NCBI GenBank assembly: GCA_016927325.1
Contig: JAFGMY010000156.1
Span: forward strand, 36,415 to 100,414
DNA from: Actinomycetota bacterium
GTDB lineage: Bacteria; Actinomycetota; Geothermincolia; Fen-727; Anoxymicrobiaceae
Reading direction: 5' to 3'
Length of the DNA stretch: 64,000 bases
Part shown: positions 1 to 64,000 of the stretch, in pieces
Layout of the letters: every line of letters starts with the position of its first letter
Position numbering within the stretch: the first letter of the stretch is position 1
Made by a program: the position numbers and the translations under genes
Notes under the pieces: model-generated
The model's input: only the letters and a program-made list of their open reading frames with translations
The model's database searches: none
What the model was told of the DNA's origin: nothing

Positions 1-1
1 G

Positions 2-169
2 GAGGATGTACATTATATCGAATGGATAGAAGTCCGGACCGGCGATATGTCATGTCACAAGTTCCTGAAACCGGGCGAAGTTCCCGAAGCGGTATTTCCT
101 GTTGACGAAGAAGACCTCGTGTCATATGAGTACTGCAATATTCATGGACTCTGGAAGGGCGAAAAGTAA
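2..169 (+). CDS. superoxide reductase (desulfoferrodoxin/neelaredoxin), C-terminal fragment; gene begins upstream of the window
   Basis: Open frame to the TAA at 167-169 translates to ...HYIEWIEVRTGDMSCHKFLKPGEVPEAVFPVDEEDLVSYEYCNIHGLWKGEK; the HxI-WIE and C-N-x-H-G-x-W patterns are typical of the SOR iron centre; stop overlaps next start (TAATG). Confidence 0.5.
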   Translation, partial: EDVHYIEWIEVRTGDMSCHKFLKPGEVPEAVFPVDEEDLVSYEYCNIHGLWKGEK

Positions 170-696
170 TGTTGAGTGAGAGAATGGAAAAGGCTCTGAA
201 CGGCCAGCTTGCCGCGGAGCTGTACTCAGGGTACCTCTACCTTTCCATGGCAGCTTATTTCTCCTCGGAAAACCTTCCGGGTTTCGCCCGGTGGATGCGG
301 ATACACCGGCTCGAGGAAATAACCCACGGGATGAAGTTTTACGATTTCATAGAGTCCAGAGGTGGAAGGATAAGTTTGGCCGGCATTGATATGCCGCCCG
401 GTGACTGGGAAAGTGCCCTGCAGGCTTTTGAGGCTGTTCTAGCCCACGAACGCAAGGTAACGTTGATGATTCACGATCTCGTGGACCTTGCGATTGAAGA
501 GAAGGACCACGGAACCAACAGCTTTCTGCAGTGGTTCGTTGATGAGCAGGTTGAGGAAGAGGAGTCGGCGCGGAACGTTATTCAGAACTTGAAGAGAGTG
601 GAGGGGGCTCCCGGCGGCATATACATGCTGGACAAGGAGATGGGAGCGGCTGTTTTTAATCCGCAGCCGGCCGGGATCGCCGGCGGCGTCGGTTAG
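169..696 (+). CDS. ferritin-like iron storage protein (non-haem ferritin)
   Basis: 175 aa; di-iron ferroxidase residues (E..Y, ExxH, E..H pattern), 4-helix-bundle ferritin signature; ATG start. Confidence 0.8.
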   Translation: MLSERMEKALNGQLAAELYSGYLYLSMAAYFSSENLPGFARWMRIHRLEEITHGMKFYDFIESRGGRISLAGIDMPPGDWESALQAFEAVLAHERKVTLMIHDLVDLAIEEKDHGTNSFLQWFVDEQVEEEESARNVIQNLKRVEGAPGGIYMLDKEMGAAVFNPQPAGIAGGVG

Positions 697-718
697 ACAG
701 GCGACAACAGAGACGGCG

Positions 719-1963
719 GTGGCTCAAGAAAGGGATGATTCAGTGGGGTTAGGTTCAACGCTTAAAGCAGTGAAGATCAGTGACCTTGTATATTGGGTCG
801 GAGCGATCGACTGGAATATACGTGACTTTCACGGTTATGTTACCGGAAGGGGTTCCACCTACAATGCTTATTTGATTGTCGGTGAACAGGTTACGCTTGT
901 CGATACCGTAAAAGCGGGTTTTCACCGGGAGATGCTTTCCAGGGTATCATCAATTGTCGATCCGCGGGAAATCAAGTACCTCGTCTCAAATCACTCTGAA
1001 ATGGACCATACGGGGTCCCTTGTGGAAGTCATGGAACTTATCGACCCTGATGAAGTGTACGCGTCAAAGACCGGTGTAAAGACTCTTAACACACAGTTTG
1101 ATATCGATCGTGAAATCAAAGCTTTGAGCAGCGGGGATGAACTGGAGTTGGGCGGAGTCAAATTGTCTTTCCTTGAGACACGGATGCTCCACTGGCCGGA
1201 CAGCATGGTGACTTATCTTCCTGAAGAGAAGTTACTGTTTTCGCAGGACGGTTTCGGTATGCACCTGGCCGGCGGTGAGAGGTTCGCCGATGAGATTCCA
1301 TACAGTATCCTGGAAGAAGAGGCCGCCAGGTACTACGCGAACATACTTCTGCCGTACAGCAACCTGGTGTCAAAGTTGATCGCAAATATCGCCGAACTGG
1401 GCATCGAGATTAATACTCTTTGCCCCGATCACGGTCCGGTGTGGCGCAAAGACATAGACAAAATCATCGGTCTATGGCGGAAGTGGGCACTGCAGAAACC
1501 GCAAGATAAGGCAGTCGTTCTGTATGATTCAATGTGGGGAAGTACCGCCTTGATGAGCAAAGCCGTTGCTGAAGGCCTCGATGCCGAAGGCATCGCCGTA
1601 AAAGTAATGCCGGTGAGATCGAGCCACAGGAGCGAGGTGGCGCTTGAAATACTTGACGCGGGAGCGTTCCTGGTTGGATCTCCCACGCTTAATAACAACA
1701 TCTTTCCCTCGGTTGCGGATGTTTTGACTTACCTTAAAGGTCTCAAGCCGAAGAACCTGATAGGCGCTTCATTCGGGTCTTACGGCTGGAGCGGAGAATC
1801 GGTAAAGCACTTGAATGAAATACTTGACGGCATGAAAGTGGAAATCATCGATGAAGGTGTGTCGGTAAACTATGTACCGGGTGAAGAAGACCTGGTCAGG
1901 TGTTATGAGCTTGGTGTCAAGTGCGGAAAACAACTGAAGGAAATAACAAATGCAGGCAAATGA
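719..1963 (+). CDS. fprA: flavodiiron protein (A-type FDP; O2/NO reductase, rubredoxin:oxygen oxidoreductase)
   Basis: 414 aa; N-terminal metallo-beta-lactamase-like di-iron domain (H-x-E-x-D-H motif in [10 protein letters not shown]) plus C-terminal flavodoxin-like domain; GTG start. Confidence 0.85.
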
Positions 1964-2660
1964 AATTGACACGAAAGCGTTATACGCCCTCAGCTATGGC
2001 ATGTTTATCGTTTCTTCGATAGACGGTGGTGCAATGAACGGCCAGGCCGCAAATGCGGTTATCCAGGTCACGTCGAAACCTCCCGGGATAGCGGTTGCGA
2101 TCAATAAGGAGAATTACACCCACAAGCTGATAGAAAAAAGCGGCTTGTTGGCTGTTTCGATTCTCGAGGAATCCGCTCCGCTTGCTCTAATCGGCAGGTT
2201 CGGGTTCCGATCCGGAAGAGATTTCGATAAGTTTGCCGGTATCAAATATGAGAAGACCGGGTCCGGCATCCCATGCGTCACAGAACATGTTTTATCATGG
2301 CTGGAAGGAAAAGCAATAAACAGTATGGATACCGGCACCCATACCCTGTTTCTGGTTGAAGTGACAGAGACCCGGGTACTTAGTGGCGGAAAGCCGTTGA
2401 CATATGCCGCTTATCGCGAGAGGAAAGGCAGGACGCCCGGCACTTCGCCGTTATCGATACCCGAAGATGACAACGAAATAAAGGAAGGAGAAACGAAAAT
2501 GAAGAAATACGTCTGCCAGGTTTGCGGATATGTATACGATCCCGACGAAGGTGACCCCGACGGTGACATCCCGGCAGGAACCGCTTTTGAGGATTTGCCG
2601 GACGACTGGACTTGCCCGGTTTGCGGTGCGTCAAAAGACCAGTTTGAGCCTGAGGAATAG
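1950..2660 (+). CDS. hrb: high-molecular-weight rubredoxin (flavin reductase-like domain fused to C-terminal rubredoxin)
   Basis: 236 aa; N-terminal flavin reductase-like fold; C-terminal CQVCGYVYD ... [16 protein letters not shown] rubredoxin CxxC pairs; overlaps fprA stop by 14 nt. Confidence 0.8.
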
Positions 2661-2727
2661 AACGGAACCGGAAGTAAACAACCCGGGGGAAAATGACCAG
2701 AATATATTGCATTGATATTTTTCGTAT

Positions 2728-2765
2728 ATTAGTAATTGGTATAGTAGTACCATAATATTACTAAT
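2728..2765. promoter_or_regulatory. 38-bp near-perfect palindrome ATTAGTAAT-TGGTA-tagtag-TACCA-taat-ATTACTAAT, candidate operator upstream of the ferredoxin-like gene
   Basis: Outer 9-bp arms perfect inverted repeats (2728-2736 / 2757-2765), inner arms TGGTA/TACCA (2737-2741 / 2748-2752); lies in a 228-bp AT-rich intergenic region. Confidence 0.4.
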
Positions 2766-2888
2766 TACAAGTGCCGGTCATCGGGTATTAAAAGTTTGGT
2801 TACCGGCATGAAGGAATTGCACCTCAAAAAACGTAGAAGAAAATAGTGTGCGGTTAAAATTGATGTGCGTCAGCGTTAAAGGAGCGAA

Positions 2889-3665
2889 ATGGCAGGGCGG
2901 GATATCATAAAAATAAACGAAGACCTTTGTGACGGATGTGGAAAGTGTATTCCCGCCTGTACTGAAGGTGCATTAAAGATTATAGATGGAAAAGCCAAGT
3001 TGGTCAGTGAAACTTATTGTGACGGTCTTGGTGCATGCCTGGGAAAGTGCCCGAACGGCGCTCTTGAGATTGAAACAAGAGAGGCGGACCCTTTTGACCA
3101 TGCGATCGTGGAACAACATATTTCAAAGGGGTCAGATGCAGTACTTAAGAGTGGAGAAAGTGGAGAAGCGATCAACTGCAGAAGCACGGAAAACGTTTTT
3201 GGAAGCAGTACGGCGGTGAGGGTGAAAGAAGCTGAAAGCGGCGCCGGGCAGGAGGAAGGTGGTTCCAGGCTGGGTAACTGGCCGATCCAAATAAACCTGG
3301 TTCCGCCTGAGTCTCAGTATCTGGAGAACGGTGATGTTCTGGTTGCAGCGGACTGCGTCCCATTCGCTTTTCCTGATTTCCATGAGAAACTGTTAAAGGA
3401 CAAGGTACTGCTTGTCGGGTGCCCTAAACTGGATGACCACAATTATTACCTGGAAAAACTTTCCCAGATGTTCATGAAGAACAACGTAAAGACGGTAACG
3501 ATCGCGTACATGGAAGTCCCTTGTTGTTTCGGGATGGCCCACCTGATAAGGGAGTCCATTTTGAACTCAGGAAAGCGGATATCCGTAAAGATGATAAGGT
3601 TGAGCATTAAAGGTGACATACTCATGGAGAAAGAGGAAATTATCGGCGGTGCGGGAGATGGATAA
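2889..3665 (+). CDS. 4Fe-4S dicluster ferredoxin-domain protein with uncharacterised Cys-containing C-terminal domain
   Basis: 258 aa; N-terminal CDGCGKCIPAC ... CDGLGACLGKCP (two CxxCxxCxxxCP motifs); C-terminal domain with conserved Cys (ADCVP, GCPKLDD, PCCFG) resembling CCG-type Fe-S oxidoreductase domains; RBS AAAGGAG before ATG. Confidence 0.6.
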   Translation: MAGRDIIKINEDLCDGCGKCIPACTEGALKIIDGKAKLVSETYCDGLGACLGKCPNGALEIETREADPFDHAIVEQHISKGSDAVLKSGESGEAINCRSTENVFGSSTAVRVKEAESGAGQEEGGSRLGNWPIQINLVPPESQYLENGDVLVAADCVPFAFPDFHEKLLKDKVLLVGCPKLDDHNYYLEKLSQMFMKNNVKTVTIAYMEVPCCFGMAHLIRESILNSGKRISVKMIRLSIKGDILMEKEEIIGGAGDG

Positions 3666-3921
3666 AACATGCCCGGGTCAGAGCCAGATGTTCTGGAAGC
3701 CTGAGGACATTTACGAGGTGAAATGCCCTGAATGCGGTAATATGATTGAATTTTTCAAGGATGACGTTGCCAGAAAATGCAGAAGTTGCGGCACGAAGCT
3801 GAAAAATCCAAAGCTGGACATGGGTTGCGTAGAATGGTGCCGGTACGCGGAAGAGTGCATGGCGGAGTTCGGGGAATTGCCCCGAAAAGAGGATGAGGAA
3901 GACGTTAAAACTGCGGGTTAA
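3613..3921 (+). CDS. small cysteine-rich zinc-ribbon protein (hypothetical)
   Basis: GTG at 3613 or ATG at 3658 (MDKTCPG...); two CxxC pairs (CPECG / CRSCG) plus a C-x3-C-x6-C motif; overlaps the end of the preceding gene. Confidence 0.45.
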   Translation: MTYSWRKRKLSAVREMDKTCPGQSQMFWKPEDIYEVKCPECGNMIEFFKDDVARKCRSCGTKLKNPKLDMGCVEWCRYAEECMAEFGELPRKEDEEDVKTAG

Positions 3922-4031
3922 GCCTGCGACTGGATATTGAAATGTACGATTATTTTACTTTGATGCCCACGTAACATTGCCTGATTAAACCTCTTTCCTT
4001 ATAATTCACTGAGCACAAATAATTTAAACAG

Positions 4032-4106
4032 TCCCCGGTAGCTCAATCGGTAGAGCAACTGGCTGTTAACCAGTGTGTTGCAGGTTCGAGTCCTGCCCGG
4101 GGAGCC
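4032..4106 (+). tRNA. tRNA-Asn (anticodon GTT)
   Basis: Cloverleaf: acceptor TCCCCGG/CCGGGGA, D-arm AGCTCAATCGGTAGAGC, anticodon loop CTGTTAA, T-arm GGTTCGAGTCC, discriminator G plus encoded CCA. Confidence 0.9.
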
Positions 4107-4172
4107 AATCCACCGTTTTATTATGCAGGACTCGAGCCTGCGGCTTATGTTTAAAAGGATGCGGGATGCTCG

Positions 4173-4820
4173 ATGGGGGTCACCACGGGTACGGTTGCCA
4201 ATAACAGTGACAGAAATCATTTGAACCCTGTCAGGCTGGAAAAGGGTCTTGTCAAAGATGCCGTTAATTCTTTGTGCGGGGCGTTCGGTGATTACCCGCT
4301 AGTAAAACAGTTCTTTCCGCAAAGAGAGCGCCGGGAAAGGTTTATCCGTTATTTCGTTTCGGTGCCCCTGTACTATGGAATGAAGTATGGTGAGGTCTAC
4401 GCAACATCACGCAAGGTGGAAGGGATCGCCGTGTGGATACCCTCACAGAAACATCCAATGTCTTCGGCAAGAGTAGCCCGCGCCGTCCCGTTTAACGTGT
4501 TGGTGGGATTCGGTTTCTCCGGTGCCTCAGGGATGAGAGGAGTGGACCGCTTTATTAACGAAGTTCATGAAAGGCTGGTGCCTTATGATCACTGGTTTTT
4601 GCAGATGATAGGCGTAGATCCGTGTTGCCAGGGAAAAGGATACTCCAGTATACTGCTGAAACCGATGCTTTCAAGGATAGATGAAGAGAGGCTGCCCTGC
4701 TACCTGGAAACCAACACTGAAGAGAACGTTGAAATCTACCGGCATTTTGGGTTCGAGGTTCTGGAAGAGTCGATTATTCCAGGAACCGATGTGAAGAATT
4801 GGGCAATGCTGAGAGGTTGA
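4173..4820 (+). CDS. GNAT family N-acetyltransferase
   Basis: 215 aa; acetyl-CoA binding motif region (QMIGVDPCCQGKGYSSILL) typical of GNAT motif A; start may be downstream of the first ATG. Confidence 0.7.
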   Translation: MGVTTGTVANNSDRNHLNPVRLEKGLVKDAVNSLCGAFGDYPLVKQFFPQRERRERFIRYFVSVPLYYGMKYGEVYATSRKVEGIAVWIPSQKHPMSSARVARAVPFNVLVGFGFSGASGMRGVDRFINEVHERLVPYDHWFLQMIGVDPCCQGKGYSSILLKPMLSRIDEERLPCYLETNTEENVEIYRHFGFEVLEESIIPGTDVKNWAMLRG

Positions 4821-4933
4821 ATCCACGATTCCCGCCAAGGCAGATCTAAGTCAGGCTCATAAGCCGTCCTTTGCTTAATATCGCCCGGGAAAGCTGAAAA
4901 CTTTGTATCCATCGACGTATCTCAATGTAATCA

Positions 4934-4950
4934 ATTCAATATCATTGAAT
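4934..4950. promoter_or_regulatory. perfect inverted repeat ATTCAAT-atc-ATTGAAT upstream of the aldolase gene (candidate operator)
   Basis: 7-bp perfect arms, 3-bp spacer, about 130 bp upstream of the 5080 start. Confidence 0.3.
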
Positions 4951-5079
4951 GAGCATGCGGATATATTTATGGAAAGAATACCATGTTAACAAAGTAATAT
5001 CGTCCCGGTAATCGAAATATGAACATGATGTAAGAATTGATTGATAACAATAAAATAAGACTTTCAGGGAGGGATTATA

Positions 5080-6132
5080 ATGATTGACAAGATTACGGAA
5101 CTCTTGGGAAGTGAAGCGGAAGACCTTCTGGGACACAAATGCCTTGTGCCGAAAGAGTCTCTTCACCTTCCAGGGTCTGATTTCGTTGACCGGATATTTT
5201 CCATTACCGACAGAAAACCGGCCGTAATGCGTAATTTACAGAACATTATCGAGAATGGGAGGTTAAAGGGGACCGGATATATTTCGATTTTGCCTGTAGA
5301 CCAGGGAATCGAACACAGTGCCGGGGCATCCTTCGCGCCCAATCCCGCGTATTTCGATCCTGAGAATATTGTGAAGCTGGCGATCGAGGGAGGCTGCAAC
5401 GCCGTTGCTTCAACCCTGGGGGTACTGGGCTCGGTATCGAGGAGGTTCGCGCACAGGATCCCGTTTATCGTCAAGTTGAACCATAACGAACTCCTGACTT
5501 ACCCAAACAAGTACGACCAGATTATGTTTTCGAGCGTAGACCAGGCTTTCGAGCTTGGCGCCGCCGGGGTCGGGGCGACAGTGTATTACGGGTCGGAGGA
5601 AAGCAACAGGCAGATACTCGAGGTATCCGAGGTGTTTCAGTACGCTCACGAAATGGGAATGGTGACAATACTGTGGGCTTACCTGAGAAACGAGGGTTTC
5701 AAGACCGAAAAAGCCGACTACCACACCGCGGCGGACCTGACCGGACAGGCGAACCATCTTGCCGCCACAATCGAGGCGGACATAGTAAAGCAGAAGCAGC
5801 CGGACGTCAACGGCGGATTTACGGAACTCAAGTTCGGAAAGACGGACAGGAAGGTTTACTCCGAGCTGACCTCCTCGAACCCCATTGATCTTACACGTTA
5901 CCAGGTGATGAACTGTTTCATGGGAAGGGTGGGCCTGATAAATTCCGGCGGCGCTTCAGCGGGTGCGGGTGACCTTGCTCAGGCGGTAAGGACAGCGGTG
6001 ATAAACAAGAGGGCCGGAGGCATGGGGCTTATTACGGGCAGGAAAGCGTTTCAGAAGCCGATGGATGAAGGTGTCGAGATACTCAACGCGGTTCAGGATG
6101 TATATGCCTGCAGGGAAGTGACCGTGGCCTGA
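5080..6132 (+). CDS. fbaB: class I fructose-bisphosphate aldolase (DhnA/FbaB type)
   Basis: 350 aa, same length as E. coli FbaB; TIM-barrel DhnA-family features incl. Schiff-base Lys context ([10 protein letters not shown]); strong RBS AGGGAGGG before ATG. Confidence 0.7.
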
Positions 6133-6161
6133 AAATATTGTTTTACGGGTGAGGTAAAAAT

Positions 6162-6902
6162 ATGCCTAGAAAATGGTGGTATATTTGGATTGCGGTTGCT
6201 TTGACAACATGCTCCGCCGGGCTTTATCTGCTGCATTTCGAGATATTCCGCGACGCCAACCATATTTTCATTTATATGCTGGGGGATCTGGCGTTTCTTC
6301 CTCTCGAGGTGCTACTCGTGACTGTGATTGTGGACCGCTTATTGAGCCGCAGGGACAGGAGAATCGCCATGAACAAGCTTAACATGGTGATCGGGGCCTT
6401 TTTCAGCCAGGTGGGGACGGAGTTGTTGAGGGAGCTTTCATGCTTTGACGAGAACTGTATGAAAAAGCAGGAGATTCTCGACATTGATGGTGAATGGACC
6501 GAGCGGGATTTCATCAAGGTAAAGTCAAGACTTTCAAGCCATGGGTTTGATATTGAAAGCACGAACGATTCCCTCGATAAGATCAAATTGCTCCTGGTTG
6601 GAAACCGCGATTTCATGGTCAGGCTTATAGAGAACCCCCTTCTACTGGAGCATGAATCGTTTACCGATCTTCTCTGGGCGGTCTTTCACTTGACCGAGGA
6701 GTTGGAAAACAGAATGGAGTGCTGTCGTTTAAGTGATGCAGATTACGTGCATATTTCAGGAGACATGAAGAGGGTCTACAGCGCATTGACTCTGCAGTGG
6801 CTCAGTTACATGGACCACTTAAGAATCAACTACCCTTACCTGTTCTCCCTTGCAATGAGAATGAACCCGTTTAACCCCGAAGCATGCGCGGAGTTTGCCT
6901 GA
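6162..6902 (+). CDS. hypothetical membrane protein (two N-terminal TM helices + soluble domain)
   Basis: 246 aa; hydrophobic segments WWYIWIAVALTTCSAGLYLL and LAFLPLEVLLVTVIVD; no recognisable family. Confidence 0.5.
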   Translation: MPRKWWYIWIAVALTTCSAGLYLLHFEIFRDANHIFIYMLGDLAFLPLEVLLVTVIVDRLLSRRDRRIAMNKLNMVIGAFFSQVGTELLRELSCFDENCMKKQEILDIDGEWTERDFIKVKSRLSSHGFDIESTNDSLDKIKLLLVGNRDFMVRLIENPLLLEHESFTDLLWAVFHLTEELENRMECCRLSDADYVHISGDMKRVYSALTLQWLSYMDHLRINYPYLFSLAMRMNPFNPEACAEFA

Positions 6903-7210
6903 TTAAATGCTTCTCACAGTCCTGATGGATGATGCTGGGCTTTAAAAGACAGAATAAAATGAAAGGGCCTCATTTGACGAGACCCTTTCTCTAATACGGG
7001 TATGTATTTATGGGGCCATCATAAAACGAATGAAACTTCCATTCATTTTACAGTAATATTATAGACGTTTTTTAAAATTATTGGAACATTGGTCAGCAAA
7101 TTGCCGGTTACTGGTAAAAATATGTAATAATCATATTATACTTAAATTGGGAATATTGGCTTATTATATACGAACATTGAAAATAAATAAGATAATTAAT
7201 GATAATTATT

Positions 7211-7239
7211 GTTTCACTGTAATAACAATATGTTGAAAC
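7211..7239. promoter_or_regulatory. inverted repeat GTTTCA-N17-TGAAAC about 65 bp upstream of the XRE regulator (candidate autoregulatory operator)
   Basis: 6-bp perfect arms within a 400-bp AT-rich intergenic region. Confidence 0.25.
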
Positions 7240-7304
7240 GAGCGATGTGATTTTGTAAATATTACCAAATATCTTTATAATCGCAGTAAAAACTTGGGGG
7301 CAAT

Positions 7305-7841
7305 ATGGTAAACGTTGGTAAATTATTAAAGAGCATAAGGAATGAAAAAGGATATTCGATACGAAAAGTATCGGACGAAACCGGCTTTTCGGTGTCTTTC
7401 CTCAGCAAACTGGAAAATGGAAAAACAAGTATTACTATAAGAAACCTTATAAAGCTGCTTGATTTTTACGAAGTGACTTTATCAGAGGTTTTTACAGAGC
7501 CGCTCTCAAAGAAGATTGCCTATCGGAAAGAAGAAAGAAGAAGAGTCGACAGTTCCGAAGGGGTAGTTTTCGAACTGCTGGTTGACGACAAAGAATCCAA
7601 AATGGAGCCTTATGTCGGGACTTTTCAGCCGAGATCGAAGTATGAGAACAGGATTGATAACTGCATCGAGGGATTTGCGCTCGTGATTACCGGAGAGTTC
7701 CGTTTTGAGATAGAGGAGAACTCTTATCTGTTGAGAGAAGGGGACTGCGCATATTTTCCGGGAGAGAAGGAACATCGTTGGGAAAATCTTACCGATGACA
7801 TCGCCGTGGTACTTGTTGTGAATCTGTCATTAAACGCTTGA
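7305..7841 (+). CDS. XRE-family HTH transcriptional regulator with C-terminal cupin domain
   Basis: 178 aa; N-terminal HTH (LKSIRNEKGYSIRKVSDETGFSVSFLSKLENGK); C-terminal cupin (GDCAYFPGEKEHRWEN). Confidence 0.8.
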   Translation: MVNVGKLLKSIRNEKGYSIRKVSDETGFSVSFLSKLENGKTSITIRNLIKLLDFYEVTLSEVFTEPLSKKIAYRKEERRRVDSSEGVVFELLVDDKESKMEPYVGTFQPRSKYENRIDNCIEGFALVITGEFRFEIEENSYLLREGDCAYFPGEKEHRWENLTDDIAVVLVVNLSLNA

Positions 7842-7909
7842 TCATAAGGATTTGCAGGGGAATTAATGCGGGCGCGATTGTGAAATGCCCGCAGATGTTT
7901 TACACGGGT

Positions 7910-10102
7910 TCAATGATCCGCTTCTTCGTGAGTTGGAACCGTAAAAGAAAAAGACGAACCTTTTCCGAACTCACTCTCCGCCCATATCTGGCCGCCATGC
8001 GCCTCAATGATAGCTTTTGAGATGGACAGCCCGAGACCGGTACCACCCTGTGCGGTCTCAACGCATTCTCCTTTTGTAAACAGCGTGAATATTGAATCAA
8101 TCTGTTCCGATGGAATTCCGGAGCCGGTATCCGATATGGTAATTTTGATCTGGTCGTTTTCCAGATTCTGGGCGATTATATGCAGCCCTCCGGAAGAAGT
8201 GTATTTTATGGAGTTGCTTATGAGGTTGAAAAGTACCTGGGAAAGTCTGCCAAGGTCGGCATTCACGTGTTTCAGGTTCGGCAGGCAGTCCACCGTTACG
8301 GTAAGCCCCTTTTCATTGATCGCGCTTTCGAGCATTGAGAGTATGTTATCAATCAGCATCCTGGTATTTATCGGCTTCTTGTCCAGCGTCACAAGGCCTG
8401 CGTACATACCGGCAAGATCGATGAGGTTGTTTGCCAGGTAGGAGAGCCGGTCAATCGAAAGCGAGAGGATGTCAAGGGACCTGTTCTGGTCGTCATCGAG
8501 CGATTCCCTGGCACGGCGGGTCAGAAGCTCGAAACCAAGCTTCAGGGACGTAAGGGGCGTTCTCAGTTCGTGGGCCGCAACCCTTATAAAATCCAGCCTC
8601 GCTTTTTCCAGCTTCTTTATATCGGTAAGGTCGCTGATTACTCCAACGATAAACTCGGCTTCGCCCGATTCATTTTTTAACGGTGTTTTTAAGGTCCTGA
8701 TCGTGTGCCGGGCACCCTGCTTATCCAAAAATACCCGTTCGTCGGAGTAGACCAGTTCGCTGTTTTCAAGCACTACAGAGTCGTTTTCAGAAAGTATGCC
8801 GGAGAGCCTGGAGGGAAATATTTCAACATCTTCCTTTCCGATAATCTCGTCTTCGGAGTATCCAAGAAGCCTTGTCAGGGCGTCGTTGACGAAAGTGAAT
8901 TTCAGCTCACGGTCTTTAATAAAAACAGGTTCAGCAAGGTTATCGATAACGCTTTCAAGAAAATCACTCAACTCCTTCAGTTCTTCATGCGATTTCTTCA
9001 GGATAATACTGCGGTCGCGCTCCTCTTCGACTTGAGCGGTGACAACTTTTATCTCCTGTTCCGCCTGAATCAGGCGCAAGGCTTCCCTCATGTCGTGGGC
9101 TACCACAACAGCTCCGATTTCCCTGCCGGAACGCTTCTTTACGTCGCCGCGGCTTCTGGTTACAGGGATCAGCTCCCCTTCCTTGCTTACAAGGAAGCTC
9201 CACTTGGAGCTTTCGTCTTTTTTCTGTTCGAGATCCGGATGACCCGAGCCGGGTGGCCTGTCTACAAATAGCCTGCTCACCGGTGTGCCGATCAATTCGC
9301 CTTTCAAGTATCCCGAAAGCTTTTCCGCGACCGGATTAGCGTTATCGATAATGCCTGCAGGGTCGGCGATGAATACCGCGTCGTTTATATTTGAAATTAT
9401 TGCACCGCCCATTACTCCCGCAACGGTTGTAAGGAGGTCATACCTCGTGACAGCGAAGGCGATAACCACCGCCATCCCTATTGTGCCGACGAATGAGATT
9501 ACCGGCATGGACACCCCGAATGCAGGAAGTATTACGCTTGAGATCAGCTCGGAAGTTATTGGCAGAAGACCGGCGATGATCATGTAGACCAGCAGGTTCT
9601 TTTTTCTTTTTATGCCTGTTCTGAAATAGCTGAGCACCATTATTGTCAGGCCCGCGACAACGCAGAAAGAAACAAAAAGTTTGGAAGGAATCCGAAGCAG
9701 GCCTTCAATTTCTTTGTACTCCCACCCCGATTTGTAAAAACCTTTGAACATGAGTTCAGTTGTCCAGGTTAATATGACAAGAGCAACACTTATTGCGTAC
9801 ATGCAGAGCAGCACGGGCACTTTGAACCTGTTGTTGAAGTCCACGAATTCGGTCATTATATGAAAAACCAAAGGCCCCAGGAGACACCATCCGATAGCCG
9901 CGAATTCAGCGCCGAACGTTGCGGCCTGCTCTGTTGTCGCGACGCGCATTAATAACTCACCCGTTCTCCAGGCCGCAAAAGAAAACATGGCGAGAAAGAA
10001 AAGTTGGTTAACCCTGAATCCTGGTTCCCGGGATAATATGTACAGGCCCAGTGAAACGGTTATAAACAGACTGATTGCCGACAATATGGCATAAGTACTC
10101 AC
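7910..10102 (-). CDS. sensor histidine kinase with N-terminal 6-7 TM sensor region, PAS domains, HisKA and HATPase_c; no cognate response regulator nearby
   Basis: 730 aa; H-box AAHELRTPLTSL, N box NLISNSIKYT, G1 DTGSGIP, G2 GGTGLGLSISK; multi-TM N-terminus; GTG start. Confidence 0.85.
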   Translation of the reverse strand: MSTYAILSAISLFITVSLGLYILSREPGFRVNQLFFLAMFSFAAWRTGELLMRVATTEQAATFGAEFAAIGWCLLGPLVFHIMTEFVDFNNRFKVPVLLCMYAISVALVILTWTTELMFKGFYKSGWEYKEIEGLLRIPSKLFVSFCVVAGLTIMVLSYFRTGIKRKKNLLVYMIIAGLLPITSELISSVILPAFGVSMPVISFVGTIGMAVVIAFAVTRYDLLTTVAGVMGGAIISNINDAVFIADPAGIIDNANPVAEKLSGYLKGELIGTPVSRLFVDRPPGSGHPDLEQKKDESSKWSFLVSKEGELIPVTRSRGDVKKRSGREIGAVVVAHDMREALRLIQAEQEIKVVTAQVEEERDRSIILKKSHEELKELSDFLESVIDNLAEPVFIKDRELKFTFVNDALTRLLGYSEDEIIGKEDVEIFPSRLSGILSENDSVVLENSELVYSDERVFLDKQGARHTIRTLKTPLKNESGEAEFIVGVISDLTDIKKLEKARLDFIRVAAHELRTPLTSLKLGFELLTRRARESLDDDQNRSLDILSLSIDRLSYLANNLIDLAGMYAGLVTLDKKPINTRMLIDNILSMLESAINEKGLTVTVDCLPNLKHVNADLGRLSQVLFNLISNSIKYTSSGGLHIIAQNLENDQIKITISDTGSGIPSEQIDSIFTLFTKGECVETAQGGTGLGLSISKAIIEAHGGQIWAESEFGKGSSFSFTVPTHEEADH

Positions 10103-10428
10103 GTAACGGCCGCTTTCTGAATATAACGACTTTAAGTTAAGACAGGCCTTTGCCTGTGACCGCTTGAGTGTTTTCCGCCATTAACAGACCAACAGTTCCT
10201 CATTCATGAATAGAAAACAATGTTCCTGTTAAATACTACATAGCAACGTATTATATTCATATATTATTCATTGATATGCAGAAGAAACAATTTTAATAAT
10301 TATAACATATATGGACTTACTCGAATTCGAAGTTGGCAAGAATCTTTAAGCAATCCTCTGTTATTCTTATAACGTGATTTCAGGGTAAGCCGACACATTA
10401 GATCTGGGACATGAAATAAGTGGAAGGT

Positions 10429-11517
10429 TCAGGTACCGTCTGGGTCGGAGCAGTTATCGTATGATGTTGCTTTGCCTGACTTTTTTCTGCGCTTTCCGCG
10501 CGGTTTGCTCTTCCTGGCGGAGTATTTGATGTATATGAATACGGCCACCGCGAGCAGCAGGAGTCCGGCGATAAGGAATATTACCGGCACCCATTTTCTT
10601 GCGAAATCAAGGGTGGCGGCATGTTTTGCCGCAAGGTCTACCGTTTCCCTGATACTTTCCCCGGTTCGTTTGTAGTCTAGAGATGCGACTTCAACAAGGT
10701 TGTCTTGTTCTCCCTGGAGAGCGGTGTTTACATAATACGTCCGGTTATAGACAGGGGTATCGACCATTATCCCGGTTGTTGGCTCAAAAGCGGTTATCGA
10801 AGAAATAGTAGTATAGTATGCAACGGGCAACTGCTGATCGTCCGTTACCGGGAGGCCTGGATTCGACGTCAGTCTCTTAAGCATCGCGCCCGATATTTCA
10901 GTAGGGAAGCCGAGAGGAGAGCCGACTATTTTCTCGGAATCCACTGTTATGTCAAAAAGATAAACCCTGACGTCCTTGTAATCTTCCCCGTCCCTTGTTT
11001 CCTCCTTCACAAATTGCAGTCTTATAACGTCAACGGTTTCGTTGTCCCAGCTTTCAAAAACTCCAGGCTTGAGGTCGAATGGAATGAGGTAGCCCTTTCG
11101 CTCCTGGTCGCTTGCTTCTCCAATTACGTTTTGCCCGGTTTTCCTGTCCATGTCGTAAATATGCTTTATCGTAGCCAGATTCTGGCCTGTTCTGGACTTG
11201 AGTTCTATGACCTCGTCAATGGCAATAACATCAGCACTGCTTTTTCCGGGAATGCTTTTCAGTGTCCATGACAAGGTTATCGGTAGCGAGATTTCCTGGT
11301 TTAACGCGTAGGGGTTGAAAGACGCGGGGTCGACATTCAGAAGGAGAGTACCTTCAAATTGCATCGTGAATTCGATATCGTCATTAACTCTAATAAAACC
11401 GGGGAGTATCACCTTGCTCCATATCGGAGCCATTGCAATCAGGAGGATACCTATTGTCACCAGGGCGATTATCAGTACTTTGGTCTTCTTCTTCAATTTC
11501 TCATTCTCAATTCTCAA
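10429..11517 (-). CDS. hypothetical bitopic membrane protein (N- and C-terminal TM anchors, large extracytoplasmic domain; DUF3068-like architecture)
   Basis: 362 aa; N-terminal TM (VLIIALVTIGILLIAMAPIW), C-terminal TM (WVPVIFLIAGLLLLAVAVFIYI) followed by a Lys/Arg-rich tail; the DUF3068 assignment is from recall of topology and size only. Confidence 0.4.
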   Translation of the reverse strand: MRIENEKLKKKTKVLIIALVTIGILLIAMAPIWSKVILPGFIRVNDDIEFTMQFEGTLLLNVDPASFNPYALNQEISLPITLSWTLKSIPGKSSADVIAIDEVIELKSRTGQNLATIKHIYDMDRKTGQNVIGEASDQERKGYLIPFDLKPGVFESWDNETVDVIRLQFVKEETRDGEDYKDVRVYLFDITVDSEKIVGSPLGFPTEISGAMLKRLTSNPGLPVTDDQQLPVAYYTTISSITAFEPTTGIMVDTPVYNRTYYVNTALQGEQDNLVEVASLDYKRTGESIRETVDLAAKHAATLDFARKWVPVIFLIAGLLLLAVAVFIYIKYSARKSKPRGKRRKKSGKATSYDNCSDPDGT

Positions 11518-11750
11518 CTCAGGCCATCGAAAAAAACGATAGTGACGAAATAACCAAACGACACCACTTCAGTAAGGTTTTCTATTAAAGTAGAACCTGT
11601 CCTCTGACATGTGCGTCATTTAAAACCCTCAATATTATTTCGGCAATATTGCTTACTTACTTGTGGTAAATAAATTACGGAAGGTATCTACGGGTGTTTA
11701 TTGGTAAAATATACAACTGCATTACATTAATCGGTGAACAAACAACAAGG

Positions 11751-12470
11751 ATGCGCAAGATGGCTGAAAAAGCAGTGGATGAGAACAGGCAGAAGCTGGA
11801 GGCCCTGTTTGAGATCAGCAAAGCGCTTACGTCGGATACATACCTGGATGACATACTGAAATTAATCGTGGTTGTCACCGCCAAGGTGATGGACTCAAAC
11901 ATCTGTTCGCTTATGCTTCTTAACAGTGACACCCAGGAACTCGAGATCAGGGCGACACAATCGGTAAGCGATCTCTACCTGAAGAAGCCCAGGATAAAGC
12001 TGGGGGAGGGCGTTAGCGGAATAGTCGCCAAAGAAAACAGGGTGATTGTCTGCAGGGATGTCAAGAAAGACCCGCTTTACCTCAATAAGGAAGTGGCAAA
12101 AAAGGAGAACTTGTGTTCCCTGCTCAGCATGCCCTTGAGCCTGAAGGGAAAGGTGCTCGGGGTGATCAACTGCTATACCTCGGAGGAGCACGAGTTCACG
12201 CAGGAAGAAAAGGACGTGCTGTCCATGGTTGCAAATCAGGCGGCGTTGACGATTGAGAACACGGACCTTGCCGTCAGGATGAAGTTGATCGAGGAAGAAC
12301 TGGAGACCAGAAAGATAATCGAAAGGGCCAAGGACATCCTCATGGACGAACGAGGGGTCAGCGGGCACGAGGCGTTTCAGGCGATTAGGCGCAAATCGAT
12401 GGATGCCAGGAAACCGATCAGGGATGTGGCCGAAGCAATAATACTGGCGAGTGAGGTCGGCGGCAACTGA
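11751..12470 (+). CDS. GAF-ANTAR RNA-binding antitermination regulator
   Basis: GAF domain (ICSLMLLNSDTQELEIRATQ ... GEGVSGIVA) followed by ANTAR (ETRKIIERAKDILMDERGVSGHEAFQAIRRKSMDARKPIRDVAEAII); in-frame alternative starts at 11694 (GTG) and 11760. Confidence 0.8.
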   Translation: MRKMAEKAVDENRQKLEALFEISKALTSDTYLDDILKLIVVVTAKVMDSNICSLMLLNSDTQELEIRATQSVSDLYLKKPRIKLGEGVSGIVAKENRVIVCRDVKKDPLYLNKEVAKKENLCSLLSMPLSLKGKVLGVINCYTSEEHEFTQEEKDVLSMVANQAALTIENTDLAVRMKLIEEELETRKIIERAKDILMDERGVSGHEAFQAIRRKSMDARKPIRDVAEAIILASEVGGN

Positions 12471-12520
12471 TTTTCATCACTGTACTTGACTGAGAATCGG
12501 CCTTCTCATATTATTCACAA

Positions 12521-12600
12521 AACGTACAACGGTGTACGGTTACCGACTATGGTGTCAAACAGGAGACAAAGGCGTCATGCTTTGGTCTCTTTTTTTTATT
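12521..12600 (+). promoter_or_regulatory. 5' leader of the NuoEF operon: candidate ANTAR target (hexaloop hairpin CGTAC-AACGGT-GTACG, second weak hairpin TGTC..GACA) overlapping an intrinsic terminator
   Basis: Hairpin 12523-12538 has a 6-nt loop with A at position 1 and G at position 4, matching the ANTAR hexaloop motif; the GACA of hairpin 2 (12565-12568) is part of the 5' arm of the terminator. Confidence 0.45.
12562..12598 (+). terminator. Rho-independent terminator in the leader immediately upstream of the NuoEF start
   Basis: Stem GAGACAAAG / CTTTGGTCTC (one bulge), loop GCGTCATG, followed by T-run TCTTTTTTTTATT; ends 15 nt before the 12614 ATG. Confidence 0.7.
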
Positions 12601-12613
12601 TAGAAAGGATATC

Positions 12614-14968
12614 ATGGAAGAACTGGAATCCACGGGAATCAAGGCTTTTGTTGAAGACGCAGTTTCAAGGAATGAGTTCGACAAGAGTCGAATTCACGCG
12701 ATTCTTCAAGAGGTCCAGGAGCGTTTCAACTTTTTGCCAGAGCAGGCTCTAATTGATATTGCTTCATCCCTGCAGATGCCCCTTGTTGATATTTATTCAG
12801 TTGCTACGTTTTTTAAATCATACTCGATGGAGCCAAAAGGAAAGCACATTGTCACTGTATGCATGGGGACGGCATGCCATGTCAGAAACTCGGACGGATT
12901 GCTTAAAGAGATATGCAGATATCTTGACGTGGAACCCGGGGGAACCACCGGAGACGGCTTGTTTACGGTGGAATCCGTGAACTGTCTCGGCGCTTGCGCG
13001 ATAGGCCCGGTTATTGTGGTCGACGGTAAGTACTATGGTGATATGAATGCGGCAAAAGTGAATAAAGTCTTGCAGAAATATCAGAAAGCAGCCTCTGTTG
13101 ATGTCGCCATATCGAAATTTAGAAGTCCGGGGGATCTTGAGGAATATCGAATTAAGATTAGGGAACTGCGATATCCCGATACCGTGAGTGTTTCTCTCTG
13201 TTCGGGTACGGGATGCAAGGCAAGCGGCAGCAATGAAGTGTATGAAGCTCTCGAGTCCGAACTGAAGCGAAGCGGGCAAAGCGAAAAAGTAATGCTTCGG
13301 AGGACCGGTTGCCGTGGATTCTGCGAAAGAGGACCGCTGCTGGTAATAAACCCCGCAAATGTGCTTTATCAAAAGGTGAGGCCGGAAGATGTTCGGGAAA
13401 TAGTCAAATGCACGATACAAGACGGCGAGATTGTGGAACGATTGCTGTATGAAGATCCGGTAGTGGGGGGGAAAGTAATAAGCGAGGACGAGATTCGTTT
13501 TTACAAAAAACAGGATAGAAAGATATTGGGCACAAACGGTGATATTGACCCGTTGAATATTGACGATTATATAGCGATTGGAGGGTACCGTTCGCTGAAG
13601 AAAGCTCTCTTGGAGTTTGAGCCGGTGCAGATAATCGAGGAAGTTGAGAGAGCCGGTTTAAGGGGCAGAGGAGGAGGTGGTTTCCCTGCCGCGCAGAAGT
13701 GGAAATCCTGCAGAGCCGCAAACTCGGTGGATGGGGTCAAGTATGTACTGTGTAATGCAGACGAAGGAGACCCCGGAGCATTTATGGACCGGTCACTTCT
13801 CGAAGGGAACCCCCATTCCGTGCTTGAGGGGATGATAGTCGGCGCAAAAGCGATCGGCGCCAATTCGGGTTACATATATGTAAGGAACGAATATCCACTG
13901 GCGGTTGAGAGCGTAACAAGGGCTATTGAGGACGCCGAAGATAAGGGCCTGCTGGGTGAAAATATTCTAGGTTCCGGATTCGATTTCAAGGTTGGAGTAA
14001 GCAGGGGCGGCGGAGCTTTTGTATGCGGCGAATCGACCGCCTTGATGGCGTCCATAGAAGGAAAAATCGGGGAGCCGCGCGAGAAGTACGTTCACACCGC
14101 TATAAAAGGTCTCCATGTAAGGCCTACGAACCTGAACAATGTTGAAACCTGGGCTAATGTGCCGCTTATTATCAATGAGGGCGCGGAAGCTTATGCAAAA
14201 ACGGGCACCAAAAACAGCACGGGCACTAAAATATTTTCCCTGGTTGGAAAGATCAACAATACAGGGCTTGTCGAAGTACCAATGGGCATCACACTAAGGG
14301 AAATCATTTTTGATATCGGTGGCGGCATTCCCAACGGCAAAAAATTCAAGGCGGTTCAGACGGGGGGTCCTTCAGGCGGATGCATACCGGAATCCCTGAT
14401 AGATATCGCGGTTGATTTTGACCGGTTGACCGAAGTCGGCTCGATGATGGGATCGGGCGGGATGATAGTGATGGATGAAGACACCTGCATGGTGGATGTG
14501 GCAAAGTATTTCCTGAATTTCCTTACCGATGAATCATGCGGCAAGTGTACTCCCTGCAGGGAAGGGCTGAAGCATATGTTGGAGATAGTAACCGATATAA
14601 CCGAGGGAAACGGCTCTGACGAGAAGCTGGAGCTTCTTCTGGAGCTGGCCGAGGTTGTAAGGGACACATCGCTTTGCGGGCTTGGACAGACGGCGCCTAA
14701 TCCGGTCCTGTCGACCATAAAATATTTTGAAGATGAGTACCGGGAACATATACATGAAAAGAAGTGCAGGGCTGGTGTATGCAAGGCGTTGATCGAGTAC
14801 AGCATAGACGGTGAAGCGTGCACCGGATGCACCCGTTGCGCCAGAGAGTGTCCGGTGTTTGCGATAAGTGGAGACAAGAAAGAGCCGCACGAGATAGATC
14901 CGGCGAAATGCGACAAATGCGGTATCTGCTACGAAGTGTGCGAATTTGGTGCGGTCATAAGGAAGTGA
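12614..14968 (+). CDS. NADH-binding flavoprotein: fused NuoE-like (24 kDa, [2Fe-2S]) + Trx-like [2Fe-2S] domain + NuoF-like (51 kDa, FMN/NADH, [4Fe-4S]) + C-terminal 2x[4Fe-4S] ferredoxin domain (HydC/HydB- or BfuC/BfuB-like)
   Basis: 784 aa; NuoE Cys (VCMGTACHVRN ... VNCLGACAIGP); second Trx-like cluster (CSGTGCKASG ... GCRGFCERGP); FMN loop GRGGGGFPAAQKW; [4Fe-4S] ESCGKCTPCREG; C-terminal CTGCTRCARECP ... CDKCGICYEVC. Confidence 0.85.
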   Translation: MEELESTGIKAFVEDAVSRNEFDKSRIHAILQEVQERFNFLPEQALIDIASSLQMPLVDIYSVATFFKSYSMEPKGKHIVTVCMGTACHVRNSDGLLKEICRYLDVEPGGTTGDGLFTVESVNCLGACAIGPVIVVDGKYYGDMNAAKVNKVLQKYQKAASVDVAISKFRSPGDLEEYRIKIRELRYPDTVSVSLCSGTGCKASGSNEVYEALESELKRSGQSEKVMLRRTGCRGFCERGPLLVINPANVLYQKVRPEDVREIVKCTIQDGEIVERLLYEDPVVGGKVISEDEIRFYKKQDRKILGTNGDIDPLNIDDYIAIGGYRSLKKALLEFEPVQIIEEVERAGLRGRGGGGFPAAQKWKSCRAANSVDGVKYVLCNADEGDPGAFMDRSLLEGNPHSVLEGMIVGAKAIGANSGYIYVRNEYPLAVESVTRAIEDAEDKGLLGENILGSGFDFKVGVSRGGGAFVCGESTALMASIEGKIGEPREKYVHTAIKGLHVRPTNLNNVETWANVPLIINEGAEAYAKTGTKNSTGTKIFSLVGKINNTGLVEVPMGITLREIIFDIGGGIPNGKKFKAVQTGGPSGGCIPESLIDIAVDFDRLTEVGSMMGSGGMIVMDEDTCMVDVAKYFLNFLTDESCGKCTPCREGLKHMLEIVTDITEGNGSDEKLELLLELAEVVRDTSLCGLGQTAPNPVLSTIKYFEDEYREHIHEKKCRAGVCKALIEYSIDGEACTGCTRCARECPVFAISGDKKEPHEIDPAKCDKCGICYEVCEFGAVIRK

Positions 14969-14972
14969 TCAT

Positions 14973-15596
14973 GTGGTTAAGCTCATAATCGACGGTCAGC
15001 ACATAGAGGTGGAGGATGGCCTGACCGTTCTTGAGGCGGCAAAGCGGTATGGAATCGACATCCCAACGTTGTGTCACGATGAGGGATTGTCCGAGTACGG
15101 CGCATGCAGGATATGCATGGTAGAACTTAAAAAAGGTGAACGGTCGAGTCTCGTGGCATCGTGTTGTTTCCCGGTCCGGGACGGTATTGAGATATTGACT
15201 GATTCGCTGAGGGTGCAGAAGGCTAGAAAAATGATAATCGAACTGATGCTCGCGTCCTGTCCGAATTCCAGGACGCTCCAGTGCCTTGCCTCAAAGTACG
15301 GTGTAACCAGGGTGAGGTTCAAGAGCGAGGACAGGGGATGCCTGCTGTGCGGCCTTTGCGTACGAATGTGTGAACAGCAGATGAAGGGTGGAGCGATCGG
15401 CTTCGCAGGCCGTGGGGTCGGCCGGGAAGTAGCAATGCCGTTCCATCATGCGCCCGCAGAGTGCCGTGAATGCGGTGCGTGCTTATATATATGCCCGGTG
15501 TGCGAGTTGCCGTGTTGCGGGCCGCTTCAACCCGGTGAACTCTGTAATTCGTGCTTCGAAAATATCAGGATAGAACCATTCCCGTGCAGGGAATAA
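14973..15596 (+). CDS. NuoG/HydA N-terminal-like Fe-S electron-transfer protein ([2Fe-2S] plus [4Fe-4S] domains only; no catalytic domain)
   Basis: 207 aa; [2Fe-2S] motif CHDEGLSEYGACRICMVE, then Cys clusters (CLLCGLCVRMCE; CRECGACLYICPVC); GTG start overlaps upstream stop. Confidence 0.7.
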   Translation: MVKLIIDGQHIEVEDGLTVLEAAKRYGIDIPTLCHDEGLSEYGACRICMVELKKGERSSLVASCCFPVRDGIEILTDSLRVQKARKMIIELMLASCPNSRTLQCLASKYGVTRVRFKSEDRGCLLCGLCVRMCEQQMKGGAIGFAGRGVGREVAMPFHHAPAECRECGACLYICPVCELPCCGPLQPGELCNSCFENIRIEPFPCRE

Positions 15597-15617
15597 TAAA
15601 AGGAGGATAAGCCAGAG

Positions 15618-17198
15618 ATGTCAATTACCAAGATAAACAGGTCGGCAGCGACGCTATCAAAAAACAGAACGCCGGATAGCGTCAGCCCGTTCAGCGGTAT
15701 GTGCGCAACTTGCGTTGAGGGCTGTATAGGAATGTGCGAAATCGGAAAATCCTCGATAAGGGGAGCGGAGTGCATTTATCCTCAACCGTTTGGCATTATG
15801 ACCGCGGCATCGGAAAAGGATTATCCCGTAGATTTTTCTCATTTCAACATCATGGGCAGCGCGGTTGGGGCATACGGGGTTCCCGCAGACAGCGAACACG
15901 CGATTTTTACAAATGTGGATCTGGAGACTACCGTAGGTGACAAAAACCCTATCAAGCTCAAGCTGCCGTTCGTTGTGCCCGGGCTGGGCTCAACCATGGT
16001 AGCCAAAAGAAACTGGGACGGGCTGGCGGTAGGGACCGCGATTTCAGGCACGCTGTTGACGATCGGGGAGAACGTCTGCGGAATGGATGACGAGTCCATT
16101 ATTGAGAATGGAAGGATAAAGAAGTCCCCGGACATGGAAAACCGCATTAATACCTACAGGAAATGGCAGTTGGACGGTTACGGAGATATCGTGGTCCAGT
16201 TCAACGTTGAAGATACCAACCTGGGTGTGCCCGAGTACGTCCTTCAGGACCTGGGCGTGGAGACCGTGGAGCTCAAATGGGGCCAGGGGGCGAAGGATAT
16301 CGGTGGCGAGGTCAAGCTCAAGAAAATTGAAAAAGCCGTTGAGATGAAGAAGAAGGGTTATATTGTTCTTCCTGACCCCGAGGACCCGGAGTCGGTTGAG
16401 GCTTATAAAGTCGGGGGTATAAAAGAGTTTGAGAGGCACTCAAGGCTGGGAATGGTAACGGAAGAAGGATTCAGCCGGAGTGTCGAGAAGCTGCGCGGCC
16501 TGGGAGCCAGGAGGGTATTTCTGAAGACCGGTGCTTACAGGCCGGCCGATCTGGCCAGAGCCGTCAAGTTCGCTTCAGACAACCGGATAGATATGCTGAC
16601 CGTCGACGGCGCGGGCGGCGGCACCGGCATGAGTCCCTGGCGCATGATGAACGAGTGGGGAATACCGACAATTGAGCTTTGCAGTCTTACCTATGAGTAC
16701 ATAGACTACCTTGCCAGGCAGGGTAAGTATGTTCCCTCGGTTGTGTTCGCCGGTGGAATAACCATGGAAGACCAGATAATCAAGGCTTTTGCGCTGGGTG
16801 CTCCTTACGTAAAAGGGGTTGGGATGGCAAGAAGCTCTCTTGCGGCGGCGATGGTCGGCAAGACTATAGGTGGAATTGTGGAAGAGAAAAACCTGCCTGT
16901 TTATATTGAGCGGCACGGAACTACCCTGGAAGAGATATTCGTGACCGGTGTCCATCTGAAAGACACCTACGGAGAGGACTTTACCAGGAAGCACCCCGGC
17001 GGAGTTGGAGTTTATACATACTACCAGAGGCTGGCGCAGGGCATGAGGCAGTTTATGTGCGGGGCAAGGAAGTTCGCATTCGAGCATGTGGCCAGAAATG
17101 ATATTGTCGCTTTGACAAAGGAGGCCGCTGAAGTGTCCGGGATAACTTATGTAATGGAACTGGACAAAGATGAAGCCTGGGACATTATCAAGGGATAG
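15618..17198 (+). CDS. FMN-binding glutamate-synthase-family oxidoreductase (GltB central FMN domain-like, stand-alone) with N-terminal CxxCxxxCxxxC motif
   Basis: 526 aa; N-terminal MCATCVEGCIGMCE; TIM-barrel FMN domain signature (VDGAGGGTGMSPW, VVFAGGITMEDQIIKAFALGA); RBS AAAGGAGGA. Confidence 0.7.
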   Translation: MSITKINRSAATLSKNRTPDSVSPFSGMCATCVEGCIGMCEIGKSSIRGAECIYPQPFGIMTAASEKDYPVDFSHFNIMGSAVGAYGVPADSEHAIFTNVDLETTVGDKNPIKLKLPFVVPGLGSTMVAKRNWDGLAVGTAISGTLLTIGENVCGMDDESIIENGRIKKSPDMENRINTYRKWQLDGYGDIVVQFNVEDTNLGVPEYVLQDLGVETVELKWGQGAKDIGGEVKLKKIEKAVEMKKKGYIVLPDPEDPESVEAYKVGGIKEFERHSRLGMVTEEGFSRSVEKLRGLGARRVFLKTGAYRPADLARAVKFASDNRIDMLTVDGAGGGTGMSPWRMMNEWGIPTIELCSLTYEYIDYLARQGKYVPSVVFAGGITMEDQIIKAFALGAPYVKGVGMARSSLAAAMVGKTIGGIVEEKNLPVYIERHGTTLEEIFVTGVHLKDTYGEDFTRKHPGGVGVYTYYQRLAQGMRQFMCGARKFAFEHVARNDIVALTKEAAEVSGITYVMELDKDEAWDIIKG

Positions 17199-17230
17199 TC
17201 GAGGGGGCTTAAATAATAAATTCAGAAAAA

Positions 17231-17267
17231 GTAATGCGGGTCTGTGCAGGCCCGCATTACTTTTTTC
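17231..17267 (+). terminator. Rho-independent terminator ending the GAF-ANTAR-controlled operon
   Basis: Perfect stem GTAATGCGGG / CCCGCATTAC, loop TCTGTGCAGG, followed by TTTTTTCC. Confidence 0.85.
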
Positions 17268-17373
17268 CTCAACTGTTGATAGAAATATGTGTTATTGCCG
17301 GAGGCAACTCACTTTTATAATAGAATTAAAGTATAAGGAATAGGATAACAGCGTTAAGAGAGGTGTGGGATTC

Positions 17374-17691
17374 ATGCCCAAGTGCAAGAAATGCGGAACG
17401 GATTTCTCTGAATTCGAGGAAAACTGTCCTTATTGCGGTACCGTGGCCACTGCGGACACAATTACCGACATAATGGATAAGCCGATCAGTGGGTCCGGCA
17501 AGAGTAAGAAGGGGAAAAAGGATAAAAAGCCGTTATTCTCAAGAGTTCGCAGAGAAGAAAAACATAAGGCGGACTGTGAATGTAAAAAATGCGGCGCATC
17601 TTTGCATGATGGTGAAATATGCCCGAAATGTGGTTTTAGTCCAGGAGTGGAATCAATTACAAGCGTTATGAAAAAGAGCAAGGGGGAGTAA
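17374..17691 (+). CDS. double zinc-ribbon protein (hypothetical)
   Basis: CKKCG ... CPYCG and CKKCG ... CPKCG pairs; Lys-rich linker; RBS GAGGTG 10 nt before the ATG at 17374 (ORF track starts at GTG 17365). Confidence 0.55.
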   Translation: MPKCKKCGTDFSEFEENCPYCGTVATADTITDIMDKPISGSGKSKKGKKDKKPLFSRVRREEKHKADCECKKCGASLHDGEICPKCGFSPGVESITSVMKKSKGE

Positions 17692-17693
17692 AA

Positions 17694-18299
17694 GTGGCGA
17701 TATGCTCTAACTGCGGACATGAGATGAATGACAGCGAAAGCTTCTGTACAAACTGTGGAGCGCAGAGAGGGCAGATGATTACACCTGCGCCTGCGCCTCC
17801 TGCTCAGCCACACGGGACAGCACCGGCGGGAAGCGGTTTTTCACCGGGAACTCCGCCACCGAGATATGAAGCGGGAAAAAAGAAGGGCCTTCCACGAGGC
17901 GCGAAAATAGCCATAATAGCGGGCCTGGTTATTGTCCTTCTTGTAGCCGGAACAATAGCTGTCGGCGTCCTTGTGTTCTGGAAGGCGGTAACCGGCCCCG
18001 CTGACGCGGCGAACTCCTTTGTCGAGGCGGTGAATGAAGGTGATCTGTCAACAGCATGGGACTACTTCTCCAGCGAAGCGCAGGAAGAAGAGGGTAGATC
18101 TGAGTTTGACGAGCAGTTCGGGATCCTTGAAGGCGAGTTGGAAACCTGGAACACGAACAGTATTAATGTGGAGAACAACACCGCTGAGGTAGAAATGGAC
18201 CTTGAAAGCAAGGACGGCGAGAAAGCGGACTGGGAGATGAACCTGGTCAAGCAGGATGGGGAGTGGAAAATCCTGAACATTTACTTCAATGCCGAGTAA
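17694..18299 (+). CDS. zinc-ribbon membrane-anchored protein with extracytoplasmic NTF2/SnoaL-like domain (hypothetical)
   Basis: 201 aa; N-terminal CSNCG ... CTNCG; Pro-rich linker; TM IAIIAGLVIVLLVAGTIAVGVLVFW; RBS AGGGGGAG before GTG. Confidence 0.55.
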   Translation: MAICSNCGHEMNDSESFCTNCGAQRGQMITPAPAPPAQPHGTAPAGSGFSPGTPPPRYEAGKKKGLPRGAKIAIIAGLVIVLLVAGTIAVGVLVFWKAVTGPADAANSFVEAVNEGDLSTAWDYFSSEAQEEEGRSEFDEQFGILEGELETWNTNSINVENNTAEVEMDLESKDGEKADWEMNLVKQDGEWKILNIYFNAE

Positions 18300-18515
18300 G
18301 CTGGAGACCACCCGGAGGGAAGATATCTGGATCAATTCAAAATTGAGATATGACCGGCCTGAGTTGCGCTGTTTGTTAGGTTCGATGTGTTATGCGCAGT
18401 AATGGCTTGTGTTAAACGTTTTCGTTATTACAGTTATACCGCACTGGAAGATATCAATTAAATCAAGGCCGGAGCATTTACCGATTAGTGGGAATCTTGT
18501 GACTTTCAAGGAATA

Positions 18516-18539
18516 ACCGTGTGAATACACGGTTTTTTT
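18516..18539 (+). terminator. intrinsic terminator-like hairpin in intergenic space (orphan; about 220 bp after the preceding stop)
   Basis: Stem ACCGTGT / ACACGGT, loop GAAT, then 7 T. Confidence 0.55.
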
Positions 18540-18678
18540 GAGGGTAACCGGTGTAAAGTTCATCTTTTATGAGATATTGTATTATCTGATAATTCATGTA
18601 CTGAAGCTGGAAAAGGGGCCGCCGGCTCCGAGAACGGCGGTGAATATCATTTTGAGTTGCCGGGAGGGCAACTGAAGA

Positions 18679-20217
18679 ATGGAACTGACATTAGATCTTT
18701 TTGAACAACTGGAAGACCTCTATCAGATAAAGTCTCGTCATCTGAAGTACCTGAACTCACTTTTTCCGGAATCGTGGCAGACTACGATACCAAGGGGTTA
18801 TGGTGACATATGGGAAAAGAGGGACTGGAAATTCTACCTTAAGGATTATAAGCCGTTCCCCAAACCATTGAAGCTTATCCTCCCGGACCGGAGGCAACTG
18901 CTGTTCTGGACGCTCCTGGGATTTGCCAATGAACTCATAAGTCAGGTCAGCCCGGAATCGCTTGCATCCTTTCTTGACAGGCATGTAGACAACCCTTCGG
19001 CGAGAAAAAATCTCGAGGAACTGTTTCTTGGTCAAGACAGAAGTGGAATGGGATTCAAGGCGTTCGGCAGCATGGTGGTTTGCGCACAGGAAGAAAACCG
19101 GATGATTGACAGGTACCTGCCGATGCTTCGGGCATTCGCTGAACACGACCCACGCCATTTCGGCGTTGATGAAGAGCTTCGAAGCCTGTCACTCGGGTTT
19201 TTCCGTGAAATCGACGACCTTATAAGGTATCTGGACAGCGACGTATTTCTTTTCAAGCGGTTCAACAGGGACATGAAAGAACTGTTCAGGGGTGAGATCA
19301 GCGTTGGGGTGCTGGGTGTTGGAGTCGCAAACTCTGTTGTGGCGCTTTCACGTGAAAATATGGACGGCAGGGGAATGAATTCAGACATGGCTTACACGAA
19401 GATGCCGCCTTTCCCGGATATCCAGACAGTCGAATATTATCAGGAGATATTCGGAAGGTACCATGACCTGTTGAAAGAGGCCGGATTGAATCCCCCCGCT
19501 CATGGAATCAAGTATGTCTCAAGGAAAGACGGGAAGTTCACAGTGTTCATAACTCAACGCATACTGTCCCGTGAATCGTCCGGAATCCGGATTGTAAAGG
19601 ACTCGAATGATGAGGAGTGCCTGGCATTCTTCGAGCTTATTCTTGACGAAATAATGAAAGTGGCCCGATACAACAACGGCGCCACTTTACTGAAAGTCGG
19701 CATTGACGCAAGGATAATGAACTGGGGCCTCAAAGATTATGACCCGCGGAACCTTTCTGTTGAAAACGTGGATAAGCTATATTATCTCGACACGGGCATT
19801 CCGATGATAAGAGAAAAGGGAGAAGATCTTCTGGATCCCGACTTGATGTTAATGGGTTTGCCGGGTTTCGCAAAACCGATTATCAGGACACTTTTCCTGA
19901 AGCGGTACTGGAAGAGGTTTTACAACACGCGGGAGATGGTCCTCGATGTAATAGCGGATTTCATAGCTAACGGACGAACCGACATTACTGAAAGAATGGT
20001 CGCAAAGGCCAATGCGGCAATGGAAGTGGGGTTGCCCGGCTTCACACAGGAAAAGATAACCTCCAGGAGTGTGAAGAAGAGAATTAGCGTGAATAGACAG
20101 TACGGGTTGACCTTCAACATGTTCAAAAGGGTTGACCGGTTTGTGAAGGTAAAAGTTCTTAGAAGGAAACACCAGTATCGCGTATCGGCTGAAGATATAG
20201 GATTTGACACCTATTGA
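18679..20217 (+). CDS. hypothetical protein, possible protein-kinase-like (PKL) fold
   Basis: 512 aa; no confident family; candidate catalytic-loop (VGIDARIMNWGL; D-x4-N) and DxG (YYLDTGIPM) spaced about 20 aa apart as in APH/ChoK/CotH-type kinases; RBS GGGAGG inside a small hairpin. Confidence 0.3.
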   Translation: MELTLDLFEQLEDLYQIKSRHLKYLNSLFPESWQTTIPRGYGDIWEKRDWKFYLKDYKPFPKPLKLILPDRRQLLFWTLLGFANELISQVSPESLASFLDRHVDNPSARKNLEELFLGQDRSGMGFKAFGSMVVCAQEENRMIDRYLPMLRAFAEHDPRHFGVDEELRSLSLGFFREIDDLIRYLDSDVFLFKRFNRDMKELFRGEISVGVLGVGVANSVVALSRENMDGRGMNSDMAYTKMPPFPDIQTVEYYQEIFGRYHDLLKEAGLNPPAHGIKYVSRKDGKFTVFITQRILSRESSGIRIVKDSNDEECLAFFELILDEIMKVARYNNGATLLKVGIDARIMNWGLKDYDPRNLSVENVDKLYYLDTGIPMIREKGEDLLDPDLMLMGLPGFAKPIIRTLFLKRYWKRFYNTREMVLDVIADFIANGRTDITERMVAKANAAMEVGLPGFTQEKITSRSVKKRISVNRQYGLTFNMFKRVDRFVKVKVLRRKHQYRVSAEDIGFDTY

Positions 20218-20270
20218 TCTGCGACACCTTTAATCAAGGCAACTTTTTGATTGTATCCGGCAAAATATTT

Positions 20271-21434
20271 ATGTATACCTTTCTGCTGCTGACTCTTGTC
20301 GTTTTTCCATGCTTGACGGTATCCGCTCTTGATATCTCAACCGGACTGGGGTACTTAAAGGCTAACCAGGCGCAAGATGGAGGGTTTGCCGAACCGGGCG
20401 GAGCATCAGTGGCGGGGATCACCTGCCGGGTGATACTGGGCGTAATCGCATCGGGTCAGGATCCAGGAAGTTGGGCGGCAGCCGGGGGGAATCCATTTGA
20501 TTTCCTGAACGGAAGGGCTGGAACGGTTTCAGATGTTCTGGATCTTGAGTTGTATGTTCTCGCATACTCGTCGGCCGGCAGGGACCCCCGCAACATTGCA
20601 GGCATTGATATGGTTTCGGCGGTTAAGTCCCGCAGGGAAGAAGGCGGAAGGATCGGCGGTGATGCATACCGGCATTGCATGGGGGTAATAGCCCTGTTGA
20701 GCGCGGGAGAGGAGGTTCCTCCTGAATGCAGTGAATGGATTTATGACAATCAGCGATCCGATGGTGGATGGGGAGACTCCGAGCCTGCGAGAGACACCGC
20801 GATAGCGGTCGAAGCTCTGGTCGCCCTTGGCGAAAGAGACAGTGGCGCGGTTGAGAAAGCTCTCGATTATTTGAGAAACAATATTAACGCGGATGGAGGT
20901 TTCTCAGCATCGGGGAAGGGGTCCGATGCCCGTACGACCAGCGAAGTGATAATGGCCGTTACTGCCGCGGGAGAAAATCCGGCGTCGGAGGAGTGGACGG
21001 ACCAGGGAATTAATCCTGTTGACTATCTTGACTCATTACAGAAAGACAACGGCCGGATCTCATTGACCGCGGATACCGATTCAGAGCCGGTGCTGACCAC
21101 TGCAAGTGTCCTCCCCGCCATTGCCGGGAAGTCATTTCCGTTGAACGCGGCTGGAGAGCCGGGCGTTACGCGGGTAAATGATCTCGGAGCATTGGGTGCC
21201 GGGCTTAACAGGGGAGCCGGTGATACAGATAGCTGGCTCGATACATCCGCAACCTCCAAAACTGAATCGTCCGGCGGCGAAGTGCCTGGAAGGTCCGAGG
21301 CGGGACACACCGGAAATAAAGTAAACCAGTTGAATAACATGTGGTTTCTCGTGATAATTTCTATCGCGTACCTCCTGGTACTGCTTTTATCCGGGACGGT
21401 AGTCAAGAAGATCATGATGTCCCGCCAGGCTTGA
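20271..21434 (+). CDS. secreted prenyltransferase/squalene-oxidase-repeat (alpha-alpha toroid) protein with C-terminal TM anchor
   Basis: Signal peptide MYTFLLLTLVVFPCLTVSALD; repeated QxxDGG[FW] motifs (AQDGGFAEPGG, QRSDGGWGDSE, NADGGFSAS); C-terminal TM MWFLVIISIAYLLVLLL; ORF track begins at upstream TTG 20214. Confidence 0.6.
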   Translation: MYTFLLLTLVVFPCLTVSALDISTGLGYLKANQAQDGGFAEPGGASVAGITCRVILGVIASGQDPGSWAAAGGNPFDFLNGRAGTVSDVLDLELYVLAYSSAGRDPRNIAGIDMVSAVKSRREEGGRIGGDAYRHCMGVIALLSAGEEVPPECSEWIYDNQRSDGGWGDSEPARDTAIAVEALVALGERDSGAVEKALDYLRNNINADGGFSASGKGSDARTTSEVIMAVTAAGENPASEEWTDQGINPVDYLDSLQKDNGRISLTADTDSEPVLTTASVLPAIAGKSFPLNAAGEPGVTRVNDLGALGAGLNRGAGDTDSWLDTSATSKTESSGGEVPGRSEAGHTGNKVNQLNNMWFLVIISIAYLLVLLLSGTVVKKIMMSRQA

Positions 21435-21525
21435 TATTCCATGGCGGCCCTCACAAAAATTCCAGTGGCACCCCAATTTCAGCTTGAAGTCAGCCGCCGA
21501 ACCCGGTTTTTTTACCGTAACCGCC

Positions 21526-22395
21526 CTAAAGGAAGTTGTTGATAAGACGGTTTACCACCCGGGGCTGTTCCTGCTGGATCCAGTGGTTGCAGTGAGGAAC
21601 ATACTCCCTTGTAAGTTCGTTATCTACGTAGCGGTCAAGATCGTAAGTCAGCTCCTTCCCGAGAAAAAGGTCCAGGTCGGCCCATATAACAAGGGTGGGG
21701 CATTTGACGTTAGGCAGTTTAGAGCGGTTTTTTATAAGCTCGAAGTTCCTGAAAAGAGCCCTGTAGTAGTTGAGCCCCCCGGTCAAAGCCCCGGGCCTCG
21801 CCGTTTCTCCGGCGAGTACTTCAAGGTCTTCACGGGAAAACGCTTTACGCCTGAAACTGCCGTACCTGAACGCCATCTTCAACGGTGCGTAGTTGAAGCT
21901 GCTGAAAACAGCTTCAGGTATCACCGGGAGATTGAAAAAGGCCATGTATGAAGAACGTATGACTTGAAGGGGATCGGAAAGAAGGGTATCGAAAAAACCA
22001 GCCGGATGGGGGGCGTCCAGAATAACCAGTTTGTCGACAGACTCGGGATGTTGAATAGCGGTCATCCAGGCAACAGCTCCACCCCAATCGTGGCCTATTA
22101 CATGAGCCTTTTCATAGCCGGAAGCATTTATGATTCCCTTTATGTCCCGGGCGACCGTTTGAAGCATGTAAGACTTAACGCCTTCGGGTTTATCGCTTCG
22201 ACCGAAACCCCGCATGTCAGGCGCGATTACCTTGAAGCGTTTTGACAAAGAGCGGATCTGGTGGCGCCAGGAGTACCAGCACTCGGGAAAACCGTGACAG
22301 AGGATCACCGGCTCGCCTTTTCCCTCTATTACGCAGTGGAAGTTGAGGCCGTTTGCTTCTATGACAGTATGGTTCCATTGCGGTTTGCTGGCCAT
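21526..22395 (-). CDS. alpha/beta-fold hydrolase (epoxide hydrolase / haloalkane dehalogenase-like)
   Basis: 289 aa; HGFPE oxyanion motif, nucleophile elbow GHDWGG, catalytic His near C-terminus (HCNHW); RBS GGAGGA. Confidence 0.75.
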   Translation of the reverse strand: MASKPQWNHTVIEANGLNFHCVIEGKGEPVILCHGFPECWYSWRHQIRSLSKRFKVIAPDMRGFGRSDKPEGVKSYMLQTVARDIKGIINASGYEKAHVIGHDWGGAVAWMTAIQHPESVDKLVILDAPHPAGFFDTLLSDPLQVIRSSYMAFFNLPVIPEAVFSSFNYAPLKMAFRYGSFRRKAFSREDLEVLAGETARPGALTGGLNYYRALFRNFELIKNRSKLPNVKCPTLVIWADLDLFLGKELTYDLDRYVDNELTREYVPHCNHWIQQEQPRVVNRLINNFL

Positions 22396-22736
22396 GATCT
22401 CCTCCTTGAATATCGCACACTAACGCCGCCGCGACCGGAGAGCCGTTATTGATCGTGAATATTGCAGTAAGCAACTGCTATTCAGGCTGTCCGGCTGATA
22501 TCGTGCCGATAATTATATCTCAATATTTTTTCCGAAGTTTTGTTAAATATCAAATAATATGCAGAAGTTATCAGGAACGAATTCCTGTGCGGGGTGCGGT
22601 TCCATGCCGGGATCAATTTAATTTCCACTTCAGGCACCGTGTGAAACCTTTCTGATTGATAGAATATTCAGTGTCCGGTCCCTGAAACGGCCTGATTATT
22701 TCCTTCTTTTATGGTATTATCCGGTGCGATTGGAGG

Positions 22737-25220
22737 TTGATCAAAACGCCTGAAGAGTATGAACACAGACAAATTGAATCCAAGTGGAGAAAACGCTGGG
22801 ATGAGGAAAACCCTTATGAGGCGGTTGTCGATGAAGGACGTGAAAAGCGGTACATCCTGGCAATGTACCCCTACCCGAGCGGCAAAGCCCATATGGGACA
22901 TGTCGCCTGTTACACGCTGGGGGACGTCATTGCCAGGTATTATTTGAGCAAGGGATACAACGTACTCAATCCGATGGGGTATGACGCTTTCGGCCTTCCT
23001 GCTGAAAACGCCGCCATATCAGGCGGAATTCACCCTTCCGAGTGGACCCGGAACAACATTGGTCTTATAAGGGAAGACCTCAAACGCCTGGGCTACGCCT
23101 ACGACTGGTCGAGGGAGCTCTCCACCTGCGAGCCTCAATATTATAAATGGACGCAGTGGTTCTTTCTGAAAATGTTCGAAAGAGGGCTTGCCTACAAGAC
23201 AGACGCGGTGGCGAACTGGTGTCCATCGTGCGGGACGGTGCTTGCGAACGAGCAGGTGCTTTCTGACGGAACATGCGAGAGGTGCGAAACGGGTGTTCAA
23301 ACCAAATGGATCAACCAGTGGTTCTTTAAGATAACCGATTATGCCGAACGTCTGCTGGACGATATGAAGCTGCTTGAAGGATGGCCCGAAAGGGTACTGA
23401 CGATGCAGGAAAACTGGATCGGCAAGTCCCATGGAGCGGAGGTCGGATTCGAACTCGAGTCAACAAAAGAGCGGATCGGAATATATACCACAAGGCCTGA
23501 TACTCTGTACGGGGTTACGTTTTTCCTGCTGGCGCCCGAGCATCCGCTTGTAGACAGGCTGGCGGAGGAAAATGGCAAAACCGGGGAAGTCGATGAATTT
23601 CGCAGGATACTGCAGGGTACGAACAGGTTCGAGAGAACGTCACTTGAAGTTGAAAAGACAGGCGTTTTTCTGGGCGATTATGTGATTAATCCTGTTAACG
23701 GCGAAAGGGTGCCGGTATATACCGCGAATTTTGTCCTTTATGAATATGGAACCGGAGCAGTAATGGCGGTGCCCGCTCACGACCAGAGAGACTTTGAATT
23801 CGCACGGAAGTATGACTTGCCGATCAAGGTGGTGGTCCAGCCATCCGGTGAAACACTCGTTCCGGAGCGGATGACGGCTGCATATGAAGACGCCGGGGTC
23901 ATGGTTGATTCCGGCGGTTTCACCGGCATGGAGAGCGAGCCGGGGAAAGAAAAGGTATGCGAATATCTTGAACAGGAAGGCGCGGGCAAAAGGGCGGTCA
24001 ACTATAAGATCAGGGACTGGCTTGTTTCCAGGCAACGATACTGGGGCGCACCCATTCCGATAATCTACTGTGACAAGTGCGGCATTGTCCCCGTTCCGGA
24101 AGAAGACCTTCCGGTGATACTGCCCGAGGACCTCCGATTAGCCGAAGGAGGGAAATCGCCGCTGCCTTTCAGTGAATCGTTTTACGGGGTACAGTGTCCC
24201 CGCTGTGAAGGAGAAGCCAGACGTGAAACGGATACCATGGATACTTTTGTAGATTCTTCATGGTATTACTTCAGATATGCGAGCCCTCACGACGACTCGA
24301 TGCCCTTCGACCTTGATGAAGCAAGGTACTGGCTTCCGGTCGACCAGTATATCGGCGGAATAGAGCACGCGATACTCCACCTCATGTACTCGAGGTTCTT
24401 CACCAAGGTGCTTTTTGATATGGGCCTTATCGATTTTACCGAACCGTTCACTCGCCTTCTTTGTCAGGGAATGATAACCAAAGATGGTGCCAAGATGAGC
24501 AAATCCAAGGGAAATGTGGTTTCTCCAGGCGAGTATATGGACAAGCTGGGCGCCGATACATTACACCTTTACATCTTATTCATGGGTCCGCCTGAGATCT
24601 CGAAAGACTGGAACGACCGGGGCGTCGAGGGGGCGCACAGGTTTCTTGGAAGGGTCTGGAGGATGGTTCTGGACAGGTGCCTTCCGAGGTTGAATGAAGG
24701 CAGCGATGCTGACTGCGGCAGGGGGGCTCATCTGGAGATGCGCAGCCTGACGCATATGACGATCAAGAACGTAACCAGGGATATCGAGCAGTACGCTTTT
24801 AATACGGCGGTCAGTTTTATCATGGAACTCGTTAACGGGATATATGAGTATACCGGTGAAGACGCCGTTACGAGCCCGATGGTGGTTAGAGAAGCGATGG
24901 AGACCGCGATAAAGATACTATCGCCTTTTGCACCGTATATCACCGAAGAACTCTGGGAGAAAATAGGCCGCAAGGAAAGCGTCCATAAGGAACCATGGCC
25001 TGAATATGATGAAAACCTGGCAAAACCTCTGGAAATCACAGTTGTCGTTCAGGTCAACGGCAAGGTGCGTGATAAGATTGCGGCTCCGGCGGGAGTTCAC
25101 GAAGAAGAAATGAAAGCCCTCGCGCTGGGTTCCGAGAGTGTAAGAAAACATACCGCGGACAAGGAAATCAAGAAAGTCATAGTTGTTCCCGGAAAACTGG
25201 TTAATATAGTCGTTCAGTAA
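22737..25220 (+). CDS. leuS: leucyl-tRNA synthetase
   Basis: 827 aa; class I motifs HMGH (P..GKAHMGHV) and KMSKS; TTG start preceded by GGAGG. Confidence 0.95.
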   Translation: MIKTPEEYEHRQIESKWRKRWDEENPYEAVVDEGREKRYILAMYPYPSGKAHMGHVACYTLGDVIARYYLSKGYNVLNPMGYDAFGLPAENAAISGGIHPSEWTRNNIGLIREDLKRLGYAYDWSRELSTCEPQYYKWTQWFFLKMFERGLAYKTDAVANWCPSCGTVLANEQVLSDGTCERCETGVQTKWINQWFFKITDYAERLLDDMKLLEGWPERVLTMQENWIGKSHGAEVGFELESTKERIGIYTTRPDTLYGVTFFLLAPEHPLVDRLAEENGKTGEVDEFRRILQGTNRFERTSLEVEKTGVFLGDYVINPVNGERVPVYTANFVLYEYGTGAVMAVPAHDQRDFEFARKYDLPIKVVVQPSGETLVPERMTAAYEDAGVMVDSGGFTGMESEPGKEKVCEYLEQEGAGKRAVNYKIRDWLVSRQRYWGAPIPIIYCDKCGIVPVPEEDLPVILPEDLRLAEGGKSPLPFSESFYGVQCPRCEGEARRETDTMDTFVDSSWYYFRYASPHDDSMPFDLDEARYWLPVDQYIGGIEHAILHLMYSRFFTKVLFDMGLIDFTEPFTRLLCQGMITKDGAKMSKSKGNVVSPGEYMDKLGADTLHLYILFMGPPEISKDWNDRGVEGAHRFLGRVWRMVLDRCLPRLNEGSDADCGRGAHLEMRSLTHMTIKNVTRDIEQYAFNTAVSFIMELVNGIYEYTGEDAVTSPMVVREAMETAIKILSPFAPYITEELWEKIGRKESVHKEPWPEYDENLAKPLEITVVVQVNGKVRDKIAAPAGVHEEEMKALALGSESVRKHTADKEIKKVIVVPGKLVNIVVQ

Positions 25221-25312
25221 GACCCACCTTTGTGAATCCCGATAATCAGGATTGCCCGGCTTCATATATTTCTATTGATTGGCTTGTATTGCTATGTTAT
25301 TATTTCTAAGCT

Positions 25313-25957
25313 ATGCAAGCTAATCAACGTATTTTAACCGTTATCAAAGAGAAACTGGAAGAGCTTGCCCGTTCCGCTAAGGACTTAAGCAGGACGCAGA
25401 TGATGATATTAGCGGTCCTGATGTTCGCCCTGTTACTCAGCGCGGGCATAAATTACTACAAATCCAGGCCGGTTGAAATCAACGTGAAGAGTCCCGGTGA
25501 AAGCGCCTCGGAAAAAGAAAATATGAAAATAGCGGTTCATGTTACCGGTGAGGTGGTTAAACCCGGTTTGTATGAGGTTGAAGAAGGATCGCGTGTATCA
25601 GACGCTGTTAACAAGGCGGGAGGACCAACGCCGGGCGCCTCTCTTGAGAGCATTAACCTGGCGGCAAGGGTGAAGGATGGAACACAGATAATCGTGCCTC
25701 CTGTGGCGGTTGCGGTGGATGGCGCCGCCGAACAGGGTGGCACCGTTCAGCAAACGGCAAAAAGCAACCTTGTTAACATAAACAGTGCAGATGAGCATCA
25801 GCTTGATGAGCTTCCCGGCATAGGTCCGTCCTATGCGGCGAGAATTATTGAATATCGAAAAGAAAACGGCCCGTTTTCATCGATTGATGAACTTCAGAAT
25901 GTGAAGGGAATAGGGCCCAGAACGATTGAACAGATTGAAGGCCTGGTGACGTTGTAG
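25313..25957 (+). CDS. comEA: competence protein ComEA (SLBB + tandem helix-hairpin-helix DNA-binding)
   Basis: 214 aa; N-terminal TM; C-terminal LDELPGIGPSYAARIIEYRKENGPFSSIDELQNVKGIGPRTIE. Confidence 0.85.
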   Translation: MQANQRILTVIKEKLEELARSAKDLSRTQMMILAVLMFALLLSAGINYYKSRPVEINVKSPGESASEKENMKIAVHVTGEVVKPGLYEVEEGSRVSDAVNKAGGPTPGASLESINLAARVKDGTQIIVPPVAVAVDGAAEQGGTVQQTAKSNLVNINSADEHQLDELPGIGPSYAARIIEYRKENGPFSSIDELQNVKGIGPRTIEQIEGLVTL

Positions 25958-25958
25958 T

Positions 25959-28250
25959 GTGAGTGGCGCCCTGTTTATATTCTGCCTGCTGGTACTCTCT
26001 ACTGGTATTCTGCTGGGCAGATTCGCGGGGCCTGCGCTGATCGCAGCGACTATTATTCTGCCGGTCCTTTTGTATTTATACGCGGCACGGGCCGGAATCG
26101 ACTGCAAAAGAATCATCTTAATCGCTGTTCTATTTCTGGCTTGCGGCTCAATTATTTCTTCGTTCTCGTTCCAGGGTATGCGCAAAGCAGTTATCGGTGC
26201 TGTTATCGAGGACGGCAGTGAAGTTAGAGTAACGGGAACCGTGAAGTCGGAGCCTTATTTTACCGGTAATCGGGTGTCTTTTATTTTACAGTGCGAGCGT
26301 ATCGAGACGGAACGAAGGCAGTGGCGTTCATCCGAGCGCCTTAATGTTATGTCAAAAGCAGATGAGAATAACAGCAAGTTATTTCCAGGGATAAAAGTTA
26401 CCGTTGCGGGAAAAGTCTTGTATGAAAAAGAGAGTCCCGATTGGCTCGAGATCAGGGGAGCTGTAGCTGAAATTGACGCCGAAAGGGGATCTGTCTCGGT
26501 AACAGGTGGCGCGAACCTTGTCTCGAGGTGCATTGAGGGCATGAGCAAATGGCTGAATGATGGCATCGATTCGGTTTTTGGAGAAAGTGTCGCCGGTCTG
26601 GTCAAAGGTTATTCAATCGGCTCAAAAACTGATATTGACGGCGGTACACTTGACGACCTCGATAAATGCGGACTGTCACATATTGTGGCTGTTTCCGGAC
26701 TTCACATAGGGACAACCGCCCTGATTATTACCTGGCTGGTAAGTTTTGCGGGTTTCAGCAGAAGATCGGGGATAATAACGGCGGTTATTGTCGCTATATT
26801 AATAGTATCGATCTCGGGATTCAGGCCTTCGGCTGTCCGGTCGGCAATAATGGTTTTCGCGGCATTCGGCGGGGTGCTGGCGGGAAGGCGTTTCAATGGT
26901 TATTCCGGGCTGGGCATCGCAGGGATTGCAATACTGGGGTTGAATCCAAGAGCTCTTTTTGACCCTGGATTTCAATACTCGTTTGCAGCCGTCCTGGGAA
27001 TACTCACGGTAATCGGCAAGTTGCCTCCATATACATTTCCAAAACGCCTGACCGCTGTCTGGGCGGGAGCACAGGCCGGGCTGCTGCCGGTGTTGATAGC
27101 TCACTCAAAACAGGTTCCACTGGTGTCATTGCCGGCCAATATAGCGGTAGTACCTTTTCTAGGCCCAGCCGTACTCCTCAGCATATTGGCCGCGGGTGTT
27201 TCACATTTATCAGTTCACGCCGGCAAGTTGATTGCGTCGGCGCCTTCGCTTTATACACGGTTTGTAATACTGATTTCGAAAAGTTTCTCGGCGTTTCCCG
27301 AAGCGGCCTTTTCAAGGTTGCTTCCAGGCATTTCACTGCTAATTTTCGGATTTTCGCTCTACACAATGGTGTCAAAGCTTAAGAGGGGAGAAAGCATTAT
27401 GAAAGCATGCATTCTTATAATCTGCGCACTGCTCGTACTGGTGCTTCCCGGTTTTTTCTTATTCGGGCCCGGTGGCGGTAACCGGATAATCTTTTTTGAT
27501 GTCGGCCAGGGTGACTCGATACTGATACAGGATGAATCCGGGAAAACAGTCCTTGTCGATGGTGGGCCTGAAAGTGAAATAATAGTTGATAAGTTGAGAA
27601 TAAACGGCATCAGGAAACTTGACCTGGTAATATTGACCCATCCTCACCAGGACCATTCAGCCGGCCTTGTCGGCGTATTGAAGGAGTTCCCGGTCGGCCG
27701 GATACTTGTGCCGGGTGTTGAAGAAGAGCTACCCGGGAGTTGGGCCGATTTTACCCGTGAAGCCGTTAAGAACGGGATAATAAAAACGGTTGCCGAAGCA
27801 GGCCAGTGTATTGAGATATCGCCGGAGTGCAAGTTGAACGTGCTTTACCCTCTAGAGTCAACGGTATTTCATAAGGATGACTTGAATAATGGTTCAATCG
27901 TGATACTGTGCGAGCTTGAAGGTGTCAGGACGCTTTTAATGGGCGATCTGGAGATCGAAGGGCAGAAATTATTGATGAACCGTGACAGTGAACTGGACTG
28001 TGACGTATTGAAGGTTCCCCATCAGGGTTCCAGAGATGCTGCCTCAAAGGAATTTATTGATTGCTGCCGACCTGAACTGGCTGTGATATCGGTCGGAGAG
28101 GGCAACGAGTACGGGCATCCTTCAAAAATATTCACAGGCATGCTCCGAAGTGAAGGTGTAAAAACGTTTCGCACTGATAAAATGGGCGATATAGTAATGT
28201 CAATAGAGGAAGACGTGATTTCTGTTCAAACTGGCCGGAGTGGATTATGA
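25959..28250 (+). CDS. comEC: DNA internalisation competence protein ComEC/Rec2 (polytopic membrane domain + metallo-beta-lactamase domain)
   Basis: 763 aa; many TM helices; C-terminal MBL motif LTHPHQDHSAG; GTG start 1 nt after comEA stop. Confidence 0.85.
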   Translation: MSGALFIFCLLVLSTGILLGRFAGPALIAATIILPVLLYLYAARAGIDCKRIILIAVLFLACGSIISSFSFQGMRKAVIGAVIEDGSEVRVTGTVKSEPYFTGNRVSFILQCERIETERRQWRSSERLNVMSKADENNSKLFPGIKVTVAGKVLYEKESPDWLEIRGAVAEIDAERGSVSVTGGANLVSRCIEGMSKWLNDGIDSVFGESVAGLVKGYSIGSKTDIDGGTLDDLDKCGLSHIVAVSGLHIGTTALIITWLVSFAGFSRRSGIITAVIVAILIVSISGFRPSAVRSAIMVFAAFGGVLAGRRFNGYSGLGIAGIAILGLNPRALFDPGFQYSFAAVLGILTVIGKLPPYTFPKRLTAVWAGAQAGLLPVLIAHSKQVPLVSLPANIAVVPFLGPAVLLSILAAGVSHLSVHAGKLIASAPSLYTRFVILISKSFSAFPEAAFSRLLPGISLLIFGFSLYTMVSKLKRGESIMKACILIICALLVLVLPGFFLFGPGGGNRIIFFDVGQGDSILIQDESGKTVLVDGGPESEIIVDKLRINGIRKLDLVILTHPHQDHSAGLVGVLKEFPVGRILVPGVEEELPGSWADFTREAVKNGIIKTVAEAGQCIEISPECKLNVLYPLESTVFHKDDLNNGSIVILCELEGVRTLLMGDLEIEGQKLLMNRDSELDCDVLKVPHQGSRDAASKEFIDCCRPELAVISVGEGNEYGHPSKIFTGMLRSEGVKTFRTDKMGDIVMSIEEDVISVQTGRSGL

Positions 28251-29287
28251 CATATAAGAAAGCTAACAAGGTTGAAGATTTGAAATCCGTATACCTTATT
28301 TACGGTGACGAGGAGTACCTTGCAAAAGAAGCCCTGAAGAGGCTCCGGGGCTTATTCGAAGTGGAGGCGGGCGGAGACCTGGATACGGAGGTCATGGACG
28401 CACGCGAAGCGGGTGCCCGAAAGATAATCGACAGCGCGGAAATCTCGCCTATGATATCGGACAGGCGCCTCATGATAGTTTACGGGGTTGATAAACTTTC
28501 AAAATCGGAAAAAGACAAGATTATCAATTATATCGGCGAACCGAACCCGAAAACGGTTCTGGTTATGGTAACCACTTTTCCGGAAGCAGGGGAGAGCAGG
28601 GACGCGGGCAAGGTAAAAAGAATTGAAAGTTCCGCTATTTACAAGAAAGTGAAACAGGAAGGTGAAGCGCTGAAGTTTGCCCGGCCCGGAAAGGGCAGGC
28701 AAAAGAGCGTTGAGGACTGGGTCCGAAAAGAATTCAAGAAAAAAGGCAAAAAGGTTACGGAAGGAGCAGCCACGCTGCTGGTTCAAAGAGCCGGGACCGA
28801 CTTCAGGGATCTGGCTAATGTTATAGAACGGGTCTGTCTGTACGCTGGTGAAGAAACGACAGTTACTGACGAAATCGTTGAGGAGACTGTCTTTCAGTCC
28901 GCGTTCCACGGCGTTTTCGAACTGGTCGATTCGGTTGCGGAAAGAAGGCGGGACGTATCGCTTCTGCTCTTGAACCGCTTGATATCACAGGGTGAAAATC
29001 CCCAGAACCTGTTTAATCTTCTGGTGCGGCAATTCCGGATAATAGCCCGCGTAAAAGCGCTTTCGCACTCCTACGGAAGGCCTGAGATAGCTTCCATAGT
29101 CGGAGTACCTCCGTTCCTTGTCAGCAAGTGCGAGATGCAGGCGAGAAAGTATTCAACCGGGAAGCTCAGGGAAATATTCATTGAATTCAAGAACGCTCAG
29201 ATGGAAATGCACAGTGCGAAATATCTTCCCGGTGCGGAATACCAGTCCTTGATCATGGAAAAGTTGATAGTGGGGATAATTGGATAG
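28247..29287 (+). CDS. holA: DNA polymerase III delta subunit
   Basis: 346 aa; N-terminal YLIYGDEEYL clamp-loader delta pattern; conserved position after comEC as in Bacillus. Confidence 0.75.
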   Translation: MTYKKANKVEDLKSVYLIYGDEEYLAKEALKRLRGLFEVEAGGDLDTEVMDAREAGARKIIDSAEISPMISDRRLMIVYGVDKLSKSEKDKIINYIGEPNPKTVLVMVTTFPEAGESRDAGKVKRIESSAIYKKVKQEGEALKFARPGKGRQKSVEDWVRKEFKKKGKKVTEGAATLLVQRAGTDFRDLANVIERVCLYAGEETTVTDEIVEETVFQSAFHGVFELVDSVAERRRDVSLLLLNRLISQGENPQNLFNLLVRQFRIIARVKALSHSYGRPEIASIVGVPPFLVSKCEMQARKYSTGKLREIFIEFKNAQMEMHSAKYLPGAEYQSLIMEKLIVGIIG

Positions 29288-29293
29288 AGGTTC

Positions 29294-29557
29294 TTACTTC
29301 ATTTCGTCTATGGCCTTCGAAAGGCGGGATTTGGTATTAGCTGCCTTGTTCTTATGGATTACACCTTTGGAGACTGCTTTATCCAGCGCTTTTTGTGCTT
29401 CAATATAAGACTGCTTGACTTTTTCTTTGTCTCCCGCCTCGAATGTTGTCTCGAAGTTTTTCAGCGTTGTTTTGAGTGAGGACTTGACCGAACGGTTCCG
29501 TCCCCGCTGTTCCCTCGATTTTTTCATCCGTTTTACTTTGGATTTTATGTTGGGCAT
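29294..29557 (-). CDS. rpsT: 30S ribosomal protein S20
   Basis: MPNIKSKVKRMKKSREQRGRN... highly basic 87 aa S20 signature (ORF track extends 3 codons upstream). Confidence 0.9.
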   Translation of the reverse strand: MPNIKSKVKRMKKSREQRGRNRSVKSSLKTTLKNFETTFEAGDKEKVKQSYIEAQKALDKAVSKGVIHKNKAANTKSRLSKAIDEMK

Positions 29558-29743
29558 GTACTGCACCTCTTTATTAAGCTATGTTATCTGTGAAATAGAA
29601 ATTATCACGTGGGATTTTAGCACAGCTGAATATCGGTGTCGATAACAAATGTATCCGTGCTTGTGGAAAAAAGGTCCGAAAAGTGTCGGGAAAACCGCGG
29701 GCATTCGCACATACGATCACTGTTGTCGATAAATTGACGCACA

Positions 29744-31585
29744 ATGCCTTTTGTTATTATAGGGATTAAGGAGGTACTGGAACTGAACAGCGCGTTAATC
29801 AGAAATTTTTGCATAATTGCACATATAGACCACGGAAAGTCCACACTGGCCGACAGAATGCTCGAGCTGACCGGCGCCATAGAGGCCGGACACGCCAAAC
29901 CCCAGTTTCTGGACCGGATGGACCTGGAGAGGGAAAGAGGAATCACGATTAAGGCCCAGGCGGTCAGGCTGGAGTACCGGCGGGAAGGGTTGAAGTACCA
30001 GTTGAACCTGATAGATACACCCGGGCACGTTGATTTTAATTATGAGGTTTCAAGGACACTCGCGGCATGCGAGGGAGCGATTCTGCTGGTGGACGCGTCA
30101 CAGGGTGTAGAAGCTCAGACGATAGGAAACCTCCACCTTGCCATGGAGAGTGGTCTGGAGATCATTCCTGTAGTGAATAAAATCGATCTGCCATCGGCGG
30201 AGCCGGGGAAAACGGCGGACGAGATAGTGGATATCGTAGGAGTAAAACATGAAGAAGTATTATTCTGTTCGTCTAAAACGGGAGAGGGTGTTCCTGGGAT
30301 TCTGGAGCAAGTTATCGAAAGGGTGCCCTCACCTGAATGGAGTGGAGACGGCATGCTCCGGGCTCTTGTTTTCGACTCAAACTACGACCCTTACAGGGGC
30401 GTGGTGATATTCGTCAGAGTCATGTCCGGGAAGCTGGAAAGAGGGATGGAAGTAAAGATGATGGGAGCCGGCAGCGAAACCCATATCGAGGACCTCGGAT
30501 ACATGAATCCTGAAATGTTTCCATCAGATGTTCTGGAAAAAGGAGAGGTCGGTTTTGTAATAACCGGGATAAAGGATGTTTCAAAATTGCCGGTAGGTGA
30601 CACGCTGACTGAATCACTGAACATCGCGGGGACGGCGCTTCCGGGTTACAGGAGGCCGAAACCGGTGGTATTCGCCGGTCTGTACCCGGTTGAGAACAAC
30701 GATTACCAGCAACTGAGGGATGCTCTTTCAAAGCTGCAGCTCAATGATTCTTCTTTTTATTTCGACCCGGAGAATTCAAAAGCTCTCGGGTTCGGTTTCC
30801 GTTGCGGTTTCCTTGGGCTTCTTCACATGGAGATCGTCAGGGAGAGACTGGAAAGAGAATACGATCTGGACTTGATAATTACTTCCCCAAGTGTTGCGTA
30901 CAGGGTAAACTGCAAGGACGGCAGGAAACTCATCGTGGAAAATCCAACCGACATGCCCCCCTCAAGCGAGGTGGAAACGGTAGAGGAGCCCTACGTCGCA
31001 CTCCTGGTGGTTACTCCTGGTGACATGGTAGGGCCGGTCATGGAGCTTTCGCAGCGCAGAAGGGCGACCTATAAGGACATGGTTTATCTTTCCAGCAACA
31101 GGGTGGAGCTTTACTACAAGATGCCACTGATGGAAATGGTTTCGGGATTTTACGATCAACTGAAAAGCAATACTCGCGGTTTTGCTTCATTGGATTATGA
31201 ATTGACCGGTTTTGAAAAGGGCGACCTCGTAAGGCTTGATATTCTTGTCCATGGAGAACCTGTGGACGCTTTTTCACAGGTCGTTCCTAGGCAGAACGCT
31301 CAGGCAAGGGGCAGAGAACTGGCAAAGAAGTTAAAGACAATAATACCGAGACAGATGTTCCAGGTCGCGGTACAGGCGGCGATCGGCGGCCGGGTGATTG
31401 CAAGGGAAACGATTCCTCCACTGAAAAAAGATGTTACCTCAAAATGTTACGGCGGTGACATTACGAGAAAAAGGAAACTCTGGGAGAAGCAGAAGGCCGG
31501 TAAAAAAAGAATGAAAAGGGTAGGAAAGGTGGATATTCCACAGGAAGCTTTCATATCGATGATGAGTAATGAGGACGGTTCATAA
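29744..31585 (+). CDS. lepA: elongation factor 4 (LepA)
   Basis: IRNFCIIAHIDHGKSTLADR G1 motif, DTPGHVDF, NKID; true start may be CTG at 29783 after an internal AAGGAGG. Confidence 0.9.
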   Translation: MPFVIIGIKEVLELNSALIRNFCIIAHIDHGKSTLADRMLELTGAIEAGHAKPQFLDRMDLERERGITIKAQAVRLEYRREGLKYQLNLIDTPGHVDFNYEVSRTLAACEGAILLVDASQGVEAQTIGNLHLAMESGLEIIPVVNKIDLPSAEPGKTADEIVDIVGVKHEEVLFCSSKTGEGVPGILEQVIERVPSPEWSGDGMLRALVFDSNYDPYRGVVIFVRVMSGKLERGMEVKMMGAGSETHIEDLGYMNPEMFPSDVLEKGEVGFVITGIKDVSKLPVGDTLTESLNIAGTALPGYRRPKPVVFAGLYPVENNDYQQLRDALSKLQLNDSSFYFDPENSKALGFGFRCGFLGLLHMEIVRERLEREYDLDLIITSPSVAYRVNCKDGRKLIVENPTDMPPSSEVETVEEPYVALLVVTPGDMVGPVMELSQRRRATYKDMVYLSSNRVELYYKMPLMEMVSGFYDQLKSNTRGFASLDYELTGFEKGDLVRLDILVHGEPVDAFSQVVPRQNAQARGRELAKKLKTIIPRQMFQVAVQAAIGGRVIARETIPPLKKDVTSKCYGGDITRKRKLWEKQKAGKKRMKRVGKVDIPQEAFISMMSNEDGS

Positions 31586-31598
31586 ACGGGGGCAATAA

Positions 31599-31625
31599 TT
31601 AGCACTCGTTATAATGGAGTGCTAA
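31599..31625 (+). promoter_or_regulatory. CIRCE operator (HrcA binding site)
   Basis: TTAGCACTC-gttataatg-GAGTGCTAA, perfect 9-N9-9 inverted repeat 17 nt upstream of the hrcA start. Confidence 0.9.
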
Positions 31626-31641
31626 AATGTAATGCATCCGG

Positions 31642-32694
31642 ATGGTGTTTATTAAGATGTATTATTTGGAAATAGACGAAAGAAAAAAGTTAATACTGAG
31701 GGAAGTCGTTCAAAGGTTCATTCTGACGGGTAATCCTGTGGGATCCAAGGTGATAGCGCAGAGCGGAAAGCTCCACGTAAGTCCCGCAACGGTCAGAAAT
31801 GAAATGGCGGCCCTTGAGAAGATGGGGTTTCTGAAACAGCCGCATACATCCGCGGGCAGGGAGCCGACCAATATCGCTTACAGGTATTACGTTGATATTC
31901 TTCTCAGTCAGAAGCGGCCTTCGCATGGAGATGTGGAGGCGGCGGAGCAGTTGTTTGCGGTCAGGAATAAAGAAATCGAAGGCATGTTCAAGGAGGCTTC
32001 GATCCTCCTCTCCGAACTAACCAGAACCGCGGCCATGGTTTTTGCGCCGATTGAGATTACCCATATAGTCCACCGTATCGATCTTGTTCCATTGGATTAT
32101 ACTCACCTGGTGGTAATCGTAATTACATCGATGGGACAGGTGGGAAAGAGAATGATAGAACTGGACTTCAGTGCAGGCAGGGACAGTATCCAGGTGGTTT
32201 CTGAGTTCTTGAACGGGGAGATTTCGGGCACCGATATTTCAGGGCTGGACAAGGAGAAACTTCTCGATCAGAGCGGGTTTGAGGGTGAAACCAAAGATCT
32301 TGCGGCGGTAGTGCTTGAAGCACTTGCAAGTTGTCTGGATGTACTTGAAGAGAGGATTTTTGTTGGGGGTACCTCAAATATTGTAAGGGAAATGGACTGC
32401 GAAGGCCGCGAGTGGGTCCAGAGGCTTCTCGAGGCTATCGAAAAGCAGGATTTCATACTGGCTTTACTGAAGGACCTCGTTCAAATCAGAAGATTGACCG
32501 TAAGGATCGGTGAAGAAAATGAGATCCGGGAGTTGAAGAGGTGTGCCTTCGTTGGGACCAGTTATCCCGTTGCGAAGGGTATTTTCGGTTCTCTGGGTAT
32601 TGTAGGCCCGACATCGATGGATTATGCGCGGGCGATAGGGATCGTAGAATATATAGCTGAAAACCTGGGGCGAATACTGTATAGAGTGATGTAG
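31642..32694 (+). CDS. hrcA: heat-inducible transcription repressor HrcA
   Basis: 350 aa; N-terminal winged-helix ([12 protein letters not shown]), preceded by CIRCE. Confidence 0.85.
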
Positions 32695-32702
32695 ACAGTC
32701 AG

Positions 32703-33815
32703 GTGGATAAGATGCACAACGATATCAAGAAAGATCTGTATGAAATACTGGGAGTAAGCCGTTCGGCCAGCAAGGAAGATATCAAGGGCGCCTATAGAAG
32801 GAAAGCCCGTGAATGTCATCCCGATGTCGCGCATAACGACCCGGAAGGGGAGAGTAAGTTCAAGGAACTGACTTTTGCCTATGAGGTGCTGTCGGATCCG
32901 CAGAAGCGGAAAGACTACGACACCTGGGGCCTTGACGGGTTGAGGAGGGGAGCCGGTTCTGACTTTAGCGGATTCGGGAACGTCTCGGACCTGTTTGACG
33001 CGTTTTTTGGTGGAGGCTTCAGCGATCCGTTCGGCGGATTCAACTCCGGCAGGTCTCATGCCTCAAAAACCGTAAGGGCGGACGGGAGAGACCTCGAAAC
33101 CATCGTTACCATCGACCTCGAAGACGTAATGACCGGAATCGAAAAGGAAGTTGAGATCGAACGGCAGGCCACTTGCGCCGATTGTGACGGAGAGGGCATG
33201 AAACCTGGCACCAAGGCTGCAAGGTGTGATGTATGCAATGGGAGCGGTCATGTCAGGCAGGCGCAGAGGAGTCTACTGGGGGCGATATTGCGAACTCAGA
33301 CATGCCCGAACTGCCAGGGGAAAGGGGAGGTCTTCACGGATCCCTGTGAGGGGTGCGGCGGTGAGGGCTTGTCCTGGATCAAGGAGAAGGTCAGGGTAAA
33401 CGTACCGGCCGGGGTGGAAAGAGGAGACAGGCTCAGGATACAGGGAAATGGAGAAGGCGGCCGGTATGGCGGCAAGAACGGCGATCTCTATGTCGCTATA
33501 AATATAAATCCACATAAGCGGTTCACGAGGGAAGGAAGAAACCTGTATGTGACGCTGGCTGTCGAGATGGCGGACGCGGCACTGGGTGAGGAAATAGTCA
33601 TGAAGTCTTTGGATGGAGAGTTCAAGCTGAAGATTCCGCCCGGAACCCAGCACGGGGACGTAATAAAGGTGAAAGGGGAAGGATTGCCTCCCCGTCACGG
33701 CGGAAGAAGGGGAGAAATACTGGTTTCGGTGCAGGTTTCCATTCCCAGGAAACTTTCGGCGACTGAAAAGAGGCTGCTCCAGGAATTCAAAGACAGACGA
33801 AACAGGAAGAGATAG
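32703..33815 (+). CDS. dnaJ: chaperone DnaJ
   Basis: J domain ([31 protein letters not shown]), G/F-rich linker, four CxxCxGxG zinc-finger repeats. Confidence 0.9.
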
Positions 33816-33872
33816 GAAAGTGAAACCGAGGGTTTTCTCACGGGAATACTTTAAATAAGGCAGAAATTAAGA

Positions 33873-34634
33873 ATGAGCCTCCCAATGTTTTATTCAGATC
33901 CTGAATATATCAACCTTGATTCAGGGTGCGTACATTTGTACGGGGATGAAGCGAGGCATATCGCGAAATCGCTTCGTGCCAAGCCGGGCGAACTCATCTT
34001 TGTGGGTGATCGGAACGGGAACAGGTACGTTACGAAATTGGCCTCTGTCAACATGGGAAGCATCGCCGGAGAAATATTATCGCGTGACAGCGAAAGCCGG
34101 GAGCGGCCTTCGATAACCGTGTTTCAAGCTGTCTCAAAAATGAAGCATATGGATGAGACAATTATAAGGGCGGCGGAATCGGGTGTGGCGGGAATCGTGC
34201 CTTATATTTCACAGAGAAGCCCGGTCGATTCCATAAAGAAAAGCATTTCCAGGAAAGAGAGATGGGAAAAGATAGCATTGGAATCATCAAAGCTTTCAAG
34301 GAGGGTCTGGCCGCTGGAAATGAAAGAAGTGCGCGAGGATTTGCCTGACTCTGGAATCCTGCCGCAAAACGACTTGAATATTACACTTTGGGAGATGGAG
34401 CAGGAGACTGGCATTATGGATGTTTTGCCGGAAACGGCGCCTGTTTCAATCGGCCTGATAGTCGGGCCGGAAGGAGGGTTCTCACGTGAAGAGGCTGAAG
34501 AGTATGAGCGCGTCGGGGCGGTGTCTGCGGGAATGGGCGGGCTTGTAATCAGGACCGAAAGCGCTGCTTCATACGCCGCAATGCTTATCAGATGCCATTA
34601 TGGGAATCTTGATGCGGGGGGTTCCCGGGTATGA
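33873..34634 (+). CDS. rsmE: 16S rRNA (uracil1498-N3)-methyltransferase RsmE
   Basis: 253 aa; PUA-like N-terminus plus SPOUT domain; conserved Bacillus yqeU position after dnaJ. Confidence 0.7.
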   Translation: MSLPMFYSDPEYINLDSGCVHLYGDEARHIAKSLRAKPGELIFVGDRNGNRYVTKLASVNMGSIAGEILSRDSESRERPSITVFQAVSKMKHMDETIIRAAESGVAGIVPYISQRSPVDSIKKSISRKERWEKIALESSKLSRRVWPLEMKEVREDLPDSGILPQNDLNITLWEMEQETGIMDVLPETAPVSIGLIVGPEGGFSREEAEEYERVGAVSAGMGGLVIRTESAASYAAMLIRCHYGNLDAGGSRV

Positions 34635-35890
34635 CAGAAGGAACATTCAGGGTGACCACTCTGGGTTGTAAAGTCAATAAAGCCGACTCAGTCGATATTG
34701 AAAGCCGATTCGTTGATAGCGGGCTAAGAAGGGCGGATAGGGATGAAGTGCCTGAATTCTGGGTTATCAATACTTGCGCGGTAACCGCGGCAGGTCTTCA
34801 GAAATCCCGTAAAACGGTAAGAAAATGCCTTAAATCCGGATCTAAAGTCATAGTGACCGGATGCGGTGTCGATTTCGACAGAGGAGCATTCGATGAGATG
34901 ATGCCGCTTGGGACTTTTTCAAATATTGAAAAAGGAGCGATTGTCAGCACTGTTTGCGAAGCGGCGCCGTGGTCAACCTCGGGAGAATTCAGATTCGAGG
35001 CGGAAACGTGCCGGCTGCCGCTGAAGATTCAGGATGGGTGTACTCATAACTGCGCTTACTGTGTCGTACCCGGCTTGAGGATCAGCCCATGGTGCCTTGA
35101 AAAGGAGCGGGTGATAGATAAGGTTAAGTTCTATAAAGAAAGTGGAGCGGGTGAGATAATCTTATGTGGTATCGATATAGGCAGCTACCTTGATGTTTCA
35201 TCAGGAGTGGACCTCGTAGAATTGATAGAGAGCATCAGAAAAGAGGATATTGATATATGGATAAGATTGAGTTCGATCTCGCCGAGGGACATAACCGGAC
35301 GGTTGATCGGATTGTTTGAAAAAGATAAAAGTCTGTGCCGGCATATGCACCTTCCGCTGCAGAGTGGGGACGATGGGGTACTCGAGGACATGAAAAGGGG
35401 TTATAGCGCGCGGGAGTACTTGGAGAAAGTGGAAATCGTGAAAGAGAAGGTGCCGGACATTTCCATTACGACAGATGTTCTGGTTGGATATCCCACCGAG
35501 GGGGAGGAAGCCTTCGACAATACGGTTGAAATGGTTAGGAAAGTTGGATTTTCAAAAGTGCATGTATTCAAGTACTCACCCAGGCCGGGCACTGATTCGT
35601 TTGCAATGGGCGACCCGGTCACAGGGGTTGAGAAGAAAAGAAGGTCCCGGATAGTTATAGATGAGTCAAGAAAAACGGCCGGGATATTTCACGCCAGTTT
35701 TATCGGGCGGACGGTCCCGGTGCTTGTGGAGGAACAATCCCGGGGAGACCGGTGGAGGTTGCTGGGAAGAACGGAGTGGTATTCCAGGGTGAATATGATT
35801 GGGCCGCCCTGCTCGGTCGGCAGGATTGTTGATGTTATGATTGATGGAGTAGAGGGTTCTGTGTTATCCGGGGAAATCGTAAGTGATTGA
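34631..35890 (+). CDS. mtaB: tRNA threonylcarbamoyladenosine methylthiotransferase MtaB (radical SAM, YqeV-type)
   Basis: 419 aa; MTTase N-terminal Cys (LGCKVN ... NTCAV ... TGCGV) and radical-SAM CTHNCAYCVVP; yqeV position. Confidence 0.75.
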   Translation: MTEGTFRVTTLGCKVNKADSVDIESRFVDSGLRRADRDEVPEFWVINTCAVTAAGLQKSRKTVRKCLKSGSKVIVTGCGVDFDRGAFDEMMPLGTFSNIEKGAIVSTVCEAAPWSTSGEFRFEAETCRLPLKIQDGCTHNCAYCVVPGLRISPWCLEKERVIDKVKFYKESGAGEIILCGIDIGSYLDVSSGVDLVELIESIRKEDIDIWIRLSSISPRDITGRLIGLFEKDKSLCRHMHLPLQSGDDGVLEDMKRGYSAREYLEKVEIVKEKVPDISITTDVLVGYPTEGEEAFDNTVEMVRKVGFSKVHVFKYSPRPGTDSFAMGDPVTGVEKKRRSRIVIDESRKTAGIFHASFIGRTVPVLVEEQSRGDRWRLLGRTEWYSRVNMIGPPCSVGRIVDVMIDGVEGSVLSGEIVSD

Positions 35891-35914
35891 AGTCTTTGTT
35901 AATTCGGAGGTGAA

Positions 35915-36265
35915 GTGAGGATGGACGACTGTCTGTTTTGCAGAATTGTCAACAAGGAAATCGGAAGTGAAATTGTGGAGGAGAGCGCTAATTCCATCGC
36001 TTTTAGAGATATTAATCCCCAGGCGCCGGTGCATTTACTTATTGTGCCGAAAGAGCATATTACTTCCCTGAGAGAGCTGAATGAGGACAAGTGCGATATA
36101 TTAAGTGATATCTTCAGAATGATCAACGACATAGCTGTAAGCGAGGGGATAGACCAGTCAGGGTATAGAGTTGTGGTCAATACCGGCGAGGAAGCCGGAC
36201 AGGAAGTCGGCCATGTTCACTTTCACCTTCTGGGAGGCAGGTTCATGAAATGGCCTCCCGGATAA
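35915..36265 (+). CDS. HIT-family (histidine triad) nucleotide hydrolase
   Basis: 116 aa; HVHFHLLGG histidine triad. Confidence 0.85.
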   Translation: MRMDDCLFCRIVNKEIGSEIVEESANSIAFRDINPQAPVHLLIVPKEHITSLRELNEDKCDILSDIFRMINDIAVSEGIDQSGYRVVVNTGEEAGQEVGHVHFHLLGGRFMKWPPG

Positions 36266-36313
36266 AGTGCTGACAGTGTCTGATCTGGAACTTTAATAAC
36301 TGCCGAAACGGGA

Positions 36314-36769
36314 GTGGCGTATATGGAAATTGAAGACAAGCTTGTTTCCGACATGAAGGAATCGATGAAGTCCGGTGAAAAACTTCGTTTGACTACCATT
36401 AGAATGGTATTGGCCGGAATGAAAAACGAAAGGATCGCCAAAGGGGAGGATCTCTCGGAGGAAGATGTGCTGACGGTTCTTGGCAGAGAGGCAAGAAAAC
36501 GCAGAGAGGCGATCGTGGAATATGACAAAGCGGGAAGAGATGAGCTTGCCGCAAAGGAGCGCGAAGAACTCACGGTGATCGAGGGTTATCTTCCAGAACA
36601 GATGTCCGAAGAAGAGATTGAAGGCATAGTGCGGGAGGCTATCGCGGATACAGGAGCATCTTCAGGGAAAGACATGGGAAAGGTCATGGGAAAGGTCATG
36701 CCCAGGGTTAAGGGAAAAGCGGATGGAAGATTGGTAAACGAAACGGTCCTGAAACTGTTGGCCGAATAA
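36314..36769 (+). CDS. yqeY: GatB/YqeY domain protein
   Basis: 151 aa; YqeY family pattern (LKESMKSGEKLRLTTIRMVLAGMKN...). Confidence 0.75.
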   Translation: MAYMEIEDKLVSDMKESMKSGEKLRLTTIRMVLAGMKNERIAKGEDLSEEDVLTVLGREARKRREAIVEYDKAGRDELAAKEREELTVIEGYLPEQMSEEEIEGIVREAIADTGASSGKDMGKVMGKVMPRVKGKADGRLVNETVLKLLAE

Positions 36770-36806
36770 AATCGAAAAGCCGGACATGGAGAAAAGAGGT
36801 TGCTGA

Positions 36807-37790
36807 TTGGGAACCGACTTGACTGAAGTAAAGATTGTTGTTCCCGGGAATCAGTCGATGGTGTCTCTTCTGGGCAAAGAAGATAGATTTTTGAGAAAGG
36901 TCGAAAACGAGTTCGAATGCCGCATTGTCGCGCGAGGCAATGAAATTGGGATCAGGGGCACCCAGCGGGAGACAGAGGTGTGCACCACTCTCTTTGAGGA
37001 ACTGATAGAACTGCTTGAAGAGGGGCTTGTCATTACCGACGAAAACTTGACCATGGCGATAAGCATGGTCAAGAGCGGCAAAGAGATTAAGCCTGCGGAG
37101 GTTTTCAAAGAAGCCGTACTTACCGCCCGGGGAAAGATAATCAGACCGAAGACCGTCGGGCAGAAGAGATATGTCGAACTGATGAGGAAGGCTACCATCG
37201 TGTTCAGCATAGGGCCCGCCGGTACCGGTAAGACTTACCTCGCGCTGGCAAACGCTGTCCAGTCGCTTCTGGACAAGAAGGTGAACAGGCTTATTCTTAC
37301 CAGGCCGGTGGTTGAAGCGGGAGAGAAGCTGGGCTTTCTTCCGGGAGATTTATACCAGAAGGTGGACCCCTACCTCCGGCCTCTTTATGATGCGCTCTAT
37401 GAAATGCTGGGCGCGGAACATTTTCACAGGATGATGGACAGGGGAACGATCGAGGTTGTGCCGTTGGCTTTCATGAGGGGCAGGACGCTGAATGACTCGT
37501 TTATAATTCTCGACGAAGCACAGAATACCAGCCCGGAACAGATGAAAATGTTCCTTACGCGGCTGGGCTTCGGAAGCAGAGCTGTTATCACTGGAGACAT
37601 TACGCAAGTGGACTTACCCAGGGAAAAGAAATCCGGCTTGATACTCGTACAGGAGATACTCTTCGAAATAAGCGGGGTGGAGTTCGTTTACCTGGATGCC
37701 AACGACGTCGTCAGGCACAAGATTGTTCAGCAGATTGTCGAAGCATATAAGGAATACGATACCCAGAAGACTAACGGCGACACGGAATGA
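36807..37790 (+). CDS. phoH: PhoH-like ATPase (YbeZ/PhoH; KH + P-loop NTPase)
   Basis: 327 aa; Walker A GPAGTGKTYLA; Walker B IILDEAQN; TTG start after AAAGAGG. Confidence 0.85.
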   Translation: MGTDLTEVKIVVPGNQSMVSLLGKEDRFLRKVENEFECRIVARGNEIGIRGTQRETEVCTTLFEELIELLEEGLVITDENLTMAISMVKSGKEIKPAEVFKEAVLTARGKIIRPKTVGQKRYVELMRKATIVFSIGPAGTGKTYLALANAVQSLLDKKVNRLILTRPVVEAGEKLGFLPGDLYQKVDPYLRPLYDALYEMLGAEHFHRMMDRGTIEVVPLAFMRGRTLNDSFIILDEAQNTSPEQMKMFLTRLGFGSRAVITGDITQVDLPREKKSGLILVQEILFEISGVEFVYLDANDVVRHKIVQQIVEAYKEYDTQKTNGDTE

Positions 37791-37791
37791 A

Positions 37792-39903
37792 ATGCATATT
37801 ATTAAAAGGATATCCCGAACTGCCGGGCGATTTATAGATAAGGTAAATAACTCGTCTATTAAAACCAAGCGGATCATTATCGTTGTCGTATTTTCGGTTT
37901 TGCTGCTTATGTTGATAGCATTGGAAATCTCTCCATTTGGTTACAGTATCAAGGAGGGGGAGCCGAGCCCGAGAGATGTAATCGCCCCCAAGACCGTTCA
38001 GTATATCGACAAAACGAAAACAGACGAGCAAAGAGAGGCCGCCGCCGCCGGGGTACAGGACGTCTATGAATACGACAAGGACGTTTCCAGGCGGGTGGCC
38101 GACGAAATCAAATATTTCTTTCAAAAGATATATGAGGTATATTCCCTCGATCTGGACATGGCCGAAAAGGTTGGTCGGGTACAGGAAAAAGCCGGAGATG
38201 TTGTGGATTCGGCGACAATCGAGGCGATTCTTCAGCTTTCGGCGGAGACCGTACAGAACTTGTATGCGCCAACCGCTGAAACCGCCGGGAAAGTGATGGA
38301 CAAACAGGTCAAGCCTGACGAACTGGAAAAGGCCAGAGAACTTGCCAGGATCGAAGCCGATGGATTTTCCGACGATCCCACAATACAGGTGATCGCGGGT
38401 GATATCGCGGCCGACTACATAAAGCCCAACTCTATTTTTAACGCGGAAGAGACCGAAAAAAGAAAAACGGCGGCACGTGAAGCAGTAAGCCCGGTTATCA
38501 CCACTGTGCTTGAAGGTGAAATAATAATCGGAAAAGGCCGGATTGTCACATCCGAACAGGCCAGCCTGCTAAAAACCCTGGGGTTTAGAAGCCCGGTATT
38601 CAGCGGGCTCAACATGATATACTTCGGGGCATTCATCTTTCTGATTATCGCAGTGCTCGCAATGTTTATCTCGCGGTACAGAAACGACATATACGAAAAT
38701 CTCAAAGTACTGGTTCTTCTGGGAGTGCTTCTTGTTGTCTATACCGTTTTCGCCAAGATCGCGGCCATCGCGGCGGGAAGTTCGTCTCCACTTTTCAGTT
38801 TTGTCGTTCCAACGGCGGCGATAGCCATAATAACCGCTGTTCTGGTCGACAGGTTTGTAGCCATAGTCATGGTTGTGCTTTGCGCGCTTCTGACCGGTGC
38901 GGTAACAGGCGGCAACTTCACGATGGTGGCGGTAGCCCTGCTCGGCGGTTTTTATCCATCGATAGCGGTTTCAAGGATGTCCACAAGGTATGAACTGAGA
39001 AGGGCGAGCCTTTATACGGCAATATGGATAGCTTTCGTGGCGTTCGGGGTAAGTCTGCTGTCACAGTACCGGCAGGATTTCCTGGTAATTACCGGAATAG
39101 GATTTCTTAACGGATTTATATCATCAGTGGTTGCGATGGGTTTACTGCCTTTCCTGGAGACAACGATGAAGGTTACAACAAACCCCTGGCTTCTCGAGAT
39201 CGCGTCACCGGAACAGGAGTTACTGAAAGAACTTTCCATGAAAGCTCCCGGTACGTATTCGCACAGCGTAATGGTCGCCAACCTGGCGGAAGCGGCCGCA
39301 AGAGAGATTGGAAGCGATCCGCTGATAGCACGGGTTGCCGCGTACTATCACGATATCGGCAAAACAAAACGGGCACAGTTTTTTATCGAGAACCAGCCGG
39401 AAGGATCTAATCCTCACAATGATATTTCCCCTAATTTGAGCTCGCTTATCATTACGTCACATGTCAAGGACGGGATTGAAATGTTAAACAGTAGCGGCCT
39501 GCCAAAAGACATTATCGACGTAATCAAGCAACATCATGGAACAAGTATAGTTAAATATTTCTATGAGAAGGCTATTGAAGACGGCGAAAATGAGAGAGTC
39601 GACGAGAACAGGTTCCGGTATCATTTCGACAAGCCCAAGAGTAAAACCGCCGCGATTCTCATGCTGGCGGACGGAGTTGAGGCAACCGCCCGGACGTTGC
39701 CGAGTACATCCGCTTCAGCAATCGAGCAGATGGTTTCGAGAATTGTGGATGATAAAATCGATGACGGGCAACTCGATGAATGTGATATAACTTTCGGTGA
39801 TATTTCCAAGATTAAGAGTGTTTTTGCAAAGATATTGATCAGTACATATCATCCCAGAATTACCTATCCGAAGACTACCGGCATACATGGAGCAAGGAAA
39901 TGA
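37792..39903 (+). CDS. pgpH: 7TM-HD membrane phosphohydrolase (YqfF/PgpH-like c-di-AMP phosphodiesterase)
   Basis: 704 aa from ATG 37792 (MHIIKRIS...); extracellular domain, 7 TM helices, cytoplasmic HD domain (HSVMVANLAEAAAREIG ... YYHDIGK). Confidence 0.8.
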   Translation: MHIIKRISRTAGRFIDKVNNSSIKTKRIIIVVVFSVLLLMLIALEISPFGYSIKEGEPSPRDVIAPKTVQYIDKTKTDEQREAAAAGVQDVYEYDKDVSRRVADEIKYFFQKIYEVYSLDLDMAEKVGRVQEKAGDVVDSATIEAILQLSAETVQNLYAPTAETAGKVMDKQVKPDELEKARELARIEADGFSDDPTIQVIAGDIAADYIKPNSIFNAEETEKRKTAAREAVSPVITTVLEGEIIIGKGRIVTSEQASLLKTLGFRSPVFSGLNMIYFGAFIFLIIAVLAMFISRYRNDIYENLKVLVLLGVLLVVYTVFAKIAAIAAGSSSPLFSFVVPTAAIAIITAVLVDRFVAIVMVVLCALLTGAVTGGNFTMVAVALLGGFYPSIAVSRMSTRYELRRASLYTAIWIAFVAFGVSLLSQYRQDFLVITGIGFLNGFISSVVAMGLLPFLETTMKVTTNPWLLEIASPEQELLKELSMKAPGTYSHSVMVANLAEAAAREIGSDPLIARVAAYYHDIGKTKRAQFFIENQPEGSNPHNDISPNLSSLIITSHVKDGIEMLNSSGLPKDIIDVIKQHHGTSIVKYFYEKAIEDGENERVDENRFRYHFDKPKSKTAAILMLADGVEATARTLPSTSASAIEQMVSRIVDDKIDDGQLDECDITFGDISKIKSVFAKILISTYHPRITYPKTTGIHGARK

Positions 39904-40355
39904 CGGTAAGGGCGAGTTCAGAGGTACCCGGTTCTAAACATGAGATACGACACTTGAAAACCGTACTGAAGAAGGCTATGAATAAACTTTCCTGCAACGC
40001 TTTGCTTGAAGTTAGCCTGCTTCTGGTTGGGGAAGACAGGATGAAGGATTTGAATTCACAGTTCAGGAATCGGGACGAGGCAACCGATGTTCTGGCTTTC
40101 CCAATGATGAGCACGGATGAAATCGAATCGATTGAAGATGCCGTTGACCGGCGTCAACAACTGATCGGGGACATCGTTATCTGTGTTCCTTACGCGGAAA
40201 AACAATCAAGGGAACTGGGGGTTTCATTCGAATCGGAAATGGAACTTCTCGCGGTGCATGGATTGCTTCATCTGTTCGGTTACGTCGACGCATCGGAAGA
40301 GGGTGCGGAGGAAATGGCCGTAAAGGCGAGTGAACTCCTGGGAAGAAAAGTATAA
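39900..40355 (+). CDS. ybeY: rRNA maturation endoribonuclease YbeY
   Basis: 151 aa; HGLLHLFGY zinc-binding H-x3-H-x5-H motif. Confidence 0.85.
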   Translation: MTVRASSEVPGSKHEIRHLKTVLKKAMNKLSCNALLEVSLLLVGEDRMKDLNSQFRNRDEATDVLAFPMMSTDEIESIEDAVDRRQQLIGDIVICVPYAEKQSRELGVSFESEMELLAVHGLLHLFGYVDASEEGAEEMAVKASELLGRKV

Positions 40356-40384
40356 TTGACCAGAAAGATTGAGGTGACTGATTA

Positions 40385-41665
40385 ATGGAATTAGGCCTGG
40401 GTTTAGCTGCCCTGGTTATTTTGATCGGGCTGGCGGCATACCTGGCGGCATCAGAGACCGCGTTGATGAGGGTAAGCCGGATAAGGGTGCGCTACCTTGT
40501 TGAAAAAAATGAAAACAAGTCCAAAAAACTGGAGAATTTGATTGAGAACCCCGACTTTTTTCTGCCGCCTCTGTTGCTGACCGCGCTTTTCGTACAGATG
40601 ATTTCAGCTTCTCTTGCAACCTGGCTGACTACAAGAATTACCAATAATGCCGGTCTGGGGGTTGCTGTCGGTACAATTGTCATCACGACTTTCATGTTCA
40701 TCTTCGGAGAACTTCTGCCAAAGGCTATCGCCAGCCATGAGTCCGAGAAAGTGGCTCTTTCCGTAACCAGGCCGATAAGCCTGATAAGCAGAATGCTGAA
40801 TCCCCTGACTATCGCGTTGAAGTGGATCGCTGATGTGATATTGAAACTAATTGGCAAGGGTGGTCTTCACGTTGAAGATATCGTGAGGGATGAAGGTGAG
40901 ATAAAGGCAATGATTTCAGCCGCCGAAGAAAGCGCGGTTATTGAAAAAATTGAAGAAAAGATGATTCACTCGGTATTTGAATTCGGGGACTCAATCGTAA
41001 GAGAGGTCATAACCCCTCGCCCCGACATGGTTACCCTGAAGAAAGGGCAGACAATAAAGGACGCGTTGCTGGTAATTATTAAGAACGGGTTTTCGAGAAT
41101 ACCCGTATACGGTGAGAACAAGGAGAACATCGTAGGGATTTTATATGCAAAGGATCTTCTTGAAAACCTTCAGAAAGGACAACTTGAAAACAAGATCGAT
41201 TCAATACTGCGGGATGCGTATTTCGTTCCCGAGACGAAGCCGTTAAGCGATCTGTTAAAGGATCTGCAGAAGCGGAAAGTGCATCTCGCTGTCGTGGTCG
41301 ATGAATACGGAACTGTTGTGGGCCTGGTGACTATCGAGGATTTGCTCGAAGAGATCGTGGGCGAGATATTCGATGAATACGACAAGGAAGTTGTTCTGGT
41401 GGAGAAAACAGGAGAGAAACGTTACCGGGTTGACGCAAGGGTATCAATTGACGATCTGAACGACGAACTGGAGATATATCTGCCAAAGGAAGAAGAAATA
41501 GATACAATAGGCGGTCTTGTTTTCAAGGTTCTCGGACACGTGCCGGCGCCCGGAGAGACGTTCAGATATAACGGGGTTGTAATCAAGGTTGAGAGGGTAA
41601 GGAAAAACAGGATTTATAAAGTGATGTTGGAGATACTGGACGAAAATTGCGAGTTGGATAAATAG
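40385..41665 (+). CDS. CNNM/CorC-HlyC family transporter (DUF21 TM + CBS pair + CorC_HlyC)
   Basis: 426 aa; 4 N-terminal TM helices, CBS pair, C-terminal transporter-associated domain. Confidence 0.8.
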
Positions 41666-41674
41666 AATCCGGAC

Positions 41675-42481
41675 ATGCAAATGCTGGAATCGATCGGCGG
41701 ACCGTTAGAACTTATCACAGACCCCTCTCTTGAAAGCAAGTATGGAATAGGGGTTTATTTTACATGCAGAAAAGGCGGAGCAAGCGAAGGAATTCACGGT
41801 ACCCTGAACCTGTCTTTTGATGTTAATGATGAAAGAGGAGCGGTGGCGTTCAATCGCAAGACAGTGTCTGACGCAGTGGGTATACCGGTCAGCAACTGGA
41901 CTCTATGCCGCCAGGTGCATGGGTGCCGGGTTCATGTTGTGGAACAATTCGATATCGGTAGAGGCGCGCATGATCATGAGTCCGGGATCCCCCGGACCGA
42001 CGGCCTGATTTCGGGTTTGAGCGGGACCCTTGTCGGTGTACTGACCGCTGATTGCATACCTGTGATTTTTGTAGCGGGGCGGAAAAGAGTCTGCGCGGCG
42101 GTGCATGCGGGCTGGCGAGGAGTGCTGGCGGGAGTATTGCCGGAAGCTTTTAAAAAAATAAGAATGAGGTCGGGGGAAGACGCCGGCGGGATCGATATCT
42201 ATATCGGCCCTCATATAAGAGCTTGCTGTTTTGAAGTGGGGAAGGAATTAGGCGGACTGTTCGAGGACTCGATAGGTGAAGAGGCGGTGGACAGGTGCTA
42301 CGGAAATGTCGACCATGTTGACCTGGAGTCGGCAATTATCGTTCAGATGAAAAGGATGGGTGTTTCAAACGGAAATATCCACATGGCGAAGCAATGTACT
42401 TCCTGTGGAGATGACTATTTTTCACACAGGAGAGACAGAGGCATGACCGGGAGGCAGGCCGGCCTCGCGGTCATCCAATGA
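41675..42481 (+). CDS. pgeF: peptidoglycan editing factor PgeF / YfiH (DUF152 laccase-domain purine nucleoside phosphorylase)
   Basis: 268 aa; conserved H (QVHGCRVHVV), C (LTADCIP), H (HAGWRG) residues. Confidence 0.8.
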   Translation: MQMLESIGGPLELITDPSLESKYGIGVYFTCRKGGASEGIHGTLNLSFDVNDERGAVAFNRKTVSDAVGIPVSNWTLCRQVHGCRVHVVEQFDIGRGAHDHESGIPRTDGLISGLSGTLVGVLTADCIPVIFVAGRKRVCAAVHAGWRGVLAGVLPEAFKKIRMRSGEDAGGIDIYIGPHIRACCFEVGKELGGLFEDSIGEEAVDRCYGNVDHVDLESAIIVQMKRMGVSNGNIHMAKQCTSCGDDYFSHRRDRGMTGRQAGLAVIQ

Positions 42482-42494
42482 AAGCCGGGGTATT

Positions 42495-42776
42495 ATGGAG
42501 GCAATTGCAAGAGCCACCGTGAAGATTAGTGGAAGGGTCCAGGGAGTATTTTTCAGGGCGGAAACCGAGAGAAAGGCCGTTTCACTTGGACTCGGCGGAT
42601 ATGTTATGAATATGCCGGACGGTTCGGTGAAAGCCGTTTTTGAGGGAAAAAAAGAGCAGGTGGAGCGCGCGATCCAGTGGTGCGGCAAAGGCCCCCGACA
42701 CGCTCGCGTAGAATCGGTTTCAGTCGAATGGGAACCACCTTCAGGAGACAGGGAGTTTGTCTTGAAGTATCATTGA
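42495..42776 (+). CDS. acyP: acylphosphatase
   Basis: 93 aa; VSGRVQGVFFR and GYVMNMPDGSV signatures. Confidence 0.85.
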   Translation: MEAIARATVKISGRVQGVFFRAETERKAVSLGLGGYVMNMPDGSVKAVFEGKKEQVERAIQWCGKGPRHARVESVSVEWEPPSGDREFVLKYH

Positions 42777-42893
42777 GCATGATTCGATGAGTTGCTGTCT
42801 TTCTTCAATTTATGGTGTGTTTCAGCTGGAGTCTTCAAAAGAACCGCATGAGTGAGTCCCAAAAAGGTCTGACCCGGAACAAAAGCGAATGAT

Positions 42894-43592
42894 ATGAATA
42901 GACGAATTAGCGATAATATTGTTCAAATAAAAAAAAGAATGTTTGATGCTGCTGGAAGAGCAGGCAGGAGTATTGATGAGATTGTACTCCTCGGGGCTTC
43001 CAAGAACAGGAACACGGAAGAGATAAATGAGGCATATGAGTCGGGAGTTGAGGTCTTCGGTGAGAACAGAGCCCAGGAACTGATCGCTAAGCAGGGTGGA
43101 GTAAGAAGCGGCGTCAAGTGGCATTTTATAGGTCATTTGCAGCGAAACAAGGTAAAGGACGTTGTCGGTTTGGTGGAGTTGATTCACTCGGTTGACAGCC
43201 GAAGAGTTGGAATTGAAATAAACAAGCGGGCGTCAGATATTGGCCAGGTGCAGCAGGTGTTGTTGCAGTTGAACACGGGGGGAGAGCGGAGCAAGTACGG
43301 GTTGAGCCTGGAAGAGGCAAAACCACTGTTAAATGAGTTTTTGAACTGTGAGAATATCGACGTAAGAGGATTTTCGACCGTTGCTCCAAATGTAGAGAAC
43401 GCCGAGGAAATAAGATGGGTGTTCAGGGATTTACGAATGGCCATGGAAGAAATCAATAAGGAAACCGGCGCGGGCATGGTGGAGCTTTCAATGGGGATGA
43501 CCGGAGATTTCGATGTGGCGATCGAAGAAGGAGCTACAATTATTAGAGTTGGAACAGGTGTTTTCGGACCGATCGAGAGCCGGGAACCATAA
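42894..43592 (+). CDS. yggS: YggS-family pyridoxal-phosphate homeostasis protein (PLPHP)
   Basis: 232 aa; alanine-racemase-N fold; conserved Lys near N-terminus (LLGASKN) and HFIGHLQRNK motif. Confidence 0.8.
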   Translation: MNRRISDNIVQIKKRMFDAAGRAGRSIDEIVLLGASKNRNTEEINEAYESGVEVFGENRAQELIAKQGGVRSGVKWHFIGHLQRNKVKDVVGLVELIHSVDSRRVGIEINKRASDIGQVQQVLLQLNTGGERSKYGLSLEEAKPLLNEFLNCENIDVRGFSTVAPNVENAEEIRWVFRDLRMAMEEINKETGAGMVELSMGMTGDFDVAIEEGATIIRVGTGVFGPIESREP

Positions 43593-43632
43593 CCTAAGCA
43601 TTTTCGTATTTTGAAGATGTGAGGCAAGGAGG

Positions 43633-44079
43633 TTGTTTAAGATGGCCGGATTCTGGGGCAGAGTCGCTGAGTGGCTGGGATTAAAGGAGCCGGATGAGTT
43701 CGGCGAGATGCGTGCCCGTGAAGAAGCGGTCGAAGAGATTTCAGAAAGGGTTCCAAGAAGAAGGGGATCAGAGCGGATCCTGCAACCGGTGCCCGAATCT
43801 ACTACAAAAGTCCATGTCGTTGAACCTACCAGTTTTAATGATGCTGAGCAAATAGGTTCAAAATTCAAGAATGATACTCCGGTTATCGTAAACCTTCAGA
43901 ACATAGACAGGGACCTTGCAAAGAGATTGATCGACTTCGTAAGCGGACTTACATACGGTCTTGACGGCGGGATTCAGAGGGTCGCTGAAATGGTATTTCT
44001 GCTGACACCTGCAAATGTTGAGGTCTCCGCTGAAGACAGGAAATGGATGCGTGAAAAGGGCTTTTTCAACCAGTTTTAG
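43633..44079 (+). CDS. sepF: cell division protein SepF
   Basis: 148 aa; C-terminal SepF domain; ylmF position after yggS; start TTG 43633 or ATG 43642. Confidence 0.75.
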   Translation: MFKMAGFWGRVAEWLGLKEPDEFGEMRAREEAVEEISERVPRRRGSERILQPVPESTTKVHVVEPTSFNDAEQIGSKFKNDTPVIVNLQNIDRDLAKRLIDFVSGLTYGLDGGIQRVAEMVFLLTPANVEVSAEDRKWMREKGFFNQF

Positions 44080-44097
44080 GCAAAGGGAGCTGAGGGT

Positions 44098-44910
44098 TTG
44101 TACAAAGTTGCTCTCATAGGCGGGGGGAAGATGGGTGAAGCCATGCTGAGCGGCTGGCTTGATGCCATGATCCTTGAAAAGGAAGATATCATTGTCTGTG
44201 AAAAACTGGATGAAATGAGATCATACCTTTCGGAAAAATATTCTGTTGAAACCGGGAAATCCGTGGTTGAGACGGCTTCGCAGGCGCAGTATTGCGTACT
44301 GGCGGTAAAGCCCCGGGATGCTGCCGCGGTTCTCCATGAAATAGCTGAAGCGGAAGAGCAGCCGGCTGCTCTTATATCGATAGTGGCAGGACTGAGTATT
44401 TCATTAATACGGAAAAATATCGGTGAGAGAATACCGGTTGTGCGGGTAATGCCTAACATGGGTGCCAGAATGAGGTGTTCCATTTCCGCGTATGCCGTCG
44501 ATGCCAATGGCGGTAGCTTAAGCGAAGCGGAAATTGAAGGCTTTCTGGGCGGTATCGGTGAAGCGGTGAAGGTCGAAGAGAAGTTTATGAACCTTGTGAC
44601 TGCGGTGAGCGGAAGCGGGCCCGCGTATTTTTTTTACCTGGCTGAAGCTCTGGAACAGGCCGCTGTTGATCAGGGGATGCCCGGAGATCTCGCAGTAAGG
44701 CTGGCTGAAGATACCCTGTACGGTTCGGGTGTCGTGCTCAAGAGGACAGACATGAGCGCATCAGAACTTAGAGAAGCTGTTTCGTCACCAGGTGGAACGA
44801 CTGTCGCGGGGTTGAAGAAATTTGATGAACTTGGATTTAAGCAAATGGTGGGCGCGGTTGTGCAAGCGGCCGCGAAAAGAGCCGGCGAGCTTACCGGCGA
44901 AATTGATTAG
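44098..44910 (+). CDS. proC: pyrroline-5-carboxylate reductase
   Basis: 270 aa; N-terminal Rossmann VALIGGGKMGEAM; ProC C-terminal dimerisation region. Confidence 0.8.
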   Translation: MYKVALIGGGKMGEAMLSGWLDAMILEKEDIIVCEKLDEMRSYLSEKYSVETGKSVVETASQAQYCVLAVKPRDAAAVLHEIAEAEEQPAALISIVAGLSISLIRKNIGERIPVVRVMPNMGARMRCSISAYAVDANGGSLSEAEIEGFLGGIGEAVKVEEKFMNLVTAVSGSGPAYFFYLAEALEQAAVDQGMPGDLAVRLAEDTLYGSGVVLKRTDMSASELREAVSSPGGTTVAGLKKFDELGFKQMVGAVVQAAAKRAGELTGEID

Positions 44911-44928
44911 TAATGGAGGTCGGGTTAT

Positions 44929-46011
44929 ATGGCGCTAACTCCAATGGATATCCACAATAAGGAATTCAAGAGCGCGAGGTTCGGTGGTTACAATGAAGAG
45001 GATGTGGATTCATTTCTGGACATAATCGCCGATGAATTCGAGAAAATGATGATGGAAAATGGAAGCATGGCCGTTGATCTGGATACGGTCAGGAAAAAGC
45101 TTGCTGAGTTTGAAGAAATGCAGAGCTCACTGCAGAGTGCCCTGATAACCGCGTCGAAATCCGCCGAAGATGTTAAAGAGCAGAGCAACAGAGAAGCCTC
45201 ACTGCTGCTGGAGAACGCCAGAAAGGAAGCGGAAGCAATAATCCGTGCCGCCCAGGAAGAGGCAGGCCGCATTATCACCCTGGCAAGGACTGAAGGGCAA
45301 AGGATTGAAAAGAAGTTCGAGAAGATCCGTGCCGTGAAGAGCCAGTATCTTGATTCAATGAGACAGGTTGCCGAAGCGCAACTCCGGGAGATAAAGGAAC
45401 TGGAAGAACAGGACAAGCGGTACAATTCGGCCGAACAGGGAATTGCCGCAGAAGACGGTTCGGTAAACAGCATGGCTCCCGGTAACACGACCCAGGCCGT
45501 GCAAGTTGCTGCACCCCCTGCTCCGGAAGTTGTCGATATACAGGAGAGATTGCCGGAAACGGTTAAGAATGATTATCAAAATGCTCCCATACGCGAGACT
45601 GAGTCGAACCCGCTGGAGCCTCAAGGTGGGATCGCCACTGACCAGAATTCTGAGGGACCGCCGGTCACGGGGGCGCCTGCCGCTCCTGATACAACCGCAT
45701 CGAGCCAGGATATAATTCAGGGAAGAATGAAAGAGAGCAGTAGACCGGTGATTGTTGAAGAAATGCAGATGACATCAGGGGCGCCTGGGTATCAGGCGGT
45801 GCGGCAGAACGAAGGGTGCGCGGCTCAAGTAGATGACAATAATGGCAAAGTCGCCACAAAAACACAGGATCTGGTTGAAGAGATTCTCGGAATGGAGCCC
45901 GGTGAAGATCCGTACGCGGAGTTCGGTGATATCGGGAATGAGGATATACCTGACGGACGAAAAAATACGGGAAGAAAAGAAAAGAAGAATAAGAACAAGT
46001 TCTGGGAGTAA
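44929..46011 (+). CDS. divIVA: DivIVA-domain cell-division/polar scaffold protein
   Basis: N-terminal MALTPMDIHNKEFKSARFGGYNEEDVDSFLD DivIVA motif, coiled coil, long low-complexity C-terminal tail. Confidence 0.8.
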   Translation: MALTPMDIHNKEFKSARFGGYNEEDVDSFLDIIADEFEKMMMENGSMAVDLDTVRKKLAEFEEMQSSLQSALITASKSAEDVKEQSNREASLLLENARKEAEAIIRAAQEEAGRIITLARTEGQRIEKKFEKIRAVKSQYLDSMRQVAEAQLREIKELEEQDKRYNSAEQGIAAEDGSVNSMAPGNTTQAVQVAAPPAPEVVDIQERLPETVKNDYQNAPIRETESNPLEPQGGIATDQNSEGPPVTGAPAAPDTTASSQDIIQGRMKESSRPVIVEEMQMTSGAPGYQAVRQNEGCAAQVDDNNGKVATKTQDLVEEILGMEPGEDPYAEFGDIGNEDIPDGRKNTGRKEKKNKNKFWE

Positions 46012-46060
46012 ATGGAGATATTTATTAACTATTGCGATTCAATGTCTATATTAGTATTAT

Positions 46061-46093
46061 GCCGGGTGGAAGTTGAACCCGGCATTCTTATTT
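46061..46093 (+). terminator. Rho-independent terminator after divIVA
   Basis: Stem GCCGGGT / ACCCGGC, loop GGAAGTTGA, followed by U-rich ATTCTTATTT. Confidence 0.5.
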
Positions 46094-46100
46094 AACCGCC

Positions 46101-46325
46101 ATGTACATAAAAATAAAAGTCATTCCCGGGGCAAATAAAAACAGGATTGAAACCGCAGGCGAAGAGGAGCTAAGGGTTTATGTCAAGGTACCGCCGGTAA
46201 AAGGAAAGGCCAACGAAGAAATGATCGGATTACTGGCAAAACACTTTAAAGTCGGTAAAAGCGAAGTAGAAATTGTAAAAGGCCGACGCTCAAGAAACAA
46301 GGTCATAAGAATAAACGGCATATAA
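46101..46325 (+). CDS. yggU: DUF167 / YggU-family protein
   Basis: 74 aa; IKVIPGANKNRIE ... LRVYVKVPPVKGKANEE signature of UPF0235. Confidence 0.75.
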   Translation: MYIKIKVIPGANKNRIETAGEEELRVYVKVPPVKGKANEEMIGLLAKHFKVGKSEVEIVKGRRSRNKVIRINGI

Positions 46326-46343
46326 GACCGGGGAATGCTGTAA

Positions 46344-46949
46344 ATGAGTGATACATGGGAGAATTGCTTTACCAGCCGGGAATCGATGAGGCTCTTTATC
46401 GGGATACCACTGGATGCTGCTTCCAGGAGGCGGATAAGCAAAGCCTGTGATTTCCTTAAAGAATGCGTTCAAGACACAAGATGGGTCAAACCCGAGAATC
46501 TGCATATTACTATGAAGTTTCTGGGTGACACACCGGGAACTATGGTGCCTGAGATTGCGGAAGTTTTACACATGGCTTCAGTTTACCTCCCATTTGAGAT
46601 GAAACTAGGTGGAATTGGAGCTTTTTCGTCACTGGGATCTGCTAGAGTAATTTGGGTTGGAGCCTATGATGATTCAGGAACAGTGCATAAAATATACAAA
46701 GAGATAGAGCGGGGAATGAGCAGGCTCGGGTACCCGGGGGAAAAACGAGAATACAGCCCTCACGTCACGGTTGGGCGGTCGAGAAACAAACCTGTCAGGA
46801 TCGATAATGATGTGGCTGCGCGGTATAAAGACCTGTCAATATTGACTGTTGATGAAATAATACTCTTTCAAAGCGACCTCAGGAGTAGTGGGGCGGAGTA
46901 TTCGATAATAGAAAGGGCTGTCGGACAGGGATTGAAAACTCAGAAGTAA
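46344..46949 (+). CDS. thpR: RNA 2',3'-cyclic phosphodiesterase (ThpR/LigT, 2H family)
   Basis: Two H-x-T/S-x motifs (HITMKFLG and HVTVGRS); alternative start [10 protein letters not shown] at 46389. Confidence 0.8.
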
Positions 46950-46959
46950 CAGAGAGGTT

Positions 46960-48039
46960 GTGAACAGATTGGACAAAGAAAAATCACTTGATATGGCCTT
47001 GATGCAGATAGAGAGACAGTTTGGCAGGGGTTCGATTATGAGGTTGGGCGCTGAGGCCGACCGAATGGCTGTAGACGTGATACCGACCGGTTCCCTGGCT
47101 ATGGATGTGGCGCTGGGAGTAGGAGGTGTACCCAGGGGAAGGGTTGTTGAGATATTCGGCCCGGAATCAAGTGGAAAAACCACTGTGGCCCTGCATATTC
47201 TCGCTCAGGCGCAGCGCATGGGAGGTGTGGGAGCTTTCATAGACGCCGAAAACGCGATGGATCCGCAGTACTCGGCGGCTCTTGGGGTAAATATCGACGA
47301 ACTGCTGATAAGTCAACCGGATACCGGAGAGCAGGCGCTTGAAATTGCTGAAATGCTCATACGCAGCGCGGCGGTGGACGTCGTGGTAATCGATTCTGTG
47401 GCCGCATTGGTCCCAAGGGCTGAAATAGACGGTGATATAGGAGACTCACATGTAGGCCTGCAGGCGCGGTTAATGTCGCAGGCCCTCAGAAAGTTGTCAA
47501 ACGCGATCAGCAGGTCGAGGACCGTAGCTATTTTTATTAACCAGTTAAGAGAGAAAATCGGGGTTATGTTTGGAAATCCTGAAGTTACGCCGGGGGGGAG
47601 AGCATTGAAGTTCTACTCATCCGTCAGGATAGACCTGAGAAAAATCGACACGATAAAAAAAGGAACGGATATTCTTGGAAACAGGGTCAGGGCAAGAATT
47701 GTAAAGAACAAAGTCGCACCGCCTTTCAAAAACGCTGAATTCGATATCGTATACGGTCAGGGAATTTCAAGAGAAGGTGACATTCTGGAACTGGGAGTCG
47801 TTCATAATTTCATAAAAAAGAGCGGCGCCTGGTACATGTTCGATGAAAATCAGATGGGTCAGGGTCGGGAAAACGCGAAAATATTTCTGATGGAACATCA
47901 GGAGATTGCTGACGAAATAGAAATTAACATAAGGAAGGAAGTCGGCTTAAAACCTGTATCGAATCTGGGAAATGGGGGGAACAACTCGAAACCCGAAGAC
48001 GCCGGTGACAAAGATAAGAAAGGGAAGACTGAAAAATAG
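46960..48039 (+). CDS. recA: recombinase RecA
   Basis: 359 aa; Walker [10 protein letters not shown]; L1/L2 loops; GTG start after AGAGAGG. Confidence 0.95.
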
Positions 48040-48110
48040 AACTGGAAGATTTATCAAAAGAAGCGTTAAAAAATATACAGAGATTCCTGCAGTACAGGCC
48101 AAGGTCGGCT

Positions 48111-48500
48111 ATGGAAGTAAGGAATAAATTGGCGGTTTTAGAGTATGGGGCATTGACCGCGGATGAGGTAATCGCTTACCTGGAACTGAAGGGTCTGATT
48201 GATGACAGTAGGCTTATGAAGGTTTACGCTGAAGAGTTGATGAGAAAGAACTATGGATATAAAAGAATATTGCTGGAACTGTCGAATAAAGGAATAAGCG
48301 AAGAATTAATCGGTGGACTGAAAGAGACGTATCCATTTGAAACCGAAATAGAAAGAGCGATATGCGCGTGCACCAGCAAAGTAAGAAAGACGGGTTCGGC
48401 GGTTACAAAAAATAAAAAACTGAAGTTAAAGGAGTATCTTGTTCGTAGAGGTTTCAGCGGTGGAATCGCGGAAGAGGCAGTAAGATCTATAGAGGAATAA
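48111..48500 (+). CDS. recX: RecA regulator RecX (likely N-terminally extended to about 48042 with a non-canonical start)
   Basis: 129 aa from ATG 48111; three-helix repeat pattern; in-frame upstream 23 codons ([24 protein letters not shown]) resemble the RecX N-terminus but contain no ATG/GTG/TTG. Confidence 0.7.
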   Translation: MEVRNKLAVLEYGALTADEVIAYLELKGLIDDSRLMKVYAEELMRKNYGYKRILLELSNKGISEELIGGLKETYPFETEIERAICACTSKVRKTGSAVTKNKKLKLKEYLVRRGFSGGIAEEAVRSIEE

Positions 48501-48658
48501 GTTTGACACTAAAATACCGCGAGACTAGAATTGAATAAGATTCCGTTGGTGCGGGATATCAGTGATTTGTTTTAGTTTATCTTAATGATAGATTATATCA
48601 AGTTCTAAATATCATAATATGAAGTTTAAATTATAAGTTGAATCTATTGATATTACTG

Positions 48659-48684
48659 CGCTAAGCAATGCTTGGCGTTTTTTT
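48659..48684 (+). terminator. intrinsic terminator-like hairpin between recX and rny
   Basis: Stem CGCTAAGC / GCTTGGCG (one U-G wobble) followed by 7 T; sits 7 nt upstream of the GAGGAGG SD of rny. Confidence 0.5.
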
Positions 48685-48705
48685 CGTAGAGAGGAGGTCT
48701 TCAAG

Positions 48706-50238
48706 ATTATATATGCAATTATTGCTGTCGGCGCCGTAGTTATCGGTGCTTTGATCGGGTATCTTGGCCGAAAATTTGTCGGTGAGGCTAGGGTATCCAC
48801 AGCGGAAGCAAGCGCAAAAAAAATATTGGATGACGCAAAGAGAGAAGCCGAGAGCTTGAAACGTGAGGGCCAGGTAGAGGCAAAAGACAAGATACATGCC
48901 ATGCGTTCAGAAGCCGAAAGAGAGCTGAAAAGCAGAAGAAGCGATCTCCAGCGTCTGGAACGGCGTCTGATGCAGCGTGAGGAAATGATCGAATCCAAGG
49001 ACTCTGAAGCGGTGAAAAAGGAAAAACGGCTTGGTTCGTGGGAAGAGAACCTGGCATCTCAGGAATCCAAACTGGCAAAAGCCGCTTCCGAGCAGAAAAG
49101 GGTTTTGGAAAAGATTGCATGCATGACTGCAAACGAAGCCCGTGATTACCTTATCGGTTCGATCGAGGAAGATGTAAAAAGGGACTGTGCCCTTTTTGTA
49201 AAGGACGAAGAAATAAAGGCAAAGGAAGAGGCGGATAAGAACGCGAGAAAAATCATATCGCTCGCTATACAAAGGTGCGCTTCGGAACATGTGGCGGAGA
49301 CTACCGTATCGGTTGTTCCACTGCCTAACGATGAAATGAAGGGCAGGATAATAGGCAGGGAAGGCAGAAACATCAGGACTTTCGAGAACCTTACCGGAAT
49401 AAATCTGATAATTGATGACACTCCCGAAGCGGTGATACTGTCCAGTTTTGACCCCGTAAGAAGGGAAATAGCCAGGTTGACTCTGGAAAAGTTGCTTTCA
49501 GATGGGAGAATACAACCCGCAAGAATAGAAGAGATGTATGAGAAGTCTAAAGCTAAAGTAGAGAATGAAGTTAGAGTGGCGGGCGAAGAGACTACGTTCG
49601 ATTTGGGAGTAACCAATATAAACAAGGAACTGGTAAGGGTTCTCGGAAGATTAAAGTTCAGGACTTCTTATGGACAGAATGTTCTTATACACTCCATTGA
49701 AGTTGCGAACCTTGCCGGGATGATGGCATGTGAGTTGGGGATGGAGCCGAAAATAGCCAAACGCGCAGGACTTCTTCACGATATAGGCAAAGCGGTAGAT
49801 CATGAGGTTGAGGGATCGCATGCGTCGATAGGGGCGGAACTCGGAAAAAGGCTTGGAGAAAGCAGCGTAATATGCCATGCGATTGAGTCCCATCATGGGG
49901 AAGTTGAGGCTAAGACAATTGAAGATGTGCTGGTGCAGGCGGCGGACGCCATTTCGGCGGCGAGACCGGGGGCAAGAAGAGAAACACTGGAAAGCTATGT
50001 AAAGCGCCTGGAGAAACTGGAGACCATGGCTGATTCGTTCCCAGGTGTTGATAAAGCCTATGCAATGCAGGCTGGGAGAGAAATAAGGATTATGGTGCAG
50101 GCTGAAGAAGTAGACGATATGGGAAGCACTGTTCTGGCAAGAGATATAGCAAAGGAAATTGAGGAGCAACTCGATTATCCCGGACAAATTCGCGTAACCG
50201 TAATTCGGGAAACGCGGGTTGTTGAGTATGCTAAATAA
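48706..50238 (+). CDS. rny: ribonuclease Y (membrane-anchored, KH + HD domains)
   Basis: KH ([20 protein letters not shown]) and HD ([13 protein letters not shown] ... LLHDIGK) domains; N-terminal [22 protein letters not shown] lies upstream of the ORF-track TTG (48751) and is reached only from ATT 48706 / ATA 48709, 8 nt after GAGGAGG. Confidence 0.8.
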
Positions 50239-50271
50239 AAAGCGGGCAAACAACTGTGTGGGAAAGATATC

Positions 50272-51408
50272 TTGAAATCTCAAACAGAAATGCACCGATC
50301 ACATGATTCCTCGGAAGACAAGGCTTTAAATGATTTCATTTCAAGCCTGACCTCTAACACTCTGCAAAAAGTCGAAGAGAAGCTGGGGTACGGCTTCGTC
50401 AAGCTGAAAGTGGCTGAAGCGGAGAGAAGGCAAGCTTACCATGATATAAGATCCGTCGAGGATGTTATCCGTGAACTGGTAAGAAATTCAAGGGATGCCG
50501 GGGCGAATAACGTACTGGTAGGTTTCCAGAAAGAGAAAGGCCGTTTTCGCCGGATAACCGTCCTGGATGACGGATGCGGCGTACCGGAGGAAATGCAATC
50601 ACTGATTTTCGAACCAAGGGTTACTTCCAGGTGCGAAAGCTACGAGGAAGACAGGTTCGGGGTTCACGGCAGAGGAATGGCACTGTTTTCGATCAGGTCG
50701 AGGGTTGAGGAAATAAAGCTGGTCACTTCCGTTCCGGGGTCAGGTACATCAATCGATGTGAAAATCGATACTTCCAAGTTGCCTGAAAAGTCTGATCAGG
50801 CGTCAATGCCTCAGCTTTGCCGTGAAGGGGACACATGTGAGATAGGTTCCGGTACGCATAACGTAAACAGGCTGCTTCTTGAAGTTTCGATCGATTTCAG
50901 AGATAAAAACTTTTATGTGGGTTCTTTCGCTGAGATTGCTTCGACGTTATACAGTATGAGGGAGGAGAGCCCGGGAGGTTCCAGCACCGGGGTATGGACT
51001 GACCTTTACTGCATAAGTGACGCAAAATCCTTATCTGAATTTTGCACTGAGGAACTGGGTCTTGCCGTGTCGGAACGAAACGCTTACAGAGTATTGAACG
51101 GCGAGATACCGCCGCTTGAATCTGTTCTCGACAAGGCGCTGTCGGTGGCTCGGATAGTAAATGACCAAGACCTGAAAACCCGCACGCGTCGTCTGGAAAT
51201 CGACAAGGACGATATCGACTCCGGCATTGAAAAGAACCGCCTGAGGATGCTTAAGAGCGGTGAACTCGAGGAGATCGGGGAGGGGGTCAAGGCGGCAGCA
51301 GGCCGGGTTATCGAAAAATATTACCTCAGGGTCAACGGCAGCCCGAAGATTAGAAAAGGCCGGGGGAAAATAGTAATATCCCTCTATGTATCGGAAGAAG
51401 ACGAGTAA
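50272..51408 (+). CDS. uncharacterised GHKL-superfamily ATPase with MutL/MORC/TopoVI-B-type Bergerat motifs; no kinase H-box or MutL C-terminal domain
   Basis: 378 aa; motif I ELVRNSRDAGA, motif II LDDGCGV, motif III GVHGRGMALFS, then TSR-like segment; remaining about 200 aa have no recognisable family. Confidence 0.5.
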   Translation: MKSQTEMHRSHDSSEDKALNDFISSLTSNTLQKVEEKLGYGFVKLKVAEAERRQAYHDIRSVEDVIRELVRNSRDAGANNVLVGFQKEKGRFRRITVLDDGCGVPEEMQSLIFEPRVTSRCESYEEDRFGVHGRGMALFSIRSRVEEIKLVTSVPGSGTSIDVKIDTSKLPEKSDQASMPQLCREGDTCEIGSGTHNVNRLLLEVSIDFRDKNFYVGSFAEIASTLYSMREESPGGSSTGVWTDLYCISDAKSLSEFCTEELGLAVSERNAYRVLNGEIPPLESVLDKALSVARIVNDQDLKTRTRRLEIDKDDIDSGIEKNRLRMLKSGELEEIGEGVKAAAGRVIEKYYLRVNGSPKIRKGRGKIVISLYVSEEDE

Positions 51409-51438
51409 CTCTTATGAGCAGCATAACGCTTTAATACT

Positions 51439-52362
51439 ATGTTTTCAGCACTTAATAATCACAGGAAAATCTTAATTGCCGGTGCGGCCGTTGTGGCTGC
51501 CGGTCTGGTGATCATATTTCTGTTGATGTACTTTCAGTCGTCAAAGAAGAAAGAGTATGAATCTTCTCTTTCGAGAAACTGGAATTTTATCGAAGAAAAA
51601 GCAAAGGGGTTCGTCGATGTGCTGAGTACCGTTAAAACGGTTGATGATTTTACCAACCTCAATTCCGCGGCCCGTGGCATGAGGGATTCGATAAAGGATC
51701 TGCGCGAGGAAGAGAAGAGCAGGTCCGCGCCTGTCGGGACCGGTGATTTAAGAGAGAAAGAACTGGCCGCTCTTGATTCCATCGGCAAGTATCTTGATCT
51801 TGTCGCGGAAACGGCGGATAAATCAAAGGTGGAGCTTTTTAAGGAAGAAAGGCACCTTATTGAGAGCAGGGCAAGGAAAGCCGACGCGGACTTGAACGAG
51901 TTGCTTGAAACGGCAGACTTCCTGAACGTTACCATATCAGCTGATTTTTTCAACGCGACCGGGAAGATGGGCGACGCGATAAATTATCGGGGGGAAGATG
52001 CGGATGAACACAGCGCACAGGCGCTGGAGGCGCTGAAGACATTTATGAACGCTGATATAAAAGAGATAAACACGGAGATATTGTGGGATATGGCATCTTC
52101 AAAGAGAAAAGCGGCTATTGAGTTACTGGGGGGATCAAGAGAGTCAATGGACGGTTACCGGGCGGCCCAATGGGGAACGAAGGTTCCCGCTGATTATTTT
52201 ATCGATGAAAGCAGTGTGAATATCCTGTCGCCGGGCGCCGCGGCGGTTTCGGTGATAGTATATGTGAAAGACGGGTCTCCGATGAACGCGCAGGTAAAGC
52301 TGGTTCTGGAACCCGATGGTTGGAAATTGGATGTGTACCCATTCCTGGGGTGGGTGGAATAA
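51439..52362 (+). CDS. hypothetical membrane-anchored protein (N-terminal TM, coiled coil, C-terminal NTF2-like domain)
   Basis: 307 aa; TM ILIAGAAVVAAGLVIIFLLMYF; no family assignment. Confidence 0.45.
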   Translation: MFSALNNHRKILIAGAAVVAAGLVIIFLLMYFQSSKKKEYESSLSRNWNFIEEKAKGFVDVLSTVKTVDDFTNLNSAARGMRDSIKDLREEEKSRSAPVGTGDLREKELAALDSIGKYLDLVAETADKSKVELFKEERHLIESRARKADADLNELLETADFLNVTISADFFNATGKMGDAINYRGEDADEHSAQALEALKTFMNADIKEINTEILWDMASSKRKAAIELLGGSRESMDGYRAAQWGTKVPADYFIDESSVNILSPGAAAVSVIVYVKDGSPMNAQVKLVLEPDGWKLDVYPFLGWVE

Positions 52363-52458
52363 TGATAATGATATTGAAGCTTGTACGAAAGTAATATGCC
52401 GCAACGGTTGATTTCAGCTTAAGATATTTGACTGAGAGTCGCCGCGAAAGGAAGAATA

Positions 52459-52833
52459 ATGGCGTTAAAAGTACTGCAGATAATCTGCGCGGTAGCGGTT
52501 GTTGTTATCGTTTTGTTGATGATACCCGTAATGTTGAAGCTGAAAAGGACATTGGAGGAAGTCGGAAGGATGATTGTTGAAACCAGGCCCGGCACTATGA
52601 AGGCGATAAAACAGGCCGAAGCAACTCTGGATAGTGTCAATGAGGAACTGGAGAACGTGGAAAAGGTCACCAGCGATGCGTCACTGCTGATCGGCAAAAT
52701 GGGTGAGGCCGCCGACTCTCTCGAAAACACGATAAAATCACCGATAACAAAAATGGGGTTTATTTCAACCGGCGCCGCGGTAACGAGCATAGCTGTAAGA
52801 AAGCAACTGCTCAAGAACAAGAAGAAGCAGTAA
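52459..52833 (+). CDS. DUF948-like small membrane protein
   Basis: 124 aa; N-terminal TM + coiled-coil as in Firmicutes DUF948 proteins; RBS AAAGGAAG. Confidence 0.5.
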   Translation: MALKVLQIICAVAVVVIVLLMIPVMLKLKRTLEEVGRMIVETRPGTMKAIKQAEATLDSVNEELENVEKVTSDASLLIGKMGEAADSLENTIKSPITKMGFISTGAAVTSIAVRKQLLKNKKKQ

Positions 52834-52858
52834 CGGGAAGAATGCGTTTACCATCAAG

Positions 52859-54181
52859 ATGATTCCAAATTCCTACATTATCCATACTTTCGGCTGTCAG
52901 ATGAACAAGCACGATTCCGAGCATATCGCCGGAGTGCTCGAGGATAGTGGGTACTCCCGCGCACCGACAGACGAAGAGGCTGAAATAATAATAATGAACA
53001 CCTGTTCTGTCCGGAAAAGCGCGGAAGATAAAGTCTGGGGAAGGCTGAGTTGTTTTGCCGGTGGAGTCCCTCCTCCGAAAATAGTCGCGGTAGGCGGCTG
53101 CATGGCCCAATTGCTGGGCGAAAGCATAATCGACCGTTCCCCCGGCGTGAGACTCGTGTTTGGTATCGGTTCGATGGACCGGTTGCCCGGCCTTATAGAA
53201 AAAAGCAGGGAGAACCCTGTTTGCGACCTCGGCGACATAAACAAAGCTTTCGTTGATTGCCTCCCGTATATTCCAGAGAGTCCCGTCTCCGCATGGGTTC
53301 CGGTAAATCATGGATGTGACAACAGTTGTTCGTACTGTATTGTGCCGGCCGCCAGGGGGAACGCAAGGAGCCGGGATCTTGATGATATCCTGCGTGAAGT
53401 GGAGAAAGCGGCGGGGTCCGGACGTATTGAAGTGATACTGCTGGGTCAGAATGTAAACGCTTACGGAAAGGACCTGTTTCCGCGGGTGCGTTTTTCACAG
53501 TTGCTTGATGCCGTATCGGGAGTGCAGGGCATTCAACGGATAAAATTCGAAACATCCCATCCCGCGGATATGGACGAATCCATAATCGAGGTGATGGCTG
53601 GAAGAGCCAATTTATGCGAGTATCTGCATCTCCCGGCCCAGTCGGGTTCCAACAGAGTGCTCAAAGCGATGAACCGTGGTTACACCAGGGAGGATTATCT
53701 TGAGGAAGTGCGTTTTTCCAGGAAAATAATTCCAGAGATTTCTCTTTCCACGGATATAATCGTTGGATTTCCCGGGGAGACGGACCAGGATTTTCGAGAC
53801 ACGTTTACTCTGCTGGAAGAGGTGCGGTTCAGCAACGCGTTTATCTTCAAGTATTCAAGAAGGGACGGGACGGCCGCCGCGGCAATGCGAAACGAGGTTC
53901 CCACCCGGGTAGTTTCAAACAGGTTCATGTTACTATCTGAGTTGCAGGATAAAATAACCTCCGAAGCGCTTAGGGAGCTCGAGGGAAAGACAGTTGAAGT
54001 TCTTGTGGGAGGTTCGGCTAAGAGAGGTGGCTTTCGCAAGGGGCGCGCAAGGGGCAACCAGGTTGTTCTGTTAAGTTCGGCGCAAGAGCTCGTTGAGGGA
54101 ACACTGGTCATGGCAAGAGTTACCGGAACCGGAAAGCATACCGCTCGCGGCGAGGTAGTGGAAACAATAACGAAGGCCTGA
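52859..54181 (+). CDS. miaB: tRNA-2-methylthio-N6-dimethylallyladenosine synthase MiaB
   Basis: 440 aa; MTTase Cys (FGCQMN ... NTCSV ... GGCMAQ), radical-SAM CDNSCSYCIVP, C-terminal TRAM domain. Confidence 0.85.
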   Translation: MIPNSYIIHTFGCQMNKHDSEHIAGVLEDSGYSRAPTDEEAEIIIMNTCSVRKSAEDKVWGRLSCFAGGVPPPKIVAVGGCMAQLLGESIIDRSPGVRLVFGIGSMDRLPGLIEKSRENPVCDLGDINKAFVDCLPYIPESPVSAWVPVNHGCDNSCSYCIVPAARGNARSRDLDDILREVEKAAGSGRIEVILLGQNVNAYGKDLFPRVRFSQLLDAVSGVQGIQRIKFETSHPADMDESIIEVMAGRANLCEYLHLPAQSGSNRVLKAMNRGYTREDYLEEVRFSRKIIPEISLSTDIIVGFPGETDQDFRDTFTLLEEVRFSNAFIFKYSRRDGTAAAAMRNEVPTRVVSNRFMLLSELQDKITSEALRELEGKTVEVLVGGSAKRGGFRKGRARGNQVVLLSSAQELVEGTLVMARVTGTGKHTARGEVVETITKA

Positions 54182-54187
54182 TAGGGG

Positions 54188-54742
54188 ATGCTCGATAAAG
54201 GGACGACCTGGATGGATACAATGACTGAAGGTACCGCACTTCTTGTGATTGACATGATCTATGATTTTGTGGAGCCTGAAGGCGCACTTAACGTACCCGC
54301 TGCACGCGGTATACTCCCGGCCGTTTCAGAGTTGATAGAAGAGGCAAGGGCGGCGGGGGTTCCGGTCATATATTTGAACGATTCTCACGACCTTGAAGAC
54401 AAGGAGTTTGAAAACTGGCCGAAACATGCAATTTCGGGCACGAAGGGTGCTGAAGTTGTTAAAGAGGTCGCGCCTCTGGCGACAGACCACGTTGTTGAAA
54501 AAAAACATTTTTCCGCTTTTTACCGTACCTCGCTTGAGTCCATACTTAAGGAATACGGAATATCAAGGTTGATAATTACCGGAACCGTTACGAATATCTG
54601 TGTTCTCTTTACGGCTTTCGATGCAGCAATGCGTGATTACGAGGTAGTGGTGTTCAGGAATGCGGTCGCAGGCCTGGATGAAGGAGACCATGAGTTCGCG
54701 TTAAGGCAGATTGAAAAAGTCATTGGTGGGACCGTTATATAG
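54188..54742 (+). CDS. pncA: isochorismatase-family cysteine hydrolase, probably nicotinamidase PncA
   Basis: 184 aa; catalytic triad context D (LLVIDM), K, C (TGTVTNICV); immediately upstream of pncB; start may be ATG 54209. Confidence 0.6.
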   Translation: MLDKGTTWMDTMTEGTALLVIDMIYDFVEPEGALNVPAARGILPAVSELIEEARAAGVPVIYLNDSHDLEDKEFENWPKHAISGTKGAEVVKEVAPLATDHVVEKKHFSAFYRTSLESILKEYGISRLIITGTVTNICVLFTAFDAAMRDYEVVVFRNAVAGLDEGDHEFALRQIEKVIGGTVI

Positions 54743-54754
54743 GAGGTTTATCAT

Positions 54755-55918
54755 ATGTCTTTTTTCATTGCATCCGAAGAATCGATTAAGGGCGGAGCAG
54801 TTACAGACGTCTATTTCGAGAGAGTCGCTGGCGCGCTTAAAGGAAAAGGAATCAACCCTGAAGTCTCAATGGAGATCAGGGCGGGTTCCCTGCCTTCGGA
54901 TTTGCAGTGGAGCGTTTTTACGGGTCTGGAAGAAGTCCTTGAACTAATTGAAGAGCTTCCTGTCACTGTAAGATCTATTGATGAGGGGACCATCTTTCGT
55001 GCCGGAGAACCGGTGATGTCGTTAAAGGGACGGTACCTCGATTTCGGAATTTTCGAAACGGCGGTTCTGGGATTGATTTGCCAGGCGACAGGGATTGCCA
55101 CAAACGCGGCAAGGTGCAAGCTTGCCGCAGGAGACAGGCCGGTAATAAGCTTTGGAGCCCGCAGGATGCATCCGGCTATCGCTCCGATGATCGAAAGAAA
55201 CGCGTTTGTAGGTGGGTGTGATGGAGTCGCCACCATTGAAAGCGCACGGCGGATAGGGGAGGAGCCTGTTGGCACGATGTCGCACACACTGATGCTGTGC
55301 TCGCCAAATGAAAAAGATGCAATTGAAGCTTTTGACGAGTCTCTGGATCCGGAAATCAAGAGGGTAGTCTTGATAGATACTTTTCAGGACGAAAAATTCG
55401 GAGCTCTGCATGCCGCGGAAATTCTCGGGAAAAAGTTGTATGCGGTTAGACTCGACACCCCGAATTCACGGCGCGGAGATTTCAGACGCATCATGGAAGA
55501 AGTAAGGTGGGAGCTTGATATACGGGGCTACGACCATGTGAAATTAATGGTGTCCGGCGGACTGGATGAGTATAAAATTATTGAGTATAACGGTGTCGCG
55601 GATGCTTATGGCGTCGGGACACATATCAGCAACTCAAGGGTTGTTGATTTTTCAATGGATATAGTGGAGGTCGAGGGTGAACCTTTTGCAAAAAGGGGCA
55701 AGAAGTCCGGCCTTAAGCAGCTATGGAAATGTTGTGATTGCGGGCTCAGAGTGCAGGAATTATCAAACACCAAGAACTTGTTGTGCCCCGATTGCGGCCG
55801 GAAAATGGAAGGCCTCCTCAGGGAGCGGTTTGCTGACGGCGGGAAGCTGCTGCCGGACAGTTCCCCCCGGGAACTGAGGTCATACGTTCTCAGCCAGGTA
55901 GACGGATTGAAACTCTGA
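54755..55918 (+). CDS. pncB: nicotinate phosphoribosyltransferase (archaeal/short type) with C-terminal Cys4 zinc ribbon
   Basis: 387 aa; NAPRTase type-II PRTase fold; C-terminal CCDCG ... CPDCG; RBS AGGAGG. Confidence 0.7.
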   Translation: MSFFIASEESIKGGAVTDVYFERVAGALKGKGINPEVSMEIRAGSLPSDLQWSVFTGLEEVLELIEELPVTVRSIDEGTIFRAGEPVMSLKGRYLDFGIFETAVLGLICQATGIATNAARCKLAAGDRPVISFGARRMHPAIAPMIERNAFVGGCDGVATIESARRIGEEPVGTMSHTLMLCSPNEKDAIEAFDESLDPEIKRVVLIDTFQDEKFGALHAAEILGKKLYAVRLDTPNSRRGDFRRIMEEVRWELDIRGYDHVKLMVSGGLDEYKIIEYNGVADAYGVGTHISNSRVVDFSMDIVEVEGEPFAKRGKKSGLKQLWKCCDCGLRVQELSNTKNLLCPDCGRKMEGLLRERFADGGKLLPDSSPRELRSYVLSQVDGLKL

Positions 55919-55938
55919 TGGACGTTACGTGAAAAATT

Positions 55939-56787
55939 ATGCCCTCATATGCTATAGGTGATAAATGGCGCTTTATAGAAGACCCCGGTTATTCCGGTTC
56001 CCTTAACATGGCGAGAGACGCGGCGCTGGCTCTCTGCATGGGGGACGGCTCCATGCCGGTGCTGAGGGTGTACAGGTTCACTCCGGCCTGTATTACCATA
56101 GGCCGCTTCCAGAGGATAAACGACGGACTGGATATAAAAAGATGTGAAAGCGCTGGAGTGGAGTTGGCCCGGAGGCCTACAGGAGGAATGGCTATACTCC
56201 ATAAAGACGATTTTACCTATAGTGTTACATTGCCGAGGATGGCCGGCGAAGAGCACCCGGCGGGAGCCAGAGATTTGTACTTCGATTTGATAGCCGGGGG
56301 AATACTGTGTTCACTCGAGCTTTTAGGAATTCACGCCCAGGTGGTAAGGCATAAAGAAAACCGGAAGCACTCCGCATGGTGTTTTGAAGGGGTTGCAGGC
56401 ATCGATATAAAGTACAGGGGAAGGAAAATTTGCGGCAGCGCGCAAAAGATATACGAGAAATCGGTTCTTCAGCACGGGTCGCTTTTCCTGGACCTGGACC
56501 GGAAGTTGTACATGGGGCTGACGGGCTGTGATGTGAAAAGTCCCGAGAGCCGACCGCTTTCATTCATCTCGCTGTGTGAAGCTGGAGAAAATGAGTACTC
56601 GTGGAACGGAATAAGCAGCGCGTTTGAAAAAGGTTTCTCTGATGCGCTCAATATAGAGCTCATAAATTCGGAATTCACCGATCGGGAAAATATTATGACG
56701 GACAGGCTGTTTAAAGAGCGGTTTGGAATGGAATCCTGGAATACCGGTGGAGTTCAAGAACGGGACCGAACCTTTTCTGACATGTAG
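55939..56787 (+). CDS. lipoate-protein ligase A / octanoyltransferase family (BPL/LPL catalytic domain)
   Basis: 282 aa; LplA/LipM signature (RRPTGGMAILHKDDFTYSV, KICGSAQK conserved Lys). Confidence 0.7.
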   Translation: MPSYAIGDKWRFIEDPGYSGSLNMARDAALALCMGDGSMPVLRVYRFTPACITIGRFQRINDGLDIKRCESAGVELARRPTGGMAILHKDDFTYSVTLPRMAGEEHPAGARDLYFDLIAGGILCSLELLGIHAQVVRHKENRKHSAWCFEGVAGIDIKYRGRKICGSAQKIYEKSVLQHGSLFLDLDRKLYMGLTGCDVKSPESRPLSFISLCEAGENEYSWNGISSAFEKGFSDALNIELINSEFTDRENIMTDRLFKERFGMESWNTGGVQERDRTFSDM

Positions 56788-56916
56788 TTATGTTATTATT
56801 AGCCTAAGCGGTTGGCTTGTGTTATTTTCGGACAAGATGGTGTTCGATGGGGTATTGAACAATATTCAGTTGATCCGGCCGTGAAGGTACTGCTGGAGGA
56901 TTGACAAGGAGGCACA

Positions 56917-57096
56917 TTGGAAAGCGTTGCGCCCAGCAACATAAAGCTGGATTTCGAGAGCCTTTCAACTAAACAGAAGAATGCAATTTTATCAATAGTC
57001 AAAGATATAGGATTTACACCGATGGAAATCGGGGAACTTGTAATAAAGATAAACGTTATGGACGAGTCCCTGGAACCGGAAAATAGTTCTCTATGA
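56917..57096 (+). CDS. small hypothetical ORF (59 aa) with strong SD, upstream of the FHA gene
   Basis: AAGGAGG at 56906-56912, TTG start; translation LESVAPSNIKLDFESLSTKQKNAILSIVKDIGFTPMEIGELVIKINVMDESLEPENSSL; below the 60-aa ORF-track cutoff. Confidence 0.3.
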   Translation: MESVAPSNIKLDFESLSTKQKNAILSIVKDIGFTPMEIGELVIKINVMDESLEPENSSL

Positions 57097-57591
57097 TTGG
57101 GTACGGATGTGAGCGAAATGTTTTGTCCTGCTTGTGGAACAAATAATCCCGAAGAAAGTACATACTGCGGCAAGTGTGGGGCGTACCTCGGATCTTCGGC
57201 ACGCGAAGGCGAATCGACGACAACGATAACTTTGACTCCTGTCGAGGCCGATGTGGAACAGGAGGAAGATATCCAGATACCGGAAGAGGAACTTCAACCG
57301 GGAGTGGGGATGCTGGTTGTAAAAAGGGGACCGAGCGCGGGAACAAGGTTTGTGCTTGACAAAGAGACGACAACATCGGGAAGACACCCGGAGAGCGATA
57401 TTTTTCTTGATGACATAACCGTTTCGAGAATACATGCGATTATCGAAAAAACCGGCAATGATTTCAAGATTACCGATAAGGGCAGCTTGAACGGCACTTA
57501 TGTAAATAAAATGAGGGTAGATTCATCGAGTCTCGAAAACGGCGATGAGGTGCAGATAGGCAAGTTCAGGCTTGTATTCTTTACAAAGTAA
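57097..57591 (+). CDS. FHA-domain protein with N-terminal zinc ribbon
   Basis: CPACG ... CGKCG zinc ribbon; FHA core GRHPESDIFLDDITVSRIHAII ... SLNGTYVN; probable start ATG 57118. Confidence 0.8.
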   Translation: MGTDVSEMFCPACGTNNPEESTYCGKCGAYLGSSAREGESTTTITLTPVEADVEQEEDIQIPEEELQPGVGMLVVKRGPSAGTRFVLDKETTTSGRHPESDIFLDDITVSRIHAIIEKTGNDFKITDKGSLNGTYVNKMRVDSSSLENGDEVQIGKFRLVFFTK

Positions 57592-57675
57592 TACACAAAA
57601 GTTATTGACATTGTAATCCATTTTCACCAGTATAATCTTAAGGTTTGACTTTATATTCACAGTTATAGAAAGTGG

Positions 57676-58548
57676 ATGGGTATGGCGCTTGAAGAAAAGA
57701 AGTACGGTATAGGCGAAGTTCAAAATGTTTTAAAAGAAGAGTTTCCTGATGTTACCATCAGCAAGATAAGGTTCCTTGAAAAAGAGGGGCTGATAACGCC
57801 GGAGAGAACAGAGAGCGGCTACAGGAAATTCAATAAAACGCATATCAGAATGCTGAGTTATGTGCTCAGGCTTCAAAGGGAGGAGTACCTCCCGCTGTCC
57901 GTCATAAAAAGAAAAATGGAAGATCTTGAATCCGGGAAGACGGTTGCAGGAGATATGACCGTAATGTCGGGGAAGGAAGAACAACCGGCTGCCGAGGGGT
58001 CTGTTCCTCTATCGGTGGAACTCGCCCCGGCGAAGCTGGGGCTGTCGCCGGAAACCGTCAAGGAACTTGTCGATTACGGGATTGTCGAAGTGAGCATCGG
58101 CCCGGACGGCAAGTATTTTGCCACGGGGGACGTAAAAGTGCTGGCGATCGCGAAGGAGTTTTTCCGGTACGGAATAGAAGCCAGGCACCTGAGGATGTTC
58201 AAGCAGTTCGTTAACAGGGAAGCGTCCTTGATCGAGCAGATAGTAAGGCCGCAACTGCAGCACCGTGACCCGAGTTCCAAAAGAAACGCGGTGAAGCATC
58301 TTGAGAACCTGATCTCCGTATCTCACATGTTCATCGAAGCGTTGCTCCAGAAAGAGTTATCCGAACATCTTCCAAGGGAAATATCCATCGATCTTTCACA
58401 GGGAGATTTAAATCAGGCGAGCGTCGCTGAAATGGATGAGCCGCAAAGCATGATTGAAAGGCCGGAAGAGGACACAGAGGCTGAAGAGGAAATGGAAATA
58501 CCTGAAGACCCGGCGGAGTGCGACGGGATAACGGAGAAGCCGGAATAA
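57676..58548 (+). CDS. MerR-family transcriptional regulator (long C-terminal acidic tail)
   Basis: 290 aa; MerR HTH (YGIGEVQNVLKEEFPDVTISKIRFLEKEGLITPERTESGYRKF). Confidence 0.8.
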   Translation: MGMALEEKKYGIGEVQNVLKEEFPDVTISKIRFLEKEGLITPERTESGYRKFNKTHIRMLSYVLRLQREEYLPLSVIKRKMEDLESGKTVAGDMTVMSGKEEQPAAEGSVPLSVELAPAKLGLSPETVKELVDYGIVEVSIGPDGKYFATGDVKVLAIAKEFFRYGIEARHLRMFKQFVNREASLIEQIVRPQLQHRDPSSKRNAVKHLENLISVSHMFIEALLQKELSEHLPREISIDLSQGDLNQASVAEMDEPQSMIERPEEDTEAEEEMEIPEDPAECDGITEKPE

Positions 58549-58822
58549 GAGGATACAGGGCTTCTTATCGGGTAATTGCCGGAACAATGGGTAATAGCAG
58601 CCTTAACAGATTGAATTTACTGATATTTTCGAGGTCTGATAATATATAATATTTGTGTATCTATGCTTCCTCTTGATCCGGGAGCGGGCGTGAAAAGAGT
58701 ATGGAAGAAAGCGACCAATCCAACAGCATAATAAGAAACATGGCGGGTCTTGCTCGAGTTGACGATCACCCGGGAGGGATTTTGCCTTGATTTGATCTAT
58801 CTTGGGACGGGTGAAAGGATCG

Positions 58823-58847
58823 AGCCCTCTTCCTGAGGGCTTTTTTT
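58823..58847 (+). terminator. intrinsic terminator inside the mgtE 5' leader (candidate riboswitch expression platform)
   Basis: Stem AGCCCTC / GAGGGCT, loop TTCCT, then 7 T; ends about 25 nt before the probable GTG start at 58873. Confidence 0.65.
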
Positions 58848-58872
58848 GTCGCCCGTACAAAGGGGGCATGCA

Positions 58873-60681
58873 GTGCAGTATCTCAGCACCATGCTGAATA
58901 AGAGAATATACAGGAGCGATGGCACCGGACTGGGCCGCCTTGAAGACGTAATGGTGACCGGCGCGACTAAGTTTCCGTTTATTGAAGGGATCGTCGTCAA
59001 AGCCGCAATTACAGAAAAGAGGCGGCATTATTATGTCCCGTGGGACAAAGTTTCCGTAGGAGAGGACGACAAGTGGACAGTGGAGGAATACTCAGACGAT
59101 CCAATCCCTGAGAGCGGCTACTTCCTGTTGTGCAGGGATTTGCTTGACAAGCAGATTGTCGATCTCGACGGTTATAAGATAGTCAGGGTAACTGATGTGC
59201 GTTTGGCCCGGGCGGGCCGGATGCTGAGGGTGGTTGGAGTTGACATAGGTGTTCTGGCCATTCTCCGCAGGCTCGGGTTCGGGTGGATAGCCGACCGCCT
59301 CAGGGGAAGGCTCAGGGGAGAGTTGTGGGACAAGACCGTCTCCTGGAACCTTATGGCCCCCGTCGAGCAAATGCCCCATGATTTAAAGCTTCTCGTTCCT
59401 TATCGAGAGTATTTAAAAGCCCATCCATCGGATATTGCCGACATCGTGGAGCAGCTCGACGAAACGCAGCGGACCAAGATGTTTGCCCTGATCGACGATC
59501 CCAAGGCCGCCAGTGTGCTTGTAAAAGTCCTCCCGGGTAAGCTTGAAGAAGTTGCTGATTCTATCGATAACGACAGGTTGTCGGATCTGCTGGAAATAAT
59601 GCCTCCCGACGAGGCTGCTGACATTCTGGGTTCATTTACAAGGGAGAAGGCCGAACTGCTCCTTTCCCTGATGGAAATTGACGAGGCGTCCGTGGTAAGC
59701 GAACTTCTGGGATACGACCCTGATACTGCCGGGGGAAGGATGACGACGGAGTATGTATCAATCTCGAAGCTGATGACACCTGAAGATGTTATGGAAAAGT
59801 TGAGGCGGGAACATTCAGAGGTTGAGACAATTTACTACCTCTACGTAGTCGACTCGGACAACCATCTTTCCGGAGTCTTGTCCCTCAGAGACCTTCTCAG
59901 GGCATCTTCGGAAGAGGAGATCGGCGGAATTATGTCCAGGGACATCATCACCTCAAATGTCATGGACAGCCAGGAGAATGTGGCTGAAAAGCTGGTCAAG
60001 TACAACCTTCTGGCACTTCCCATCGTGGATAACGATCACGTTATGAAGGGTATCGTTACTTACGACGACGTGATTGATGTAATGATGGAGGAAGCCTCCG
60101 AGGACCTTTCCAGAGTATCCGGAGTTCCTTTCGAGGATGAAGGGACTCCGGTCCACGGTATCCTGGACCGCCGCCGCTGGTACTGGACTTCCCTGACCTT
60201 CCTGGGCGGACTTGCGGGAATGGTGCTGTTCGGGATTTTCAGACCGGTCTTCGCGGCGGCCCTGTTTCTGGTTTACTTTATTCCCCTTGCCATGAGAGCC
60301 ACTAACAATGTTTCCGTCTGGTCACTGGCGTCCGCTGTTTATGGATTGACAACGGAAACGGCCTTTGAGATCAACTGGAAAGAGATTTTCAAGAGGGAAT
60401 ACGGGTACATGATCGCGGTATCATGTTTCACGGCGGTGGTAACTTTCCTGGTCGGCCGGGTTTGGACGCAGAACCTGCATCAGGCTTTCGCGGCCGCGGC
60501 GGGCATTTTCACGGCGGTGTTTCTTACCGGCACCCTGGGCATAGTAATACCGGTCTTGCTCTTCCAATTGAGCTACGGAAAGGTCAAGTCGCAGGGGAGC
60601 CTGATAAAGACCGCCATGATGGTAGTATCCATTTCTTCCTATCTGCTTGTCGGATGGGCGATCCTCAGGTATTGGGGTTAG
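58873..60681 (+). CDS. mgtE: MgtE-family magnesium transporter with an extra N-terminal PRC-barrel-like region of about 190 aa
   Basis: MgtE N-domain, CBS pair (TIYYLYVVDSDNHLSGVLSLRDLL ...), 5 C-terminal TM helices; RBS AAGGGGG 7 nt before GTG 58873 (ORF-track TTG 58846 lies inside the terminator T-run). Confidence 0.7.
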   Translation: MQYLSTMLNKRIYRSDGTGLGRLEDVMVTGATKFPFIEGIVVKAAITEKRRHYYVPWDKVSVGEDDKWTVEEYSDDPIPESGYFLLCRDLLDKQIVDLDGYKIVRVTDVRLARAGRMLRVVGVDIGVLAILRRLGFGWIADRLRGRLRGELWDKTVSWNLMAPVEQMPHDLKLLVPYREYLKAHPSDIADIVEQLDETQRTKMFALIDDPKAASVLVKVLPGKLEEVADSIDNDRLSDLLEIMPPDEAADILGSFTREKAELLLSLMEIDEASVVSELLGYDPDTAGGRMTTEYVSISKLMTPEDVMEKLRREHSEVETIYYLYVVDSDNHLSGVLSLRDLLRASSEEEIGGIMSRDIITSNVMDSQENVAEKLVKYNLLALPIVDNDHVMKGIVTYDDVIDVMMEEASEDLSRVSGVPFEDEGTPVHGILDRRRWYWTSLTFLGGLAGMVLFGIFRPVFAAALFLVYFIPLAMRATNNVSVWSLASAVYGLTTETAFEINWKEIFKREYGYMIAVSCFTAVVTFLVGRVWTQNLHQAFAAAAGIFTAVFLTGTLGIVIPVLLFQLSYGKVKSQGSLIKTAMMVVSISSYLLVGWAILRYWG

Positions 60682-60687
60682 AGAACA

Positions 60688-61935
60688 GTGGGTGAGAACA
60701 GAAGGAAACGGTTAATACGGTTCCTGTTGCTTTACGCTTCGGTTGCGGGCCCCGGCCTTGTCGCCGCTCTTGCAGGCAACGGAGCGAGCGGAATAACAAC
60801 TTACTCTGTTGTGGGTTCGGAGTTCGGGCTTTCAATGGTCTGGCTGCTCTTAATAAGTGCGATCAGCCTCACCATATTCCAGGAGATGTCCGCCCGGATG
60901 GGAGCGGTGACCGGAAAAGGCCTTGCTTCTTTGATCAGGGAAAAGTTCGGTATCAAACCCACTTTTTTCGCAATGCTTACACTTCTGGCGGCAAATGTCG
61001 CTATAACCGTCGCCGAATTCGCTGGAATCGCCGCGAGCCTTGAGATAATCGGGATCAGCAAGTATCTTACGATGCCTTTCATCGCCGCTTTGATATGGTT
61101 GTATGTTACAAGGGGTTCTTTTGAAAAAGTTGAAAAAGCGTTTCTTCTTATTTGCGTTATTCAACTGTCCTATGTTGTTTCTGGGATCATTGTAAAGCCC
61201 GACTGGGCACAGGTGGGAGTCAGCCTCGTAAGACCCGAAATAGTACTGACCTCGTCATACATGTTCGCCGCGATTGCGATTGTAGGGACCACCATAGCTC
61301 CATGGATGCAGTTTTTTACCCAGTCCAACGTTGTGGACAAGGGAATCGACATGAAAAACTACTATCTCGAGAAGGCCGATGTCATCATGGGTTCGGCCAT
61401 CTCGAACATCATCGCGCTTTTCATCATGATCTGCACCGCCTTTACCCTTTATCCAAAGGGACAGACCATACACACCGCAAGGGAAGCCGCCGCGGCCCTT
61501 GAGCCTTTCGCCGGAACATACGCGGTCTGGCTGTTCGCGCTGGGACTCTTCGGCGCGTCCATGCTGTCCGCTTCGGTTGTGCCCCTTTCCACGTCATACG
61601 CCGTAAGTGAGGCCTTCGGCTGGGAAAGCGGCATAGGCCGGCGGTTTTCCGAGGCGCCGCTTTTCTTCAGCCTGTATACGTTCTTTATTGTCAGCGGAGT
61701 CGTGGTGGTGCTTATACCTGGAATATCACTGGTCGGGGTTATGTTGTTGGCCCAGGTGCTCAATGGTATACTCTTGCCGATCATTCTAATATATATGCTC
61801 CGTATAGCTAATGACCGCGCTATTATGGGCGACCACGTCAATGGCCGGGCACTGAATATAGTAGCGTCTATTATTGCTGTCGGAATAATCGGACTAAGCC
61901 TTATTCTCCTTTTCCAGGGAATATTTTCCTTATAA
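60688..61935 (+). CDS. NRAMP/SLC11-like transporter, divergent (metal-site motifs altered)
   Basis: 415 aa; 11 predicted TM helices with NRAMP-like topology; TM1 LAGNGASG in place of DPGN and TM6 IAPWMQFF in place of MPH. Confidence 0.55.
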   Translation: MGENRRKRLIRFLLLYASVAGPGLVAALAGNGASGITTYSVVGSEFGLSMVWLLLISAISLTIFQEMSARMGAVTGKGLASLIREKFGIKPTFFAMLTLLAANVAITVAEFAGIAASLEIIGISKYLTMPFIAALIWLYVTRGSFEKVEKAFLLICVIQLSYVVSGIIVKPDWAQVGVSLVRPEIVLTSSYMFAAIAIVGTTIAPWMQFFTQSNVVDKGIDMKNYYLEKADVIMGSAISNIIALFIMICTAFTLYPKGQTIHTAREAAAALEPFAGTYAVWLFALGLFGASMLSASVVPLSTSYAVSEAFGWESGIGRRFSEAPLFFSLYTFFIVSGVVVVLIPGISLVGVMLLAQVLNGILLPIILIYMLRIANDRAIMGDHVNGRALNIVASIIAVGIIGLSLILLFQGIFSL

Positions 61936-61938
61936 TTT

Positions 61939-63258
61939 ATGAAAAGAGTATACAGAGACAACAAAAAAAGCACGGATATCCGGTACAGGATCGGTACTAA
62001 ATTCAGTTCAACGGCAAAAAGCCGCCATAAATTAATGTTGGTTGTTCTTCTTGTTTTTGTGGCTCTGTTCGGAATTGCCACAATAGCTGTTAACGCTGAA
62101 ACGGGAATGTGGCCACCGGTTGAAAAATCCGCCGAAGAGTTTAAGCTCCCTCAGGGGAAAATACCCGGTGCACCTTTTGTGGAGGCGAGGTCCGCTGTAC
62201 TTATGGACGAGTTCAGCGGAAATGTTCTTTTCGAAAAAAACGCAGGCGAACAGCTCGCCATGGCGAGCACTACAAAGATGATGACCGCCCTTGTGGCAAG
62301 AGAGCAGCTCGAACCGGGCGACATCGTTTCGATAACGCCTGAAGCCGCCGCCGTGGGAGAACAGGAACTCTGGCTGGAACCGGGTGAACAGATAAGCGTG
62401 GAAGACCTTCTGTGGGCTTTGCTTGTGCATTCGGCCAATGACGCGGCGATGGCGCTGGCACAGTATACTTCAGGCTCGGTCGAAGGTTTCGCCGCCTTGA
62501 TGAACGAAAAGGCCGCAAAGCTTGGAGCGGACAATTCCCATTTTAAGAACCCTCACGGACTTGACGAGGAAGGGCACTACTCCACCGCTTACGACCTTGC
62601 CTTGATAGGGCGAGAACTTCTGAGTGACCCGCTTCTCGCGGACATGGTGAAATGCAGCAGCCATCCTATTCCAAAGCCCGGCTCGGAAATACCCTGGACG
62701 TGCCTGAGCCATAATCACTTTTTAAAGAAATACCCGGGCGCCACAGGAATCAAGACCGGTTATACGTTGAGAGCCGGGCCTTGTCTCGTAGCCTCCGCAT
62801 GCCGTGACGGAAAGTCAATGGTGGCTGTCGCGCTCAACAGTGAACACAGGGACGAAGACGTGATGAATATGCTGGAGTTCGGTTTCGCAAACGCTGTCCC
62901 GGTTGAAATGGTGAACAGTGAGAACCGTTCGGGAAGGGTCAGGGTGTCCGCATATCCCAGGGCATACGTAGACGCTTACCCGAAAGATTCAGTCACCGCG
63001 CTTACGGTCAACGGGTCCAGGTCGGAATTCAGGGTAAGCTACGAACTATTGAAGGAATCACCCGCGAAAACCAGAAAAGGTGATGTAGTGGGTGAAGCGA
63101 AGTGCAGCATCAACGGCAGGGTATTCGCCAAGGTAGACATAGTGACGGTGGAGAAAGCGGAGAGTGACGGCATTACCGGGAAAATAATGTTCTTTATCTG
63201 GTACGTATTATGCTGGATTGGAAGAATCGTCTCCGCGCCTGTCCGGATATTTACTTGA
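61939..63258 (+). CDS. D-alanyl-D-alanine carboxypeptidase (S11 peptidase, PBP5/DacB-like) with C-terminal membrane anchor
   Basis: 439 aa; SxxK ASTTKMMT, SxN SANDAA, KTG motif GIKTGYT; signal/TM at the N-terminus. Confidence 0.8.
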   Translation: MKRVYRDNKKSTDIRYRIGTKFSSTAKSRHKLMLVVLLVFVALFGIATIAVNAETGMWPPVEKSAEEFKLPQGKIPGAPFVEARSAVLMDEFSGNVLFEKNAGEQLAMASTTKMMTALVAREQLEPGDIVSITPEAAAVGEQELWLEPGEQISVEDLLWALLVHSANDAAMALAQYTSGSVEGFAALMNEKAAKLGADNSHFKNPHGLDEEGHYSTAYDLALIGRELLSDPLLADMVKCSSHPIPKPGSEIPWTCLSHNHFLKKYPGATGIKTGYTLRAGPCLVASACRDGKSMVAVALNSEHRDEDVMNMLEFGFANAVPVEMVNSENRSGRVRVSAYPRAYVDAYPKDSVTALTVNGSRSEFRVSYELLKESPAKTRKGDVVGEAKCSINGRVFAKVDIVTVEKAESDGITGKIMFFIWYVLCWIGRIVSAPVRIFT

Positions 63259-63359
63259 ATTGTGCGAGGTTTTCAGAAGACTGATTTATATTGATCGTCA
63301 GCGACAATCAGCGTTGATTTGACCTCTTCTCGCGATATGGAGTATAAAAGAACTGGTGA

Positions 63360-63836
63360 TTGATCATGATTAAAATGAAGTTACTCGGCGTCAGAGTCGA
63401 ACTTCCAGCAAACCAACCAATCGTGCTTCTTCAGGAGGAGAAGGGAGAGAGATCCCTTCCGATATGGATTGGCGCGTTTGAGGCAACGGCAATAGCTTTT
63501 GCACTGCAGGGGGTTGAAACGGCGAGGCCGATGACCCACGATCTGTTCAAGAACGTCCTCGATGATTTCCAGGTCAAAGTTGAGAGCATACTTGTGAACG
63601 ATCTGGTGGACGGAACGTTTTTCGCCGAGATAACGATGTTCCAGAACGAAAAGAAGTACCTGGTCAGCGCAAGACCGTCTGATGCGATAGCATTAGCCGT
63701 AAGGATGGATGTACCGATCTTCGCTGAAGAAAAGGTACTGGATGAAGCAGGAATAATTCTTGAAACTTCTGAGGAAGACGAGATAAAGAGATTCCGTGAT
63801 TTTCTAGACAATGTTGAACCTCAGGATTTTCTATAG
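63360..63836 (+). CDS. bifunctional nuclease family protein (DUF151 / BFN)
   Basis: 158 aa; LLGVRVELPANQPIVLLQEEKGERSLPIWIGAFEATAI pattern of the BFN domain. Confidence 0.65.
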   Translation: MIMIKMKLLGVRVELPANQPIVLLQEEKGERSLPIWIGAFEATAIAFALQGVETARPMTHDLFKNVLDDFQVKVESILVNDLVDGTFFAEITMFQNEKKYLVSARPSDAIALAVRMDVPIFAEEKVLDEAGIILETSEEDEIKRFRDFLDNVEPQDFL

Positions 63837-64000
63837 AGAACCACCAGTGTTTTCCGGCACAAAATAATCGGCCTTTGATCCTGACAGCACCCTGGCGAGG
63901 TGTTTATTGTTAAGAAAGAAAAATAATCAGTACCGGCACCTGAAGAATGCCCTGGCGGCGTTCATTATCGTTATCATTATCGGCACGTCAGGATACATGA

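Follow-up and report, generated by a model that had tools for sequence, protein, structure and literature searches.

We favour the reading, at a rough probability of 0.55, that the locus described here specifies a soluble oxidoreductase of the Bfu (HydABC) type, built from three proteins, in which a divergent FMN subunit of the glutamate-synthase type serves as the third-substrate module, for use in nitrogen assimilation. Within the window, the 64-kb stretch of DNA that was analysed, four open reading frames lie on the + strand at 11694-12470, 12614-14968, 14973-15596 and 15618-17198. Since the genes for the 784-, 207- and 526-aa proteins are separated by gaps of 4 and 21 nt, and lie between a leader and a strong terminator, we read them as a single operon. 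The operon-end terminator (17225-17266, no strand assigned; -27.4 kcal/mol) has a 19-bp stem with A- and U-runs on both sides, and could therefore work in both directions. The first-pass annotation had described these reading frames, the leader terminator and the operon-end terminator, and all were recovered at the same positions with the same domains; the Pfam searches returned GAF_2/ANTAR, Complex1_51K, Fer2_4 and Glu_synthase matches.

Pfam, NCBIfam and PDB matches identify the 784-aa protein (12614-14968) as a BfuC-BfuB fusion with a complete set of Bfu-core cofactor motifs. In order, it carries a NuoE-type [2Fe-2S] site (C1), a thioredoxin-like [2Fe-2S] site (B5), the NuoF FMN/NADH site, a [4Fe-4S] site (B1), a His/Cys B2 site and a C-terminal 2x[4Fe-4S] domain (B3, B4); the Pfam families matched are 2Fe-2S_thioredx (two stretches), Complex1_51K, SLBB, NADH_4Fe-4S and a C-terminal Fer4 dicluster. 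Residues C625, T663, H712, C718 and C723 correspond to the B2 ligands. The top PDB match is the WorABCSL B subunit (9mqx_B, 793 bits), with the B subunits of HydABC, NiFe-Bfu and NfnABC also among the best, and the solved structures nearest the Bfu core are all bifurcating complexes. The B2 His is found in nearly all bifurcating BfuB proteins and is absent from non-bifurcating homologues (Schut et al.). Thus, the earlier claim that the NuoF moiety bears bifurcation-associated domains holds, as the C-terminal 2x[4Fe-4S], the N-terminal [2Fe-2S] and the His/Cys B2 site are all present; a NuoF moiety without such domains in their proper places is ruled out on the same grounds.

The 207-aa protein (14973-15596, + strand), with Pfam matches to Fer2_4 and a Fer4 dicluster, has the motifs of a Type-2 BfuA-like electron carrier: a [2Fe-2S] site, 2x[4Fe-4S] and a C-terminal 4-Cys site, with both a catalytic domain and a His-ligated cluster absent. 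Cys 34/45/48/64, 123/126/129/133 and 164/167/170/174 never vary among 53 homologues, in which conservation at Cys 177/181/191/194 is 92-96%. Its best PDB match is WorA (9mqx_A, 141 bits), and its sequence identifies it as a Type-2 BfuA nearest to this subunit of the Bfu complex of tungsten aldehyde oxidoreductase.

The third protein (526 aa, 15618-17198, + strand) is presumed to be the catalytic subunit, and appears from its partial Pfam match, motifs and predicted fold to be a divergent TIM-barrel flavoprotein resembling the FMN domain of GltB. Its sole Pfam match is to Glu_synthase, where it covers model positions 185-301 of 369 and scores 57 bits (cut-off 20.4). Two motifs of the GltB-like K-x-x-QGAK…GG and DGGTG types, VELKWGQGAKDIGGE (from residue 217) and DGAGGGTG (from residue 330), align in register with their counterparts in GltB of E. 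coli and of the archaeal type. The predicted fold is an FMN-linked TIM barrel, with pLDDT < 50 for residues 1-96 and several loops. Homologues share 61-93% identity across phyla, and an invariant C29xxC32xxxC36xxxC40 motif marks the N-terminus. The likeness to GltB is nevertheless thin: hhalign gives a probability of 65% over 85 columns, the profile-vs-PDB E-value is 0.48, and no counterpart of the 2-oxoglutarate-binding Arg could be mapped. The nearest solved fold neighbours are alpha-hydroxy-acid oxidases, type II IPP isomerase and IMPDH, and the absence of GltB from the top 60 fold matches counts against a glutamate-synthase reading. We regard the protein, on sequence grounds, as a distant sister of the GltB FMN domain. 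The 'GltB-type' label of the first-pass annotation is therefore warranted by part of one domain and a pair of motifs, and goes no further. An ordinary archaeal-type GltB fragment is ruled out by locus L030, where a genuine archaeal-type FMN subunit scoring 210 bits over the full Glu_synthase model lies beside a GltB-like gene whose product gives a partial match of 64 bits, and by a phmmer search of the PDB, which matched no GltB chain.

The CX5CX4C [3Fe-4S] motif of GltB was not found in the 526-aa protein, and the amidotransferase, central and GXGXG domains of GltB are all missing, so that the assignment of substrate and nitrogen donor is tentative. We considered whether the same complex might act on some other 2-oxo acid, an imine, an alpha-hydroxy acid or an enoate, with the link to glutamate synthase reduced to a superfamily resemblance. 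In alpha-hydroxy-acid oxidases the catalytic motif HGGRQ lies on a beta-strand; here the GltB-type DGxGGTG sits at that strand, K-x-x-QGAK…GG is also in register, and Pfam FMN_dh, IMPDH and DHO_dh give no match at E<=0.01. Another substrate would also leave an association with glutamine synthetase (GS), GDH, Amt-P-II and nitrogen regulators in 19 taxon groups hard to account for, and we judge it unlikely. The sole Pfam match, the in-register motifs, and the GltD partners and arrangement at L031 described below together argue for glutamate-synthase chemistry.

The combination of a Bfu core with a GltB-like subunit occurs in hundreds of anaerobic species, and we examined gene neighbourhoods for the closest 80 of at least 586 species hits, a sample in which counts are not phylogenetically independent. 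A BfuA-like gene adjoins the GltB-like gene at 68 of 78 of these loci. Where at least 5 kb of upstream sequence was available (58 informative loci, drawn from over 20 lineages of bacteria and archaea), 52 have both a BfuA-like and a NuoF gene upstream of the GltB-like gene, so the expectation that the triad is kept as a unit across many phyla was confirmed, and a triad not conserved in related genomes is ruled out. The taxa include Actinomycetota, Aminicenantes, Bacillota, Chloroflexota, Planctomycetota, Bacteroidota, Zixibacteria, Methanoperedens and Thermoplasmatota, among others; the host of the operon in the window is an anaerobic actinobacterium. The close spacing and kept gene order argue for one enzyme rather than chance neighbours. 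In 39 of 86 loci (about 45%) there is a full-length GltD homologue, either as a fusion with BfuB or in an adjacent gene, which strengthens the glutamate-synthase reading, and at L031 both input modules precede one GltB-like gene. Hence the earlier statement that the system has no GltD-like partner is correct for the version in the window but does not extend to the family.

Nitrogen-related genes lie within 10 kb at 43 of 86 loci and in 19 of 31 taxon groups, counted in the same closest 80 of at least 586 species hits. They comprise GS (14 loci), GDH (16), NtrC-type regulators, GAF kinases, ANTAR genes, Amt, P-II and NAD synthase, and in Hakubella the GltB-like gene is preceded by GS at a distance of 55 nt. 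Two observations count against the proposed reading: Pfam found no nitrogen genes in the flanks of the operon in the 64-kb window, and some GltB-like relatives adjoin FeoB and IclR or stand alone.

The nitrogen donor is probably free ammonia, used directly, as no amidotransferase gene accompanies the operon. Alternatively, the enzyme could be a glutamine-dependent glutamate synthase (GOGAT) that receives its glutaminase (GATase_2) and accessory domains in trans, from genes in another part of the genome. Archaeal-type GOGATs are indeed made of separate polypeptides, GS, the maker of glutamine, is often a neighbour, an archaeal-type GOGAT set adjoins the GltB-like gene in L030, and the genome was inspected over 64 kb only. 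On the other hand, Pfam found no GATase_2, central-domain or GXGXG genes in the conserved operons, among the recurrent neighbours of related loci or anywhere in the window. In canonical GltS, moreover, the central and FMN domains jointly form the ammonia tunnel, and the central domain is missing here. We consider assembly in trans quite improbable.

In the ammonia-dependent Bfu enzyme that we propose, the BfuC-BfuB FMN would accept hydride from NADH, and the C-terminal 2x[4Fe-4S] domain of BfuB would exchange single electrons with ferredoxin, as the cofactor motifs suggest. The [2Fe-2S], 2x[4Fe-4S] and C-terminal Cys4 docking site of the BfuA-like protein may then link this core to a putative N-terminal Cys4 cluster of the 526-aa protein. 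From its motifs and gene context, the FMN of that subunit would reduce 2-iminoglutarate, formed from 2-oxoglutarate and ammonia, to L-glutamate. The predicted net reaction is NADH + 2 reduced ferredoxin + 2 (2-oxoglutarate + NH4+) -> NAD+ + 2 oxidised ferredoxin + 2 glutamate. If this is right, low-potential ferredoxin electrons supply the extra driving force for which GS-GOGAT pays with ATP.

The glutamate couple, at about -0.14 V, lies far above NADH, whereas the Bfu enzymes characterised so far have third substrates of mid potential, and true bifurcation or confurcation is thus a tentative proposal. At such a potential no coupling is needed, and the complex could be a plain NADH- (or ferredoxin-) dependent glutamate-synthase-like enzyme for which the Bfu core is only an electron input. 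That another donor can serve the catalytic subunit is shown by the stand-alone GltB-like genes of Solincola, Hakubella and Moorellaceae. Furthermore, B5, part of the proposed bifurcation site, lacks two ligands in many GltD-fused relatives, which counts against bifurcation, and B2 holds Zn rather than an FeS cluster in most solved Bfu enzymes. However, the 784-aa protein retains the B2 His/Cys site, B3, B4 and B5, all the marks that set bifurcating BfuB apart from non-bifurcating NuoF, HoxF and FdsB homologues, and about 350 extra residues with four clusters are kept across phyla, suggesting that the ferredoxin branch is in use. An uncoupled enzyme is a serious possibility, but one that we hold to be unlikely.

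The regulator gene (11694-12470, + strand) has a longest reading frame of 258 aa with Pfam GAF_2 (4e-19) and ANTAR (1.6e-18) domains. Its true start is probably the ATG at 11760, giving 236 aa, in view of an upstream AAGGA and the 241-aa length of the L001 orthologue. The nearest relatives of the GAF domain are those of PtsP/EI-Ntr and NifA-like proteins; the ANTAR domain matches Rv1626, NasR and one response-regulator structure. ANTAR control of GltB-like operons is confined to the actinobacterial lineage (8 loci). Although the first-pass annotation thought such control unusual for a NuoEF-type module, nitrogen genes, including those for glutamate synthase, make up most of the known ANTAR regulons (Ramesh et al. 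2012, PMC3369931), and in an operon taken to serve nitrogen assimilation it is not surprising. This regulon content, the PtsP/NifA-type GAF likeness and the GS/GDH/Amt/P-II neighbours together point to a nitrogen role.

The leader, all on the + strand, begins with a putative sigma-70-like promoter, TTGACT-17-TATTAT (12486-12514; 10 of 12 consensus matches, the top site of a 7-kb scan); TTGAC-type boxes are placed equivalently in the L006, L007 and L009 leaders. It is followed by candidate ANTAR target hairpins P1 (CGUAC-AACGGU-GUACG, 12523-12538) and P2 (GAC-AAAGGC-GUC, 12565-12576), both with hexaloop A1 and G4. Between them lies a mini-hairpin found in the window only (GAC-UAUGGU-GUC, 12545-12556), which looks like a duplicate of P2. 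P2 falls inside the 5' arm of an intrinsic terminator (12562-12597; stem GGAGAC..GGUCUC, U8 tail, -13.5 kcal/mol), equivalents of which were found in L001, L006, L007, L009 and L075. Six leaders share this layout, with P1, P2 and a terminator overlap: the P1 stem has compensatory changes in 3 of 5 pairs and an invariant loop G4, the GAC/GUC stem and loop G4 of P2 are invariant in 6 of 6, and pairing holds in 97.9% of alignment cells against 17-52% in slid controls. Judged by this covariation, the leader is a dual-hexaloop ANTAR target that overlaps a terminator. When P1 and P2 are constrained to form, the predicted fold loses the terminator, and since P2 and the terminator stem have bases in common, binding of the regulator would block termination. 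We suggest that the GAF domain binds a ligand of nitrogen or carbon status, with 2-oxoglutarate or glutamine as candidates, and that the ligand-bound protein would bind P1 and P2 in the nascent leader to allow read-through.

This arrangement resembles the EutV, NasR and AmiR systems (PMC3369931) in its ANTAR output domain, its two small hairpins with A/G at hexaloop position 1 and G at position 4, the overlap of the second hairpin with the terminator and its target in nitrogen metabolism. It differs in having a GAF sensor, a class of ANTAR protein without a characterised member in 2012 (Ramesh et al. 2012), in the G rather than A at loop position 1 in several orthologous leaders, and in the third, P2-like hairpin of the window.

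For the enzyme itself, the view that the pairing is not a characterised one was upheld: the Bfu and GltB-like combination is not listed in the 2022 Bfu survey (Schut et al. 2022), nor did we find it described as an enzyme in the searchable literature. The closest structural relative of both the BfuB moiety and the BfuA-like subunit is the Type 2 Bfu enzyme WorABCSL (PDB 9mqx; PMC12318220), which likewise has a small BfuA with a C-terminal Cys4 element, without a His-ligated cluster or catalytic domain, and places its catalytic site on an extra subunit fed via BfuA. In contrast to WorABCSL, the extra subunit here is a GltB-lineage FMN TIM-barrel protein in place of the WorSL tungstopterin module, BfuC and BfuB form one polypeptide, and the presumed third substrate is far more positive in potential than aldehyde/acid. 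With GltBD and split archaeal-type GOGAT the locus shares the FMN TIM barrel with its two in-register motifs, an FeS chain feeding the FMN subunit, a nitrogen-assimilation gene context and, in about 45% of sister loci, a GltD homologue. The window version differs from these in its missing GltB domains, in an N-terminal CxxCxxxCxxxC in place of CX5CX4C, in its Glu_synthase score (57 bits against 210 for the archaeal-type subunit of L030) and in electron entry through a NuoEF/Bfu core. Finally, NfnABC and StnABC combine a Bfu core with a GltD-derived FAD/NADPH module, as the GltD-fused relatives of the locus combine NuoF and GltD. In Nfn-Bfu, however, BfuA carries the GltD-like domain and the third substrate is NADP(H), whereas GltD in the relatives is at the BfuB C-terminus, where it replaces the ferredoxin domain, the window version is without GltD, and a GltB-like subunit is always there in addition.

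The locus lies on the forward strand and begins with a GAF-ANTAR regulator gene (11694-12470, 258 aa, Pfam GAF and ANTAR), followed by a BfuC-BfuB fusion (12614-14968, 784 aa), a BfuA-like gene (14973-15596, 207 aa, Fer2_4 and a 4Fe-4S dicluster) and a GltB-like gene (15618-17198, 526 aa) whose sole Pfam match is Glu_synthase. All four open reading frames were found where the first-pass annotation had placed them, and the domains it had assigned to each protein are borne out by Pfam. NCBIfam is concordant with Pfam for the regulator and for the 784-aa and 207-aa proteins, and holds no model for the 526-aa protein. Because the orthologues of the regulator are 241 aa long, ATG 11760 is a more likely start than 11694. 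A sigma-70-like promoter is predicted at 12486-12514, the best such site of the region, and the 143-nt leader ends in a hairpin followed by eight U residues, an intrinsic terminator (12562-12597, -13.5 kcal/mol). The three genes after the leader are separated by gaps of 4 and 21 nt, and a 19-bp terminator (17225-17266, -27.4 kcal/mol) closes the unit. An Rfam scan at the gathering cut-off returned one tRNA and nothing else, and a permissive Rfam scan of the leader gave only sub-threshold matches at chance level, a narK motif at 13 bits among them. The source is an Actinomycetota MAG whose closest relatives are Candidatus Anoxymicrobiaceae, and the proteins of the window carry generic names only.

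The 784-aa protein has the domain structure of a bifurcating B subunit, with two 2Fe-2S_thioredx stretches, Complex1_51K (5.5e-42), SLBB and NADH_4Fe-4S (2.2e-33) in Pfam, and a C-terminal Fer4 dicluster at residues 730-781. Its BfuC part (residues 15-157) matches the 2Fe-2S_thioredx and NuoE/HoxE models and holds the ligands of cluster C1 at Cys 83/88/124/128; in other phyla BfuC is a separate protein of ~155 aa. The top PDB relatives are all B subunits of bifurcating complexes: the best match, at 793 bits, is that of the tungsten aldehyde oxidoreductase complex WorABCSL (9mqx_B), and further relatives include HydABC of T. kivui, A. woodii and T. maritima, NiFe-Bfu and NfnABC. What defines the Bfu family is a BfuBC core that holds clusters C1 and B1-B5, together with a third substrate that reduces NAD+ and ferredoxin in a coupled, reversible reaction; a histidine at the B2 site is found in nearly all BfuBs and is missing from non-bifurcating homologues (Schut et al. 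2022). In our alignment the B2 site of A. mobile BfuB (C438/C476/H525/C531/C536) corresponds to C625/T663/H712/C718/C723 of the window protein, with threonine at the second position being the majority state. The histidine and three cysteines are kept in 58 other full-length cluster BfuBs, in which position 663 is T or S, or A in one; exceptions to this conservation are confined to a seven-member NuoE-fused bin, and one NuoE-fused BfuB deviates at every B1 and B2 ligand column. The ligands of C1, B1, B3/B4 and B5 are likewise complete in the window protein, those of the B5 [2Fe-2S] cluster being Cys 196/201/233/237. Thus, the C-terminal 4Fe-4S dicluster and the B2 site together uphold the earlier proposal of a bifurcation-associated ferredoxin domain on the NuoF moiety and, judged from sequence, the locus shows every testable feature of the Bfu family. 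The first two B5 cysteines are replaced by Ser or Gly in 22-24 of 30 GltD-fused BfuBs and in about one-third of the short forms; since B5 is part of the proposed bifurcation site, these B5-deficient relatives may not bifurcate.

The 207-aa protein combines Fer2_4 (2.1e-16) with a Fer4 dicluster, and its 12 invariant cysteines account for the ligands of one [2Fe-2S] cluster and of two [4Fe-4S] clusters. A His-ligated cluster is absent from it, which makes it a Type 2 BfuA; by the published scheme, the complex is predicted to be a Type 2 Bfu enzyme, with the catalytic site on an additional subunit. Its nearest relative is WorA, the BfuA of WorABCSL. WorA recruits its partner by means of an adaptor helix together with a Cys4 zinc finger at the C-terminus (PMC12318220), and the 207-aa protein has an extra Cys4 motif of its own (C177, C181, C191, C194; 92-96% conserved).

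The remaining subunit is the 526-aa protein, which scores 57.2 bits against Pfam Glu_synthase (gathering cut-off 20.4), over model positions 185-301 of 369 only. In hhalign alignments the motifs K-x-x-QGAK…GG and DGxGGTG fall into register with GltB of both E. coli and the archaeal type; in the window protein QGAK falls at residue 223 and DGAGGGTG at 330, a spacing of 107 residues, and in E. coli GltB the same two motifs stand at 934 and 1027, 93 residues apart. We take the QGAKPGEGG/DGGTGA residues of GltB to be its catalytic and FMN-binding residues. Elsewhere the resemblance fades: hhalign against E. coli GltB gives a probability of 65% over 85 columns, the archaeal-type subunit aligns weakly to the 526-aa family over the entire barrel, phmmer of the protein against the PDB returned nothing relevant and no GltB, and the family profile reached GltB only at E = 0.48, with de novo TIM barrels ranked top. 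Neither the window protein nor the family consensus contains the [3Fe-4S] motif C-x5-C-x4-C, which in E. coli GltB follows the FMN motif, at residue 1102; the family has an invariant N-terminal C29xxC32xxxC36xxxC40 instead. An AlphaFold model (pTM 0.75) is confident in the barrel and poor for residues 1-96. Its fold matches are FMN-linked TIM barrels, the highest ranks going to alpha-hydroxy-acid oxidases, IPP isomerase II and IMPDH. This similarity is generic, so the fold identifies the superfamily and the affinity to GltB comes from the motifs and the Pfam match, by which the kinship is real, if distant. We considered whether the protein might be an alpha-hydroxy-acid oxidase, as the leading fold matches could imply. 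That assignment was rejected on the motifs, the catalytic His-x-x-Arg motif being missing, together with the lack of a Pfam FMN_dh match.

For the alternative of an ordinary archaeal-type GltB fragment, one related locus (L030) serves as a control. In L030:137-8649 a GltB-like gene adjoins an archaeal-type GOGAT set that includes a GXGXG+Fer4_20+Pyr_redox_2+Fer4 protein and a true archaeal-type FMN subunit, which scores 210 bits over model positions 43-368 and carries Fer4 domains. With both kinds side by side in one locus, the GltB-like and archaeal-type subunits are different families, which excludes the fragment and leaves standing the reading of the 526-aa protein as a stand-alone GltB-type subunit. 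A 368-aa ORF with no Pfam match also lies in L030, at the position expected for the amidotransferase.

Pfam detects no GATase_2, central or GXGXG domain in the operon or the 64-kb window, nor among the recurrent neighbours of the family. A tblastn search with the three E. coli domains also found none, a weak result in that the GXGXG probe missed the genuine L030 domain; we therefore relied on the whole-window Pfam scans. The central domain is required for the ammonia tunnel of canonical GltS, and so, with none of these genes in the operons or the 64-kb window, free ammonia is the likelier nitrogen donor. A GltD-type partner is absent from the window. Of the 86 related loci, 39 have a GltD homologue, mostly fused to BfuB, that shares 31-37% identity with E. 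coli GltD along almost the entire protein.

The GltB-like family is both widespread and strongly constrained. Relatives are encoded in at least 586 GTDB species genomes, under E = 1e-30 the family has only 155 representatives at 50% identity, and homologues from Actinomycetota to Archaea (Aminicenantes, Bacillota, Planctomycetota (Scalindua), Chloroflexota, Methanoperedens, Thermoplasmatota) are 61-68% identical. Conservation was counted over the 80 closest of the at least 586 species loci plus five further contig loci. Where 1 kb or more of sequence precedes the GltB-like gene, its direct upstream neighbour is a BfuA-like gene in 68 of 78 loci; where the preceding sequence reaches 5 kb or more, 52 of 58 loci have both a BfuA-like gene and NuoF upstream on the same strand, 51 of these also NuoE; five loci are without any Bfu gene. 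The three genes, which the first-pass annotation had treated as one locus, are thus conserved as a unit in many phyla (52/58 loci). The alternative that two unrelated operons happen to lie side by side was rejected, as order and spacing are conserved across phyla.

Within this conserved arrangement BfuB takes three forms: ~620 aa with NuoE separate; the 784-aa NuoE fusion, seen only in Anoxymicrobiaceae-type Actinomycetota; and ~1050 aa, with Fer4_20 and Pyr_redox_2 (the GltD homologue) in place of the C-terminal ferredoxin domain. GltB-like genes that stand alone are found in Solincola, Hakubella and Moorellaceae, and Dethiobacter alkaliphilus is a cultured carrier of the gene set. In one Aminicenantes locus (L031:2400-11600) both input modules precede a single GltB-like gene, the set comprising NuoE, a 1038-aa BfuB::GltD, a second NuoE, a 624-aa short BfuB and two BfuA-like genes, an arrangement suggestive of NADPH and ferredoxin inputs that serve either in turn or jointly. 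A second GltB-like paralogue lies on the minus strand (L026:5015-6604), in divergent orientation upstream of the Methanoperedens NuoE-BfuB-BfuA-GltB-like operon. In two other loci (L005:2100-5800; L048, ~700-5200) HydS-like (Fe_hyd_lg_C), DRTGG, HATPase_c and PHP genes stand directly upstream of NuoE. This is the usual sensory gene set before HydABC hydrogenase operons, and it hints at H2 or redox sensing of the operon in these lineages.

Nitrogen genes recur around the family. In L001 the order is amt, glnB (P-II), NAD synthase, GDH, DUF2804 and a GAF-ANTAR gene, then the orthologous operon; in Aminicenantes the operon is downstream of asnC and glnA; in L005 GS and two GDH genes flank it; in Scalindua a GAF kinase, an NtrC-type regulator and GDH precede it; and in Hakubella GS ends 55 nt upstream of the GltB-like gene. 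Overall, GS, GDH, Amt, ANTAR, NtrC-type or GAF-kinase genes lie within 10 kb in 43 of 86 loci and 19 of 31 taxon groups. GS and GDH are each near 16% of loci, about 10 times chance by a rough estimate that takes 1-3 copies per genome; these counts lack phylogenetic independence. In the window itself, the genes that flank the operon are not nitrogen genes.

The regulator and leader add a second line of evidence. ANTAR regulons consist mainly of nitrogen genes, glutamate synthase genes included, and the RNA recognised by ANTAR proteins comprises two hexaloop hairpins (A1, G4 in the loop), the second overlapping a terminator (PMC3369931). The ANTAR domain of the regulator (PF03861, 1.6e-18) has Rv1626 and NasR among its PDB matches, and the leader contains two candidate target hairpins, P1 (CGUAC-AACGGU-GUACG, loop AACGGU) and P2 (GAC-AAAGGC-GUC, loop AAAGGC; 12565-12576), the latter within the 5' arm of the terminator. 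P1, P2 and an overlapping terminator are also present in the leaders of L001, L006, L007, L009 and L075. Across the six leader cores 97.9% of cells pair, versus 17-52% when the pairing is slid, a figure inflated by the hairpins having been picked by eye. Both sides change in three of the five P1 pairs, and G4 is invariant in both loops of all six leaders; loop position 1 is G in some orthologous leaders. A third mini-hairpin, GAC-UAUGGU-GUC (12545-12556), sits between P1 and P2 in the window, looks like a duplicate of P2 and is absent from the five orthologous leaders. Context and regulation together point to nitrogen assimilation. The GAF domain of the regulator is nearest to those of PtsP (EI-Ntr) and NifA-type proteins, which sense 2-oxoglutarate and glutamine; by analogy, either compound is a candidate ligand and a lead to follow.

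The rest of the window was also surveyed. A ferritin, a flavodiiron-type protein (ODP beta-lactamase fold plus flavodoxin), a flavin-reductase::rubredoxin fusion and a 258-aa ferredoxin-domain protein (169-3665) look like an O2/ROS defence cluster in an anaerobe, and tRNA-Asn(GTT) follows at 4032-4107. Between DeoC/HTH-cupin genes and the regulator, the minus strand at 7910-11517 encodes a 730-aa 7TM-PAS histidine kinase and a 362-aa PorA-family protein (PF11271, 99 bits), where L001 has its amt, glnB, NAD synthase and GDH genes. After the operon terminator come two zinc-ribbon proteins (17365-18299; 108 aa, and 201 aa with DUF4878), a pair syntenic in L001 and L006. Beyond 22.7 kb the genes are housekeeping ones (LeuRS, ComEA/EC, HolA, LepA, HrcA, DnaJ, PhoH, YbeY, RecA, RNase Y, MiaB-like and others). 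Nearly all genes of the window (1-64000) are on the plus strand and the GC skew stays positive along its whole length, consistent with a segment of the leading strand.

Textbook routes from ammonium to glutamate are the low-affinity GDH and the ATP-consuming GS-GOGAT. We suggest how the present complex might provide another. NADH would deliver electrons to the FMN of BfuB and ferredoxin would do so at B3/B4; the electrons would pass through BfuA and the N-terminal Cys4 cluster to the FMN of the 526-aa subunit, which would reduce 2-iminoglutarate to glutamate. The 2-oxoglutarate + NH4+/glutamate couple has a standard potential of about -0.14 V, which shifts to near -0.25 V when ammonium is millimolar, and a mixed NADH/ferredoxin donor near -0.4 V would add roughly the free energy of one ATP. 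ATP-independent assimilation of higher affinity would thereby be possible, with pooled NADH and ferredoxin electrons pulling the amination of 2-oxoglutarate at low ammonium. Catabolic glutamate oxidation by the same complex is excluded on thermodynamic grounds, as the potential of the couple is too high for joint reduction of NAD+ and ferredoxin. In its full form, namely a confurcating, ammonia-dependent glutamate synthase that gives energy-limited anaerobes widely a third, so far unrecognised ammonium route without the ATP of GS-GOGAT and that in this actinobacterial lineage is switched on by 2-oxoglutarate or glutamine through GAF-ANTAR, we put this proposal at roughly one chance in five.

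Should the enzyme indeed draw its electrons from ferredoxin and NADH by way of a Bfu core, a redox-driven route of assimilation would be open to strict anaerobes, and nitrogen assimilation would be reconstructed differently in the many MAGs with the operon (Aminicenantes, Anoxymicrobiaceae, Dehalococcoidia, Scalindua, Methanoperedens, Thermoplasmatota and others). The leader offers a tractable GAF-ANTAR system with a clear predicted RNA target, and the catalytic subunit is abundant and strongly constrained while bearing only a generic annotation.

The partners of Bfu cores surveyed to date are hydrogenase, Fdh, Nfn, F420, Wor, Bam, Codh, Por, Mbh, Nuo and Rub (Schut et al. 2022). Glutamate synthase is not mentioned in that survey or its supplement, in which 17-18 clades are without assignment. 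The tree of the survey comprises 57 clades; clades 1-17 lack an assigned partner and clade 45 holds Wor, Por and Bam. Later Bfu papers and our literature searches, which covered few subscription journals, yielded no Bfu- or NuoEF-linked glutamate synthase, and papers on Pelotomaculum, Margulisbacteria and Hakuba Actinobacteria name glutamate synthase generically only. The operon encodes a predicted, widespread Bfu-type enzyme with a GltB-like subunit that is so far uncharacterised, an earlier description being possible. If the proposed reaction is correct, it would add a new class of Bfu third substrate, a high-potential acceptor, and could explain some of the 17-18 unassigned clades.

The likeness of the locus to glutamate synthase consists of the two motifs, the association with GltD and the gene context; lacking the [3Fe-4S] motif and an amidotransferase, it is not classed as a canonical GOGAT. 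In characterised Bfu enzymes the third couple lies between NAD and ferredoxin, whereas the couple presumed here is more positive, and this high potential leaves the coupling mode uncertain. High-potential members of the family, Rub-Bfu and Nuo-Bfu, were foreseen by Schut et al. (2022).

Follow-up and report, generated by a model that had tools for sequence, protein, structure and literature searches.

Introduction

Does the short gap between a GAF-ANTAR regulator gene and the operon behind it encode an RNA target for that regulator? The locus lies in a 64-kb stretch of DNA, all of which was analysed and which is called the window below. A first-pass annotation had placed a 143-nt gap between the GAF-ANTAR gene and the NuoEF start, and this gap is present in the sequence. 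It had also read the gap as an ANTAR-type leader controlled by the adjacent protein, on the strength of two hairpins and a terminator, and had called the match partial.

The general features of ANTAR target RNAs are known from earlier work. The motif has stems of at least 3 bp and hexaloops with A at position 1 (A1) and G at position 4 (G4), its second hairpin, P2, overlaps a terminator, and in eutP the closing pairs are AC/GU (PMC3369931). In the EutV-RNA structure, G4 makes the only base-specific contact (PMC8934654). Ramesh et al. 2012 defined this motif and showed both that it overlaps terminators and that it is associated with nitrogen genes; their Tables S1/S2 predict sites in front of genes for glutamine synthetase and glutamate synthase in Desulfotomaculum, Carboxydothermus and others (PMC3369931). 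A mycobacterial study describes that 2012 search as having found no actinobacterial targets, and reports that mycobacterial ANTAR targets act mainly on translation (bioRxiv 10.1101/660928). As of 2020, no GAF-ANTAR protein had been characterised (PMC7496416), and full-text literature searches found no characterised member of this class after 2020.

Results

The regulator and the operon

The gene upstream of the gap encodes an N-terminal GAF domain and a C-terminal ANTAR domain (PF03861) in one polypeptide, according to Pfam (GAF_2, 4e-19; ANTAR, 1.6e-18, the latter above the gathering score). Its likely start, ATG 11760, follows AAGGA; in-frame alternatives lie at 11751 and 11694, and the gene ends with TGA 12468-12470. 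Counted from the start at 11694, residues 51-188 belong to GAF_2 and residues 200-250 to ANTAR. The GAF domain is closest to the N-terminal GAF domains of NifA (TIGR01817, 5e-17) and PtsP (2.7e-16), and the PDB sequence matches are to the GAF domains 3e0y, 3trc and 4g3k and the ANTAR proteins 1s8n, 4akk and 6wsh. The GAF domains of NifA and PtsP respond to 2-oxoglutarate and glutamine. Because the regulator combines a GAF domain of this type with a nitrogen regulon (see below), a nitrogen-status metabolite is the leading candidate for its signal, a proposal that we make tentatively.

Homologues of the regulator are numerous (2724 at E<=1e-10), and the closest are found in Actinomycetota MAGs (Geothermincolia/Anoxymicrobiaceae). 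The family, at about 53-87% identity, extends over Actinomycetota, Omnitrophota, Desantisbacteria, Aerophobetes, Planctomycetota, Thermodesulfobacteriota, Clostridia and Atribacterota, and its genes very often adjoin a gene for a GltS-like FMN-domain protein. In the window, the ANTAR protein is encoded immediately upstream of the leader. The three genes at 12614-17198, assigned by Pfam and NCBIfam, also follow the regulator in L001, L002, L081, L082, L085 and L093. The GltS FMN-domain protein has no NCBIfam match, and no gene with a glutamine-amidotransferase domain adjoins the operon, whose product may be an NADH-linked GOGAT-like or an ammonia-dependent enzyme complex. Upstream of the regulator, a 7TM-PAS histidine kinase gene (7910-10102) and a PorA-like porin gene (10429-11517) lie divergently on the minus strand, a synteny kept in L093 and L094.

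Table 1. Features of the regulator, the leader and the operon, in window positions
Feature	Position	Strand	Description
GAF-ANTAR one-component regulator gene	11760-12470	+	236 aa from ATG 11760
Intergenic gap	12471-12613		143 nt; GAF-ANTAR stop (12468-12470) to NuoE/F ATG (12614)
Sigma-70-like promoter TTGACT-N17-TATTAT	12486-12514	+	10/12 match; inside the gap
P1 hairpin CGUAC-AACGGU-GUACG	12523-12538	+	5 bp; hexaloop with A1 and G4; AC/GU closing pairs
Middle hairpin Pm GAC-UAUGGU-GUC	12545-12556	+	3 bp; hexaloop with U1 and G4; AC/GU closing pairs
P2 hairpin GAC-AAAGGC-GUC	12565-12576	+	3 bp; hexaloop with A1 and G4; putative antiterminator element
Intrinsic terminator	12561-12597	+	stem-loop 12561-12591 (core 12563-12589); U8 12590-12597
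RBS AAAGGA and ATG of first operon gene	12604-12609; 12614-12616	+	
NuoE/F fusion gene	12614-14968	+	784 aa; first gene of the predicted regulated operon
2Fe-2S/4Fe-4S HoxU/NuoG-N-like protein gene	14973-15596	+	predicted regulated operon
GltS FMN-domain protein gene	15618-17198	+	526 aa; predicted regulated operon

Anatomy of the leader

The promoter in the gap is conserved in the related loci L093 and L095. Because this promoter-like site sits within the gap, the transcribed leader is probably ~93 nt long, not 143 nt, and the transcript probably starts at ~12521, ~2 nt 5' of P1. A similar arrangement is found in related loci, where 30 of 44 sites of the covariance model described below show a sigma-70-like promoter whose end lies 6-27 nt upstream of P1 (background for such promoters, 3.3% of random 70-nt windows). 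At the other end of the leader, the RBS and the ATG of the NuoE/F gene are clear of all leader hairpins. Control at the level of translation, which is the mycobacterial mode, was rejected because neither element is overlapped. Mycobacterial targets mostly overlap the RBS or start codon (bioRxiv 10.1101/660928), whereas the hairpins here lie at least 38 nt 5' of the ATG and overlap a terminator.

P1 is present exactly as the first-pass annotation had given it, with A1 and G4 in its loop. Its stem, 12523-12527 paired with 12534-12538, has a pairing probability of 0.99 in the free RNA fold. In the minimum-free-energy fold, an additional A12528-U12533 pair would turn the loop into a tetraloop. The P1 loop of L095 is AACGAA as against AACGGU in the window, so that A1 and G4 are kept while positions 5-6 are changed, and the hexaloop is therefore favoured. 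The tetraloop was rejected because L095 has A at loop position 6; in addition, loop positions 1 and 6 show no covariation in the family. More generally, A1 and G4 are kept in both L093 and L095 while other loop positions differ.

P2 is formed by 12565-12567 pairing with 12574-12576. Its 12-mer, GACAAAGGCGUC, is unique within the window and recurs with its hexaloop, identical or nearly identical and in the same place, in many phyla, including distant ones; it is identical in L028, L055, L061, L062 and L077. Both leader hairpins have stems of at least 3 bp (5 in P1, 3 in P2) and A1/G4 hexaloops. The match that had been called partial is thus complete in its stems, its loops and its terminator overlap, since the conserved P2 is a canonical hexaloop hairpin with A1 and G4.

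Between P1 and P2 lies the middle hairpin Pm, 6 nt 3' of P1 and 8 nt 5' of P2, which is selected in the minimum-free-energy fold. The three close relatives share its stem without change and have U, A or C at loop position 3, while the six bases preceding it are almost wholly different and the flanking linker varies. Pm has U, not A, at loop position 1. Arrays of at least three hairpins also occur in L032 and L072.

Competition between P2 and the terminator

The intrinsic terminator of the first-pass annotation is also borne out, as a stable stem followed by T8. In its stem (12561-12591, AGGAGAC.AAGGC-GUCAU-GCUUU.GUCUCUU), 12561-12567 and 12569-12573 are paired with 12579-12583 and 12585-12591, leaving two single-base bulges. 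The structure has the features of an intrinsic terminator, a stable G+C-containing hairpin with a U tract directly after it. Its folding energy is -13.5 kcal/mol (z = -3.8), none of 200 shuffles folds as well, its pair probability in the free RNA is ~1.0, and it is conserved in L093 and L095. A simple terminator scan missed it owing to the two bulges. The lone call of that scan, on the reverse strand of P1, was rejected as an artefact of a palindromic hairpin beside an A-rich run.

Folding of the free leader yields P1 together with the terminator. Of the P2 hairpin, the terminator takes up 12565-12567 in the 5' arm and 12569-12573 in the loop. P2 and the terminator are mutually exclusive because both need 12565-12573, and the overlap is of the kind that defines ANTAR targets. 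On its own, P2 contributes no more than -2.2 kcal/mol, and its ensemble probability is 0. It therefore would need protein to form, and since the terminator dominates the free RNA, P2 can win only if it is held by something, in line with the scheme already described for ANTAR targets (PMC3369931, PMC8934654).

The first-pass annotation had drawn the competing hairpin differently, pairing UGUC (12553-12556) with GACA (12565-12568) across an 8-nt loop. If P1 and this hairpin were the antiterminator, the leader would be a partial, non-canonical ANTAR site. The pairing itself is real: the 4-bp hairpin has a folding energy of -3.0 kcal/mol, RNA cut short ahead of the terminator's 3' arm adopts it in its minimum-free-energy fold, and L093 and L095 show no change in either of its arms. 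However, it has no counterpart in the wider family and its probability in the full-length ensemble is ~0. The covariance model places P2 at 12565-12576 and not at UGUC/GACA, the recurrence of the P2 12-mer with its hexaloop in distant phyla speaks against the UGUC/GACA geometry, and the conservation of GGUGUC is equally explained by Pm. This arrangement is therefore very improbable as the second ANTAR element, for which the conserved hairpin at 12565-12576 is preferred. What stands of the proposed antiterminator geometry is the competition between a hexaloop hairpin and the terminator; the partner assigned to GACA does not, as the true partner is the downstream GUC.

Covariance model and comparison across genomes

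Single hairpins of the P1 type are common. The window holds 462 A1/G4 hexaloop hairpins with stems of at least 3 bp on its two strands, and 26 copies of the core AC-A..G..-GU were counted where 19 are expected. By itself, P1 is thus no evidence. Because one hexaloop hairpin is uninformative, the case has to be made from the elements in combination and by comparing genomes. For this comparison, ~95 loci in all were collected, comprising 80 from species-representative genomes, 12 from a metagenome scan with the single regulator protein, and those of the two closest relatives, whose proteins are 87% and 85% identical. A recurrent layout was found 3' of the regulator, consisting of a promoter, a gCAC-RANGNN-GUGc hairpin, a short linker and a GGAC-AANGNC-GUCC hairpin, of which the 3' half or the whole is part of an intrinsic terminator.

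As a family-specific proxy for an ANTAR-target covariance model, a model named R1 was built from 18 dual-hairpin segments of other organisms, leaving out the window and two close relatives. In the seed alignment, 97% of the pair cells are standard pairs, compared with 26-49% in slid controls, and changes on both sides are seen in 7 of 10 pairs against 4.4 in shuffles; the seed hairpins were picked by eye, so that this covariation is partly selected and the matches outside the seed and in the window form the unbiased part. Searched with R1 on both strands and with filters off (128 kb), the window gave a sole significant match, 12523-12576 on the plus strand (21.9 bits, E ~0.006), with a runner-up at 10.5 bits (E 1.4), these E-values being rough because calibration was short. 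A loose pattern scan for two A1/G4 hexaloop hairpins and a terminator returned 4 candidates at 3 sites in the window, and only the 12523-12576 site scores with the covariance model. The other two, 26882-26955 and 53423-53488 (+), have no model score at E<=10 and are probably chance matches.

Among the 95 loci, R1 found 52 matches at E<=1, of which 51 are on the regulator's strand. The 27 matches outside the seed nearly all have an intrinsic terminator that starts inside P2. The P1 and P2 hairpins are thus conserved, with covarying stems, across phyla, and the terminator overlap occurs in independent loci. The genes 3' of the matches encode GltS-like proteins, NuoEF-FeS-GltS, P-II, Amt, GDH or the GAF-ANTAR protein itself, which ties the motif to this regulator family and to nitrogen assimilation. 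Nearer to the window, L093 and L095 keep the promoter, P1, a linker of 25-26 nt, P2 and the terminator, and their leader DNA is 84-87% identical to that of the window, as against 72-77% for the flanking coding DNA. The dual hairpin is conserved in homologous leaders, and the reading of an ANTAR-type leader controlled by the adjacent GAF-ANTAR protein has gained independent comparative support. Of the two results that the first-pass annotation had named as jointly refuting, absence of a covariance-model match and absence of a conserved dual hairpin from homologous leaders, neither was obtained with this proxy.

These data also bear on whether the terminator is an ordinary constitutive terminator or insulator, with the hexaloop hairpins there by chance and no regulated read-through. 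The abundance of single A1/G4 hexaloop hairpins in the window and the lack of enrichment of their AC-A..G..-GU core would fit such an explanation. However, a constitutive terminator downstream of the promoter would silence the operon. In addition, the order of promoter, P1, P2 and terminator is conserved across phyla with compensatory stem changes, and conservation is higher in the leader than in the flanking genes. We therefore give the explanation of a constitutive element very little credence.

In some loci, the dual hairpin and terminator lie upstream of the GAF-ANTAR gene, namely at 3877-3918 in L070, 3666-3706 and 3857-3899 in L060, 3801-3844 in L078, 3773-3813 in L036 and 2091-2129 in L043, where the regulator gene starts at ~4001 (2308 in L043). 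Such sites are common in Omnitrophota, Planctomycetota and Clostridia, where a short gap separates the regulator from the GltS gene that follows it. The arrangement resembles an autoregulated leader-regulator-GltS operon and differs from that in the window, in which the leader lies between the regulator and its target.

Spacing of the hairpins

In the window, 26 nt separate P1 from P2. The linker between the two hairpins measures 4-6 nt in relatives that carry the same operon (L001, L081, L082, L085) and 2-14 nt at most sites of the family. For EutV, antitermination is lost when the linker falls outside 5-12 nt or is extended by 20 nt (PMC3369931, PMC8934654), while the published search model for ANTAR targets used a 'variable linker' (PMC3369931). 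The 26-nt linker of the window therefore departs only from the eut-specific spacing. Unlike in eutP, an extra hexaloop hairpin lies between P1 and P2, and when Pm is counted the spacings of 6 and 8 nt replace the single long one. Pm might be an intermediate binding site or stepping-stone that restores the canonical spacing; the three sequences (n=3) behind this idea are only suggestive. With its intervening hexaloop, the 26-nt spacing is a natural case on which the 'successive binding' model of ANTAR proteins can be tested.

Discussion

We are fairly confident, from the sequence comparisons above, that the leader acts as an ANTAR-type attenuator served by the adjacent GAF-ANTAR protein. The long distance from P1 to P2, the short 3-bp stem of P2 and the U at loop position 1 of Pm count against this reading. 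It is another example of the known ANTAR dual-hexaloop attenuator of nitrogen-assimilation genes, and not a new mechanism. The lineage of the window, a deep-branching actinobacterial one, has a terminator-linked ANTAR site of the canonical kind, with an atypical three-hairpin spacing. In the mechanism that we propose, transcription would start at ~12521 at the sigma-70-like promoter inside the gap, and P1 would form first in the nascent RNA, followed by Pm. By default, the terminator hairpin with its U8 would then form, and transcription would stop before the NuoEF/FeS/GltS operon. An active GAF-ANTAR protein, its probable signal being a nitrogen-status metabolite perceived through the NifA/PtsP-like GAF domain, would bind the hexaloops. 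Binding would hold GAC-AAAGGC-GUC as P2, depriving the terminator of its 5' arm, and RNA polymerase would read into the operon.

A real attenuator might also answer to another controller, either an ANTAR protein encoded elsewhere in the genome or a protein-independent switch based on metabolite sensing or transcription kinetics. ANTAR domains are thought to share RNA specificity (PMC7496416), and the window shows only 64 kb of the genome. Against a distant ANTAR protein, no second ANTAR domain was found within the window, and the RNA motif and the GAF-ANTAR family are tightly linked at ~45 independent sites. As for a protein-independent switch, a metabolite-binding fold would call for a larger and more complex leader, and Rfam gave no riboswitch match; cmscan of 11000-13500 (E<=10) gave only a chance RsmY match in the coding region, which carries no weight against membership in the ANTAR class. 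We consider control by something other than the adjacent GAF-ANTAR protein improbable.

The arrangement resembles several known systems. As in EutV/eutP of Enterococcus faecalis, there are two short A1/G4 hexaloop hairpins with AC...GU closing pairs, P2 is embedded in an intrinsic terminator, and an ANTAR protein is encoded at the locus. EutV, however, is a phosphorylated REC-ANTAR protein that serves ethanolamine utilisation, whereas the regulator here is a one-component GAF-ANTAR protein and the target a glutamate-synthase-like operon. NasR/nasF of Klebsiella and AmiR/amiE of Pseudomonas likewise use A1/G4 hexaloop antitermination at a leader terminator of nitrogen-related genes, which for the present leader is a prediction. 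NasR is, like the present regulator, a one-component sensor-ANTAR protein, but its sensor is a NIT domain for nitrate and AmiR is controlled by AmiC, while the sensor here is a NifA/PtsP-like GAF domain.

There is also a resemblance to the targets predicted by Ramesh et al. 2012, which have the same motif before the same kinds of genes (GS, GOGAT-like, Amt, P-II) and sites both before and after the ANTAR gene, as in our Omnitrophota and Clostridia loci. Their glutamate and glutamine gene targets are in Firmicutes, unlike the window, and the regulators are listed as 'ANTAR-containing response regulators'. One entry of their Table S1, a Desulfotomaculum reducens ANTAR gene at 3046903-3047565, is 663 nt long and flanked by predicted ANTAR sites and GS/GOGAT genes. 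Since 663 nt is also the length of GAF-ANTAR members of Clostridia (e.g. L023, 4001-4663), which is only a hint, this gene may belong to the present family, though listed as a 'response regulator'.

Within the Actinobacteria, the leader shares dual stem-loops with the mycobacterial ANTAR-target RNAs, and GAF-ANTAR is the commonest ANTAR architecture in the phylum (bioRxiv 10.1101/660928). The locus therefore provides a well-defined candidate pair of RNA target and regulator for this class. It also points to the classic terminator/antiterminator mode, not the mycobacterial translational mode, in a deep-branching lineage of the phylum. The ~93 nt that hold a canonical P2, the promoter and the terminator could be taken directly into assays of binding and in vitro transcription.

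Across the family, the regulon of GltS, GDH, Amt and P-II suggests that many candidate phyla without studied regulators control nitrogen through a simple circuit. A wider picture, which we hold with rather more doubt than conviction, is that the GAF-ANTAR family would be a widespread one-component sensor of nitrogen status whose GAF domain binds 2-oxoglutarate or glutamine. Hexaloop antiterminators would then govern its regulon (GOGAT-like, GDH, Amt, P-II and the regulator itself) in many uncultivated phyla, and a P1-Pm-P2 relay would replace the EutV spacing rule in the lineage of the window.

Two variations on the motif were seen in other loci. In Omnitrophota sites (L060, L070, L078, L072, L080 and others), the P1 loop has 7 nt, e.g. 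CAC-AAUGUUA-GUG, while the P2 hexaloop is kept; within the same protein family, these 7-nt loops are a systematic departure from the published hexaloop rule. In L015 (4785-4856) and L056 (~4730-4800), tandem terminators follow the regulator, each preceded by a hexaloop hairpin of the ACAAnGGCGU type, and these are serial attenuators in one leader.

Follow-up and report, generated by a model that had tools for sequence, protein, structure and literature searches.

In many Gram-positive bacteria mRNA decay is initiated mainly by RNase Y. The helpers known for this enzyme come from Firmicutes; these are the Y-complex (YaaT/YlbF/YmcA), which in Bacillus subtilis supplies RNase Y with accessory specificity factors, and the metallophosphoesterase YmdB, whose gene in B. 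subtilis lies directly after rny and before spoVS. We know of no helpers for the RNase Y of Actinomycetota. MutL comprises an N-terminal GHKL (Bergerat-fold) ATPase domain, a transducer domain (DNA_mis_repair) and a C-terminal dimerization/endonuclease domain. In many Firmicutes mutS–mutL lies between miaB and miaA, and adjacency of recA and rny also occurs in that phylum.

The locus compared here with these systems lies in a window of 64,000 nucleotides (the whole stretch of DNA that was analysed), and its features are collected in Table 1. The open reading frame directly downstream of rny is, by its sequence, a real and strongly conserved gene for a GHKL (Bergerat-fold) ATPase, and its product is 100% identical to the NCBI MAG protein P0001 and of equal length. 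Residues 58–167 match the Pfam families HATPase_c (44.8 bits, cutoff 26.4) and HATPase_c_3 (42.5 bits, cutoff 25), and no other Pfam family is matched at E ≤ 10. In the AF2 model the ATP-binding domain has pLDDT values of ∼85–95 except in the lid.

Table 1. Features of the rny–ATPase locus, numbered by position in the window
Feature	Position	Strand	Remarks
rny (RNase Y)	48706..50238	+	Pfam RNase_Y_N, KH_1, HD; directly upstream of the ATPase gene
rny–ATPase spacer, 33 nt	50239..50271	+	weak GGGAAAG ribosome-binding site, read from the sequence
ATPase gene	50272..51408	+	378 aa, TTG start, stop codon within the coordinates
Conserved N-terminal segment, residues 34–64	50371..50463	+	VEExLGxGFVxLxxxEAERRQAxxDIRxVED (from alignments)
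GHKL/Bergerat ATP-binding domain, residues 58–167	50443..50772	+	Pfam HATPase_c, HATPase_c_3
Motif I ELVRNSRDAGA, residues 68–78	50473..50505	+	aligned with MutL
Motif II LDDGCGVP (LDDGCGV = residues 98–104)	50563..50586	+	
ATP-lid motif FEPRVTSR	50608..50631	+	aligned with the '(H)ATSK' segment of MutL
Motif III GVHGRGMALFS, residues 130–140	50659..50691	+	MutL type (xRGxAL)
Conserved middle region, residues 168–235	50773..50976	+	motifs PE(K/R)xDQ(S/A)xxP, GxxNxxRxxxE, GS
Helical subdomain, residues 243–285	50998..51126	+	helix LGLxVSxRxAxRV
Variable linker, residues 300–321	51169..51234	+	pLDDT <50; length and sequence vary in the alignment
C-terminal long helix and beta-hairpin, residues 322–378	51235..51405	+	
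307-aa protein, N-terminal transmembrane segment	51439..52362	+	no Pfam match
DUF948 membrane protein	52459..52833	+	
miaB (tRNA methylthiotransferase)	52859..54181	+	conserved downstream anchor of the block

Conservation was analysed over 82 diverse representatives that are 30–49% identical to the query, in which 25 columns are invariant in all. These include the ATP-site residues E68, N72, D99, G103, T118, G133, R134 and G135; together with the Pfam scores above the gathering cutoffs, their retention places the family within the GHKL superfamily. In motif I, E68 aligns with the catalytic glutamate of MutL and N72 with its Mg-binding asparagine, while R71 is an invariant specific to this family. 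In motif II the invariant D99 and G103 are joined by G101 (81 of the 82 members). F113 and T118 of the lid are invariant, and position 120 is K or R without exception. Motif III contributes G130, A137 and L138 to the invariant set in addition to G133, R134 and G135. Because the ATP-site residues are invariant in the 82 representatives, the family is predicted to be catalytically competent.

The first-pass annotation had described the protein as an orphan of MutL type. The second half of that description held up in every kind of search. Among NCBIfam models the best match is MutL TIGR00585 (E 9e-14; best kinase model 4e-7), which falls short of the equivalog cutoff of that model (51.2 bits against 180). 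In a profile search of the PDB the N-terminal domains of MutL proteins score from 7e-10 to 2e-5, compared with 3e-3 for the best histidine kinase, 0.05 for Topo VI-B and only 0.98 for MORC4. Alignment by hhalign to E. coli MutL gave a probability of 97% (E 5e-11) across motifs I–III, and the same alignment recurs in the phmmer and PDB profile searches. Foldseek with the full-length model also placed MutL LN40 on top. The closest relatives of the ATPase by sequence are thus MutL N-terminal domains.

The term orphan did not survive, as there are >1600 homologues with equal length and architecture. At E ≤ 1e-30 the family forms ∼193 clusters at 50% identity, nearly all 340–400 aa in length with a single match, and it is present in at least 502 GTDB species. 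The named matches are all from Actinomycetota (Coriobacteriia, Geothermincolia, Aquicultor, Anoxymicrobiaceae and other non-Actinomycetes), and the carriers include Collinsella and Olsenella of the gut. The bins that bear the names Faecalibacterium (L030) and Bacteroidaceae (L064) share ∼73% nucleotide identity with Collinsella loci over 10 kb. From these matches the ATPases appear as a discrete family of one architecture, confined to the anaerobic classes of Actinomycetota outside Actinomycetes. Neither Pfam nor NCBIfam contains a dedicated model for the family, and its database labels are inconsistent ('ATP-binding protein', 'sensor histidine kinase', 'anti-sigma regulatory factor', 'DNA mismatch repair protein').

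Domain fusions were sought among homologues of odd length. The longer ones (P0256, P0266 and P0077) appear to be assembly products with frameshifts or duplications; P0256 starts with the C-terminus of RNase Y, and no fusion of the ATPase with either RNase Y or SpoVS was detected in this set. An origin in defence was discarded, the one PADLOC hit being a stretch of 45 residues at 18 bits and no real match, as was a mobile-element origin, since no phage or plasmid copies were found; the sole match in the plasmid collection, on a 900-kb Collinsella replicon, lies among the same housekeeping genes.

Outside the ATP-binding domain the protein resembles nothing known. The N-terminal segment contains the invariant residues G41, E49, R53, Q54, D58 and E63, and the AF2 model has helices at residues 14–38 and 45–58, with low confidence over residues 29–46. 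In the middle region P180, N197 and G217 are invariant, and the predicted fold is beta-beta-alpha-beta-alpha; this region was considered as a MutL transducer and rejected, since hhalign against E. coli LN40 aligned motifs I–III only. In the helical subdomain R269 and R273 are invariant and S267 is present in 81 of the 82 members. Its conserved helix gives a by-eye impression of a helix-turn-helix, but a 60-sequence profile of the region spanning residues 243–285 found none in the PDB, Pfam found none and the region is not consistently basic. In the C-terminal hairpin Y350 is present in 74 of the 82 members, and the RKGRGK turn is basic in the sublineage of the window only. A weak phmmer match of residues 224–332 to DnaE intein chimeras (E ∼3e-3) was lost in the family-profile search and is treated as chance.

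The C-terminal half had been called unrecognizable and remains so: its ∼210 residues have no match in Pfam, the PDB by sequence or Foldseek (PDB and BFVD), and no Pfam family at E ≤ 5 was matched by more than one of 22 members. Likewise, no dimerization/endonuclease domain of the MutL_C type was detected by Pfam, PDB sequence search or Foldseek, as had been noted at first reading, and the transducer is also absent by Pfam. The conserved N-terminal segment and the C-terminal half are private to the family, and their motifs are as conserved as the ATP site. We regard the family, from its present matches, as distinct and so far unnamed. Neither Pfam nor the PDB profile search detected a domain binding RNA or any other nucleic acid. 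No sub-region is consistently basic in charge across the family, so that protein partners are likelier than direct contact with nucleic acid.

Of the 80 related loci, 79 have rny upstream of the ATPase gene in the same orientation, and the single exception (L018) is a sequence cut 418 nt upstream of the match. In the window there is no terminator-like site between the two genes. The 5′ end of rny itself is uncertain; its first canonical start is TTG at 48751, yet the frame is open upstream of this and encodes a transmembrane helix, and a Shine-Dalgarno sequence (AGAGGAGG) is located at 48690-48697. In most loci of Atopobiaceae, Coriobacteriaceae and Collinsella the gap between rny and the ATPase gene is 1–20 nt or the genes overlap, which suggests translational coupling. 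In ∼9 loci a gene for a GNAT acetyltransferase is found between them. Regulatory RNAs were considered for the long gaps and rejected, there being no Rfam match; the gap in L019 holds such a GNAT gene.

Downstream, the ATPase gene had been described as lying next to a membrane protein. This is correct for the window, but that protein occurs there only in the window's close relatives. The usual neighbour is spoVS, which directly follows in 72 of the 80 loci and is itself followed by miaB and miaA (tRNA modification). SpoVS is a member of the nucleic-acid-binding Alba superfamily (PMC11621453, PMC2732212). In the window's own lineage spoVS is missing from the locus and its place is occupied by the 307-aa protein, which is lineage-specific; the DUF948 gene is also found near the ATPase gene in Geothermincolia-like loci. 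The adjacency of rny and the ATPase gene is kept while the flanking genes vary, with recA–recX or recD2 upstream and spoVS, DUF948 or the 307-aa protein downstream. The first-pass annotation had likened the surroundings to those in which Bacillus carries mutS–mutL beside miaB. The gene does lie in the conserved Gram-positive recA–recX–rny…miaB–miaA block, but directly after rny and not in the slot of mutS–mutL, and no mutS was found in the 64-kb window or the flanking regions examined. The partners that gene order suggests are RNase Y and SpoVS rather than MutS. The carriers all belong to one phylum, and inherited synteny could explain part of the rny–ATPase pattern.

From gene order only, we tentatively propose, with somewhat less than even confidence, that the ATPase serves as an ATP-driven switch acting on RNA together with RNase Y and SpoVS. 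The gene would be co-transcribed with rny. Its product would bind and hydrolyse ATP as a conformational, probably dimerizing, switch in the manner of other MutL-type GHKL proteins, and its targets or partners would be membrane-bound RNase Y and the Alba-like SpoVS. One option is that it gates or targets endonucleolytic cleavage of RNA, for which the control of MutL's own endonuclease domain by its ATPase domain provides a loose analogy. The constant position just after rny makes a role in RNA processing more likely than one in DNA mismatch repair. With recA and recX just upstream, the neighbourhood is not purely RNA-related.

It is possible, though we consider it unlikely, that the synteny is simply inherited and that the function is unrelated to RNase Y. 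As an ATP-dependent housekeeping switch or a chaperone-like factor, the protein would then serve another target, for example in the cell envelope or in division, and its gene would belong to a very stable ancestral Gram-positive stretch. Conservation does extend beyond the rny–ATPase pair to an entire block (cinA/ligT–recA–recX–rny–…–miaB–miaA–hflX–lexA), genes for the membrane protein and the DUF948 protein lie directly downstream in the window's lineage, a GNAT gene can be inserted after rny, and the ATPase carries no RNA-related domain. Against this, recX, recD2, spoVS, DUF948 and the 307-aa protein are present in some loci and absent from others, whereas rny and the ATPase gene stay together in the 79 informative loci, including those of members just 30–49% identical to the query, and the very short or overlapping gaps point to coupled translation.

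A GHKL protein kinase (of the serine type of SpoIIAB/RsbW or an atypical histidine type) that phosphorylates the product of a neighbouring gene, for example SpoVS or RNase Y, would share the superfamily fold, and several members are named 'anti-sigma regulatory factor (Ser/Thr protein kinase)' by IMG and some 'sensor histidine kinase' by PGAP. The two predicted helices before the ATP-binding domain recall a DHp hairpin, Foldseek with the full-length model returned DHp-CA kinases at E ∼1e-4, and in most genomes a small conserved SpoVS is encoded next door. We nonetheless consider a kinase improbable. Motif III (xRGxAL) and the TS(K/R) lid are MutL-like, the GxGLGL G2 box of kinases is missing, and kinase models score six to seven orders of magnitude below MutL in both the NCBIfam and the PDB profile searches. 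Neither HisKA nor HATPase_c_2 is matched at E ≤ 10. The absence of an H-box, remarked on in the first-pass annotation, is borne out by residue 57, the sole candidate histidine in the N-terminal helices, which is H in just 45 of the 82 members (Q in 31, D in 4, N in 1 and Y in 1). SpoIIAB and RsbW are single-domain proteins of ∼140–160 aa with HATPase_c_2 and an adjacent STAS or sigma-factor gene; the ATPase has 378 aa, and no STAS or sigma-factor gene was found in the neighbourhoods examined. Chains of SpoIIAB and RsbW exist in the PDB, and none is among the 50 PDB matches at E ≤ 1. A partnership with SpoVS would also have to do without spoVS at the locus in the window's own lineage. No search placed the protein in an anti-sigma-factor or sensor-kinase family, and no known dimerization domain was found in it.

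Less probable still is a role in DNA maintenance, in which a repurposed paralogue of the MutL N-terminal domain serves recombination or an unfamiliar route of mismatch repair in lineages lacking both MutS–MutL and NucS. In its favour, no known protein is closer than MutL, recA and recX are found two genes upstream, and the neighbouring SpoVS is Alba-like, Alba proteins being able to bind DNA. In Collinsella, miaB and miaA are directly adjacent, without an intervening mutS–mutL. The Coriobacteriia analysed by Castaneda-Garcia et al. (2017, PMC5290159) are all reported to lack both NucS and MutS–MutL, and for that reason a DNA-repair role stays an interesting alternative of low probability. The homology to MutL covers only 82 columns, however, with no transducer, endonuclease or beta-clamp-binding region. 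There is no consistently basic sub-region and no mismatch-recognition partner in the loci examined, and the close, unvarying association is with an RNase gene rather than with recA. The bolder version, in which the ATPase is the core of a new route of genome maintenance or mismatch correction in Coriobacteriia and their relatives, perhaps with SpoVS and a nuclease, is highly improbable. Finally, a decaying MutL remnant or pseudo-enzyme without ATP-dependent activity, as the earlier word 'degenerate' would imply, is scarcely credible, since the loss of two of the three MutL domains is set against a catalytic glutamate, Mg-binding asparagine, adenine-binding aspartate and glycine motifs that are invariant in the 82 members along with the other invariant columns, uniform length and architecture in at least 502 species, and private N- and C-terminal motifs conserved like the ATP site.

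On the preferred reading, a catalytically intact MutL-type ATPase with strict linkage to rny is a candidate ATP-dependent regulator of an endoribonuclease; if true, this would give the GHKL fold a new role. The RNase Y-bearing Actinomycetota include the abundant human gut genera Collinsella, Olsenella and Atopobium. Moreover, no other MutL-like protein has so far been seen in a class that is reported to be without either of the known mismatch-repair systems. A literature search found no paper on RNase Y together with either GHKL or Coriobacteriia, and none that brings together SpoVS, ymdB and RNase Y.

Among described proteins the best match in every search is thus the N-terminal domain of MutL/MLH/PMS proteins (E. 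coli LN40, PDB 1b63; Aquifex, 5x9y; B. subtilis, 9n2k). The two share the Bergerat fold, motif I (ExxxNxxDA), motif II (D(D/N)GxGI), the 'TSK' lid and motif III (xRGxAL), and presumably also a conformational or dimerization switch in which ATP binding closes the lid. The homology is confined to ∼82–90 residues. The position of MutL E32 is an arginine in the ATPase (the invariant R71), both of the further MutL domains are missing, and the N-terminal segment and 210-residue C-terminal half occur only in the ATPase family. The genomic partner is RNase Y, in place of MutS. MORC/paraMORC and other prokaryotic HATPase_c_3 proteins share that Pfam match, which extends to MutL-like ATPases outside mismatch repair; in the ATPase no S5-fold or coiled-coil module was recognized, and its context is housekeeping, not restriction-modification or defence.

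The functional comparison is with the helpers of RNase Y in Firmicutes. The ATPase is a candidate functional analogue of the Y-complex, in that it would be a non-nuclease factor modulating RNase Y, and the two have no relationship in sequence or fold. In the loci examined no YmdB-like gene was seen. YmdB, unrelated to the ATPase in fold and chemistry, occupies the same slot, in the order rny–X–spoVS; the two proteins are equivalent in position, not homologous.

The gene for the MutL-type GHKL protein (the ATPase) is fixed in place after rny, the gene for RNase Y. The proteins encoded around it in the window were placed by tblastn in 80 loci fetched from other genomes; these 80 are the top-ranked of at least 502, the family having been found in at least that number of species when GTDB was scanned at one genome per species. 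In 79 of the 80 the ATPase gene is preceded, on its own strand, by rny, identified by the Pfam domains RNase_Y_N, KH and HD; in the exception (L018) the sequence is cut off 418 nt ahead of the match. In most loci of Atopobiaceae, Coriobacteriaceae and Collinsella the two genes overlap or the rny stop precedes the earliest possible ATPase start by 1–20 nt. The spacing is roughly 40–250 nt in most of the remainder; the window has 33 nt, with no terminator-like site between the genes. The gap reaches roughly 450–660 nt in about nine loci from Coriobacteriia MAGs (L011, L015, L019, L021, L024, L027, L044, L048 and L055). Rfam matched no family in eight long-gap loci, and the one long gap whose content was examined, that of L019, holds an acetyltransferase gene.

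In 72 of the 80 loci spoVS directly follows the ATPase gene, and is followed by miaB. The window and its closest relatives (L001–L004 and L083) lack spoVS at this locus and all have DUF948 ahead of miaB. In the window and L001–L004 the place of spoVS is taken by a lineage-specific 307-aa membrane protein, found among the 80 loci only in these relatives, and the position between rny and a membrane protein given by the first-pass annotation holds for the window. One context reads recD2-rny-X-spoVS-miaB-miaA-dapF...hflX-lexA, where X is the ATPase gene, and another recA-recX-rny-X-spoVS-DUF948...miaB; a PGAP record of Collinsella aerofaciens has cinA-recA-recX-rny-'ATP-binding protein'-spoVS-miaB-miaA-hflX, with a gap of 1 nt after rny. 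Other neighbours thus change between loci, leaving the rny–ATPase pair as the sole constant. In many Firmicutes mutS-mutL lie between miaB and miaA. The neighbourhood had been likened to that of mutS-mutL, and miaB is indeed nearby; the slot after rny is however that of ymdB, since the order in B. subtilis is rny-ymdB-spoVS. Immediately ahead of recA the window has (46101–46949) a YggU-like small ORF and a gene of the LigT/ThpR 2′,3′-cyclic phosphodiesterase type. Many related loci likewise have LigT ahead of recA, which gives the block a further RNA-end-processing gene. The ATPase gene has no match in phages and no real match in PADLOC, and its sole match in the plasmid collection is a 900-kb chromosome-like Collinsella replicon. 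We infer function from gene order alone, and inherited synteny, with a function unrelated to RNase Y, is a serious if rather unlikely alternative.

A canonical start codon for rny seems absent at the expected place (window 48503–48760). Ahead of the first TTG (48751) the reading frame stays open, and this part codes for the N-terminal transmembrane helix. A strong Shine-Dalgarno sequence, AGAGGAGG, is located at 48690–48697, with an in-frame ATT/ATA 8 nt on and no ATG, GTG or TTG at that spacing. In L001–L003, L005 and L083, all close relatives, the corresponding stretch is likewise open, and it is conserved. Together with a hairpin and promoter upstream, this start region may form a leader or attenuator of the rny–ATPase operon.

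Features of the ATPase locus and of related loci (window coordinates unless a locus or record is named)
Feature	Position	Strand	Remarks
Sigma-70-like promoter	48503-48531		best in region; 11/12 matches
Terminator-like hairpin with T7 run	48658-48678		just upstream of rny
ATPase ORF	50272-51408	+	TTG start, 378 aa
GHKL ATP-binding domain	residues 58-167		Pfam HATPase_c 44.8 bits, HATPase_c_3 42.5 bits, both above cutoff
307-aa protein	51439-52362		directly after ATPase gene; N-terminal transmembrane segment, no Pfam match
GNAT acetyltransferase gene	L019:5349-5930		193 aa, inside rny–ATPase gap; Pfam Acetyltransf_7 and Acetyltransf_1
miaB–miaA of Collinsella aerofaciens (L084)	NZ_OY725717.1, 8534-10842		miaB/miaA abut (9904/9904), then hflX, lexA

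The ATPase is a member of the GHKL superfamily, and an 'ATP-binding protein' from an Actinomycetota MAG (P0001) has the same sequence and length. Motifs I–III occupy residues 68–78, 98–104 and 130–140, and no other Pfam domain is found even at E ≤ 10. That these motifs are MutL-like rather than kinase-like, as first proposed, is borne out by NCBIfam (MutL model TIGR00585, E = 9e-14, versus 4e-7 for the best kinase model), by profile search of the PDB (MutL N-terminal domains 7e-10 to 2e-5, MLH1 and PMS2 6e-5 to 4e-4, best histidine kinase 3e-3, Topo VI-B 0.05), by hhalign comparison with E. coli MutL (probability 97%, E = 5e-11) and by Foldseek with an AlphaFold2 model (mean pLDDT 76.9), which places MutL LN40 structures at the top. 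The likeness is limited to ∼82–90 residues, comprising motifs I–III and a 'TSK' lid segment, and TIGR00585 gives 51 bits where its cutoff is 180. Pfam, NCBIfam and hhalign confirm the lack of a MutL C-terminal domain, and the transducer domain is likewise not found. Nor is there an H-box, as had been noted; the sole histidine of the N-terminal helices, residue 57, varies (of 82 family members 45 have H, 31 have Q and 4 have D). Action as a protein kinase is improbable, since motif types and scores speak against it and neither an acceptor histidine nor partner genes are present.

A role in DNA repair is highly improbable. The closest relative is MutL, and all analysed Coriobacteriia are reported to lack both NucS and MutS-MutL (PMC5290159), a statement that the abutting miaB and miaA of Collinsella fit, with no mutS-mutL between them in L084; domains are missing, however, and the partner is an RNase. 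The 900-kb L084 record is labelled 'plasmid 6', yet carries the core housekeeping genes recA, rny, miaB, lexA and nrdR.

The protein had been called an orphan and possibly degenerate, and neither description survives. It belongs to a large, sharply bounded family, with >1600 homologues in a word-indexed search, essentially all of 340–400 aa and aligned over their full length. When 1.84 billion representatives were searched exhaustively with the profile, 193 clusters reached E ≤ 1e-30 and 298 reached E ≤ 1e-10; past that point GHKL proteins in general come in, for a count of 3446 at E ≤ 1e-3. Pfam and NCBIfam both lack a model built for this family, and names are inconsistent between sources. 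Twenty-five columns are invariant among 82 representatives, each 30–49% identical to the query, and include the whole ATP site (E68, N72, D99, G103, T118, G133, R134 and G135); position 120 is always K or R. A decaying remnant is excluded by this invariance, and degeneration, which the conservation contradicts, scarcely merits consideration.

Inspection covered the top-ranked loci and matches, where all named sources belong to Actinomycetota but none to the class Actinomycetes. They comprise Anoxymicrobiaceae (nearest to the window, at ∼50–53% identity), Geothermincola, Solincola, Aquicultor and many Coriobacteriia, the last with cultured carriers including Parafannyhessea, Olsenella and Collinsella. 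A few bins are labelled otherwise, such as Faecalibacterium prausnitzii (L030) and Bacteroidaceae (L064); these two are probably mislabelled or contaminated, since over 10 kb their loci match those of Collinsella at ∼73% nucleotide identity. Three homologues of odd length (P0256, P0266 and P0077) look frameshifted or internally duplicated, and were rejected as real fusions because they appear to be assembly artefacts; P0256 opens with the RNase Y C-terminus, read through into the ATPase gene.

Private conserved segments flank the MutL-type GHKL domain, with its intact ATP site, on both sides, with invariant G41, E49, R53, Q54, D58 and E63 in the N-terminal segment and P180, N197, G217, R269 and R273 on the C-terminal side. 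The C-terminal half is of no recognisable family with the Pfam and Foldseek tools used, as the first-pass annotation had it: no Pfam family matches two or more of 22 members at E ≤ 5, and residues 168–378 modelled separately (pLDDT 79.6) have no Foldseek match in PDB or BFVD. A weak single-sequence likeness to an intein was gone once the family profile was used. The median pI of family sub-regions is 5.4 to 6.5, the short variable linker excepted. Because no sub-region is consistently basic in the family, and an HTH-looking helix in this half lacks profile support, we tentatively favour action on a protein partner, for example gating RNase Y or directing it to its targets, over a direct clamp on nucleic acid.

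In MutL-type GHKL proteins ATP drives lid closure and N-terminal dimerisation, and the γ-phosphate sensor of MutL is a transducer lysine. By analogy the ATPase would be an ATP-dependent conformational switch, in which the invariant N-terminal segment could serve as a strap or dimer interface and one of N197, R200, R269 and R273 could be the γ-phosphate sensor. Gene order suggests RNase Y as its working partner, together with SpoVS in those loci that have it; SpoVS is a member of the Alba nucleic-acid-binding superfamily (PMC11621453, PMC2732212).

No paper tying a GHKL protein to RNase Y was found in the literature searched. The family is well defined and directly testable, and occurs in gut bacteria relevant to human health. 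It differs from the MutL family in three defining features, the transducer domain, the C-terminal domain and the equivalog score. It also lacks the defining features of MORC, of histidine kinases and of anti-sigma kinases, and placement in an anti-sigma or sensor-kinase family, which would have spoken against the original reading, was not obtained. The ATPase module is itself known; what is new is the architecture that it is part of and its genomic partner, which is very stable.
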